DNA of 64,000 bases from Marsupella aquatica (GCA_973895155.1 OZ316895.1:3707659-3771658), one strand, 5' to 3'; counted from the first letter of the stretch, positions 1 to 64,000 are shown. Notes: generated from the letters alone by a model not told the origin. Made by a program: numbers and translations.

Positions 1-1402
1 CAAGTTGCCTCCTGGGACAACACCAAGAATGCCACAAATGTTTTGGTATTGCGTCACCCGATCTGCGGCTTCATTTGCATTTGGGGAACTTGGGCCGCAC
101 TCAACTGCACCGTTGATGACGTCTATTGTCACCCCGAATCCTGGAGGGCTTCTGCCAGCTGAAATGTCTGCCGATGAAGGGCTCCAACTTCCGTCCATCA
201 CTTCCTCACAAGATGGTTTCGGTGCTTGTACTGTGGTCCAAAACCATAGTGCTGACTTCCACGAAATCACAGGATCTGAGGCCACCAGACCTGGATTGCT
301 CAGAAGGTCCTGTCCTATTGAAGCCCCAAACGGTCCATAGTTGTAGTTCCTGCAATTCATATCCAATTCTCTGTTCAGCCTCAAAACATAGACACAATCA
401 TAGCTCGAGTTGCTCGAGTGACTCACTAACTACTCACAATGGCAGCAGCAAAACATAGACACAATCATAGCTCGATTTGCTCGAGTGACTTACTAACTAC
501 TCACAATGGCAGCATCAAAACATAGACACAATCGTAGCTCGAGTTGCTCGAGTGACTTACTAACTACTCACAATGGCACGCAAACGGGCAGTGAGCGATT
601 GAGGCTTAGAGCGAAATCTGTACCAGCTGATTTGCAATGGTCCGCGACCGTAATAGTCCTGGCCGGAAACGCAGGGATACTGCACGTTCATTGAGTCGCA
701 GTATGGGGCTTGTTGGACTTCCTCAATGTAGACCAATCCTGCAATGTCATTCAATTCAGGGAACGTCCGGTGCGGGTCATGTCAAAGATTTATTATGGCA
801 TCTGTACATTGTATTGGAGGTCAATCTGCTCCTGTCTAATCTCCTCGTCCACCACTGGCATTCCTAGGTAAGGATGTCGCTGTTCACTTCGACGAAGGTG
901 CATGATCTAGATTACACATGTGAAGCGGCAAGGCACAACAAGTTATGAAATACATTGAGGATTGAGTTTGGGATTTACCACTTGTCTCGTGGGTGACATG
1001 AGCAAAGAAGGCTGCGATGTCTTGTAGCTGTTGCGTGGAGCTGCCGGTGGTTCCAAAGGAACTATAACTGCCTACTGCTGAGATGAAGGAGTCGTACGTA
1101 TAAAAAGAGTTGCGGTTCGGAAAGATGGAATCGTAAACACTGGATGTAACGATGCTGCCCACGCCAGCAGAGGTTGGAGAGGACGGACACTGGGACACAC
1201 AATTTCCTCCACAGTAATCACTTGTGGTTCCACAGTACCCATATTTGCTGCAGCAGGACCCACTCAAGCACGGACCGCTTGTCCCGCAGTTGGGCTGCGC
1301 AAAAGTCAGGTCGACCAGGAGGGGCGACATTGTTAGGAGCAGACTAGTCAGCTGAAGCCATGTTCGGCGACCTTGAAAGGTGGCAGCCATTCTAAACCCC
1401 AT
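1..1402 (-). CDS. GH19 chitinase with N-terminal hevein (CBM18) domain; 3 exons, 3' end runs off the window
   Basis: Exon 1 (~1402 or 1390 to 979): signal peptide, CGTSGPCLSGSCCSKYGYCGTTSDYCGGNCVSQC, then IAAFFAHVTHETSG. Exon 2 (738-624): GLVYIEE...YYGRGPLQISW. Exon 3 (349 to <1): NYNYGPFG...SALWFWTT...INGAVECG. GT-AG introns keep the frame. Confidence 0.95.
382..578. repeat. Tandem repeat, 67-bp unit x ~3, inside chitinase intron 2
   Basis: caaaacatagacacaatcatagctcgagttgctcgagtgact...actcacaatggca starts at 382, 449 and 516. Confidence 0.9.
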
Positions 1403-3702
1403 CTCGATCAAAATGGTTGCGTCAATTCTGCCAGACCAAGTTGAAGAGCATTTGCAACTCTAGCCCTCGTTTGCCAACTAACTGAGTGAGTCTGGAGACA
1501 ACAAACATTCAGCGCAAAACAAAATTAACTGCCTCACAATTTGAGTCGCAAGCTCTAGAAATTCCTGCGAATTTCAGAACGTTCGATAAGAACATATCCA
1601 AGGAGGGTATTAATTACTGAGTATCGAAAGGTGACATCCCTGCCACTCTGCTCGCGAGAGGCGAGCCTATCGAAAGGTGAGATCCTACTATTCTCGCAAG
1701 GGACGAGCCTAACGACTGAACCTGAGCGTCCAGTTCAGCTTCGATATAGAAAAAGACGTGAGCCCTGTGAGATGAGACTATGCTCGCCTAACCACTGGAC
1801 CTAGTGACCAGTTCCATTTCTAGAACACCACGAGAGCCCACCAGCAGCACACTTCGTAGGTATTAGAAGGAAGCTAAAGACGAGCCTTCTAAATTCTGTG
1901 GCCTCATGCAAGAGCGTAATTGTCTCTCTGCCCAGTGGCCAACTTGGATTTGTAGTACCCTGTCCCCTCACTTTCTAAATTTTCGGAGGCTGTGCTGAAC
2001 ATTTGCGCAGAACCAGGCAATCAACGACTTTCAGACGACCGACTTTGGGACGACGCAATCTTTCAACCACGACGCGCGACTTTCAAAGGTCTTGAAACTG
2101 TCGCACAGTCGACGTCATGCATCAAGCATGAATCATTCATGGTCAACTCAATCATAAATGGGTTACCTATCGCAAATTGCATTCTGATTCTCGATTTCTA
2201 GACTTGTCGTCTAGATGATGCCCGGCCCAAATGTCAGAAGCACTGAGCTGTTCTTGTTCTTTGAATTTTTATTTCACAGTGCCCAAGGGGAAAAAACGCA
2301 CATGATCACAAAGGCAACGCAACCAAATGAATTGGAATTACATTTCAAACCTTTCCAAGAGAAGAGAAAAAGTGTCAAACAACCAACTGGCTTTGGTCAG
2401 TTGGCCAGAGGATGAACCTAGAACCGAGAGGTCCCAGGTTCAGTACTCCCTCCACACATAAGGGGTGTAGAGAGTATGTGTGTGTGGGTGGGGTGTAGTG
2501 GTGGGAGTATTGATTATCTCCTCAGCCCTGGTTGCCCACTTTGGGTTCTGGTTTAATTCTCTCTCCCTCCTGGTCTGGGTCCCTGTGGGATCCCTGGGTA
2601 TTGTCTCCTTGTGGCTCGCTGCCCTACATAGAAATGCATGCTCCAAAGCAGGACGTCTGCTTTCGGTTTTCAAAGCAAAAAAAAAAAAGTGTCAAACTTG
2701 ACAGGACGTCGTCTATCCTCTGTTGGATGGGCCTGCTTTCGATTTTCAAGGTAAAAAAAGAAAAAGTAAAGTGTCAAACGTGATAGGACTGTAAACTCCC
2801 GTGTAGACTAGCTAGTGTCCTGCCGAGTGTTAGTGAAAGTCCTACGAAACTGACGACATTGCGTAGGTCCATAATAACGATGAAGAAAAAGATCAGCTGG
2901 CTAGACCACAGTGACGGGACCCGGCCCCTTCCAACCTACTATGCGATCGTTATCGGCATATACTTCACTCCTTCCTCGATCAACTGCTCCACAAGTGCCT
3001 CGTAGGATGGATCATTCAGTGCCGGTCTTCCAGTAACGCGTAATGGTGATCGCTACCTACCTATGTCAGTAACTATCAGGCACGCGCTTTCGGTTTTATA
3101 CACATTCGTACCGAGTTGGTGACGTCTAGCATCTCATAGTTGGTGATCATAATTTGGAGAATAATGTTCATCGAAACTGCTTACCGCTCGCGATCGTGCA
3201 GCACTTGAAGTTGACTTTCCTGCCTGCCGAGCCAGAAAAACATTTCTCTCAAAGGTCAAAGCAATAATTTTACTGACACCGGCCGAGATTGATTTTCTGT
3301 CTACAGTTGTGTCACGATTATATGGACACCGTCTTTGGACTCAGACTGACAATATCTACTCGGAAAAGCTAACGACTGCGCTCACAAACCGAGAAGTTAG
3401 ATGCAGACTCTTGACTGATAGAGTCTGAAAGTGGACCCCCCGGTGGACCCACTACAGTCATACAATTAATAAAAGCTATGAGCATCTTACTTATATATAT
3501 ACCTAGGCTTCTAGAGCGAAGCCCCTAGACCCTAATTAGATGGCTCATCATGTGGATGAAAAAACTAATGTCTATGTGTGTCATGTCAAATGATAATCAT
3601 GACTACTTTTTGTTATGATTTCTATGAGCTCAATACCCGTGCGTTGCACAAAAGGTGACGTGTTGGTCAAGATATCATCGAGAACAAAAGAGGTTGTGTC
3701 GG

Positions 3703-5176
3703 AGTGGTGGACCTCGCCACCCAACGCCCTCACCAATCCCAACACTCACGCCTAAGTGCCCCTGGTGCCCGAACGCCTCCACGGAATACCTCGAGCAAGT
3801 AAACTAGTGCCCCTTGCACCGCTTGCGGCCCCTCCCATACGAGGCCACACTTGCTCGATCTCTAACTTAACCGCTACTCAATGGTCCTCCCTATCTGCAG
3901 AAGGAACCAAGTACCTCGGTAAGTAACCCTTCAGGATCTAGAACTCGTCAAGTCTAGCATCCTACTCAAGCTCAACAGACGTTGGAAAATAGGTCAGCGA
4001 TAGGTCCTCCCGATGCCATAAGCCGGAACCAGAATCCACGCTCACTGTCCGTCCAGGACAACTCCTTCCTTCGGCGCAGCCCGGGTTCCCCCTTGTATCT
4101 ATCCATCACCAACTGACCGCCCTGACCTTGGGACATGCTCATGGCCCAAATAGCGTAGCTTGTCCTAACACTTGTCCCAAGCTTGTCCCAACATGTCGGG
4201 ACCAGAATGGCCCCGACTCCCGAATCCAACCCACGATTCGCACTACTGATGGTCTAGGGGCCGAACTCTCTTGGGCTCAACCTCCACACCTACTTGGCCT
4301 TGCCTCCCCAACGCAAGCTCCCTTGGGAGACTGAACACGACTTAACTGCTATTCGGCGGGATTTGGCAAGCAGGCGAGCTAACACCCGCAAACCCCGAGA
4401 ACCCAAGGTACCCCCAGACCCAGCTGAGCTCACGCCCTCCTCAAAAGCTTTCCAACGCACCCAAGAAGTCCTCCAACGGACTTCCCGTTGAGAAGATATC
4501 GTCATTTCCGTTTGGCGGTTTCCCTTAGTGTCGCAACCGCCGCGGCTCACGACTTCGGCTCACCCTTAGCCCCCAGGGAGACACCACTCCCTCATATATG
4601 CTTCTGGGGACCTGCCACCCCCGGACCAGCTTTGGTCCCTAAATATTTGGCCCCCAACCCAGATCTCATCGCGCATAATGGGCGCCCCACCAACTGGCAA
4701 CACCCATAACTTTCTTGATAGGCATCCGCAAGCGGAGTGCCTTAGCCCGTTGTGACCAGGCCGACCCAGTGCACATGCCTAGGCCGTCAGGTCTGATCGC
4801 CGCTTGGGGCTCCCGACCGGCCCAACCCGGATCGGGCCACAACTTGCGCCCCAAGCGTCCGTTGCCAATGGTGCCCACTCCATTGGCCTTGGGCCCAAGA
4901 GGAGCTCACACTCAAGCCCTCAGAACTCAAAGTCCATCCGGAGGTCCGGAGGTCCGGACGGCCATCCTTGAGCCCGGCCCATTTCCCCTTGACTCGACCG
5001 GCCATCGGTCAGTCCAAGTCCTTAGTGTGTGTCCCCAGCTTGGCTCCTTGCCTCGCTAGTGCCACGTCTCACTGCCCACCAGTCTCCCCATGCTAAGTCC
5101 TCCCCGAATGGCCTATCCGGGCCTGGACCATAAGGGAGCTCGGCGTCGGAGTCAGCGACGCCGGAGCTAAGTGTTA
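3703..5176 (-). mobile_element. GC-rich insertion, possibly a decayed LINE ORF1 region
   Basis: Abrupt GC shift splits the surrounding repeat. Stop-ridden minus-strand translation is loosely LINE ORF1-like (RGFWFRL, EGLLTEVLGSF, RKRCKGH). Weak. Confidence 0.25.
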
Positions 5177-5814
5177 GGCCTCATTCACAATTGGGTGTAC
5201 CTCGCAGGAACCACTTTCAGGACTCAAAAACATGTTTTTTTAGTGAAAAATGACTTTCGTAACATGGAAAAAGGTTCATCATGATTTTATCTCAAGACAT
5301 TTAAGTCTAATTTTTTCACAATACTAGTTTATATGGTGTAACCTACCTCACCATGTAGATACATCAAGTTTTCAACTGTTTTAAGGGATCCTATTATTGA
5401 TGGCCCTAAATAAGCCAAAATTACTGATTATTTTTGTCCTGTACATAAAGTTTTAGTGGGTGTCACTATTTAAGTTTTGAAATATAAGATTATGCTATTA
5501 GTATGCATGCTTTGGTAAAATATTATTGTCTAAAATGCATTTTTTAGAGTCCTTTTGAGTCCTGAAATGATGTGACCCGTTGCGTGACAAGTCCTTTTAT
5601 CAATCTTTGAAGGACATATAAGGAGAGCTTCAAAGTCTCAAATGCTAGATAGTTTAATGAATGTTACCAACCTATAGGATGTTTATTAAGTATAGTACAT
5701 CAAATTTTCTATATCATCTCATTACACCCTAAAAATGATATCCTAAAGCATAATAAACTATGGTCACTTTTGAGTGTGACATTCCTTTTGGGTCCTCCAA
5801 TTGTGAATGAGGCC
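5177..5814. mobile_element. Tourist/PIF-Harbinger-like MITE (638 bp)
   Basis: Perfect 18-bp TIR GGCCTCATTCACAATTGG (5177-5194) / CCAATTGTGAATGAGGCC (5797-5814). TTA lies to the left and g-TTA to the right. Internal 15-bp IR at 5215-5229 / 5553-5567. AT-rich and non-coding. Confidence 0.8.
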
Positions 5815-6779
5815 GTTAAGGTAGTCGAGTTTCGCGACTATCGGCCAAGAGGTTGTTGAGAAGAAAGATCCCGTGTCGCTTAAGATGTCGTTGAGAACGG
5901 GGTTGAGAGCAAAAGATGTCGTGTCGGCCAAGAGGTCGTAGAGAACAAAAGATGTCATGTCGCCCAAGATGTTGTTGAGAACAAAAGATGTCATGTTGAC
6001 CAAGATGTCGATGAGAACAAAAGATGTCATGTCGGCCAATAAGTCATTGAGAACAAAAGATGTCATCTCGGCCAAGAGGTTGTGGAAGAAATAGAGGTTG
6101 TGTTGCCAATGATGCCGTTATGCCAAAGATTAAATTGTTAAGTATAACAATGTTGTTAAGTACAAAATAGTTCAATACCCGTGCGTTGAACAAAAGATGT
6201 TGTGTCGCCCAAGATGTTGTTATGTGAAAGATGTCGTGAATTAAAAATATGTCGTTAAGAACAATGAAGTTATTTTGCAAAGATGTAGTTATGTGAAAGA
6301 CGTTGTCAAGAAAAAAGAAGTCATTTTGCCAAACATATTGTCAAGTAAAAAGTTGTCATCAAGTAAACATTTGCCGTCAAGTAAAAAATTGTCGTTAACA
6401 AAAAAAAGTAGTTTTGCCAAAGATGTCAAATGTTATATGAAAGATGTCATGACCAAATGATGTTGTCAAGTAAAAAGATGATGTGGTGCCAAATGGGTTC
6501 TTATGTGAAAGAGATTATGAAGTAAAAAGATGATGTGGTGCCGAATGGGTCCTTATGTGAAAGAGTAAAAAAATGTAGTCAAGTAAAAGTGTGCCCCTTG
6601 CCTAACACCTTGTCATCAATGCCCGCCATGATCTTTACCATGTCTTTGGACCTTATAACTTTTGTTTTTTCAATGTAAGTGGCACAAAAAATGAATGTAA
6701 AAAATCACCCAAAATATTGGGAGAATAATGTTTTATTTGATTAGTGTATATAATGCCCTATTGAGTGAAATACTATTTG

Positions 6780-7130
6780 AAATTAAAATCCTACCAATAT
6801 TAGATGAAACTATGCAATAAATCACTCTATTGAATATATACACCTTATTGAGTATGTGTAATATTACCTTTCATGGATAGAGGATACTCCTTGTGCATTG
6901 TGTTATTGAGTATGTACCCCTTATATCTCACTCCATTCAATATATACACCTTATTGACTACGTACAATACTCCCTCTGATGGATAGAGGATATTCTTTGT
7001 GCATTGTGTTACACCTTATTGAGTATATACATTAGTTCCTGTCTGAAGATATACATCTTATTGAGTATGTACGATACTCCCTGTCATGGATCATGGAGAG
7101 AAGACCCTCCTTGAACCTTGTGCATTTGTG
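6780..7130. repeat. Degenerate tandem repeat (acaccttattgagtat...ggatagaggatactccttgtgcattgtg)
   Basis: The motif recurs about 3-5 times with variation. Confidence 0.6.
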
Positions 7131-9295
7131 TCACGTACTCTTTTGGTTTGTTTGTTAGATATTGGTGTGATTTTTTTTCATTCACACTAAATTAAATTTC
7201 TTTTGTCTTTATTACTTCCTTGTACCAGCTTTCTTATTTTTTGTGCATATTTGAATGAAGACCACTCTAAAAATTGGCCCAACCTTGTATTATAATTTAG
7301 AATTTAAATTAAAAACTGATCTCTATGGCCCCATCATGTTGTATGTGCATAAGTGGGATAGAAAAACTGAAAATGAGATGTGCATAGAAAAGAGTACTAT
7401 GGTATATATGTTTCTTAAATTGATGATATACATGATAATTTTTTTATCATTTCATTAACCTTCAAAACATGTGAATAAGAAATATATTTTGGTGACATTT
7501 TTATTATCCTCCCCGTTATTCACGTTCAAAGAACGGGTAGTCGGGGCTATGAGCATGTTTCCATAAGCACGCATCACCCCCTAAGCCTCCAACCAGAGAA
7601 TTGTAGCCTGGAGACTACCTACCAGTATGGAAAACATGAGTGCCCTGGATGAAATGGAAAAAATGCTAACAGGACACTCTAGGAACATACCATGTTATCA
7701 TGTTTCAACACCATGCTTGTCACTGTTTGAAGCGCTTGTGACTCAAACTGGTGAAATTCTGAAGATGTTGTTGCACCACCAAAGTCTGCAGCCAAAGCAT
7801 GTTTACCTGCGAGGCTACCTACCAGTATGGAAAGCCTGAGGGCCCTACGAAATGGAAAATAGGCTAACAGAACAATCTAGGGACAATGCATGTTATCATT
7901 TGAACAGGATGCTTGTCTGTGTTTAGAACGTTACTTTCTGACTCCGAACCCATGATATTCTGAAGATTTTGTGAGCAGAAGGCGTGATAGCCCAGATCTG
8001 AAAGAAGAATGTTTATCTCATCCGACTTCGCCTAGCCCCATGCACATTCATGTGCTGTTCCTGTTTCCTACTTACGGGATTTTGCTACGACGGACGGTAC
8101 AGCTGCGTTCTGGGTCTAATAAGAGGGTTTCTGATCACGTTTTCAGATCTGAAAACGCTCTACTGCAGTCTGATCGCGTAGATAGTTTGGTGAACCCCAG
8201 ATTTGCAAATGCGACAAAACAGATATGTTTTGTGAAAATTATCCCTCTTAAGGTCGTGCACAGTACTGCGCTGGTCATGATCTTCCACTATTTTTTCCTC
8301 TCCAAACGCTTCAGCCGGTGATGATCTGACATGTTCATCAATTTCATAGACAATTGACAATCAACGCTCATTGGCAATACAGCTCTCATTGGCTGAACCT
8401 TCTTAATGCCTCCATCATTCGGCCGCATTTCCAACTCTTTGGAACTGTTTTCATATAGCTAAGTTGTGGTAAAAATTCTCATGAGTGGACGCAAAGTCTG
8501 TTCGAACGGAGAAGGAATATGGTGAATTAGCGAGCTGTTGAATAGTTACAATCTTCGATACAGTTCAATCGTGTACATTGCTTTGATCTCTTTTAATTCC
8601 TTTCCTTTCAAGTGAATCATTCGGAATTTTAGTTATTTGCTTCTCCCTTCCTCCCTCCCTCTCTCCCCTTCCCCTCATGAAAGGAACAGGCCTTGTGACA
8701 TCCCGGAATACCCACACATTCCCCATACCTGATCTTCTCCGATGGCCAGGTCCTCACAAGTCTAGTTCCACAATAGAACAGCTCCAAAATATCTGGTTTT
8801 GAATCAGACGGCCAAATTGATTCCCACCAAAAACAATTTTGTAACAGGACCACGGAGAGGCTATACAGCATAGCAGGTGTAGAACAGAATTTACACTAGT
8901 CGTCGTTCACCTCTACATTAGTTTCGATTTTCCGCCTTCTTGTGGGTCATTTGGAGCCAATTTTGTTCCCAGGAATGTAAATACGCTGGGGCATGCAATC
9001 GTTGACCCAAAACCAATCTTGTCCCATTTTTGCCAGGTTTCATCCGTTCGATGCTTTCTCAATCTTGCATTCATTAAAGTGAAAAGACGCGATGGGGTCT
9101 GAGTATCCTAGATTGTTCCGGAAATTACTTAGCTCTATGTGAACAGCAGCAAAATTCTCTCAAGCTAGTCTACAAGTGCCAACCTGTAGGCAAATAGGTG
9201 TATTGGTCGACTTAACGAATTGGATCCAACATGGATGCTTTCAGATACAGTGGGCAGATGTGGCATGCACCATTATCATGACATGTGGGCGAGAA

Positions 9296-12200
9296 CTAAT
9301 TTTTTATTGTGACGAATCCCAAAGCAGTTTCTGCTCGACTTTTGAGCTCGTCTAGCAAGTCAGTACACTCTAAATAAGGTTGAGCAGTGACCTCCGATAG
9401 ATTTTTGTTTTTCTTCCAGAGCTCCCCTTTCAGCCTGAACACGTAACCAAGACAAGGCAATCAAAATCATACCAAAGCATGTGTGTCCTTCGTACCTCGC
9501 AGAAAGTATCGACTTAACTCTGTATTACAGAAGGACCACAGAGTGAAGCTCAGACAAGTAAAAATCACATCTACCACCTTTCTTCAATGCCCTCCAAAAA
9601 CACTGGCTTAGGCGGCCAATGTTGAGCCACGGAAAGAATACGCAACCAGTCTATGACATTTTGGCATGAAGGACTTTAGTAGATGAGCTTCACCCTTCAT
9701 CACTTGAAGCTGATGATGTCCGCTTCAAATAAGCTTCCTATTAACTAATCATGTGTAGAACCTCTCAGCAAAAGGGCAGTTCCTCCAAAGCTTAAAGATG
9801 CCAAGTAGCTTACCGCCGAACAGAAGCTGTGTCCCCAAGGCCAGTTAAAACGATCAGCATTGCGTTAGATGGCAAAGCTTCATATAAGGTGTGCATTCGA
9901 TCATTCAACCGCGTGAGCAAAGCCTCGAAGTCAGCTGAAATCGGCACGTCCGCAATCTTACGATGATCATCCTCGCCCTCACCCTTCATACATGTTTTTA
10001 ACGCAGCCACTTCTGCCATATATGCTGTATATTCACTTGGATTTTGAGCCCGCCGACTAAGGTAGGCATTCAATTCGGTAAACTGAGCCCACACAAAGTT
10101 CAAATCTGATTTTTTTACCTGCAACAAAGGATAGGACACGTTACAGACTAAGCGATGGGGCCTTAACCCACCTTTTCGTAAAACTGTGATCTAGAACAGA
10201 AGATCAGTACGGCAGCATTGTACTTTATTTCAACACCAGTGGAGCCCTGAAAAATACCTCTTTTACAGTCTTTTCCAGAACATCATCATCTGAGTGACAG
10301 ACAATTGCATGACAAGATCCAGCAGCATATTGATTCAGCACTGATTTGCTATCAAGAATAGAGCATCTGCGACCATGCTTGCTGAGAATGGACAAATAGT
10401 TGTCACGATTAATAGGATTCTTTTTTCCAAGGGGGCCTGCACATGTTTGCACAAATATGACCGTTAATATGGATCGAAAAGTGAACATAACCAACAAGGA
10501 CGAGGTGTCAAACTCTTGGTCACTTTAAGGAAGGTAGGCCACAATTCTGCTGATCAATTTAAACTACTAACGACTGGGTCATAAGCCGTTTCCATTTTTT
10601 GCCTTACCGTTCTGTATTCTTAGCACTGCAAGGTCCATTGCAGCTCGAGCATCCTCGACACTATCATGACCTTCAGAACTATCTTGTATCTTCCGGTGAA
10701 GGTATCTGCTCGCAAGTGCTCGCAATGCAGGCTTGAAATGTGAGCTACTTGTTGAATATTGATATAGCAATGCCGTATCAATAACCTTCGTGTGAACCAA
10801 CTTTAGGGCTGTCAAATCACATTCAAGTGAGTGCCCTACTAGAATTGTTTCTGCGGGTATGATGTCTAATAACTTATCCTGCCACAAGTAAAGCACAATC
10901 ACGAATTTCAGAAGACGAAAGTTTTTAATGGAGCCGCTATGCACATTAGATACATTGCGTCAATTGACCCAGATTTTTGTCGCACTTCAGAGTAGTTCCT
11001 CACACATGGACAATTGTCATTGCTCAATGAATTACCTGGATCTGTTGCAAGGTGGTTGTCACGCCCTCCATCATATTGGCTGTAATCCCACTATACCTGC
11101 TCATGGAAGAAACAATGAAATTTATGCCCATACACAGAAATTAATGTCAACCCCATGAGTTGCATACCTACCAAATAGCGCTAGCCAATGAGCACAAAGT
11201 CAACAGTGGCAAGATTTGCATGTAATTTGTATTGGTGAAGTTGAAGAAATATCGAAGCAATCATGCATTCCCAAAAGAAAGTAAGGATACCAACTGGGTA
11301 CCGTGTATTGTAATTTGTGATTGGATTGGCAGGCTTGACCAGACTGTCAAGCAAAACCTGAGGTCAAAGCACTGAAAGCAAGTTGTCAAGGTAACAACAA
11401 AAGCGAAATTCTACTTACAAAGCCTCACAACATGGTTGGTGTCAAAAGTCTTCTTACCTTTCCATTTGTGTTCACCAATGAAATTCGAGTGAGCTCCAAA
11501 CCAGCTGCCGTGACGCACTGCCACATGCAAATGACAAGTCAGCCTCACTCTTATTTCAGCACTCAGAGGCAAACTATGTCATTAATCACGGCAGCCTCTC
11601 ACTCTTGCCCTGTCAAAGATCTAATCTTCTCGAGAGTATGTAGTAGAAAAGACTCACCATTTCACAATCCATAGCAACCATGTCCAGATGATTTGAGCCG
11701 AATCCAGGTCGAGTGGTGACAAACCCTGCAGCAAGGAAGAGTCTTATAATGAGCCGTCACGTATCAGATCACCTGTCCCGAATACTACCTTTCGTTGAAT
11801 AAAACCAGGAAGCAACAAAAGAGGAGAAAGGAAACTTCAAGAGACCTTGAGGAAGCTGTACGCTGCAGCCATCGCTGCTAACCTTGGCCATTGGGTAGCC
11901 ATTGTCATGCATGTCTTTTTCAGTCAGGATATAGCGGGCTGCAGGAGTCGGTCGAAGCTCAGTTGCACTGCCCGTTTGACTGGAAACTGCAACAGAAAGA
12001 AGAAAATTAGACAGCCGCATATAATGAAGACGATCACTAAAAGATTTTGGATTTGTGTTCATGCGCTGCCACACGTTTGTTTATAAACCCCAAAAATGTC
12101 ACCTGTATGATGAAAATAATGATTTCGAAGCAGGCAACTTCTAAATTCTGACGACTAACGGAAGAATTACTGAAGGCATGAAGTAGGTGATCAGTACGAT

Positions 12201-14630
12201 CATATCTCCGTGCTTGTGGAGACATCCAGAAATGGAGAGTAGAGGTACCACATAAACAGCTTGTTTGATCAAGGGCCTCAAGCATTATCCCTAACGCGTC
12301 TCAAACCCATGCAAACTTCGGATATCAATTCTGAAGAAGAAGTTGGTACAGGGAAAAGAAAAATTCCTCCAGCCAATAACTCATCCATCGTCATTTGACA
12401 GACCTACCTGGATCTCGATCCGTTGAAAGATTGTCTGAATTCTCCTTCCTGTCACCGTCATAGTTCTGCTTGGCCCTATTGGCACTTCCTCTGGACTGTT
12501 CGTCTTCAGACATAACGACCGATGAATGGCGTTCCAGTTCCTCCCCGTTTACAACTGCTTCACTCCTTTTACTGTGAAGATTACCAGTTTTGGGCAATTT
12601 GACCACCCTATCATTACTATTCTCCATCTGCAACCCCAACTAATCCAAAGCATTATAACTCATGTTTAGGCAACATAGCATGAGCTTTACACCCACAACT
12701 GCCATAACCTAGCTGCTACACCGAGACTAAATTCAACTTAGATTGATGGGCATAAGAGCACCATACCTCCTTCCGCTTCGAACGTGGACATGTTAAAAGT
12801 ACTTCCATGATTTCATTGGGAGTCGCGGTTGGGCTGCGAGAAAAACCAAGCCAAAGATTGTTTGCTTCCAAAGTATCACTCGAGGAAATAGCAGACAGAT
12901 AGGAGAAAGAAAATGTCTAGAATACCATATTACTGAGTTTAGAGGCCCTGACCTTACTGCCATAACTGCCTGGGAAGTGCCACAGCATATTTTGAAATTC
13001 CGAAGCAGCCTGAGCTGCGAAATGTAGAGCGCAGCATCCAATCCTGGCAGAAAGAGTAAAACCACCTTCGACACCAGCGGCTTATTCTACAGATGACCAC
13101 AAGGTGTGAGTTAAACCCTAAGTTTGGGCTGGAAAGCCCCTGTGGTTGATTGACTCTGAGGTTTAAACATTCAGACGCAGAATGAAAAGTTGGCCAAACT
13201 AGAAATGGATTTAGAGTGAATAGACAATTCAATATACAACCGTATACAGCGGTTGACCCTTATGTTCACCTTAATGAAAATCCAACTAGGATTCATTCCG
13301 TCCGCCAAGATCCACGAAACGAGTTCTCGGAAATCCTGTGTCCATGTACCACAAATTTAATTTCATATTCCTGAAACGGGATGAGTTTATGATCACCACA
13401 TACAGGGCACTTTATTGCTAGAAAAGTAAGATACCAAGGAAATTTTCCTCAAGGTAAAGTCGGGAGAATTCAAAAGTGGGTCTCATATTTAAACGGTCGC
13501 GAATGGGATCTCAAAATTAGAGGCCCTCAAAAGCACATGGAACATTGTACACAAGCATTTCACTCATCCAAGCTACAAACCAGCCGCAAGTGGAATCTCA
13601 AAATTAGATGCCTCCAGAAGAAATTGAAATAGCCTCAATAGAATATAGGAGTTACACCGGACAAGTGCTCCGACATTGCTAGGACACCAACCTCAGGCGA
13701 AGCAAATCAAAATAGCAGAGTGAGCCAAATAACTCCGCCAAGGACATGCAGGCCAGAATTGAGAGCTGCTGATAAAATTTTGAGCTGCTGACCAAACACT
13801 TACTTCATGGACTCCGTTTTGCTACCACCACAACCGGATCATCAACATTCCAACTTCTCCCAAAAATGAAAATGATATACCTCCAGCTTTAACGTACGAC
13901 GACTTTCCGGTACCTTCCAAATCGCTTCAGCCTTTGCCTGCAGAAAACGACCGCATTCACCTATCCATTAAATGTGATCCTAATGCTTAGTAGCAGATTC
14001 ACAGGGGTGTCCGACGAGAAATGTAGGAGAGGTGTCACGATCCTATTTTACAGGCTTAAACCATTAAACCCTGCTCTAGACATACGTAGCAGGGCGATGC
14101 CACATTGTTGCACTCACACACCAATTGCCTTACAGGAAACTTAGCATGCCACAGATCTTTACTCCAATAAAGCCTAAACCCTGGCCAGCAAGTAGGGTGC
14201 TAAAATTGAATGGAGTACTCCACCTGATAAACCCTAAATCGTCACTAACGCTGATCAAGCACAAAACTGTCACCATAGGATTTAACGAGTCTCTAAACCT
14301 CAACAGACCATAAGCTTATAAGACATGCCATCTCAGCGGTCAAATGGACATCGGGCCAAATATGCTTCCCGAAAGGATTCCCTAAACATGGTCAAGCTCC
14401 GAGAAATCAACCCTAAACAGTCTGCATTCCTCGGTCACAAACTCGCATTCTGGCATTCTGTTGTACTGTCCAAACTTTTAGCATAAAGGTTTCCATGGTT
14501 GATCAGCACAGAAGTTAAATTGCCATACCTCCTCCCCGTAGACATCAAAATAATCCGCTTTGCTGCCTTTGCCAGCAAGCAGGAGCTCCTTTTTCTTCTT
14601 CGCCATTCTCCGCTGGCTACTTGGCTGCAT
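9296..14630 (-). CDS. SDN5: Small RNA degrading nuclease 5-like / REXO-family DEDDh 3'-5' exonuclease, multi-exon
   Basis: ATG at 14630 (MQPSSQRRMAKKKK...DYFDVYGEE), then exons AKAEAIWKVP, DFRELVSWILADG, KVVLLFLPGLDAALY. Exo motifs: MVAMDCEM/CVT, LVGHSLECDLTAL, GHDSVEDARAAMDL. C-terminus LPSNAMLIVLTGLGD...ALGFVTIKN with TAG at 9296-9298. Confidence 0.9.
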
Positions 14631-14999
14631 TTCCACTGAGGCCAAAAACTCTCCACCCTATCTCGAAATTAACTCGAATTCAAAGCATCGAGTGGGTGGA
14701 GCAGATAGCTCTCATTTTTAGTGCTTCACTCAATGCGTCTCCATAATCTGCGTGCATTTGTGAAGACCTACGACTCCCTGTTGGCATCCCAAGTACATCA
14801 ATTTTGCTCCTGTTCGTAGACAATCATCTCGCCATTCTGGCAGCTCCATTCGTTGGGAGCTGGACTGTGCTGTTAGGACTTTCGAATTTGATTTAGGGTT
14901 TGCAAGGTTTCGTTCAACTTGTCGGTATGTTAATTCTTTGAATGAGGGATTTGATGTTCGAACGTTGGTACATATATAAAATACAACTTTTTAGTAAGT

Positions 15000-15385
15000 C
15001 TCCCAAACAAAATTAATTATCATCTCGCCTCTTATTTTGCCTCCCAAACAAAAGTAATTAATTATCATCTAGCCTCTTATTTTGCTTCCCAAACAGAATT
15101 AATTTATCAGTGTCTTATTCTGAAAAAAAGTAATTAATTATCATCTAGCCTCTTATTTTGCCTCCCAAACAAAATTAATTATCAGTGTCTTATTCTGTAT
15201 TCAGGTTAGTGTTAATTCATGTATGAGGTCCCATTGTCCTATTTTGTATTCAGGTTAGTGTTAACTCATGTATGAGGTCCCATTGTCCTATTTTGTATTC
15301 AGGTTAGTGTTAACTCATGTATGAGGTCCCATTGTCCTATTTTGTATTCACGTTAGTGTTAACTCATATATGAGGTCCCATTGTC
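15000..15385. repeat. Two adjacent tandem arrays (~41-45-bp units, then a 49-bp unit x4)
   Basis: cccaaacaaaattaattatcatctagcctcttattttgc repeats at 15000-15190. tattttgtattcaggttagtgttaactcatgtatgaggtcccattgtcc starts at 15191, 15240, 15289 and 15338. Confidence 0.9.
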
Positions 15386-15645
15386 ATGTGCCAAGTTGCT
15401 ACTGTCTAGTCTTAACTTGTCATGACCCCATTTGCCCCCTTCCCTGTAGCAGGGCACAATCACAGGTCTGGGATGGGAGAAAATAGTCCCCTCACAAAAA
15501 CCCCACACTTTAGGCCTGCCTTTTTACTCAGGAAATGCAGAGGCGAATGGGAAGGGGGTTGTGGCGGGTTAAGGCTAGCTACTAGCAACTTGCCACATGG
15601 CAACAAGAACCTGTATATGAGTTAATACTAACTCAGATACAAAAT
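15339..15645. mobile_element. Fold-back MITE with ~105-bp imperfect TIRs
   Basis: The left arm attttgtattcacgttagtgttaactcatata...tgtcatgtgccaagttgcta matches the reverse complement of tagcaacttgccacatggca...tatatgagttaatactaactcagatacaaaat. Confidence 0.7.
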
Positions 15646-16049
15646 GGGGGCGGGTTGATAATAAATATTGTTTGGAGTGCATGTTAGTAATATCAGCTAG
15701 TTTGGGGGACAGGTTAGTAAAAACCTGATATAAAATATTGCAACGAATATTTTGGCCTTCTCTGTTCGCCCTTCCTGTGGGGCTTTTTGCGGGGGAACAA
15801 AATTTATAAAAATGTCTCTTTCAAGGAAACATTGCAAAGAACAAATTAAAGGCCTTTTTGTGTCAGTGCTGAGTATTTTGAGGTATCTCAATGGGACTTC
15901 CATGATGCTGCTTTGAATAATAAAATACCATTTTATTATTAAATTCTTGAAATTTTGAAAAACTTTGATATTAATAAAATAATTTATTTTCCTGTCGCTT
16001 GGTCTTGCTTGGATTTATGATGCGGTTACTATCTCGCGTCTCCAATTTC

Positions 16050-16572
16050 TATGTGCAACGCACGGGTTATTGAACATGGCCACAACAATTGTATGGTTGA
16101 CATCACACAAAACATGCATCAACAACTACATCTCAAAGCTTATATATTTTTCCCTTGCCTTCACATATTTTCTTGCCTTGACATGTTTTTCTAATCTTTA
16201 CATATTCTGTCCTCAACATCTTTACTTTGTCTTCATATCTTGTTCTCACATTGACATCTTTATCTCATCACGACGTTTTTCTCACCCTTGACAGTTTTTT
16301 TCCTCAACATCTTTTTCTCTCCTAGCTTGACATCTTTTCTTCATCTCAACAGCTTTTTTCACCTTGACATCTTATCTTTTCTCATCTTGTCATCTTTTTC
16401 TCACCTTGATATCTTTATCTCACGACAATTACTTTTCCTCACCCTTAACATATTTTCTCTCCATGACATCTTTTTCTCATCTTTACATGTTTTCCAACCT
16501 TGCCTCTTTTCTCTCCTCGACATCTTTTCTTCACCTCGACATCTTTTGTGCAACGCACAGACATTGGGCTAG
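16050..16572 (+). mobile_element. Non-autonomous Helitron-like element (3' end)
   Basis: Body of gacatcttt-type repeats ending in the hairpin tgtgc-aac-gcaca (16547-16559) and CTAG|t at 16569-16572. A second copy of the hairpin lies at 16052-16066. Confidence 0.65.
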
Positions 16573-17455
16573 TTTTATATATGAATTATTATTTTTCTTG
16601 TATTTAACCTCATTTTGTACATGAACTACTCTTTTCACGATACTTAACCCGAGGCCCTTTTGCACTAGTTGTCTGCCATGGCAAGGTGGTATTAGCCACA
16701 CAACATGAGATATCAAGTTGGCCCAGGTTGGTTCTATTACACAGGATGGAGAGGAGGGATCGAGCTAAGTGTGAAAAAGGAGGGGGAAACCCTATCATTG
16801 GGCCTGCTTTTTCTAAACTGGAGGGCAAGGAGGAACTCATGGATAGGGCATGGATTTGTGCATGTTGAAGGTGTACTTTGGCTAGATTGTTTAACAATCT
16901 TTTGAAATAATATTTTGAGAAACTGCTTTAAATGCTAATTATTAACCATCCTACTTGGTCATGATTAGGAGGCAGTCTAAATGGCCCTGCCAAACACATA
17001 TCAGAGAATACAATAGACAGTTCAATCTAAAGCATGTTTATTATAAGTATTTAATGTGTTTGAGCAACCAGAACTTGGATGAGATCTTTGTTGAGTCAAA
17101 GGCACCATGCATGCACATGTGCAACATCCAAGCAACCAAGTGTTGAATGGTTTTGGTACATTGTTGTTGGTGCAACAATGTCTTAATTTTGGTGGAGTTG
17201 TTATCGCAAAAGTGATGTTATTAGGGTGGGCAAGGATGTGTCGTGACATATAGTATCGTAGCCATATAGTGTATCGAAAACATACAAGTCACTAGCAATG
17301 CATATGTGCAAGCTGCTAGCAACCAACATGCATAGAAAAAGTTCAATCACATTCACAAGTGCCAAGAAAAAGCAAGTGAGGTGGTATGTACGTAGTGGAG
17401 GTATAAACCTCTGTATCCCCCCCAGACCACAGCCAAAAGGAGGGCTGAAGAAAAG

Positions 17456-18613
17456 TCAGATAGCACGTGGAGCACAGGAAGGGCAAAACCATAACCCTTC
17501 TGGCACCTGGGTAAGTTCAGGCCGAAGGCAGAAAAGATGGTACCCTCCATTGCAATTGTCACACAGCAGCATCTGGTCAGCATCATCAATTCGCAAACAC
17601 ACTTTGCAAGGGTAGTCCACAGGTGGAATCCAAGTAGAAGTCACAATGGTGGGATCCAGGTTAGGCAGATGACAAGGGGCGCAATTCTTGGCATTGTCAG
17701 CAATTGTGCGCCCATCTGCCCCTTGTAACTCTAGCACTCCAGACGGTCGAATAGCTTTAACCCTGAGAATAGTACGACTGGTAGAGGTGTCCAGGGTGTC
17801 GTTAGCTTGCCGCTGCAAGTACACAAAATCTCCCACATCAAACTTCCTGACCTTGCGCTGAAAAGTGCCACCTCGTGTGTGTGCATAACGCAGTGTGTCC
17901 CTATGTTGTGCAATGGTCAAATTCTCCATGGCCATGGGCATAACCCTCCTGAATAGGGCAGCCCTCTCAGAGATCACATCAGACCAAGTCACAGCTGAAT
18001 CCAAGTCCACCACCTTAAGCATGTGAGCAGCAATAGCAGAAGGTGGAACTGGGTGACGACCAAACAACAAGAAGTAGGGAGAAAAGTTAGACAGTGATGC
18101 ATGTCTGGACATCCTATACCCCATGGCAATGTAGGGTAAGGCCAGGTCCCAATCCTCCTTGTTTTTGGTGAGGCAGATCTTCCGGAGACCCTTCTTGCAT
18201 GTCTGAACCATGCGCTCTGTCAAGCCATCTGCTTGTGGGTGATCTCGTGATGTCCGGCGATGATCAATGAGGGCCTGATCAAGCAGCTCCTGGAACTCTC
18301 CTCTAAACTCTGAGCCCTGGTCAGTGAGACATTCTGCACAAGCTCCAAAGCGGCTGAGAACTTGTTGCAGGAATGCCTGGCTGGTGCTACGGGAGGTCTT
18401 ATCCGGCAATGCCACAAGTTCTATCCACTTGGAGAAATGCTCTATCATGATCATGATGTAGAGATTACCCCGAGATGTGAGGGGTAATTCTCCAGCCAAA
18501 TCACATGACCAACGATAAAACATGCCCTGAATAGGGAGTGGATGAAGTGTGGGTTGCCGAGATGTGAAAGAAGTCCTCACCCTATCACATTGTTCACACC
18601 GGGCAATAACATC
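17456..18613 (-). CDS. Integrase core with C-terminal PHD finger; same frame as RT across a TGA at 18614-18616
   Basis: CEQC completes HHCC. Catalytic D-D-E in WSCDLAG / LTDQGSEF / ADGLTERM. C-terminal CKVC...MLLCDNCNGGYHLFCL...WFCPSC is a C4HC3 PHD finger (~17475-17610). Confidence 0.93.
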   Translation of the reverse strand, partial: DVIARCEQCDRVRTSFTSRQPTLHPLPIQGMFYRWSCDLAGELPLTSRGNLYIMIMIEHFSKWIELVALPDKTSRSTSQAFLQQVLSRFGACAECLTDQGSEFRGEFQELLDQALIDHRRTSRDHPQADGLTERMVQTCKKGLRKICLTKNKEDWDLALPYIAMGYRMSRHASLSNFSPYFLLFGRHPVPPSAIAAHMLKVVDLDSAVTWSDVISERAALFRRVMPMAMENLTIAQHRDTLRYAHTRGGTFQRKVRKFDVGDFVYLQRQANDTLDTSTSRTILRVKAIRPSGVLELQGADGRTIADNAKNCAPCHLPNLDPTIVTSTWIPPVDYPCKVCLRIDDADQMLLCDNCNGGYHLFCLRPELTQVPEGLWFCPSCAPRAI

Positions 18614-20719
18614 TCAAACCTGGCCATGCATGCCTCTCCAATGATAATGAGGGACCAAGAGGCTGTAAGTCCTCTTAACGCCAAAATGACCAAGCTCAGA
18701 ATGTACCTTACGGATAAGGCCAACCCTCTCATGAATGGGTGGAACCACCACTTCCCTGTCTAGCAAGCAGCGCACGAGATGATCTCCCTTCCACAAGTAG
18801 CGCTTGGACCTTTGCTGAATTCGGTCTCTCTGGGCAGCAGTAACATGTGTGGGGTACTCCCCATGCTGCAAAAATCTCAGAGTGTCGCTGTCCTCCCATA
18901 TGTCCACCACAGGTTGGTCAACAACATAGCATGGCAGCAAAGCAAGATAGGTCGATGCATGAAATGTAGGCAGGATGGAAACCTGGTCAAAATCTTCCCG
19001 TGCATCTGAGGAATCATCAGAGGTAATCAAAGGGCTGCGGGACATAGTGTCAGCATTCTGATGTGTCACACCAGGCCTATGAATTACCTCAAAATCATAC
19101 TCCTGGAGTATGAGCGCCCAACGAGCAAGCTTGCCAGTAAGCTTGTCGTTGGTCATCAACCACTTCAAGGGCTGGTGGTCGGTGTAGAGAACAAACCTGG
19201 TCCCATAGAGGTAGGGCCTATAATGTATGACAGCCCACACAATAGCAAGGCATTCACCCTCATAAGAAGAATAATGACTCTCTGCCTGATTGTTGCTCCT
19301 GGATGCATAGGCAATGACGTACTCTTTACCTTCCTCATCATGCTGGCCCAGAATGGCACCAATCCCAAGGGCACTCCAATCTGTGTGTAGCACAAAGACC
19401 TTGTTGAAATCAGGTCTTCTCAGCACCGGGTATTCTGAGAGCTTCTCCTTCAAAGTGGCAAATGCTGCCTCAGCATCTGTACTCCATGTCCAAGTCACAT
19501 TCTTTTTCAACAAAGCATACAATGGGTGTGCAATGGTACTGAAATCTTTGATGTAGATCCGGTAGTAATTGCACAACCCAATAAAACTCCTCAAAGTGTG
19601 AACATCGGTAGGAGTGGGCATTTCCAAGATGGATACCACCTTGGCCCAGTGAGCCATGGTTCCATTTGGAAGAATGCGATGCCCAAGATATACTACTGAT
19701 CTGACAACAAATTCACACTTCTTGGGGTGTATCTTTAGGTTCACCTTCTTAAGCCTCATGAATAGCTCCTCAAGGTCAAGTAGATGCTGGTCAAATCCTT
19801 TGCTGTGGACCAACACATCATCAATGTAGCATTTTAGAAACTCAGCACCTTGCAAAACCTGGTCCATGACTCTTTGAAAGAATATGGGCGCATTTTTCAA
19901 GCCAAATGGCATCACCAACCACTCCCATAGTTGGTTACTACCATGGAAAGCTGTTTTCTTGCGATCCTTTGCAAGCAGCAAAATCTGGTTGAAGCCTTGC
20001 CTTAGATCCACAAGAGTGAAGATGTTTGAGTCTCCAATGCTGTCAAATAGCTCCTCTGGCCGCGGCATGGGGTACCTGTCCTGGGGTGTGACCAGGTTCA
20101 ATGGCCTGTAGTCCCCACACATGCGTTTCTCTGTCCACAATCCACTGGAATCCTTCTTTGCTGGCATCACTGTAGCTGCCGCAAAATCTGATGTAGATGG
20201 CTGAATAAGACCAGCTTCATAAAGCTCTTGGCACCTCTCATCCACCAGCTGCCACTCATGCTTACTCAAACGGTGTCTCCGCCTAAAGATAGGTGTTTCA
20301 TCAGCCAACTCAATGGAGAACTGCATAGTCTTGCACTTACCCAAGTCCTTCATAGAGAAAGCAAACACATTCTCATGCTTGAGGAGCAAATTCAGCAGCT
20401 GGTCCTTCTGTCTTTTACTCAGGTGGTTGCCCATGATAAATGTGTAGTTGGCAACACTAGGAATAGGACCTGATGTACTCGTGCTTGAAGAGCCAGAAGT
20501 GCCAGCCTCTCCACTGTCCAAGCTGCTAGCATGCTGCTGATAAGGTGATGAGGCCTCTCCAAGGCCTGCTGTATCTGTTGCTCTGGTCTGATCCACACCA
20601 TGAAACTCAGAAATAATGTCAGCCACATTACAAGGGACCTCCTCCCCCCCAACACGGACTGAAGCGGTGAGTGTTGAATAGAGGTAAGTGCACCTGGTCT
20701 GGATGCCATGTAGCAGCAC
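18614..20719 (-). CDS. pol: Reverse transcriptase + RNase H + start of integrase zinc-binding domain
   Basis: KRMCGDYRPLN, DLRQGFNQI, MPFGLKNAP, YIDD, LRSFIGLCNYY, LHTDWS, YEGECLA, YTDHQPL, NADTMSR, HSELGHFG. Confidence 0.95.
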   Translation of the reverse strand: MLLHGIQTRCTYLYSTLTASVRVGGEEVPCNVADIISEFHGVDQTRATDTAGLGEASSPYQQHASSLDSGEAGTSGSSSTSTSGPIPSVANYTFIMGNHLSKRQKDQLLNLLLKHENVFAFSMKDLGKCKTMQFSIELADETPIFRRRHRLSKHEWQLVDERCQELYEAGLIQPSTSDFAAATVMPAKKDSSGLWTEKRMCGDYRPLNLVTPQDRYPMPRPEELFDSIGDSNIFTLVDLRQGFNQILLLAKDRKKTAFHGSNQLWEWLVMPFGLKNAPIFFQRVMDQVLQGAEFLKCYIDDVLVHSKGFDQHLLDLEELFMRLKKVNLKIHPKKCEFVVRSVVYLGHRILPNGTMAHWAKVVSILEMPTPTDVHTLRSFIGLCNYYRIYIKDFSTIAHPLYALLKKNVTWTWSTDAEAAFATLKEKLSEYPVLRRPDFNKVFVLHTDWSALGIGAILGQHDEEGKEYVIAYASRSNNQAESHYSSYEGECLAIVWAVIHYRPYLYGTRFVLYTDHQPLKWLMTNDKLTGKLARWALILQEYDFEVIHRPGVTHQNADTMSRSPLITSDDSSDAREDFDQVSILPTFHASTYLALLPCYVVDQPVVDIWEDSDTLRFLQHGEYPTHVTAAQRDRIQQRSKRYLWKGDHLVRCLLDREVVVPPIHERVGLIRKVHSELGHFGVKRTYSLLVPHYHWRGMHGQV

Positions 20720-20789
20720 TATGGAGGGGTAGGGCTAGAGCTCCTAATGCTGGAGGAATGTACATCTGAAAAAGGATGCAAGTGACCAG

Positions 20790-21730
20790 AAGCCAAGTGA
20801 GAGCATTGAGATCCATTACCCTGCCAAGTAAAGCATTCCTGGCCAGCCTGGTGATTTTGGTGTGACCTATAGTACCGGGTTGGAAGCCCATAGCCCGTTC
20901 TCTCTCCTCAGGACTAGGTTCATCCCATGTACCGGTAGAATGTCGATAAACCAGCCCAGGACCATTACCCTGAAAAGCATGTGCACCTGGAAAGGACACA
21001 AATGTAGGCCAAGCAGCACGGGGTTGTCCAATGGTATTAGCTGGATACCAAGATGCTGGCTCATGTTGTGTAACTGGTTGGCAAGAACTGTCAGGATCCA
21101 AAATCTGGTCCACTGTAAGGTTAGTGTCCCTGGATGTGTGGTGAAGAGCCATCTCCAGCAAGGAAGGTGGTGCAAGGTTAGTCCAAAAGTTACGAAGACG
21201 ATGTACATAAGAACCACAGTGCACTGCATCAATGAGAAGGGGTGGTCCCAAGTAGTGCTGGACCACACTAAAATCCTCTTTGACCTGTGGACGCTGGTCA
21301 AACTGAGATGGAGTATTCTCAATGATATAACCAACAGCAGGATAAAGGGATTGAGCCCAGGTGAGAATCTGAACCAATGCTGTGAAAAGACCAGAACGAG
21401 AATCATGTAGTCCAGCACCGTGACCAGCAGCTGAAAACCCTTGGCATTCCCAACCAGCTATGATCAAATCAAGGGAGCCAAGAAGGGTTAAGTGTCGGTG
21501 CTGGACAAGCTGGATATCTGGAGGAAAGAAAGAAAATGCAGACTTCCATGCACTGTGTGGAAACTGCTGAGGAAATCGCTCTGAAAATTCCAGCAGACGG
21601 GATTCAGCCACTTGCCTTGCACCTGGATCAATATCCACATAGATGTACTGCTTCACCACCATGCCAGACTGTAGGAGAGCTTCCAGGCCTGTAGAAATGC
21701 CACCAAAAAGCTCAAGCAATGTAAGGCCAT
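20790..21730 (-). CDS. C5 cytosine DNA methyltransferase domain (DNMT3-like motif pattern) inside pol
   Basis: Motif I LLELFGGISTG; II YIYVDID; IV DLIIAGWECQGFS (Cys codon 21444-21446); V [51 protein letters not shown]. Uninterrupted and in frame with the protease. Confidence 0.9.
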
Positions 21731-22079
21731 CTGAAGGAGGAGTCCATGTAACTGATGCGCTCAAGATTGGGGCTATTGGTTGTCCATGATGCTGCCCAAG
21801 GTCCTCAAATTTGTGCAATGCAGCCACCAAAGGTCCATGGGCTGCTTGGAGCCGTTGTACCACCTCTGGTTGATGATCCACGTTGCTGGAAAGTGCTGCT
21901 ACACGTGCAGCAGCATGTGCAGTAGCCACCTCATCCTCATCCTCCTCAATCCAATCCTGCAATGGGTGGTTGACATAGGTAGCTGTGTGCACTACTTTCA
22001 ACACACAGTGGTGAGCCATAGGTGTATGGGCACCATGCAAATCAAGTGGAATGTAGCCCAAGTGTGAGCCATCCGTATG

Positions 22080-22430
22080 CCAATCAACTCTGTAATATGC
22101 ATGCTCATGCCAGTTGTCAATGGTAAAACCTGGTGGGAACAAAGCCTCCTGGCCAATGAGCACATCATACGTAGTGGCATTGGTAACCAAACATCTGACT
22201 GGGAAATGCAATTCCTGATCTGTACCTCCATTAAAAGTGAGAGTGAGTAAAGTAGAACTCTCACCCAGCACATCCTCCACAGTGCCACTAGCAGTCCGAA
22301 TGTGCCACCTGGATTGTTGTAAATGATCAATCAACAGTCCCATCTTCTTGGCAAACTGAATGCCCAATATCACTGGTTGAGCACCTGTGTCTAGCATGAC
22401 CACCTGAGGAGTGTGACCATCCAACTTGAC
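22080..22430 (-). CDS. Retroviral-type aspartic protease domain
   Basis: VMLDTGAQPVILG active site (~22385), IRTASG flap and YDVLIGQEAL C-terminal motif, all in ORF 20628..22721. Confidence 0.9.
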
Positions 22431-22721
22431 TGCTGAATTCCTGTTGTCAACAATGGCAATGGTGGTGGAAACTAAAGTCCTGTCACTAGGCACCACTTTT
22501 GGCAAATGATGAGGTACCTTGTGAAGGGAGTTAGTGTCCATGGTCTTTCCACTCAACAACATAGCCAGGAAAGATGGAGCAGCATGACCAAAATCAAGTG
22601 TAGCTCTGGTCACACAATCAGCAGCAATCGGTACTGGGGCAGCCAAACCAATGGAAACATGTAAAGGAGAAGAAAAAGGTCCAGTATGTACATGAGATTG
22701 GACCTCCAAAACCGGTGTCAC

Positions 22722-24818
22722 AGGGGCTGATGAAGAATGCAGTGAGCCCTCTAGCGCTCTGATGACAGCTCTAGCATCCAGCTATAAATCATGGCAACTG
22801 AAAAGTGGAGTTGTAAGAATCCTTTGTGCCATACCGGAGGTGAAATGCTCAAGCAGCTCAGGAGAAACAACTCCCTGTGAAATGTCAGCAGCACTTGGTG
22901 GTGGAATGGATGTAGCTGCAGCTCCCTCCCCCCTCGCCAACAAGGTGCGCTCTTCAGCAAGTGTGAGTGGCTGAAAAGATTGGGGCATGACAGCCCGATC
23001 GCCCCTGGCTCTAGTCAGAGGACCGGCAGCAAGACCATCAGCCTGTACAATGCGGCGTGTGGGAGCAATACGGGAGGCAGCACTGGCCTGCTGGTAAGCA
23101 AAATAGGAAGGGCAGAATGAATCTGAAAATTCTGCTGTAAGGCCAGGCTGTGGAGCAGAGGACAGCACACACTCACCCATATGAGCATCAAATGGTAAGC
23201 CATAGAAAGAGCGGGGTAGAGGTGCTGAACTGTCAGCGGTGCCTGGGCCAGGGATGGGTTGCACGTGACCAGCCGGTTGAGAAGGACCAGTAGAGGCAGT
23301 GGACTTGCCTTTGATGTTGGCAAGTTGGGCACGTAAGGACTCAACCTCATGAGTCAGAGACTGGAGTTGAGTTGCCTGTGCGTTGTGAGCCTCCTTCTAA
23401 GCTGGTTGCTTCTGTGGCTGCTTGGGCAATTTGTTAGCACCGGGTGCTTTGCCACTGGAAGGAGGAGCAGTGGATGCAGTAGGAGCCCTCCTAGCTGGTG
23501 GGGGAGTGGAAACAAGAGCAGGATGAGTGGCCTGCTGTCGTAGCTGCTTCCTCTCGGGGAATTTGGCAAAACAGACTGCCTCCAAGTGGCCCACTTTCCC
23601 GCAAAAATCACAAGATAGGTCCTCAGCAACAATATCACATTCATTAGCCTTGTGATTAGGGTTACCACAGTAGTTGCAAGATGGCAGCATGAAAGCAGCA
23701 TGTGCTGGCTTGGTCTTGGAACCATACTATGGCACACGGGGAGGAGTGGCCAGTGTAGGGGCAGCAGCCTGGTACCTGGATCGCGGTGGACGTGCAATAC
23801 TGGCCTCATAATGTGCATGGGCCAACTCAAGTTTCTCAACAGTGTCATAGACATTGAGCAAGGTGTAGCTGTCTCCAAACTCTGAGAATACTTGTTGCAA
23901 CACTTGCGAATGGAGAGCTGGTGTGCCCTCCAATGCACGAAGATAGCGATGAGCAACTTCCAGGTCAGTGATGCTCTGGGTGTCCTCCTTCAGCTTGAGA
24001 AGCCGACGATACATCATCTTCAATGTTTCATCGCGCTGCCTCACAAAGGTGGCCAACTGCATGATTTTGTCAGCACTCTTGATTGGGAATTCCAATTCAA
24101 GAACCTGGAAAAACTCAGCCACTGGATCAACAAAGGCAGGGGAATCAATGGTGGGAGAAATGCCTGATGTAGCCTGTGCCAAGACAGTGGGAGTAACAGG
24201 CACAGTGGTAGGAACTGGAGTAGGAGGGGAAGTGGCAGGAGCAGCAGCATGGGTTGCAATGGCATTTTGTAAGGCCAATTGTGAAGCTGCCACAATTGCA
24301 CTGGCATAGATAGGGTTAGGCAACTGTGTGACAGCAAGCAGCCATTGAGAGTGTTGCTCATACACATCTAAAGCCTCATGGTGCACATACCTGGCTAGCT
24401 GCTTAAATGCAAACGCATTTGTGAAATTGCTGCCGTACTTCAACTCCAATTCGTAAACGACAGTGTAGAAAATGGATTTGAACTCACGTAAAGAGATAGT
24501 GCCTGGCCGCCCGCTGAAGCGCTCAATGCGGCCAGATGAGTGGCTGGCATCCATGCTGTATGTCGGTGAAGCAGGAACAACCACTGATGCAGAAGGGGTA
24601 AATGGCAATGAAGTGATAGCAGGCTTCGGAGTAGTGGTGAAGCGACCGCCAAATGTAGCAGGAGGATTGCGTGGTGTGGGTGCTGCTGCTGTCTGCGGAT
24701 GTCGTCGAAATTGACGAGACTCCAATGAAATTGGCACCAATGGTCGTGGATCACTCCGTAAGTGGTACCGGGGTGTCGGTGGCGATGAGCTGCTACGACT
24801 CGGCTCCTCTGCTGACAT
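22722..24818 (-). pseudogene. gag: Gag with two CCHC zinc knuckles; single frame interrupted by TAG at 23727, 23397 and 22782
   Basis: IERFSGRPG...LREFKS capsid-like start, FVRQRDETLKMMYRRL MHR-like motif, and knuckles CNYCGNPNHKANEC and CDFCGKVGHLEAVC. ORFs starting at 24818, 23690, 23264 and 22721 are all in one frame. Confidence 0.85.
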
Positions 24819-27099
24819 GCTGCATGCTCACCCGGGGTGCCTAAATCGAAAATGTCCCCCTTCTCGGTGGTACGAGGTGCTGAGGGGAAAGAAACTGACA
24901 AGAAAAATGGGTGCTAGCCCCAAGGCTAGGAAATAAAACCCACAAAGGAAACAACCGTGCGAGGCAGAAATGTGTAGACTGGCCCTGCCGAAAATATACT
25001 CACAAAAAAAATGAACAGAAAGAAAACAAGAGGAAACGGCGAAAAGGGGCCTCCGTTATGTGTATAGATAGGGGTCTGTGTATACACATAAAGGGTACCG
25101 GTCGGTACCCAATGTGGATACATCGTCGGGCTCCCTGGAAGAAAAAGAGGCCGGAAAGAAGCAGGTGTACGCACACTCGGGAGGCACGGTACCCTATGCT
25201 GCAGGGCGAGGCGAGGCGAGGCTGAGGCGAGGTGACAACTTAATGGCTCGGGCCCTGCATAGGGCTTCGTGCCCCACTATGAGCTCCCCCTATCCCCTTT
25301 TGGGCCTTGTGCCCTGGCAGCGAGTGACTCCCGAGAGAGGAGTCGCGAGTACTCCCCCCCGTCTTTAAAGCTGAATTAAGGGCTTCGTGCCCTGCAGGAG
25401 AACTCCCGTGTGAGGGAGTTCGAATTGAACTCCCCTCCTCCTTGCACACTCGCTCCCCCTCCTTCCTGCTTTGGCTTGTACTTGGCTCCCCCTGCCCCTG
25501 CTTTAATGTTGCTTAGGGCCTCGTGCCCTCTCCTGCGCTCCTGCCTCCTGCCCTGATTCCCCCTATCCCTGCTTTAATTACTCCATAGGGCCTCGTGCCC
25601 TCCGTCCCCCCTCGCTTGCTTGTGGCAGGGCGACGAAAAGGAAGGGAGTCGATCCCCCTCCCCTTGTGGCAGAAAAGAAAGGAAGAAAAGGGGCGTTGCG
25701 AGGGGGAGAAACGGGCGCGCGGCCCTATGTACTTGGGACGCGCGACGGCCGGCAAACACCGAAAGAAAAATGGCGCAAATAAGCACCGAAAAATGCCGAA
25801 AGTGGTGGATGAGTCGTGCAGTCAGCAGTCGGCAGCCATAGTCGAGTTGCGGCCGACAAGAAATATCCGGGCCCCTTGTTATGTGTATACACTTAAGTAT
25901 ACACATAACATCACAATAAACCCATAACTTTTAACTCGTCACTCCGATGTCCGTCGAAGAAATTGCAATGGCTTCACCAGAAATTGTCAAAATCGTCACG
26001 AGCAATCTTCTTCCCGTCACCGCTAACTCGAGAGTTCTTCTTGAATAAAAGGCGTGATAGAAACAAACGTACTGAAATCGAATCGAAAACTGGCGAGATG
26101 CCAAGATCGGCCGGGAGCATCTAACGAATCACTGTGTGAATTCCGTGTACGGAACCGACGAGCAGCCTCTGAAAAACTCTGTCTCACAGCGATTCAAGAA
26201 GAACTGAAGAACGGCAACGAAAAACATGCCCTAAGTAGGACCGGGTCCAGGCGTCACACTAACAAACCCCTTTTGCTTCAAGAACAGCCCAGACTCGCTA
26301 CAAGAACATGACACTAACTCAAGTAGTACATTAGCCCTAACCATACCTAGCGGGCATGCGAGGGACATGCCGATGTGCACAAGCGGCACTGTCCCTCGGC
26401 ATGACAGATGCAAGGAGGTGCAAGACAGGCGACAACGGCTGTTGGGTCCAAGCAAGGCCATGCAATACTTTCTTTCCTTTTCTCACTGCCCCTTCTCTCC
26501 TCCTGCCCATGTGAGGGTGGTGGGCAAGGTGCAAGGGAAGGCATATTGGCATATAGTGCATGCAAACAGGTGGATGGATTCTGGGTTTACTTCCCCTTCC
26601 CCGGCCACAATCCTTCTAGGGGAGTGTATTTCATCACATCACATGTACCATAATATTTGTATATATTGACTTATTAATACATGGTATAATTTATTGACGT
26701 TCCACCAGACAACAAAAACTTTTGACAGGATTGCATATTCTAGTAGTTGATAAGCACTCCACATCAGCATGTGCTTGGGCCCACTCCTTACAATGTAGGA
26801 CTGGTAGATGCCATATCCAAATGGGCCACAGTTCTTGTGTAGCCCGCTGCAACACCTTTCCACTCATTGTGTGGTTCAGATTTAATCTCATCACATACTA
26901 AACAAATACTATGGGCCCAAATGTCAAGCCATGCATACATTTGGTATCCAAAACGCAATGACCCCAGCAGGGTTGCCTCTTAGAATATACTCTCAACTTT
27001 TTTGGGGGGTGGCAGGTGGGGCAGGCCAGGAAAGAAAGATTGACACCTTGAAGGAGGCTTGCTTGTTATTTGCCATATGTTCATTCATAAGAATCAAGC

Positions 27100-28760
27100 A
27101 GTGCATTTTAGAAGTCAAAGTTAGTCAAACAGACTGAGTATTGAATGACTAATCAAGGGGAATCCTGAATCCACCCAATACTTGCCTTGAATTCAATCTA
27201 ATTTTATAGATCCACCTCAAATGGACTGATTTGAGTCACTTACACTCATTCTACTTTTGAAAACTTTTTGGGTCAACAAATTTGTACATTCATATCTCCC
27301 TTGATAGGTAGAGGGAATGGTTATTCCTGGATTAGTGAGAAGCTTATTAGAAATATTTTCTTAGAAGTCTAATGCTGTCAATATGAACCCACAGAGCTAT
27401 GAATTTTCCAAAGATACCAAGTCACTCATTGCACATTTCTCCCACTTTCAAAAGTTTTTTTATCAACAACTTTTGACTATGAAATTTTCTCTTTTATGCA
27501 ATTCAATTGCCTATTCTTGGGTTTATCAAATGAGACATAACCTCAACCTTTGTCAAAGTGATAGAAGTTTCCAAGAATTAATTCATTTTCCTGGAAAAGT
27601 TCAGGTAATGTTTGTATTTTACTCAAGTTCTCTATGGGAATTGGAGGCTATGCTCTAACCGCAGTTTGTGGTAAAAGCTCTAGCTTTGGGAGTTAGTATT
27701 GTAAAAAATTATCCCTGTTCACAAGGCAGGGCAATTATTTGAAGTTAACGACTATCTATCTTCAACGTGCTAATTGTTAAAAATACTATGCAACTAAAAT
27801 TTGTGTGTGTGTGAAGAGAACAACTTTGATGAGATGGAAATTTTTTGATTGATTCTTTTAGAAACTCAGCTCCTTGTAGTGGCAAAAAAAATTAGATTGA
27901 ATATTGACATCAAAGACTGTCTAGTGTCTTGTTAGCCTCATTAGGATAGTTGAAGCAAATTTGGAAAATTCACAATTATTATTTTTAACATGAATGGGAA
28001 ACCTATGCTATTGTACATCTTTAGGAGTGATTTCTTTTTTCCAATCCCAAAGTGTATTATGTATTGCTTAATTCTCTCTTTCCTGCCTGTGAAACCATTA
28101 CTTTAACCATCTTTGCATTGACATTCTTGAAGTGGTCATTGAGTCTATCTCTGTGGGATTTTTCAACAAATGTCCTTGTGCAGGAGCATAATCTGGGACA
28201 CCATTGGACTCTGAAATAGACTCCTCTCCACTAGGCAGCTGATCCCCCTTCACCATTTATTGGCGATCAGTACACTGTTTCACTTGTTGTTGACTGTGGA
28301 TCACTAATGTTTTTTGCTTGTCTGGTACCTAGTGCACTTGCTGCTAGTTGAGTACTGGCTACATTTGTAGCTAGACGGATCTCTTTTGAATTTGACAATG
28401 GTTGCCCATCCACACCATCAAGGAACTATGCATCAGCTGCTGAGGGTTAGGTAGAACAACTCTACTACTGGGCAGGAGGTTTCTACTATCACATTGTGGC
28501 GGAAGGTTGAAATGTTTCCTAGCTTCAGACCCCATCAAATAGTAGCCAAGCTCACCAGAGGGAGGCCTTTTGTGTTTAATTTGTGTTTTTGAAATTGGTC
28601 ATTAGCTTCTTCCATTTCTTATGGACTATAGTTTGCTACTTGTTGAAGCCATACTTGAGCAGGCCTACAGTGATGATATTTCTGGGGCATCTGTGGTTTT
28701 AATCCTCTCACATTGAGTGTCAAGAAAGCTTTGCTCCTACTCCTTCTTTTTTCAACAAAA
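27100..28760 (-). mobile_element. Decayed LINE ORF2 (APE endonuclease) remnant
   Basis: LTLNVRGL (~28700-28725, cf. SWNVRGL) and downstream IKGDMNV (~27285-27306, cf. GDFN), with many stops. Confidence 0.35.
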
Positions 28761-30841
28761 GGAACAACCCTGGGGGGATCAACTAACAAAAACTTTAGGA
28801 ACAACGTGCGATCCAAAATCGGTACATTTGATAGAAATTAGCTAAATTTTAAAAAAATGTAAAATGCAATTAAAGCGAGTGCAAAAGAAGGTGTTTTTAT
28901 GTCATTGGATGAATCTATAAAGTAAAATAGGATGTAACTTCATTATTTTTCATTTAAAATAAATAAACTTATAACATAGGTGTATTTTCCAAAACATATT
29001 ACATGACAGACGTCACAATTTTATTGGTTTACATGGCATTGTCCTACTAGGCCATGTATAAAATCTTGAAAAATATATAATATATTTATTTAAATATATA
29101 TTGATACTTCATATAATGACATACTACTAACCTTGGGGCAAGCTTTGGTAAGAATGAGTAATATAAAGTATTCATTTTAGGGTAATGTTGAGATAGCACC
29201 CTAAAGTGATAGATATGGGCAAAGAGTGGAGGCGGTGTGTTTAGGCGCCAAAGTATTTCCTGGAAAATTGTTTGAGATGATTATTTTGCTTGGAATCTAA
29301 ATAGACTATAAGTAATTGTGTGATTATCCTCAACGCTCATCTAAATAATTGTTAGGGGCACGTAACTATGACAATGCTAGAAATATTGTTGATAAATATG
29401 TGGCATTCTAATTTTTCAGAATTTGGGCTCAAAGTTGGGAGTTTAATTCTTTTACAAGTAGGTATACAAGTCTTTCCATCTGGTAGCATAACAAAAGTTA
29501 CTGATTTGGAGATGTAAATACATATTTCTCATAAATACCAAGATCAATTATGACTAGGCTCGGTTTCTGATGTCCAAAGCTTTTATTTCAAAGAAATTTA
29601 ACCAAAAATAGTAGATAACATTCCATAGAAGATTGATTTTTCAACTTCTTTGATACATTAAATTTCATCTTTGATCTTCAACATCTTTCATGCAAGTTGT
29701 TGAAATTACTTGTTTTGTACATCAAGTCTCCTGTGTTGCAAAGTCACAATCTATTGAGTTAAACCTTAGTTAAATCTTATATGTACCATTGATACATTTG
29801 TAAGTGTTTGACATTGGACTGTTGATGTCTTGCGCGGTAGATGCATTGGTTAACAAACAAAATTTTGAAAGCAGAATAGGTATGTTTATCTTCCAAAATA
29901 AAAATTTTAGAAGTTAAAATACCCCTCAATATATTGTCCCACAAAAAATAAAATAGGCATATTCCCCAAATTGCTAAGCCAAAATAGGGGTATTTTAATT
30001 GGGTCATAAGTGGTACTAGCATATATACACTAGGTGAACCCCCCGAGGAACAACCTCAACTCAACCATTTTCCATCTTTGTGATTGTGTGCTAGTTACTT
30101 GGCTTGGAATCCAGACCAAAGTGGCTTGCAACTGAGGGGGAGATTGAGCTCATTAATTACTAGGAGTTGTTGTTACATAAGGAACCGTTTGAGTGCTAGT
30201 TGGTGATGAAATGTTTTTGCTCATGGCTTCAAAAGTTGCAGAGTTGAATTGAAGGAGATGCAACCATTGTTCTGTAATCAAATATACTTGATCAGGCTAT
30301 CAGTTTGCATACATCACTCATAGCATTAACATTAGTAGCAGTAGAAACTTTCATAAATCTATGGAAACATATGCGAAAATGTAGGACCGCCGCCCATAGG
30401 ATCACCGCCGCTCATAGGATCACTTAATCGCCTTAGATACAAGTTGATTTGCTCGAGTGGGAGCTGCTCACAAACACCTGACAAAATGTGGAACTTAAAT
30501 GCGCCTTGCAAATGATAAGTGCTATTGAAAATGAATTGACTTCTAGCTTGCAATCAAAACTTGATCCAAAAGGAGCCCAAGCTCTGCCAGTGACATCCTT
30601 GATCAAGAAATTCATTTCCAACCATGCCATTGGGAATTGCAAAATATGATGAGAAACAAACTCAAGGCATACTATAAGAAAATTGACATCAAGTGGGACT
30701 TTTGCCGCCCAGAGCTCCATCAAAGCAACATAAACAATGCAACACCGTAGTCACAAAATAGGCTACTTTAGGTGACCTAACCCTACTACATTCGCCTCTC
30801 AAGAAGCCCGGTGGTGCACAAGTCACCGACTTTCAAATTTC

Positions 30842-31068
30842 AAAAGAGCTTTTAATCACTTTGCCATTAAAGATGTTCTAATTCACAATATTGTCACTAT
30901 TTTTCCTGTATTTATGAAAATGCCACAGTTTGATATAAGGATGACAAGTTTACCAAGGTAACCACTGCAACTATATACAAAAACCGTGACATTTTTGTAA
31001 ATATAAAAAAAAAAAAATAATATTGTAAATTCAAACATCTTTAATGGCAATGTACTTAAAAGCTTTTC
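30842..31068. mobile_element. Fold-back MITE with ~50-bp TIRs
   Basis: agcttttaatcactttgccattaaagatgttctaattcacaatatt pairs with aatattgtaaattcaaacatctttaatggcaatgtacttaaaagct. Confidence 0.75.
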
Positions 31069-32536
31069 AAAAAATTAGTTCTAGGCGGGTCAGTTCAAAA
31101 ACTGAACTTGTTTACTTGCGGAATAGTAGGTGGTGACGGGGCTCACATAGGGGACCCAAGGCTATTCCCATTTTCTAAATCTGAGGTCTCATAGGTGACC
31201 CCCTAGTTTGACCTTATATTCCAGGATGACCCCCAAAACTTTGCTCCAAAATTCTTGGAGTGGATCACAAAACGGGCTTTGGTCTGAAGGGGGGGCAAAT
31301 GGAACACAACCCTCGAGGCCCGGTTTCAAGCACCCCTGCCCTTTCCCCCGCCGCCACCCTCACGGCCACATCGGCAAACAAGAGACCCGAGCCAGACCCA
31401 TCAAGGGTTTCGTGTCACTCCTAACCAGAGGTACGAAGAACCGGTCCGGTAAATACGGTACGCCCCTTCCGTACGTCGTACCTCAGTCCACGCTACCGTC
31501 GTACCCTACACCCACTATTAGCAAAGCAATCACTCCGTAATCTCTCAAAATCTCCATATACTGTAATGAGGCGGCCTCATAAATCCCAATCAAGGACAGA
31601 AAACACCGCTAATGTGCCTCTTAATGGAAGTTTAACCTCTAACGACGACGCCAGTTCGGGACTGATTGGGGCCCCACCCCAAAGGGATTTTGAGTCCGCC
31701 ATGTCCATAAGTAGGAAGGATATATGGAGAGACACGGAGACGGAGAACCAGAGAGTTCTACACTTCTACAGGAGTACACCGCCAGATTGATTCATGGTGG
31801 TGTCGATTGTGATGCTGTGGTGCGGAATGACAAGAAACAGCAGCAGCAGAGAACTCCTGGTCGTAGAATAAATGTCGAGGCCATCGATGAAGGCGAGAGT
31901 ATTGAATCATTCGTGCAGGTGAACAGACTCGCGGCGTCAGGTTGAGCGACTGGAGAGAGTTTGAAGCCGGAGTTTGTCCGATTTGGTGGAGTGGTGGGTC
32001 GTGTGATCTCGACATGCCAAGCAGCGAGGAACTCTGGGTGTCATAATTTGTTGAGTTCATCTTAGAATATTTTTGAGAGTTCTGGGCTGTGGCCGAGCAG
32101 GAGTTGTTTTGATTTGGACCGGCGAGAGGAATCTCGACGCACGAAAGAGCGGAGACAAGAGAATGATTGAGAAGCTGGAATTGGAGAAGAGCCTGGATCG
32201 GAGAGTTTCAGTCGAATGTTGTAGACGATCCTCGAAGTGCTGAAGAGCGAGAGGTAAAGGGGAAGGCGTTTCGGTGGTTTGGAGATTTTCTCGGCTGATG
32301 AGTTGTCTTTGCGTGGTGTCGTGCGGCGGACGGGAAGGAGAGTAGCGTATAGAAGAATTGTACAGGTAGAATCGTTGAATCGTCGTCGCTAGGGAGGATC
32401 ATCGTTGAAGTGGGTGCCTTTTGGTTAGGTTATAAGGTTTAATTAGGTTAGGTTGAGAGTCTATCCGAGCGAGTGGGCTGTGGAAAATTGTAGTTGTGTG
32501 AAGATTTGTGGAGAGAGACACAGAGAGAGTGAAGAG

Positions 32537-35500
32537 ATGGAGCGGGGGCCAGGGGGGAGGAGTAGAGGAGGGGCGGGAGCTATGGGGGCATTGGGGGGCG
32601 AGGGAGGAGGAAGGAGTGTGGCGGAAGTCCAATTGTTTAGGGAGGATGTGGTACAGAGCCTTGCGCAGCCGTCAATGATCGGAGTAGTGTCGAAAGTGGG
32701 AGGGGATTCAGACAGCGAAGATGAAAGTTCCGACAGCGAGGAATCGGAGGAGGAAGACGAGGAAGAGATTCCGGACGGAGCGGCAAGGATTTGCTGGATT
32801 AACACGGATGAATCCACGGAGAAGGTAGGGGACTTGAAGGTCATTGATCGCGCGTTTCTGCACGGAGACATTGTGGCGAAAGCGAGTGATCCTCTTGGGC
32901 ATACCGGAACCGTGGTCAATGTAGAGATGATGGTTGATTTGGAGCTGCCGAATGGAGTAATTATGAAGGACGTGAATAGCAAGAGGTTGCGCCGTGTGAG
33001 GGCTTTCGCTTTAGGAGATTATGTAATTTACGACATGTGGCTCGGACGTGTAGAGGAAGTTTTAGATAATGTGACGGTATTGTTTGATGATGGGGCCAAG
33101 TGTAAGGTCATGAGAGCCGATACTGAACGGCTTAGTTCCCTGCACGATACTGTGATGGACGATTCGGGCTGCCCCTATTTTCAGGGCCAGAGAGTCCGCG
33201 TCGATTCTGCTTCTGTTTTTAAGAGTGCTAAGTGGCTCAAAGGAAGCTGGAAGGCCAGTCGCACGGAGGGCACCGTCGTAGAGCTAGAGGCTGGTACTGT
33301 GGTTGTCTATTGGATAACGGCAGGAAATGTGTTGAATGGAAGTTCGCAGCCATCAGCTGTCCCCAATGACGAGGTCGAAGCGTGTAAATTACTACCTATG
33401 ATCTATTTTTCTCACACCAATTGGCAGCTTGGAGATCGTTCCTTACCGCCCACCAGAATGCGCCCCATAACTGTGGTCCCGACAATGGAGGGCGCTCATG
33501 TGGATGGAATTCCTTCAGACGGTGATGCAGAATCTTCGTTAGACAGCAGCAGCAATGTGGCACGTAGTTCGGACTCTGTGGATTTAAATTCCTGCGGAAC
33601 CGGAGAGAGCTGTAGCAAGCCCGGGGGAGAAGCTTGGACATTGCATCGGCGGAAGGGAAAGCAGCAGCGAAGACCAGCCAAACGAGAGAAGAAACTGCAG
33701 AAAAAGGACAAACCAGTAGAATATGCTGTATTGGTAGTGAACACGAGAACTACAGTAGACGTGTTGTGGCAAGACGGAAGGATCTCTCATGGGGTCGATG
33801 CTTGTTCACTCGTTCCGGTGGATCATCTGGGTGATCATGATTTTTGGCCCGAACAGTACGTCATGGAAAGAGGCGCAGACGGGGAGGGATTAGATGACGT
33901 TCCTAGACGGGTAGGTGTTGTGAAGGCAGTGGATGCGAAGCAAAGAACTGCGTCTGTTCGCTGGCTGAAGATTGTAAATCGGCCTGAGGAACCTCGGGAG
34001 TTTGAATCAGAGGAAATTGTGAGTGTCTATGAGTTGGTTGAACATCCAGACTACTCCTACTGCTTGGGTGACGTGGTCATCCGATTAATTTCTGCGCTGA
34101 GCTCTGCAGAGGGCAATCCTCGTTTGGCAGACTCCGAAATTGCAGTCAAGTCAGAAGTTGATCAGGAAGAAAACGATCGTGAGGTTACTGGACGAAAGAA
34201 AAAAAAGAATAACGTGCAACGCAGCACCCCGAAAGTCGAGCCTTCCTCGCAAGACTTATCCTGGGTTGGTGTCATTATAGGGCTCCAAGATGGGGATATC
34301 GAAGTCGCATGGGCGGATGGAATGGTGTCAAAGGTCGGTCTCCTCTCATCTATAATTGATGCCTGATTTGGTCTAGAATTGCAAGCATCATCAAATTGGA
34401 TTCTGGCTGATATCTCTCTCTCTCTCGTGGCCTGACAATTTTTTCCAACTTGGAGAACAGATTGGAAACTGATTACGACCACGGTTGATCCTAGTGAATG
34501 TTCCTTTCATATTTGCGTCTATAGAATACCTTTGGGAAAATTATGAAGTCTTTTTACACATCTCTATCTGTGATTTTTTCCTTGCAAGTATCTAGAAACC
34601 TGTAATAACGCTTAACCAAGGGACTGATTCTAAATCGAAAATTATCTGTTACTGTCCATAAATTGTTCTTTAGCGCGTGAAGCTTCCCTTTCCCACCGGT
34701 TTCAAAACATAAAGTTTCTACTGTTAGTCTCCGTTTGAAATTATCCATTACTGATGGGTTGTTGACAAGAACTTCAGTCCTGGTTTCGTTAGCATCGTAT
34801 GCTGTGAGTGTAGCATGGTATATTGTAGTGAACTGGATGTTAATCTAAGTCTTGTGCGGTAAGGCAAGTGGTTGTTTCTCACTTACTTTGAATTATCCAG
34901 GTTGGGCCTCAAGCGATATGGGTTGTCAATCGGGATCTTGGAGATTCTTCGTCAGCACACACCAGCGATCTCGAAGATGCCGAAGACATAGAGGATGCGG
35001 CCAGCTGGGAGACAGTGGTATCTGACGATGACATCAGCAGGGGAGTTCAGGTATAAAGTCTTTTAGTATTATGAGCTCATAGATGAGAGCGAAGGAAGAA
35101 TGCCTCGGATGAACTTCTATATTTTCTTTCTGTTGATGCATCTTTTCTTAACTATCAGAGAATGAATTGCTACTCTAAACTTACCTTCCCGCAGTACCGT
35201 CTGCTCTTCAGATCCTATCTTAATTTTACCGTGCTTTTCCCACTAGGAAGCAAGTTTATCGTCAACATGATGGTTTGCCTCCAGAGACCTCGATTCTTTC
35301 GTCGTTATCCTCCAGGGTTTACAATCCCATGGACTAAAATTAATTGGCATCTGTGACGTGTAATCTGGGCAGGGTGAGTCAGATCTGCAGGAGGAAAGGT
35401 TTGGATTGGACCACGTAAAAGATGTACGCCAAGGAAGCGAGGAAGACATGGGAGCTGATTCACGTTCAGATTCTAGCGTGTACCATGATGAGGACAAAGT

Positions 35501-38134
35501 AACAGAGGAACATCGTGCTCCAAATTTTGGGGGCCCTTTCAAGCTTCCTCTTGTAGCGTTGGGACTAGTTTCTCGACTTGCCACTGGATTGTTGGGTCTG
35601 AGGGGTGTCAGAAAGGATGCAGATTCGGTGGGTGAAGAAGATATGGCTTCAAGCTCACAATGTCGGACACATTCAGAGGAGCTTGAAAGACGTCGTGATG
35701 GAGATGCAGCTTCTGGAGAGCAAACGCCACTTTCTCCAGATAAATGGCGTCTTGCGGAGGACGGGGATTTGAGCAAAAATGATACTCTTGAAAGGCTCGC
35801 TGAAGCTGTGTTTAGCTCAATGGCCTCAGAGGAACAAGAACAGGATGTAACGCCATCAAGCACACCAACCGATGCTGAGTCTGAGGAACGAGGAGAGAGT
35901 CCTCTTGATCCCTTGAAGATATTGGATGACGAGGAGAAGGAGCATTTTGTAGATACCTTCAGTACTCTGAAGGGTTCACCCGAACCGGAGATGGGAAATA
36001 TGGCCGGTGCTATAAAGCACTTTGACTGTGTGAAAGATGCATCCGATCATCACTACATTGGTGAAACCGCCCAGGTAACTAAGATATTCTACTCTGAACG
36101 AGATTCCGTTATTGTTTGTCGTTGCCAGTCTGGGATGATTACAACAGTAATTTTCAGCTCTAGTTGAATTCCGGGCACTTTTCTCTTGATTGGTAAAAGA
36201 AATTCAATGAGAGGCCGCAGAAGTAGAATTGATATCGCCTTGCCTTTTGTTGTGTAATATTCGATTTTTTTACGTTGTCATGGTAATCTTGCAGCCAACA
36301 AATCGTCGGAAATGGGTAAAAAAGATTCAGCAGGAGTGGAGCATATTGGAAAGGAACCTTCCTGGTAAGCTTCCTGAATGACTGCAGACTACCCTTGTGG
36401 CTTTTTGTCAATTTCAAATGCACTTGGCTTGTGTCCCAATGTAACGATCGAGCAGAGGAGTAATTAGTGTGTCCCTCTTGAGATCATCATGAGTTTGTTT
36501 TTGTAAGACTTGTATGACTTTGCATCAAAACCATTGCAGATATCGCACGTTTTTTCACTCTGCAGTCGTCCATAAGCTATCCCTGCTAAGAAGGTTGTGC
36601 GTGTTGATCGGTTGGGGGAGTGCAGTTGATGATCACTAAGATCTTTTACGGAACAAAGATAATCATGCATCTCATTGTTGACGATGACGTTCTTTCACTC
36701 TCCTTTTCTTCAGATACCATATATGTTCGAGTTTACGAGGACCGCATGGATCTGCTGCGAGCTGTTATTGTTGGAGCAAAGCAAACACCATATCACGATG
36801 GGCTCTTCGTTTTCGACCTCTACATGCCTCCGGAATATCCTAGTGCCCCGCCAGTAAGTGCAGCACTGATGTTTCTCAGTTCTTTCTGAAGAGGCATTAA
36901 CTCAATAGTAAGGGGAACAAGGTAATAACTATTCTGTTTTGACCACCTTCTAATTCCCACGTATGGATATTCTATGCAGGTAGCACATTACCATTCAGGC
37001 GGACTGCGCTTAAATCCAAACCTTTATGAGAATGGCAGGGTCTGTCTGAGCCTCTTAAATACATGGACTGGAAAGGGGTCGGAGATATGGCATCCCTCAA
37101 CATCGAGCATACTACAAGTACTGGTTTCCATCCAGGGTTTGGTTCTCAATGAAAGGCCATATTTTAATGAAGCAGGGTACGATAAGCAAGTTGGCACAGG
37201 AGAAGGAGAGAAGAATTCTTTGGTATATAATGAGAACTCGTTCTTACTTTCATGCAAGTCGATGCTCTATCTTCTAAGACGGCCACCAATGGTACGTGCT
37301 AATTTTTGCCTGGTGCAACCTTGACACGTGATCTACTCATTTTTGCTGCAATATTTTCAATCACGCGTACCTTATTTTTGTTTCGCTCTTTTTTATCAAC
37401 TCATTTTCGCTAGAGAGTGGGGTTTGACGTTGGGACGGAACGGGAAGATAAAGTTGAAACTGCGGGCAGATGTATATTCGTAACACTATCGTAAGCAATC
37501 TGAATGAACAACAAGATCAGGGCAGTGTAAAGAGAGTGAACCTGGTACAATTTATCAAAGGAGCAAGAAGATAGAAGACGACCAAAATAGTTCAAGAGTT
37601 TCCCAAAACTCAAACTTCAGAACTGGCCTTGAGGATTATAGTTTGCGATTTCGCGTAGGGAAGGTCGTTCTCAGGCATATGAGCTTTTCTCCACTTACTC
37701 TATCGGGCAAGGACACAAAAGACTTATAGATTCTATTTGTTGAAAAAACTAAATAAAGACGAACGTCTTTCTTTCCATGCGTATTGAAAGATGGCTAATA
37801 ACATTAGAACAAGGAGATGCAGCAGCATTCGTAAGGAAAGAGTTGTCGGAGGTAATTTTTGACGTGGAACCATAATAATTTGTCTTTTGTGTTGCTGCAG
37901 CATTTTGAATATTTCATTAGGGATCATTTTCAAAAGCGTGGCCAAAATGTACTACTGGCATGTAAGGCTTATCTAGCCGGAGCTGCGGTGGGGTCCTTGA
38001 CGGAGTCAGATTTGTCGAGCGTTGAGGACAGGAAATATGATGATCAGAGTTCTGCAGGTTTTAAACTAATGCTGAACAAACTTGTTCCAAAGCTTGCTGC
38101 TGCTTTTGAGAAGGTGGGTTCAAAAACTCAATGA
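32537..38134 (+). CDS. UBC23: Large E2 ubiquitin-conjugating enzyme, UBC23/PHO2 (UBE2O) family, multi-exon
   Basis: Long first exon with VIDRAFLHGDIV and DHDFWPEQYV. UBC exons: WVKKIQQEWSILERNLP, IYVRVYEDRMDLLRAVIVG...TPYHDGLF, active site NPNLYENGRVCLSLL. Last exon HFEYFIRDHF...KTQ ends in TGA at 38132-38134. Confidence 0.92.
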
Positions 38135-40912
38135 CTCTTTCGGTGATGGAGGCGAGCCGATAGTCTTGATTGTTAGCTCACAAGTTTTGTATCACCTACC
38201 ATTTATGGTACGAGGTCTACTGTTCGAGGTGTCTGGTGTTTTACTCCAGATCCATTGCCTCCTTCGGGGAAAATAGGTACAGCGTGTGGCTTGCTCGGTA
38301 AGCACACGAACCCAAGTCGCCATATTCGTTCTTCAGTTTTTGCTAGGTGTACTCTGTCCAAACTCTGTCCAGAACTATCAAGATAAAGATCTTTTTGTCC
38401 CTGACGGCTTGTGTCATCGTATCATCACAATCCTGAATTCCGAATGGTAATTCTTTGATGAGCCACAATTGTATTTACGAGAGCAGGTTTGAACTTTAAT
38501 AAAGATTACGATGCGAGAACGTTACTGTAGTGGGTGACAGTTGGTGAGCAGAGTGGTTGATATTTTTATTTCAAGGAACTAAAGCTCCCTGTGCATTACA
38601 GTCGGGCCTCTGCATTTCAGACGAATGTAGTGGTTGATAGGACAGTATCAGGGATCAGTGTACAAAAGATAGATCATTGCCCCACATATTTTTGAATTGA
38701 TTCACCAATTATTATTGACCAGGTCAGGCCGGGAGCTGGTCATTGATTGCACAATTTAAATTGATTCTATTGCTGAGACTTTGAAGTTAGCTGATGCGCA
38801 CAGTATTAGCTCAAAGCTTGACTTAGTCATCGAGCGCGGGTCCCTAATTGTAAACTGGTTAAGAGATAGGGTTCACCATCTACTGAAAATGGGATACTTT
38901 TCTGATGGATGAACCAGTCCTATTTTGTGCGCCACATGTTTTAGCAGGTTCGGTGGGAGAGTGGTATCTCAAGGTATTTGTTTTTGGATGCCTGAACCCG
39001 GAAAGATTAGATATACCCGTTTTTCAATCTGTATGGATGTCAAGCCCAAGTGCATGTCAAGTTTCCCTTTTCTTGCAATATCATGCCAATATCATCGACA
39101 GTATTGGCAAGGAAATGTTGTCAGCAACAATATTCTTTGGCTTCATGCAGATTTCTCTTGGGTAAGTGAGACACGTCTACGAAATCGTGGATTCAGATAA
39201 TACGAAGCACAGTTAGGAAAATTGATGGTGAGATTGGGATCATGAGGCAGAGTCATGGAGACTCCCTCGGCGAGCTTCATGAACCGTTCATCTCATTCTC
39301 CGTGTCATCCAAGGTATGTGAACATTCAATCTGGATTCTGCCTCGTTTTAAATTCATGGATCAACTCAATTGTGATGGAATGGAGTTATCCATCCGAAGT
39401 ACTAAAATGAGTAGTGCGTCCACTGCGTGTTTCTTGTCATCTCTAGTAAGTCGTAGCAAGTTTCTCATGGCCTCATGGCCCGTTTGGGTCTTCGGACTAT
39501 AAATGCACTTATTCTCTCCTCGTTGAAGAGATGGTTGAAGATTATGGGAGGAAGGTCGAGCAAGTGTCCCTGGATAACTGAAGCGGGATTGTCTGGAAGG
39601 CCACCATGGCCAAGTTGGCAGCTCCAAGTATTGTCTGTCCAACAGCGAGCGCAAGTCATGGAGGAATGAAACCTCTGCTTTTTTTATTTGACCAAAAGTA
39701 AATGCCCACCGGCTCTCTCTGAACAGCCATTGTAACCATTGTTTGTCCAGAAATGAGCTTGGTCGTTCTTCTAGCCATATAATTCCAAAGAATTTGCCGA
39801 CGTGGTATTGTTTCATACGCATACTGTGGGGCCAGGGGAAGAGGAGTTGTTGTGACTCCATTCTCTTTGTGAGATACTGGAGTCCCCGTGTACTCGGCAA
39901 CCCAAATACATCTGCTTGTATTGATTTGGAGAAACTATAGGTGAAATGGGGGCAGGCTTAGTGTCGACTGATAATTAAATCTCTCTTGACATCCATAGAA
40001 TTACTTTGACCATGTGTGAGCTTCTGTTACAGAATACATACGTTATGTGTAATGAGGAGTAGGATTAGACTGACAGCAATCCTATTTCTTCTAGGGGTGA
40101 ATCCACGAGAAGATGGAATCGCTGCGGAAAGGGAAGACACCATGCGCTTAAGCAGGAGTGCAAAACACAAATGGATTTGGTATCAAATTCGAATGTATTC
40201 TTGAATAATCTAATTTGAATTCTTGATCGTTGAATTTTGATGTCTGAGTTAAGAGCTTACAGTAGATTAATGAGGATAACAGGGCAAGATTTGCGCAATC
40301 ATATACTTGTAGTAGCCACGAATAAACCATCACAACACTTTATTGAAAACATAATAGATCACAACCTGTCTAACATACCCAAATCATATATTTTCAAGAG
40401 TTTCAATGAGAATGGAAACCACCCTCGACAGGAAGATGCACGTACCGAGTAGATAGGCATACTGCATTATCGGAGGCCCATTTCTTTCAAGACTCATCTG
40501 CAGGCCCTTGACTGTCAGCCATCCTACTATGAGTAATTCTCCACAGGCCATTGGAATTGGGAGGTGCATTTGTCTGCGTGTGGCTCCATCGCTCTATGAA
40601 AGTAAGATTTTCACCATCTATCACTCTAAATTCTGTGCATAGATTTTACAACGTTAAACCTTGACAGTATTCATACACACTTAGTTGGGCAAGATGGTAT
40701 TGAGTGGCTTGACCCCTTCACAAATGATTCAGGGCCTTAGTTATATTATATTTGGAGGCATATCCTTAACCCCTTTCCAAATGATTGAGGGACTTGGAGT
40801 ATATCATAATTGGGGGCAAAATAGTTTTTTCTCAACTTTGACTTCAAGTGACATCTAGTCCAACTGACATGTCATTGCATATCCTGAGCTGAGGCGCTTG
40901 CTTCGACTGATT

Positions 40913-41120
40913 TACATGGCATGGGTACGTCAATAGTATGGGTTTGACTTTAAATGAAAATGCTCAAAAACTTTTCCCCAAACAGAATTTTGATGTCCTA
41001 GCTCAAAACAAAAGGATGTACATGGCATGGGTACGTCAATAGTATGGGTTTGACTTTAAATGAAAATGCTCAAAAACTTTTCCCCAAACAGAATTTTGAT
41101 GTCCTAGCTCAAAACAAAAG
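40913..41120. repeat. Near-perfect 106-bp tandem duplication
   Basis: tacatggcatgggtacgtcaatag...gctcaaaacaaaag at 40913 and 41019. Confidence 0.9.
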
Positions 41121-42134
41121 AACTCGTGGCCATGACAACAAGGTAAGGACTTGCCCCAAACTGTTCATAAAGTATCTCTTGAGAAGTTTTTGAAAACAGT
41201 GGATCTTCATATCTTTCTAATATATTAGTGGGGTGGTGCTGCATTTCCTGCCCCTTGTCCTGGTGTTGAGTGGTATTGTTGTCCCCTTGTTGTCTGCTGG
41301 TTCTCACTTGATTTGGCTGGGAATGAATTACGCCTCAGTTGCATTTTATTGGAGAAAAAGGTGTAGTACTGGCAGAGGGACCACTTCAACTCATGAAATT
41401 TTGAGAGACACTACTATTTTGGTTCTTTTGGGGACTTTGGCAGGCATGAGATGAAAAGTCCGTGAACATATTTTTGCTAGGTTCACTGCAACAATGACTG
41501 CAGGCGGATCTACCAGGGCACAAGAGGGCAAATGTTCCGGCCCTAGTTTATATGTTGTGATAGCCAATCCTTTGCCTCAGGATATTGGTACCATAGTATC
41601 ATCTTTGGCAGGGGCAACAACTATGTGGCCGGGCTACATGGAAATGACGACAACAATGACGACAACGGAGGATTGTGTTGCACAAGGATTGTTGGATAGC
41701 TTCCTCCTGCATGTCAGCAAGGTGTTTGGAGGGCTACCTCATCAGTTCAATGGACTAGTCTGAAAGGTAGCACAGGACACTTGTGTGTATATATGTGCAG
41801 GTTTGATACCAGCATTATCTGTTTTGACCACCCATTTTCAACAATGGCTCTCAGTTGTGTTACAGTTGGTTCAAGCCCATGCTATCCACTAGATCTTACT
41901 AGCAATAAGTACAAGCGCACCTCATCACAGGGTTGTCCCGTGCAGGATGTGCAGGGCAGGCAAAATCTACAGTTGTTAGTACAAATCTAGATGTGCATTG
42001 GCAATTCCTTCTGTACATAGGTTTTGTTACTTAGTGTCTTTTGTAATATCATTATAGCCTTTAGTTTATTGTCCTCTATATAAACTGTTTCTTGCTTTTT
42101 TTGTACTCTGTTGGCCTTCATTAATATATTGTCA

Positions 42135-42710
42135 CTAGCTCCATACCTGTGCATTGCACAAAAGATATCATTATGCAAAATTTGTCAATGTGGAAAAAAA
42201 TTTGTTTGCAAAAAAAAGTTGTTGCACAAAAGATGACATTGTATATTAAGAGACTTTATTGCACAAAAGATATAGTCTGTGGAAAAGATGACATTGCAAA
42301 AAAGACGTTGGTCCCCTGAAGATATCGTTTGCAAAAATGAAGCTGCACAAATATGTCATAATTGATTGTCTAAAACTATTTGTGAGAAAGATGACATTGT
42401 ACAGAAAACTCATTTGTGAAAGATGTTGTCTGCAAAAAAAACTGTCATTGCCAAAAAGATGCCGGTGCATTAAGATGTCATTTGTGGAGAAAATGTTGTG
42501 CAAAAAATGTATTTGTGTAAAAGATAACTATTGTTCATAGAAAAGATGGTGTTAGGCAAAAGATTTCATTCCAAAAAAGATGTGTTTTTTTGTAAAAGAT
42601 AACTATTGTTTGTGGAGAACTTGTTATTGTGAAAAAAGATGTAAATGCATAAGCAATGTTGTTGCACAAAAGATTTTTTGTAAAATATGTGGTTTGTAAA
42701 AACCTTGTGT
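42135..42710 (-). mobile_element. Non-autonomous Helitron-like element (3' end on minus strand)
   Basis: a|CTAG at 42135-42138, hairpin tgtgc-att-gcaca at 42148-42160, followed by aaaagatg-type degenerate repeats. Confidence 0.6.
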
Positions 42711-43499
42711 CATCCAATGGCCATGATTCATTTTGATTCATATTAGTTTTTATAAACTGGCTGCAGCAAAAACATTTGGAAGGATATATATAATGATAAG
42801 ATGAATACAAAATATGTTACAATCTACATCTATAATATGCAATGCCGCCAAAAAGTACTTTCGTCTGCTTACAAACTTGAAAATGGAGGGAATCATCCTA
42901 AGCCGTCAGATTATTTTTAAGTTTTTTGTTTTAAATTTTTTGTGTACTCTTGGATTGATTGACCAGGAGTGTCAAATGATATACTTCTCTTTATTATAAT
43001 ATAATACAGACTACATGAGATGATTCTTATGTACATTCTTATCTGACATCATCTAAAATGTATCTTTCTCTTTTATTAAATTACACACATCCCAACCAGA
43101 AACTCATGGGGCGTGTCAAACTTTTAGGATTTTGCATAGAGTATGATTATGTATTACTCTCCCAGCCTCCCAGGGTATCATGAATACCCAAGATAAAGGG
43201 GAAACTTTTGGGGCATGTCAAACTTTTGGATTTTGCATAGAGGATGATTATGTATTACTCTCCCAGGGTATCATGGATACTGCAGATAAAGGGAAAAAGC
43301 CACAAGGAGTGAGAGGGTTGGTTTACTAAGATAAAGGGAAAAGAAGAAGTAAAATAAAGTAGTGGACATGGAAAAACTACAAAGCAAGAAAATGATAGAG
43401 GGGATAACATTTTTGCCAGCCCAAGAGCTTTTCCATGATGGAAAACTTATAGTTTTTTGTGCATAAAAATACTTATGTATCAAAAACTTGAAAAATTGA

Positions 43500-44621
43500 A
43501 CATTGAAACAAAAAGTGTTTCCCTCCTCAACATTGTTGTCTTGCCTCAACATCTTTGTCTTGCTTTCACCTTGACATTTTCACTCGCTTCGACATTGTTG
43601 CCTTGCCTTGACATCTTTCCTTTGCCTCTACATCCTTGCCTCGCCTCAAATTCTTCTGGGCATGGGGCTATCACACAATAAGGGACCCCATCCATTTATG
43701 GGCATCATCTGCTTACAACCGCAAGATTGGGCCGGATTCAACCTCAACCATTAGATGGAAAAGAATTTTTTTGTTGACCCTTGATCTGCAAAACTCCATT
43801 AATAGCTCTGGATACTATCTCCTCTAACTCCCTTTTGATATGTTGGGTTTCTCCCCCTTTGCCTTTTGTGTCTGTCTTTTTGCTTTTATTTCCTTTATAA
43901 TTTATTTCTAAACATTGTCTTTCTCTGTAATTATTTGTCTTTTGCCTTGCTTTGACCTTGGTTTGACCTCGCTTGACCTCTTTCCCTCCCCTCAACATCT
44001 TGCCCTCGCCTCGACATCTTTGCATCTCCTTGGTATCTTGCCCTCGCCTCAACATCTTTGCATCTCCTCAACATCTTACATCTTACCCTCTCCTTGACAT
44101 CTTTGTCTCTCCTTGACACCTTGCCCTCGCCTCAACATCTTTGCCTCTCCTCGACATCTGGCCCTTGCCTTGACATATTGCCCTCATCTAAACATTTTTG
44201 CCTCTCCTTGACATATTTCCCTCCCCTCGACATCTTGCCCTTGCCTGGACATCTTTGCTTCTCCTCGATATCTGGCCCTCGCCCCGACATCTTTGCCTCT
44301 CCTTGACATCTTTGCATCTCCTCGACATCTTACCCTCTTGATATCTTTGTCTCTCCTCGACATCTCTCCTCGGCTTGCCTCAACATCTTGCCCTCACTCG
44401 CCATCTTGCTCTCACCTCAAAATGTTGCATTCACCTCAACATCCAGCCCTCACTCAGAATCTTGCCCTCACCTCGACGTCTTGCCCTCACCTAGAAATCT
44501 TGCCCTCACCTCAACATTTTGCCCTCACTTGAAATCTTGCCCTCACCTCGACATCTTGCTTTCACTCAAAATCTTGCCCTCACTTCAACATCTTTTTTGC
44601 AACGCATGGGCATGGGGCTAG
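43500..44621 (+). mobile_element. Non-autonomous Helitron-like element(s) built from cctcgacatcttgccct-type repeats
   Basis: Ends in tgcaacgcatgggcatgggg-CTAG|t (CTAG at 44618-44621). A degenerate copy of the end, gggcatggggctat, lies at ~43658. Confidence 0.6.
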
Positions 44622-45839
44622 TGGTAAGATAAATACAAACTAAAGCAGGAAAAATAGCAAGCAGGCCTAAAGAGAGATGAGAAAATTCTCTAGCTGCCCA
44701 CTAGGGTGTTAGTCTTCTAGGCCACTTACTGGTATTTTTGGTTGGTTGTTCCCTTTTAGTTGTGGGGGACTCCTTGCCTTGGTGGGCCTTTTTGGCCTTC
44801 ACTTGGCTTTTTACTCTCCCTTTTCCCTTTATTAAGAAGTCTCAAACCTTGGAGTTGTGGGGAAAATACAACGCCAGGAACTATCAGTTTCGGTCATGGT
44901 TCAGAGTTCTGGGAAAAAAAGACGCCTGGAACTACCAGTTTTGGTCATGGTTCAGCATTGCACGGACATGGAGTTTTGTGTCCGTCACTTTTTCCCCGGG
45001 AATCAGTCCTTGACCGCGACAGGAGGCAACAATGCGACACCTATTCTATTGGATTGCTTTGCCTTTGGGACCCTTTCTACATTTTGGCGTTTTTGTTCTT
45101 TGTCACTCTAATATATTCAATCCAAGGATACGTTAGATGAACAAACTCTAGCGAAACGAACAATCATCAATCCAAGGATACGTTCACTGACTGCCATGCG
45201 CTATATAGCCCCCTGCCAAGCTCCACCTACCACCGACGGCCCAGCGGCCCAGCTACTACCAAATGTGCAGCAGGCCTGCGATGGAGGCCGTGATCTGACT
45301 TGCACGGATCGGGTCTTCTGAACTCCTCACAATCGCGCCTTCAGTCGGAGAGTAATTTGGGGAGCAGTGGAAGCAGGAATAGGAGCTGAAGGAGGAAGCT
45401 ACGAGTTTTCGTCAAGGGATGATCGACGATGGAGCTTTTCTGGGAAGATAGAGAAAGAGATGAGAGCGGGATAGCAGGGTGAGCTGGTACCCCTGGGAGT
45501 AGATAGTCATTTCAGCTCAGGAATGTGGTTGGGAGGAACGACTGTAACAATGCACGCATGCATTTGGAGAGAAGCATCACCCCGAATTAGCTGTAATGCC
45601 CCCTCCGTGTCTCGCTCCCCTTCAGAACAATGCTTGCACATCACCAGGCCTCCTGCTTGCACGGTGAGTTTGCTTTTGGGTAGATGTTTCGCCTTCTTCT
45701 GAAAAGAGCTAGCTACCTCCTCGTTGTGTCCGTTCACTGAATTGAAAGTAGACCAGCACGCTAGGCCCACGTTTGGACGTAGTTGCATTCCAGGCATTTG
45801 CCTCAAAATCAAAATTTACCGACTACAGAGTGAACGTCC

Positions 45840-46890
45840 ATGCAGCCGATTGGGCTGGAAGGACAACCTCAGGTCAGTCAGAGCGCTGATTCTGAGCCCA
45901 TGAAGAAGGAAGTCGAAGAGAATGACAGAAGGTCGGGGAGCGAAAACATAGAGGGTGGTTCCGGAGATGACCAGGATCCCGACCGCCCGCCTCAGTTGCA
46001 GAAGAGCTACCATGGCCATACTCCGAGACAAATTCGGGAGATGGAAAGGTAACATTTGACAGCTTCGCTTTACCTAGTGAAGGTCTTCAACGTCCTCCGC
46101 CCTTCAACCTGTGTAGTTAATCAACATCAGTTTTGCTTGCTAGACTGTATGAATGTAGCTTCTCGGAAGTCCTTCATTGCTGCATTTTATGGACCCGGGT
46201 CGAAAATTGTGTTGACATCACGAACTGAACTTAACAAGATTTGGCTCTGTAGGGTTTTTAAGGAGTGTCCTCGCCCAGATGAAAAGCAGAGGCAGGAGCT
46301 GTCGAAAGATCTTGGCCTCCAGCCAAGACAAGTCAAATTCTGGTTTCAAGGGATGAGGACGCAACTGAAGGTGAGACAATGAAACATGCTACGCTCTATC
46401 ATAGCTGTGCATCCCTGCTGATTGACTTGGGGGCCACTTGTCACACAGGCTCGGGAGGAACGATCCGAAAAAAGCATGCTGCGTGCTGAGAACGAGAAAC
46501 TTCGTGTTGAGAACGCTAGCATGCGTGAGGCCATAAAAACCGCCTCATGCAGTTCCTGCGGAGGACCCGCTAAGATGTACTTCGACGAGCAATGTCCTCC
46601 GACGAGCAATAATTGAGACTCGAAATTACCCGCCTTGAGAAAAGGTGAGTGCTAAGAAAGGGTGTGTCCACTGCCAGTAGGGAGTGTCTTATTTGGAGAG
46701 TGTCACGTAGGTTGACTTCTAGAAGTACGTCATGACTGATGAGTTACTTACTCATCCGCATCTTTCGGTTTCTGCACGGTTTTCATTGAATTCTACGTCC
46801 GCATGGCAGCTCGATAGGGTCTCAGGCATGGCCGCCAAAGATGTGGGTCAGCCTCTTCAGTCAGTGGGGGCTTCACCAAGATGGAGGCAG
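45840..46890 (+). pseudogene. Truncated class IV HD-ZIP (GL2/PDF2/HDG-like) homeobox gene lacking START domain
   Basis: Exons 45840-46048 (SGSENIEGGSGDDQD..YHGHTPRQIREME), 46253-46370 ([26 protein letters not shown]), 46449-46644 ([16 protein letters not shown]) and 46810 onward (LDRVSGMAAKDVGQP). A 17-nt duplication frameshift and a TAA occur in the zipper. Confidence 0.8.
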
Positions 46891-48215
46891 TGACATGATG
46901 CGGGGCCCTTCTGTTTCAAATATAGCTTCCCGTCTTTGAGGCGTCCATCGATGAGCTCAACAGACTAAGGTTGTAGCAGCACCTTCTCTTGAAGGTAAGG
47001 GCAAGCCTTGCATGGTTGTAGTCATTGAGAGCTTCCAGTGTGGATTTACACTTCTTCAAATTAGTTATGCAAATAATCTCCGTGGTCCGACCGCAAAAGT
47101 TTTAGGAAGATGCTCGGATGTATCACAAATTTCACTCGGATGGACCATAACAACCTGAATGTATCGTTTTCAAACCTTGCTTTGAACACTAATACTTAAT
47201 GGAGATCAAAACTGGCTAAACTCACCCGAGGTGCATAGTTACACATCACAGTTCATCGGAGCATCATTTTGAGAACAACCTCTTCCGAGGCAAAGAATTC
47301 TGGCTCTTCAGCTGCAGGCCCCAAGTCTTTTTCCTCATTGCGCTTCCAAATTTGTCCACAACTGTCAAGTAGAATTTTGTAGTTCGCTGACGGGGCTGTT
47401 GTCGTAGCATCACTATCCTGAATTCCGAAAGATAATTCTGTGATAAGCTATGCAATTTACGAGAGTAGTTTTTATCTGGAATAAAAATTCAGATGGAAGA
47501 GCGTTCCTCTCGATGTGACAACGTTCCATTCGTGACAATGTGCTTGAAGAAACTAAGCAATAATCGTCTGTACATTAATCAATGTAACGGTTGACTCTGA
47601 AGTTTCCTTCATAAACTATAACACGGCAATAATTTGCAATTTAGCGTAGATTCACGCAGTATCGTCACTGACCAGTGTTCATTCCACAAAAGGATGAACC
47701 AGCTTGTACCTTCAAATGGGCAAGAAGAATTTTACATATGTTAGAAGTGGACGCGATCACGGCTCTGACGTAGTTGCAAGTTCAGGTGATCTTGACTCAT
47801 TCATAGTCATGATCGTTTTCGAAAGATCAATGCCGCCTGACGTTTAATGCATATGGCTGACTCTAGTATGGCCCGCATAGGCAGTTCTATCTTGTGCTCC
47901 CATCCCACTGTCTGTACAGATGTGGGAAACAAACCACGGCAAAAATTTGTGATGCTTTTTAGCTGCTCTTCAAGATTTTATATAATGTGAAAGCGTAGAA
48001 AATGCGAGATTCGACAGGAGCTGGACGGCAGTGCGCGGGTTGGTCGATTTAAGTGAGCTTAGGTAATTCGAAAGACTATCCGCCTACTCTCCCTCCAGGT
48101 TTCATCGAATCCTGCTTTGCATCAAATGTTTACAACTCATCTCCCGAATTACTTAACCATTCTGTTCAGCAGAGGACACCTGATGCCAAACTAGTAGACA
48201 AAATGGTTGATATCT

Positions 48216-50277
48216 TTATAAGCTGATATCATTTCTGTCGCATGTGCAGGGTAAAGAATTGGAGGGAGCAAGTGTTGACAACTCTCTCCTTTGACGAAAG
48301 CTCTTAAGAACATCTTTGGTCCATTCTGCCAAATGCGTTGCATTGTGACCGACCTCCAGGTCTTTGTGAAAGAGAAAACATTTCAACGTTTCTGAGGTCG
48401 GGTATGGGCAATCGGGGCCTTCTGGATCACGCCAAACTCCTTCGTAGCGAAGGTTAGCCCAAGATGCAAGCCAGGAGTAGATGTATTGCCCTATTCCTGC
48501 AAACTCGAACCAGCCTTTGGGAATGAGCTCCATGACCGAGCTACCTTTGGACATGAACATCATGTTGGTCATCTGCGCCCCATGAGTCGTCACTAGCACA
48601 TCCGTTCTGCTCATTAGACCCACCTGCAATCACACCCAGAGCGTTCTTCTGTCAGATCCAACAGGAATGTCATGTTTTCCTCAGAAGTCATTAATGACCT
48701 AAATGGGTGAACATCGTTAGCTTCGGTGTCCAGGCCCATTAATCTGAAGATACGGGAGGCAACTGAAAGCCAATCAGATCTGAGAAACTTAGGAGCACAA
48801 GTTGTGAACGGCAGCTCAAAGCTCGGACTGACCTCTAACGAGTTCCCTGATTTATCTGAAACTGTGAGAAGTTCAGCTATCCTAATCCCATTGGGTAAAC
48901 GAGAGGAGCTAGGGTCATGGATCGTGATGAATGGCCTTTTACAAATAATTCGTGAAGTCATCACGCAACAGGGGATTTCATAGTCCGAAAAGGGTGAGAC
49001 GTACGAACCTGCTCGCAGAAGCTCAGATTTGAGGCATTGGCAACCTCCAGATGGCAATTGCCAACCTCCTCACAAACTTCATCGACGACTCTTGACACTT
49101 CGGATGCATTCTTGAAAGCTCTGGCCCCAGATCTGAGGAGAAGTGTGACGTGCGTGGAGTGGCTGTTGGCAGCCTCTGGCATCACTACTCCACAAAACTT
49201 TCTGGACCGACAGCGGATGGCATCATACATGGAATTCATGTTCTCGTCGGACAATTTCCCTAGCCCTCGTCGATTGACAATTGCACGCTCCAAGCACACA
49301 AAGGGCCTCTCACTTCCCGTCGGCTCTAACCTTACCACCTCCAGTTTTCTACCAAACGATGCATGGAGCACACTGTCCATCCATGCGCCCATGGAAGTCA
49401 CATGCTCACCCCAGTGATAGAGCAGAAGTCGCTGTGGCACTGCACAACCATTCCTTGCCCCCCAGGACACAAATCCTATTAGAGCAGACATTGCATGCCA
49501 GATATTGTTATAATCCCAGTAATTGTCTGCCACGAAAGTGAGACCTGGCAAGAGTGTGGCTCCAGGAGGTAAGTACCCATTCCACGCAAATCCATACTTG
49601 TTTTGAGTCCCATCGCTGTGGTTGTTCCCCATCAGGCAGAGGAGTCTCCCATTAGAGAGTTCCGAAGGGAACTCCAACTCCTCAGGAACTCCGGAGATGC
49701 TCTTGGGCCTGTGAATGGAGCTCATAAACCAAGTGGTATCCTTATCCGTCAGACCAGACTCCCTTGTGTCCTTCAACTCCAGAAGCACAGTAGATTTCCT
49801 AATTAAGGCATTCACCGTCTCAACCTCTTTCAGCAGGGCTCGAGTGCTCTCTCCGTCCTCCTTAGTTTGACAGGGCTCTTGTTGTCCGTCTCGAGCAGGC
49901 ACAACCGAGGGTTGGAGTGACGGGAAGGTCTCCTGCAGTTTCACGAGACACCCTCCACTTAGCGGTTTACTTCTCGTCTCCCCAATCCCATCATAACCGA
50001 AGCTTGAATTACAAACAGTGAATAGTTCCCTCAGAAGACGCAAATCTTGGTTATTGTCAACTCCATCATCATCCTCTGGAGAAAACCGAGATTTCATCAG
50101 CATGGCCCTGAGGGTCTTCTTAGATGCATGAGAGTATGAGCGATCATAAGACCATGTCTGTTCGTAGGTCCAGAACTGGAACAATACGAGGCAGATTACA
50201 CCGAAGATTACCCAAACGAGAAAACTCCGCCCTCTGGCGCTTGAGCGCCCTCCTCCAGCTACCTTTTGCACGGCCAT
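48216..50277 (-). CDS. Glycosyltransferase family 61 protein, 2 exons (50277-49009, 48623-48216)
   Basis: N-terminal TM anchor, DYNNIWHAMSAL, LLLRSGARAFKN, LSFCEQ|VGLMSRTDVLVTTHGAQMTNMMFM, GT-AG intron. Confidence 0.9.
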
Positions 50278-51709
50278 GCTTGACTGCAAAAGTAAGAACC
50301 GAAGGAAGGAGCTTGTCTTTGACAACGCTCAACTTTTCGTGAGACCTGTCAATGTCTCGCAGTGCCACAGCTCTCCTCCGACTTCATTGACATCAAGAAG
50401 AGAGGAAACCTTGAAGAGGCTTGATCCTTGATCAGGAATCGGCCGAATTATTTCCAGCTGACGTAAATGCAGAACAGAACGTATGTGTTGTCAGCACGAG
50501 TGAACGAGCAGAGCACTACTAATAATGATGGAGACACGTCGAACAAAAAAGTGTCTTCAACAGCTCCAGCAGCCCCATCAAGCGAAATCCAAGCAAAAAA
50601 TCCCCGATTCAAGATGTCAGAAATCAGGCCATCTGCTCGCCCCTACATCAGAAAGCAGGAGAGTGTCACTTCCGAATAACCATCTTCAGCAATGATCAAT
50701 CGAGAGACCTCCAATTTGTCAATTCGTCTGCAGGGCTGGACCTCAGAATTTTAGACTGCGGGTTTCAAGTGACCAATTGATAAGGTTTCTGCCTTAAATA
50801 AAAAGGTCGCCCAATCAACCCTCAAACAAGCATGCCGGGCAGCTCTCTCTTGTCCCTCGCGGTGAATATTAATAATCCAGACGTGAAGCAGAAAACATAT
50901 TCTGAGCAACTCTTCATCCATAGCCCCTCATCACCTCACTTCCCTCGTGCCTGCCCTCCCTTCAGTTGCCACAGACTCTCAGCGGAACCATAGGCGGGGA
51001 ATTCGATCCTCATCATCAACTTCCCTCCCAGCAAATCCTCTGTCTGCTCAAGGAAAACGATAAAACGCTCCCATCCTCACAAAGGAAAGAAAAGCACCAT
51101 TTGCAAAAAGGACAGAGAGCCAGGATGGTGATCGGCGGGCAGATCGTGTCTAATACGCACAGAATTGAACAGAATTACACACGGTCGAGGAGCTGCCACA
51201 AGTTCTCGCCCTCCTCGCTCCCACGAAAAGTCTTCCATTGTCAACACTTCGCCGCAGTACAGGATGAGCTGCTACTGCTCCATTCGATTACCGTGAGCAA
51301 GAAAGGGAAAACCAAATCGGAATGATGCCAAAAACCTTCAGTGCATCGCAGCAGGACGGTATGCCCGCACGAGAGAGATCATTTCATCATTCGCTCGACG
51401 TCGTGCTGGTCCCGTGGAGGTCGTCCTTCGAAGATGACCATTACTGTGCGCAATTAATGTGCGCGCCGCCGTCCTTCCACGGAAATTGGAAATTGGAAGT
51501 TGGAAGTTGGAGATCGTGGCATGAGGATTGAGGAGCTTTCGGTAGTGATGGCCGTGCGAGGATTTGCACGAGCGAATGCTCTCATTGAAGTGACACCGAA
51601 AGACCCAACTCGATGAAACGCAACGAAGACTCTTTCTTTCTTTCGTTCGTTCTGCTGCTGTGAATTTCTTCCGACCCTCGATTCTTCTTCCTCTTGGTTA
51701 TTGATAAAC

Positions 51710-52107
51710 GAGCTTTTTAAGTACTTTGCCATTGAAATTCCATGTTTATCTCCAACATTGGAGGTATTTGCTTGATAACACCCAAAATGAAACTTGTTAC
51801 TTGATAACCCCCTGAGGTCTATCAACGGTCCAGAACTGAGATCTAAAGGTCCATTAATGGTCAGGATAGGGGAAAAGCATGGAGGGGGTTGATTAAGCAA
51901 ACGTTTTCAAGAAGGGGGTCTACTAAGCATATCTCTCCCAACATGATAAAAAGAGACTTTGCCATTGAAATTACATGTTTATCTCCAACATTGATAAAAA
52001 GAGCTTATTAAGTACATTGCCATTGAAATTCCATGTTTATCTCCAACATTGATAAAAAGAGCTTTTCTAAGTACTTTGCCATTGAAATTCCATGGTTATC
52101 TCCAACA
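51710..52107. repeat. ~58-60-bp repeat x4 with a ~170-bp imperfect inverted-repeat insert after the first copy
   Basis: gagctttttaagtactttgccattgaaattccatgtttatctccaaca at ~51710, 51950, 52000 and 52060. Confidence 0.75.
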
Positions 52108-52149
52108 GCTTATTCTCGAAGGGTGCCACTGCATTTTATGTGGAGTGAT

Positions 52150-53900
52150 TCTTCATGCAGATGCTGGTGAGCTGACTCCCCAATTTAGTGACAGTAGTGG
52201 TTTGAGGGAATTGCAGATTTCTGGTATGCGACCCTGCCTCCAGTATTTTTGGTCCCGGAAACCTCCAGGAAACAGCTAGTTTGAGATGCCCTAATAACCT
52301 AATGCCCTGGATGCATGGGTTGTAGAGAAGGTGTCAAAGCAAGATAATGAATGGAGGTTTGTCAAGGAAATTGTTTAGACCTTTAATGTGGCCTTGCAAT
52401 CATAGAATTGCTGCCACCATGTTGTCAAAGCCAAAGTGTTATCAAAATTGAGTGCACAATGCCTAGTGAAGGCGAAGTATGGAGCGATTTTGAGTCATGC
52501 AGGGTGAGGCATGGAAGGTGAGTTGAGGTGTAGAGGTTTATGGGTAAACAGTTTATCACCGAAGCGCCAGGATTTCTTATTGCATAGGTGACAATTTGTA
52601 AAACAATGATTGACCAGATGGGCAAAATTGGATATTACAGTGTGTAGATAGTGATTGAAAAATTGAAAAAATATTAATGGATGGAGTTTTCCTGCTTGCA
52701 AACTAGTTAGCCCTCTTCCTTCTTTGGAGAAAGGGGCCCGGAAAGGGGAAAGTCTCTATTTTTCCTGGCATGTGGTTCCTCTTTTTCTACCACTAAAAGT
52801 AGAACAATGAAACCTATTGGTAGGTAACTGGGTAAGCTACTGATGTTCTGGTTTGAAACTAAAACTAATTTGATTTAGGGTTAGTACAGAAATATGTTTT
52901 GATGTGTATCCCCATGATAACATTATCAGCCGGCCTGAAAGGTTCCACTCTTCAACCCAGGGCAGAGCATGCTTTCTTAGAATGTTACTGGCTGAGCATT
53001 TATATGGTCACTAGGTTTGTAAGACAAGGACAAGAAGGCCCATAGGAAGGGGTTCTCCCAGACGTTTCAAATAAATCACATGGTCCCTTTTAAGATTCGA
53101 GGTGAAGGGTCCCTAGAAGGTCATTATGACTCCCCCCACCCGCTACCTGCAGACTGCTGCCGGAACCACATGCAGTGATATTAAGTTAAATACCAGGAAT
53201 GAGGCCTTCACTCTCATCCAGCAGTGGTAGACCGCTTGAGTTGGGAGGTGGAGGTGCATAGTTTGATTCCTCTTGTGGGCGCAGTGCTTTTTACACAAAC
53301 CCCACTCAAAAGTGGGGTTCAGACAAAGCTTGTGACATTTAGATAAACATGTGGATTTTTTTGAGTTTAGCAGGCCGCCAACAGACAAGATGGGCAGGAG
53401 ACAATCCAAAAGCCATAAATGACTTTCCAAGTACTCGTCTCACTGAATCTTTTCAGTGTTTTTTGGACCGGGGATAGGACCTGAGGCCAGCTAAAGGGAA
53501 AGAGTATTATGCTCCATCTGAAATCTGAAATGAGCAATGAGCAACTGGGGGAAAAGGACTGGCTTAACTTGGTCCCAATGCTCATTCACAAGATGTGATG
53601 GTTCTCCTTGGTCTGTGGAGAATCTATTGGTTAAGATTGACATGTTGCATGAGATGTGACAGAAAATTCCCCTCCCCTGTTTGGAGAAGTTGAAAGTACA
53701 TAATGCTTGGATGGACCAAGTTACTGTTGAATTGAAATATATGGAATTTTTTTACAACAAAAGTGTTATGTGGGTACCACAGAAAGATTTTTACCCTCTA
53801 TCTGGGTATTTTGTCAAATGTTTAGGTACATGGGGACTTCAGATTCAGGTCTGCCAGTAGCTCTACTGTACTAGTAAAAAATCTCAGCAAAATCTCTCAA
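52150..53900 (+). mobile_element. Highly decayed LINE ORF2 3' region
   Basis: Frameshifted TCCMRCD...LF...KVHNAW at ~53640-53715 resembles the zinc-binding (zf-RVT-like) tail of LINE ORF2. Many stops. Confidence 0.3.
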
Positions 53901-56900
53901 TAGAAAAGATCTTATTCGGTCGAGAATGCTGAGTGGTTTTACAGATTATGTACCACGGTCTAACACATGGCTGGTCCCACAATTCTGGTAGTGAAATTGG
54001 GAGCGACTTTGTACTTTGGAGGTCACCCTTACCGACATCAAGAGTGGCGAGCCTAACTTATGAGCTTGATGACCTCTCAATCAAGTATCAGACACCATCC
54101 TAGAAATCGAATATCATGATTGAAAACAACATTAATGTGACAGCTCTCTACCTGAAACTAAGCCAGCTCTCCTCGCCCTCCCTACAGTACTTGAATGATC
54201 ACTCCTAACCACTGTGGAGCATCATTCTGATGAGATTCACGAGGTACTCTACAAGTGCGCATCAGTCGGACGATCAGTCGCAAGGAGACCTCCCAACCAG
54301 CTACCCCAAGTCAAGCAGGCCTGCACCGAATCTAGTCATCGTGAGGCAGAGCTAGCAAGACCTGCAGCCAGGCCAGAATGATTCGGTTGTGAACCTTTGG
54401 ACAATTGGAACCGAATTCCTTAGTCCTCTGTGAATAGATTGGAATCTAGGCAGATCAGAACAACTGAATCACGGGAAAGAGAAATACGCACTGACGAACA
54501 GGAGAGGTGCACCAGTAAATAGAAGAACGCATTGAAGAGAGTTTAGAGTTCAGAGATATAGATATAGATACAGGTGAAGCAGAGAATGACAGAAAAGATG
54601 ATATTTCATCATACACACACTGATGAATAGATGATAGTTTAGAAATATAGATGCCTATTAACAACAGAAGGTACGACAAACAATGTCGACATCCAAACCT
54701 CCAACATGAAGCTGGCTTGACATTGTTCAGGGCACTCACTTCATATTTCTTAGCTGCTTCCATGCATCAGAAATTGACCGAGCTTGAATCGTCATTTGAT
54801 TCTATCCTTTTTTAATAATATTGGCTCCCATGAAATGCTTTTGTTTGGTCATAAACGTAGCGGTAGGAATGCTTATATCTGAAACTAGATTCTAGAGTAA
54901 TCAAAACCAGATTTGTAATATATAAAATCAAAAAGTGACACATGTACTACACAAAGATTGTTTTCAGACCAGAGAGTATGCCATGAGAAAAAGTTATTTA
55001 GTACTGCAAGGTCATTACCATAAGCGAACATTAAGAAGCTAGTTGGGACATCTGAGCTGTTCAAAGTCCATACAGCAATCTGGACTCAGTTGACGCATTT
55101 TTCCCAATCAAATACATGTGAGAAATGCTCCATTAGATATAGGCTTGAAAAAGTTTTGCAAGAGTGAACTTGTTCATATTCTGACTGACATTTCAATATG
55201 AATTATGGCACTTCCGAATTACCAGTAGAGACTGGAGGAGTTCTAGGGGAACCCATTTCTATGGAACTTGTAAACATTCAACACAGTCTAAGTGAACGAA
55301 GAGCCACGCTGTTGTTGGGAAAAGTTATCTAGGAGAACGGTAGGCTTGGAAAGCTAGAGTTTGCACAATGCCTTCAGTACCTTCCAGTGTTGAACAACAG
55401 GGCTAGACGATGGGGATTGTGCTTTTGAGCCTGTAACACTTCATCGGTAGACCGGGTTTGTCAGAGTCACAGTCGAAGAGATTTTTGGAATATGTGATGC
55501 ACACTATTCCAAGGATACTCAAAGTTCAAAAACAGTTCCGCGTTCAGGGTTTTCCAATCACACAGCATTTGCCTAGCGGAAGTACCTTCAATGGTCCGGG
55601 AAACTTCTTGGGCTAGAGCAGTTTAGGGTTTAGGGCACTGCCTTGTTTATGGGACAAGGCTAAGGTGAGCTGCATCCCAAACATTATGGGACAAGCTTGT
55701 TTGGGATGCAGCTCACCCTAAACTGCATCCCAAACATAGATTACACACCTTGCGTAGCGAGGACAAATCTCGATCCCATTTTGAAAATTCAGACATCAGA
55801 ATTGAAGCAGCAAACGTGGATCACCAGTGACTCTAGGGTAAGACGGAAAGGCATAATTATCAAGCATTAACAGAATCAGACTGATCAGAATTGAAGAGAT
55901 GACGTGCACTAGTGTTCTGTTTGTTCCTCTGTTTTGGGTACTAGTTTCTCAGTCGTTGAGCTTGAGAAGTTCTCATTCAACTAACACTGTTGTTGGAGGA
56001 CGCACTCTCTCATCTCATCTCCGACTAGAAGTGTACTATGGGGCTCACGTACTGAAAAGCACGTACACCTCGCAAGATTCAGAAAAGGTCTGGGTCGTCA
56101 GATCTCAGGACAGACCAGAAATAATGGAGTACTGCTTTACAAGATCGAGCTACTCCCCATGATCGAGTCGCTTTACAGAATATCAAAGGGCTCTGAGCGC
56201 AGTAATTAAAGTACGTAACATAAAACAATTGACCTAGGGTATGTTACTGATGTTGGATTAGGCAGAGCTTTGAGTCTTTCATTACTAAAATATGACAAGT
56301 AGAGGCTAAGAGTTTCTGTCCTCCAGAATTTGTAAATAAAGTCCAGAAGTCCAAATGATACACTTCTACGTGACGTGTATCCATCGTTACATCGTCATCT
56401 CGAAGGGGCAATAGCTATAATAGCCTTTACTCCGTCTGACCGAGACCTTCTGAAACATCATCCTTGAAGCTCGTGCCTTAGAGTAAAGGACATGGTATTA
56501 TATATAATGCTTTCTATGAGGCTGCATTAATGAAAGGATTTTAAAGATAACAGCTAATGATCATACATTGCGAGTGGCCCGAGCTTGATACTACTATGCC
56601 TACTATTCCAGGAAAGAAGTGCACCCCAGACGAAGCGTCACTCAGATGAGGACCTGTGTCATCGTTTTCTCGATTGGTCCAAGGAAGTAGCTAATTGGGC
56701 TTTTATTCGCATGTACGTCGTGATCTCGATGACCCAGATGCTGATCTTTGACGACGTGCTACCATAGAGAGAGAAACATGGGCACCATATTCCCCATAAA
56801 TGAACAGAAATGCTGATCTCTCAAGTCGTGCATGTCTGCCATAGAGAGACATGGTGACCACTCAATAAATGAAGGGAAAGGTTTCAAAGGATCCAAGAGA

Positions 56901-58180
56901 CATGAGAAAAGTCTCAAGAACGATCTAAATAAAGGATTCATTTCGTTTCATAGTTCGATTGTTCATGTGTTTGACGGAAGATCTCCTGACCTAATGCCAA
57001 AGTTTGTCCCAAGTGGTAGTTGGTGCTTGAATAAGATTTCTTGATATCGATCTGGATCCTTTCCTCTCGTGCACTACTGAGACTTTACTGCGGGAATCTG
57101 AATGAAAAGTTCTACCATTCAGGTCGTCATGTAGAATTGGAAGCCACGGACCTATCAGATTGAAGCTCTACTGCTAAGAACTCTGGTTGTGCTAGAGTAG
57201 GAATGGACAGCAGCATCCCATTGTCAGAAGAGTAAATGTTTAGAATCAACTGAGACGCTGTCATGGGTTCACGTTATTGTGCTTGCATGTTGGCACTTGA
57301 TCATCTTTGTAAATCCTAATGCATAGGTTGCAACTATGTACTCCACCAGCAAAGCAGGATATGGTAAACGTCAAAGGTTTCCAGTGACGTTGTTCTCCAG
57401 TCGAAACAGATTTTTGACTCTGCAAAAGTTCCCGTACCGGCGAGCGTAGAGAGTCTAAAATTTGGTTCAACTCAACTCGAGGGATGTGTACAATACGTAC
57501 AATTCAATTCTTCAAAGCAAACTGTCGATCGTTCTTTCAATGTCATTTGAGTGCCATTTAATGGTTTGCAGCATTGCAAGAAGGACAAGATAGGATTCAG
57601 TCTCTTTAGTTCCAGCCTTTTAATGGGCTCATCAATGTGAAGGGAGGACGGACACTTAGTTGAAGTTTATGCGAAGTAGTTTGATGGAAGTTAGATGTCC
57701 ATTCGCGTCAAAGCGGCTTGTTACAGATGGTACCGGGATTTTAGTGCCCAAAGCTAGATTCGAGACGACGGATGGCAATGAATGCTTGGCAAAGGTGCAG
57801 TCAACACGGGAGGAATTAAGCAAGTACGTCATATTGAGCACAAGTCTTGCTTCAACAAACGCCTCATCTCGGACTTCCACCTACGCAATCTTTGAGGTGG
57901 AAGAAGCTGCTTAGTTTTCTTGAAGCTTTGAGCGTTTTTGAGCCTTCAACCTCTCGATCTAGCTCAATCACGTAGTCAACGACCCTCATTGTGCATTGGG
58001 TGCGCATCATATTCTGCGATACTCTGTCATTCATGGAATCTACGTGCCATGCTAATTTAGGAATTAAAGCAAATTAAGTTTTGGAAGAATTTGTGGGTTG
58101 AGGTGTTAGAGATAAACTGCCCCAGGCAGATGATTGCTACCATCCGTCACCGACCCTCGATGGTTGGTAGTAAGTTCCCT

Positions 58181-58508
58181 TGTAACTAAATATTCACTCT
58201 ATCTTTACCTTTAGATTTAGAGACTGCCACAGATTTACTTCTAGGCTATTATTCAGTGGGTTCGTTGCTGCTCTCGGGGTTCAACCTATGCATAGAACTG
58301 CCTTTCCTAATTACAAACTCATCGAACAGCTCATCGAACAGTTGATGTAACTAAATATTCACTCTATCATTACCTTTAGCTATATTTAGAGAACTGCTGC
58401 AGTTTTCCTTCTAGGCTATTATTCTGTGGCTTCGGCGATGCTCTCGGGGTTCAACATATGCATAGAACTGCCTTTCCTAAAATCACAAATTCATCAAACA
58501 GTTGATGA
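58181..58508. repeat. ~165-bp tandem duplication
   Basis: tgtaactaaatattcactctatc...aacagttgatg at 58181 and 58346. Confidence 0.85.
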
Positions 58509-59399
58509 AAAATATTCCATGCTTGCGGCTTTTTTCCGTCGAAATTTTCGTTGATAAGGCCATTTTCATTTATTTTTTTCGAAATGACTATTACAACGCG
58601 CACAACAGGTATGGCCTTTGGTTGGGTCAGTGATTCACTAAGTGGACAGGAGAATTCATCATTCGATCAAGCGTAATTTCCACGTCCACCCAATGATGCA
58701 AACTGTATCCAAAAGCTAGCAGGTCTTTAAGGGCTTCGTGGGCAGGAAGTTAAAGTCATTGAATAATTAGAATTCTGGCACCGACAACACTCAGGATTGA
58801 TTAAGCTTTTCCCTTCAGATCTAAGGAAGTGGCCCGGGAGGCACAACGTACGGGAGCCGCCATACAAAATATAAGAGAGATGTTATGCAACGCAGCATAC
58901 TGTCACATCAAAATCAAGGTAACAGTTTGTTCTGTTGCCCACCGATGATAGTGGCGAAAAACCCTCCTCTCTGCTTTAGCACATCAATCGTTCACATGGT
59001 AATATAGAAAGGGACTCACATTAAGCCTGTACAGATCTCAGAATGAATCTGCTATTAATACTGGAGGTGACTGGGTGGAAACAAAGTGATTAGTGTGGGT
59101 GCACATCTGAGTCGTACGTCCCTGATAATGTGCCAGTACGTTGAACGCCATGGACTTTGCCATCGATACTCAGCAGCATCAAAACTCGTTATCTGTTCTA
59201 GCCAACCGTTTGCTCCCAAGGAAATAGACTTTTTCATGTCTCAGGTGGCGGGTTCCAAAGAATGGGGGAGACAACCTCATTAATTCCGAGGAATTCAGGA
59301 TACCAAAGTAGCTTTTCGTTATCAGGGAAGTTTTCATACCATGTTCAAAAGCAACGTTCTGCAGATTGACAAATAATTCTGGCTGAAGCCGAATGATGT

Positions 59400-59983
59400 G
59401 CATCAATATTGCATCTTATGTTCAGGAGTGTCTCAGTAACGTGCTTACGGCCACAAATGTAGCACATCTTCGCTAAAACTAATCAAGGATCTATCGGGAT
59501 AGACTTTTCCACCCGACCCAAAGAAACCTTATAGAAGTATTCGAAAATTCTTTTAGCTGGTGAGCAGTGAAATCCCTCTCAATGATCTCAAACAACTGAC
59601 AGGCATGTTCTGAGTATGTACACCACATAAGAAATGTACTCACCACTCAGAGAACAGTGGACTGAGACCAAGGCGATTAGAGGAGTACGTAGCATCAATA
59701 TTGCATCTTATGTCCACGAGAGTGTCTCAGTAACGTGCTTACGGCCACAAATGTAGCAAATCTCCACAAAAACTAATCAAGGATCTATCGGGATAGACTT
59801 TTCCACCCGACCGAAAGAAACCTTATGGAAGTATTCGAAAATTCTTTTAGCTGGTGAGCAGTGCTATCCCTATCAATGATCCCAAACAACTGACAGGCAT
59901 GTTCTGAGTATGGGCACCACATAAGAAATGTACTCTCACCAGAGAACAGTGGATTGAGACCAAGGCGATTAGTGGAGTACGTA
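59400..59983. repeat. ~292-bp tandem duplication
   Basis: gcatcaatattgcatcttatgt...ggagtacgta at 59400 and 59692. Confidence 0.9.
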
Positions 59984-61779
59984 TGCTGTCTCGGTTTCAC
60001 TGTAACTGGACAGTGAGAGACATGTGTGGGAAGAGTGATGGACGAGGTGCACTGTCCATTATCTGAAAGCATTTGCTCTCTCAATCTTGCTGACTATAGG
60101 TTCAGGGAGAGCAGTCTGTCACAATTCCTGACTCGTCAGCCATGTCTGTACTGCAGAGTGACAAGAGGTTTGCAGTTCCACTTACAATTGATACATGATT
60201 ATCCTCTGTGTGCAGATGGAACATGTGCCTCGTCCATCTTCTCGTCACGTGATTACATATAGGGCCTACCAATTTTGTTTAATATTTTCTGCCTATCCTC
60301 TGTCCTAAACTCGCAAGATGTTGGATCATTCACATTCTCTGCAAGTGATGACTGGGACTCAGGAGTATTCCTTTTGTCTGAAGTTCGTCTTGACTCACTT
60401 TCAGGTCCATGAATGAAATCAAAAATGGACTTGAGTGGACCCTAATGATCTACTCAGGTGACCAGGGCATTTGGCTAGGATTGAATTTAAAGGCTTCACT
60501 TTCATTTCCCGGGTATCAGTATCATGCCACCTAACAAGATATTTTTCCTGGAGTAAGGAAAAAGTTTCCTTGCAATATAATTTTTTCCTGGCAAATATAA
60601 TTAGCTAACATTTTCTTGTATTTTGTGGGTTCCAAAGACCTTCACTTTTGTGTCATGTTTCAGAATACACAAATTTTGAATTCTTTTGGCTAGCAACAGT
60701 AGCAAACCATCCAGGACACTACAAATGTACTAGAAATCCAAACTTGGAGGCTAGCAGCCTTGCGGACGAAGGGGCTCCCAAGAGACTCCATGAATTCACA
60801 CTCAATTTGCAGATGGCTGTGGCTTGCTAGCATCTAACAAAACCCCTTAATTGGCCCAGTTCCTTTGATTGAGATGTTTTAGTTTTCCCACAAAGTCAGT
60901 GGACACATGGGCAAATAAGTGTGTGAAAACATATGACCCAATTCCAGTGTTAGGCTTGTGGTTCCCAAAGCCAAAGAAATCTCCTTCATACCCTCCAGAC
61001 TGAGGGCTTTGCCCTCTGTCTCTTGAGTCTTGTGCCCCTTGAAGCAACTCTAACTTTACCGCCTGTTCATGACTCTTATTGTTGAAAATGGAGGAAACCC
61101 CATCAGACTAACCCAAGTGGCATAACTGACCAGGAGACCCAACGATAATTAATCCGTGGACCCCCATCCTCATCCAAGGAATGTGTGTGTGATGAAGTGA
61201 AATTAATTCTCAGCAAGGAGGTAACCAATGGTTTTGAGTCTCTTGGTGGGTGCTTGTACAAAAGAGAACGCTCAAAAGACAAAGGAGATTGATCTGGTTG
61301 AGATGATCTCTCAGGTTTATCAAATGGAAGGTTGAATATAGAGGAATTGAGTTTTTTGACAGTTTTTGCTTACACAGGAGAAATCATGTTTCTACCATTC
61401 TTGATTGATCATTTGTGAGTTACATTGAGCATTACCGCCACAAGACAGACTGGATGACAACACTCAATTGTTGGTGAAAGAGCGCTTGTTGTTTCGATGG
61501 GAAGAATGCACAAAATGGACGAGCCATCATTTCATATGAAGGTTTTGTGGTTTTTTTATTTAAGATAGTTATGGTGAGGGGGAGACTAACGATTGTTTCT
61601 TCAACATAAAGGTTGCATTTGGCGTCAACCTATGTTCAGAGTGAGCTTCAGTTGAAGACTGGAGGGACACAAACAATTCAAGCCAGGAAGTAAGCATTGC
61701 AGACAAGTGATGGTGACATAATTGAATAAATCAATTTGCAATGGCTAAGTTTGTGACGGTGAGGAGATTGTGACATCTC

Positions 61780-62200
61780 TTAGTCGAGCAAGGGTTGCCA
61801 ATGAGTCTTAGATTGACAAATTTTGTCAAGTTCCACCTGAGTTTTTGAATTTGTCTGCCTTTCCAATGAGTGTGACAATAAGAAATTTTGATCATGAGTT
61901 CATGAATTCTTTTAGCTTTCCAACATTGAGTCCAACATTGACAAATTTCATATCAGATTTTGTCACGGTACTAAAGAGATCATGAGATTTTCAATCTCTC
62001 TAGCTTTCTAAAGTGTGACATTGAGAGTATTTGTCAAGAATTAGAGAGATCATGAGTGTCTGAATTTCTCTAGCTTTCCAATGAATGTGACATTGAGATA
62101 TTTTATCGAGATAGTACTAAAGAGATCATGAGTTTCTTGATCTTGATCTTTCCAATGAATCAAACATTGACAGATTTCATCAAGTACTAAGGAGATTGAT
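61780..62200. repeat. Degenerate ~60-70-bp tandem repeats
   Basis: Recurrent gagatcatgag...tagctttccaatgaatgtgacattga motif. Confidence 0.6.
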
Positions 62201-62626
62201 TATTATTCTGTTTTACAATGTGGAGTCAAAAGAGTTCTAACTATATACATTTCTATCAATTGGTTATTTTTTAATACTTGCAAACAATTAAAAAATACAA
62301 GCATTTTGATGTAAAACATTGATATATCATTGATGAATGGTAACTTTATTTTACCAAATGACATCTCTTCCTTTGTACTTTGGTTTTTTTACTCTTAATA
62401 TTTACGGCATGGCGCCCCAAAAATTATGTTGCTTTTGCCACAAACACTAATGTGTGCTTTTGTTACTGTCAAAAATAGGATCTGTCCTGTTTGTGGCTGG
62501 TTTTGATGATGTGGCGCAACCTCATGGCAGGGAATTTGTCAAGGACCTCTCATGGGGGTCCGTAATCAAATTTCCGTGATTTCATCATCCTAGGAAGGAG
62601 ACAAACTTTGGTGCTTGCAGCTCAAA

Positions 62627-62806
62627 AGAACAGTAAATGTGTTTTGGGGGATATCCAAAGTTTGGCCATCCAATGATATCCTTCATCTACTGTAGTTTTT
62701 GTGTATTAATTTGTGCTCAATAGAACAGTAAATGTGTTTGGGGGGATATCCAAAGTTTGGCCATCCAATGATATCCTTTCATCTAGTTTTTGTGTATTAA
62801 TTTGTG
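62627..62806. repeat. ~95-bp tandem duplication
   Basis: agaacagtaaatgtgttt...gtgtattaatttgtg at 62627 and 62722. Confidence 0.85.
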
Positions 62807-64000
62807 TATGGCCAAAGGGATATTTGTCCTTCTTCCTACATTAAGGGTTTCACATGCATAACAGAAATACATTATTACTACTACGGTAGTCCTATGATTA
62901 TGTTCTTGATACATACGCTGTTTCATTTCCTTTGGGACGGAAGCTCTTTACTCCACTCTCAAAAATAGTTAGAAAATCTCACAAAACAAAAGGGGTTTAT
63001 GAACCGGTGACATCATTCATGACGTTCTTTCATATGAAGTTCGTTAGATGGAATGGGGGCGGGCGGGGGAGGGGGGAGGCTTCCAAGCTCCAATTGGAAC
63101 AGTAATAATAATGGCGTTTTGTTTTCAAGGTTTTAGACCTTTGGCAGTCGTGGTCCGAAATGCAAGGGCATCCCCTTGTAATGCATTGATCACTCATCAA
63201 CCTTCTGGGTCGTTCTTGGCAAAGTGAGCTCATCGTTTTGGGTGGGTTTTCCCAAAGTGAGCTCATCTGTTTTGGAGCTCTTGCTTTAATTCTGAAAGCC
63301 AGATCGACGCTGCAAAATGATTTTGAACATTGAATACTAGATTATTGATACCTTTGGATTGATCGGGAGTTGAGGGGCACTCCGCTTTATTTTGGGGGCT
63401 GCTCTCCATTCCTATTGACGATGATTCTACCTCATGTGACCCCAGTACCCCACATTTGTTTTTCCCTGAATTATACATTTTGGTGTTTTCTTCTTAAAAT
63501 GTGACCCCACATTTCGTTGCATGCAACTCTCAATGTTATCACAAGTGTCTCCTCAAGCATCATGATTCTGGGTAGGGCCAAGGTTTTTGGATTTTAGAGA
63601 CTCTACGGTAGATAAATTCCTCTTCGTGATCTCAAAGTGGTTTACTCAGGAGCATTACATTTTGTTGTTGCTCAATATGGTTTTAGTACTTTTGCCTTTG
63701 TTGAGACTCTCGAGCTTTTGGCTTTTTGGCTTGTTTTTTCCCCTTTATTGTGTCTCCTTCATTTGGGATCCTGTCCACTTTAGACTCTTTCTATATTTGT
63801 GGTTGATGGATAAATCTCGATTTCTCATGGAGGAAGGAACTCGTTTTCTATGAATTGGAAAGAAAAATCAAAATTTATACAAGAAGGAATAAACAAAGTA
63901 CAATGAAAGGAAAGCAAAATTAGTCCCAAGAGGACAAACACCAAACAAGGAAAAAAGAGGCAAACCCCGGAAACCCAGGAACAAGAAGACTACAAAAAAG

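What the first reader, a model, noticed from the sequence alone, without database searches (positions are those of the whole stretch)
17456..24818. Ty3/Gypsy retrotransposon encoding its own C5 DNA methyltransferase between protease and RT, in a land plant
Seen: a ~310-aa domain with C5-MTase motifs I, II, IV, V, VI, VIII, IX and X in canonical order. It is in frame downstream of the DTG protease and upstream of RT, so it is part of the polyprotein rather than a nested insertion. Known: DNMT-carrying retrotransposons were described in Symbiodinium and the charophyte Klebsormidium (de Mendoza et al. 2018). I do not recall them as an established feature of embryophyte genomes, and the flanking genes here (HD-ZIP IV, GT61, UBC23, SDN5) are land-plant type. 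Inference: the enzyme is packaged in the particle and methylates new cDNA or the element's own loci, for self-regulation or to mimic host DNA.
Basis: partly seen in the sequence, partly recalled or inferred. Interest (0 to 1): 0.92.

Follow-up and report, generated by a model that had tools for sequence, protein, structure and literature searches.

The report
Liverwort retrotransposon carrying DNMT3-like methyltransferase
This is a broken copy of an abundant jumping gene in what is likely a liverwort; its protein includes a DNMT3-like cytosine-methyltransferase domain that likely methylates the element's new DNA copies, a kind we found in print only for algae, and its oddly split end repeats suggest an unusual way of inserting.

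Summary
The DNMT3-like domain between protease and RT is real (PF00145 E=3e-6; predicted fold closest to DNMT3A/B). It is not in frame with RT in this copy, which has four internal stops and a frameshift; relatives in Calypogeia and elsewhere run PR-DNMT-RT in one ORF. The host gene UBC23 groups with Marchantia. The family is high-copy, its catalytic Cys and Glu are invariant (172 of 172), and the domain is under purifying selection. Relatives occur in Sphagnum and Closterium (DNMT before RT) and in chlorophytes (DNMT after RNase H). The element is longer than reported (17239-26406): TG..CA ends, 4-bp target duplication, PHD-tipped integrase, no LTR pair. Peat-moss-type relatives have split repeats A-body-B-nn-A-B and a Tf1-like self-priming duplex that covaries with the window copy. 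The internal CA-nn-TG junction suggests that integrase opens an end-joined cDNA (inferred). Closest known: KnitGypsy-Dnmt3 of Klebsormidium (2018). Eight literature searches found no bryophyte report. This scan already found the family, split repeats and self-priming in moss genomes. Enzyme activity is untested.

The parts
17239..26406 (-). Whole inserted element, A-body-B form, TG..CA termini
   Evidence: Sequence; read depth rises about a thousand-fold over most of this span in run X1; termini match those of peat-moss-type loci
26407..26410 (-). 4-bp target-site duplication, 5' side
   Evidence: identical to 17235-17238
17235..17238 (-). 4-bp target-site duplication, 3' side
26047..26406 (-). 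Repeat A1 (about 360 bp; 3' end inferred from the priming duplex); holds a TATA-aligned site and the predicted transcription start
   Evidence: alignment to A of 8 loci
26192..26205 (-). Predicted 5' end of the RNA and self-primer (14-nt arm)
   Evidence: 14-bp perfect stem with 26033-26046; aligns with the arm about 27-30 nt below the TATA box of the loci
26033..26046 (-). Primer-binding-site-like arm just 3' of A1
   Evidence: two paired changes against the peat-moss-type duplex
25050..25925 (-). GC-rich, CpG-retaining leader segment between two similar hairpins; low depth, so rare or divergent among copies
23727..24827 (-). Gag ORF (relatives start at the ATG at 24554); ends in an internal stop
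23397..23726 (-). Zinc-knuckle region, same frame, internal stop
   Evidence: PF00098 E=9.9e-5
22140..22430 (-). Aspartyl protease (DTG)
   Evidence: PF13975 E=5.3e-7
20751..21761 (-). DNMT3-like C5 cytosine methyltransferase domain, open in this copy
20655..20683 (-). Frame change between DNMT and RT in this copy
   Evidence: contigs of other copies differ here by a small indel
19658..20332 (-). Reverse transcriptase
   Evidence: PF00078 E=7e-29
19091..19489 (-). RNase H
   Evidence: PF17917 E=1.1e-38
17900..18739 (-). Integrase (H2C2 plus rve core), internal stop at 18614
   Evidence: PF17921, PF00665
17459..17623 (-). C-terminal PHD finger, predicted reader of unmethylated H3K4
   Evidence: PF00628 E=5.2e-12
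17417..17423 (-). Polypurine tract (G7)
   Evidence: a G-rich tract precedes 19 of 19 B1 repeats listed
17239..17416 (-). Repeat B (178 bp), single copy here
   Evidence: starts at the PPT and ends like B of the loci; joint 26407>17239 in run X2 shows B-A junctions in other copies
32447..37324 (+). Host UBC23-like gene exons, used to place the host

Best explanation
This is a dead copy of a high-copy Ty3/Gypsy-type retrotransposon, in a likely liverwort host, whose family polyprotein (Gag-protease-DNMT-RT-RNase H-integrase-PHD) carries a conserved DNMT3-like domain that likely methylates the element's own new cDNA. Shown: domain order, single ORF in relatives, invariant catalytic residues, purifying selection, TG..CA ends with 4-bp duplications, split repeats. 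Inferred life cycle: RNA starts inside A and its first ~14 nt pair with the site just after A1 to prime reverse transcription without tRNA; the PPT primes the plus strand at B; the product would be [B-nn-A]-body-[B-nn-A]; its two ends would be joined (A|B junction) and integrase would cut at the internal CA-nn-TG site, giving A-body-B-nn-A-B or, with both sites cut, A-body-B as in this window. The packaged DNMT would mark the cDNA before or at insertion, and the PHD finger would steer integration to chromatin lacking H3K4 methylation. The family is likely the land-plant branch of the lineage that includes KnitGypsy-Dnmt3.
For: Pfam, PDB and fold results. In-frame relatives; 13 of 32 scorable loci keep DNMT and RT in one frame. 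Cys 172/172, Glu 172/172, motif VIII Arg 170 and 167 of 172. dN/dS about 0.09 and 0.07 against L001 and L002. DNMT bins are covered like RT bins in runs X1, X2, X6. 18 of 18 B1|A2 junctions (13 independent loci) have a 2-nt spacer; 4 of 5 complete A..BAB copies have a perfect 4-bp TSD and one has 3 of 4; B2 starts where B1 starts but without the G tract. Duplex: 5 of 8 loci beat shuffles (p<=0.006) and the window has a 14-bp stem. PHD lacks the cage Trp in 61 of 62 (rule from PMC5415848 passages). DNMT and RT trees both separate the two domain orders.
Against: No activity data. KnitGypsy-Dnmt3 gave no methylation in yeast. Motif IV Pro is Glu here and in 102 of 172. CpG depletion (o/e 0.16-0.36 from PR to INT) is equally explained by host methylation. 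19 of 32 loci have DNMT and RT in different frames, and run X2 showed no frame-keeping indel at the junction (X1 27% of depth, X6 96%, X5 100%); read as decay, but a frameshifted subfamily is not excluded. 3 of 8 loci did not beat shuffles on Watson-Crick pairs alone. The circle model also predicts an A-B-A-body-B form, seen in 0 of 9 independent loci with A1. No named Klebsormidium sequence was retrieved, so common descent is untested. dS is near saturation.
Confidence: 0.62

Rival explanations
1. The DNMT fold is kept for a non-catalytic job (binding or shielding cDNA, oligomerising Pol), or acts on the element's RNA.
For: Pro to Glu in motif IV in most members; no activity of the Klebsormidium domain in yeast.
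Against: Catalytic Cys, Glu and both motif VIII Arg are near-invariant across sequences only 35-40% alike; the fold is closer to DNMT3 (Z 29) than to DNMT2 (Z 21-22).
Confidence: 0.15
2. The DNMT acts in trans or after insertion, on chromosomal copies or target chromatin, with the PHD finger playing the part of the ADD domain of animal DNMT3, so the element dampens itself or rival elements.
For: A writer and an H3K4me0-type reader lie on one polyprotein; the ADD parallel is recalled.
Against: The protease likely separates the domains; the DNMT sits at two different places in Pol; no targeting data.
Confidence: 0.15
3. The split repeats arise by end-to-end template jumps of RT on a linear cDNA, not through a circle, and the A-body-B form arises later by B1 x B2 recombination.
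For: A2|B2 junctions are ragged with short AT microhomology; the second permutation is not seen; retroviral integrases use linear DNA (PMC11054761 passages).
Against: Integrase would still have to cut at an internal CA-nn-TG site; L038 keeps about 30 nt of B tail plus the 2-nt spacer upstream of A1. This rival concerns only the integration step.
Confidence: 0.35
4. One-off chimera, nested insertion, contaminant or misassembly.
For: This copy is frameshifted at the DNMT-RT junction.
Against: Same order in Calypogeia, Sphagnum-type and Closterium sequences; a contig spans the junction in X6 and single-copy flanks match X1 and X2 contigs without differences; one TSD encloses the whole element.
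Confidence: 0.01

Closest known systems
KnitGypsy-Dnmt3 of Klebsormidium nitens (de Mendoza et al. 2018, PMC5890265; passages, sections 10-11, part 2 of the text, peer-review file passages)
   Same: Intronless DNMT3-like domain in the Pol ORF of a Gypsy element, DIRS-like repeat layout, purifying selection.
   Different: Here in bryophytes at far higher apparent copy number. PHD finger, TSD, self-priming and the second domain order are not mentioned in the text searched ('PHD' 0 hits); Fig. 4c and the supplementary figures could not be seen.
SymbioDIRS-Dnmt3 and SymbioLINE-Dnmt (same paper); EpiLTRs (bioRxiv 10.64898/2026.05.21.726589, passages)
   Same: Retroelement-borne C5 methyltransferases; SymbioDIRS-Dnmt3 methylates CG de novo in yeast.
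   Different: Other element classes or a DNMT4-related domain; described as independent captures.
Tf1/Sushi and Tcn1 self-priming Ty3/Gypsy elements (PMC6317226, passages)
   Same: No tRNA PBS; predicted self-priming; Tcn1 occurs in mosses and club-mosses.
   Different: They have two ordinary LTRs and a chromodomain; 'PHD' and 'methyltransferase' do not occur in that survey's text.
Gypsy-7a_cRei and REM1 of Chlamydomonas (PMC9940879 section 13; REM1 paper not held, recalled)
   Same: Green-lineage Gypsy elements with a PHD finger proposed to guide insertion.
   Different: No DNMT listed; paired LTRs.
PAT-like/Ngaro tyrosine-recombinase retrotransposons (layout recalled)
   Same: A1..B1A2B2 split direct repeats.
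   Different: This family has a DDE integrase and 4-bp TSDs; no recombinase was found.

Membership tests
C5 cytosine methyltransferase, DNMT3 type | PF00145 hit and motifs I-X in unpermuted order | tested here: met
C5 cytosine methyltransferase, DNMT3 type | Catalytic Cys (IV), Glu (VI), Arg-x-Arg (VIII) | tested here: met
   172/172, 172/172, 170 and 167/172
C5 cytosine methyltransferase, DNMT3 type | Pro-Cys dipeptide in motif IV | tested here: not met
   Glu-Cys in the window and 102 of 172; Pro-Cys in 60 of 172
C5 cytosine methyltransferase, DNMT3 type | Closest to DNMT3 by sequence and fold | tested here: met
   (no tree with host DNMT3 genes was built)
C5 cytosine methyltransferase, DNMT3 type | Methylates DNA | not testable with these tools
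   needs an assay
Ty3/Gypsy LTR retrotransposon | Order PR-RT-RH-INT with DDE integrase | tested here: met
Ty3/Gypsy LTR retrotransposon | TG..CA ends, 4-5 bp TSD, PPT | tested here: met
Ty3/Gypsy LTR retrotransposon | Two full LTRs flanking the body | tested here: not met
   none in the window; split repeats in relatives
Ty3/Gypsy LTR retrotransposon | tRNA primer-binding site | tested here: not met
   no TGG within 40 nt after A1 in 6 of 6 loci; self-complementary duplex instead
Chromovirus | Chromodomain on integrase | tested here: not met
   PHD, no chromodomain
KnitGypsy-Dnmt3 lineage | Intronless DNMT3-like domain in the Pol ORF, under purifying selection | tested here: met
KnitGypsy-Dnmt3 lineage | DIRS-type repeat structure with Gypsy domains | tested here: met
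   in the window species only as the B-A joint in X2
KnitGypsy-Dnmt3 lineage | Same clade and same DNMT position as the K. nitens elements | not testable with these tools
   no named K. nitens protein among the 30 proteins looked up by name; figure not visible
Tyrosine-recombinase (DIRS/PAT/Ngaro) retrotransposon | Tyrosine recombinase gene | tested here: not met
   no hit in 7 main and 16 other ORFs of 100 aa or more in and at the element

The most novel reading that the evidence does not exclude
A green-lineage-wide class of self-primed, DNMT3- and PHD-armed retrotransposons whose DDE integrase inserts an end-joined (circular) cDNA by cutting an attachment site inside the LTR, the circle-junction route rejected for retroviruses, and which delivers pre-methylated copies into bryophyte genomes by the hundreds to thousands.
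Probability: 0.35. Interest if true: 0.88.

Novelty: new variant of a known kind. Interest (0 to 1): 0.64.

Why it matters
[quoted passage not shown] Counts of DNMT3 genes in bryophytes may be inflated by these copies, and LTR finders would likely miss them because they have no LTR pair. A high-copy family in culturable plants makes the open question of why retroelements carry DNMTs testable by sequencing particle cDNA for 5mC. If integrase does open an internal junction, it is a natural exception to the linear-cDNA rule of retroelement integration.

Tried and rejected
No whole genome is held, so copies in the host could not be counted, aligned or dated directly, and CpG loss could not be compared with DNMT-free Gypsy families. 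No RNA holder listed. The termini in the host species rest on one read-laying output. In one search my PR and RT queries were out of frame, so their identities there are not used; one search used the right frames. A standard LTR pair was sought and not found. A tRNA PBS was not found. A hidden recombinase or antisense chromodomain ORF was not found. CpG depletion was rejected as evidence of self-methylation. The atlas search gave only generic PF00145 clusters, one mostly Streptophyta. No tree with host DNMT3/DRM or outgroup RTs could be built, so the direction of the DNMT move is unrooted. No fern, lycophyte, hornwort or seed-plant name appeared among named DNMT hits, but most hits are unnamed, so this is no evidence of absence. 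The REM1 paper is not held. No complex prediction was run.

Full report
Observation. On the minus strand, ORF 20628..22781 holds an aspartyl protease and a C5-methyltransferase domain (PF00145 E=3e-6, above cut-off); ORF 18614..20734 holds RT, RNase H and H2C2; ORF 17456..18613 holds the integrase core and a PHD finger. The best PDB sequence hits are DNMT3A, with motif-by-motif alignment. A model built on 39 sequences has pLDDT 93 and matches DNMT3A/B first in Foldseek (E=1.3e-18, TM 0.71) and VIA-align (DNMT3B Z 29.2; M.MpeI 25.1; HhaI 23.1; DNMT2 21-22; DNMT1 19). Gag to DNMT share one frame with three internal stops, the frame changes near 20655-20683, and a fourth stop splits the integrase.

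Family. The DNMT search gave 21 hits among 7940 candidates, including Calypogeia fissa, Sphagnum magellanicum and S. troendelagicum. P0048 (C. fissa, 78% identical in the DNMT), P0043 and P0003 cross the DNMT-RT junction in one ORF. P0350 and P0355 are complete PR-DNMT-RT-RH-INT ORFs without a PHD hit. Thirty-nine metagenome loci (of 98 pattern matches) mostly show the same order; where scorable they are 63-88% identical to the S. magellanicum protein against 40-65% to the window, so I call them peat-moss-type. They are decayed: 13 of 32 keep DNMT and RT in one frame. In runs that hold the window's flanks without differences, depth over the body is about 1e5 against about 1e2 for single-copy contigs (X1) and 3e4-9e4 against 44-96 (X2); in X6 it is about 250 against 2-3. 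The tool warns that this is no copy number, so I read it as hundreds to over a thousand copies, with the DNMT covered like RT. A frame-keeping indel at the junction is seen in 27% of depth in X1, 96% in X6, 100% in X5 and not in X2.

Host. The UBC23 exon is 72% identical to Marchantia over 295 shared columns (Sphagnum 56-64%, fern 49%, seed plants 43-46%) and groups with it at 98/96 in a 17-row tree. A liverwort is likely; only one liverwort and no hornwort-named row were in the tree.

Constraint. Among 172 DNMT domains the catalytic Cys and Glu are invariant and the motif VIII arginines stand in 170 and 167; the Pro before Cys is Glu in 102 and Pro in 60. Window against L001 and L002: dN 0.18 and 0.21, dS 2.1 and 2.9, near saturation. 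Among decayed loci dN/dS is 0.44 for DNMT and 0.43 for RT. CpG o/e is 0.16-0.36 from protease to integrase against 0.6-0.9 in host exons, which does not tell who methylated it.

Range and two architectures. 256 representatives at 50% identity match at E<=1e-30. Most long ones read RT-RH-DNMT-INT-PHD; named ones are the chlorophytes Tetradesmus deserticola and Hariotina reticulata. A smaller group reads PR-DNMT-(RT) and includes Closterium sp. NIES-68. In a 172-row FastTree all 19 pre-RT rows fall in one 31-row group with none of the 106 post-RH rows (0.95). A 38-row IQ-TREE subset (19 of the 106 post-RH rows) gives the split SH-aLRT 98. The RT tree agrees: 7 pre-RT rows together, 0.997. So the domain changed place once; direction and root are unknown. 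Vertical descent from a streptophyte ancestor is inferred, not tested.

Ends. The element runs 17239-26406 with TG..CA ends and a 4-bp duplication and has no LTR pair. Self-comparison of the loci shows A1-body-B1-A2-B2, with A about 315 and B about 175 bp. A G tract precedes 19 of 19 B1. All 18 B1|A2 junctions (13 independent) are CA-nn-TG or a transition variant of it. Four of five complete copies have a perfect 4-bp TSD and one has 3 of 4. B2 begins at the same base as B1, directly after the ragged end of A2. The window has A and one B; the joint 26407>17239 in X2 shows B-A junctions in other copies there. L004, L020 and L037/L038 also end after one B. No tRNA PBS follows A1 (0 of 6). Instead a stretch about 27-30 nt below a TATA box in A pairs with the sequence just after A1: longest Watson-Crick runs of 15, 11, 16, 13 and 13 nt beat shuffles in 5 of 8 loci; the other three (7, 8, 7) do not, though G-U pairs extend them. 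The window has a 14-bp perfect stem at the aligned place, with two paired changes against the moss form.

Mechanism. Inferred: self-primed minus strand as in Tf1-type elements (PMC6317226 passages); PPT-primed plus strand; cDNA [B-nn-A]-body-[B-nn-A]; ends joined; integrase cuts an internal CA-nn-TG. One cut gives A-body-B-nn-A-B, the only form with the 3' A needed for strand transfer; two cuts, or later B x B recombination, give the window's form. Against a plain circle: the other permutation is seen in 0 of 9 independent loci with A1, and retroviral integrases use linear DNA (PMC11054761 passages). An end-to-end RT jump is the main rival. The PHD is closest to WSTF, CHD4, ATXR5, KDM5 PHD1 and BAZ2B and lacks Trp at the position I take as the methyl-K4 cage in 61 of 62 (rule in PMC5415848 passages; the position itself is recalled), so it is predicted to read unmethylated H3K4. 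cDNA methylation is inferred from position in Pol and conservation.

Prior art. De Mendoza 2018 describes KnitGypsy-Dnmt3 with DIRS-like repeats, purifying selection and no activity in yeast. A 2025 paper and a 2026 preprint refer to 'streptophyte' elements, the first citing that paper (passages). Their trees and supplements, Fig. 4c of the 2018 paper and its reference 3 (earlier DNMT-RT links) were not seen and may include bryophyte or chlorophyte cases. PHD-bearing Gypsy elements are known in Chlamydomonas. Passages of PMC11244446 and PMC9033089 held nothing relevant. Eight searches found no report in bryophytes; the library lacks most subscription papers. This scan noted the family in moss genomes before: DNMT with split repeats (e1-7304403), PHD (e1-7225970) and self-priming with permuted repeats (e1-7226033). 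I reached the repeat structure and the duplex before seeing the matching notes; agreement among them is not independent evidence.

Verdict. A real feature and a dead copy of a known kind, newly placed in a likely liverwort, with a second domain order in chlorophytes and an unusual, testable replication model. New variant of a known kind; interest 0.64.

Noticed in passing
window 25050-25925: GC-rich leader segment with five 17-nt repeats, bounded by two hairpins with the same stem; depth about 40-fold below the element body, so a rare insert or a divergent sub-family leader.
   Followed up: partly
window 16140-16573 and 43500-44580: A dispersed ~19-bp tandem-repeat family; the first patch is high-copy and ends sharply at 16573 in three runs.
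   Followed up: no
L038:695-731: About 30 nt of B tail plus the 2-nt spacer lie upstream of A1 in an internally deleted copy, as expected if the precursor has B before A.
   Followed up: partly
L031: Two family members nested in opposite orientation with a further duplicated insert.
   Followed up: no
P0031 residues 1184-1223: A G-patch domain between DNMT and integrase in one chlorophyte-type element.
   Followed up: no
P0022 C-terminal ~150 aa: The tail after the PHD has a segment that by eye resembles a degenerate adenine-methyltransferase module; no Pfam hit at 1e-3; resemblance recalled, untested.
   Followed up: no
P0206, P0334, P0358: Pre-RT-type ORFs that end after the DNMT without RT, so some lineages may split Gag-PR-DNMT from Pol.
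   Followed up: no
window 884-1459 (-), 46053-46379 (+), 48216-50328 (-): Host class I chitinase exon, homeodomain exon and GT61 gene.
   Followed up: no
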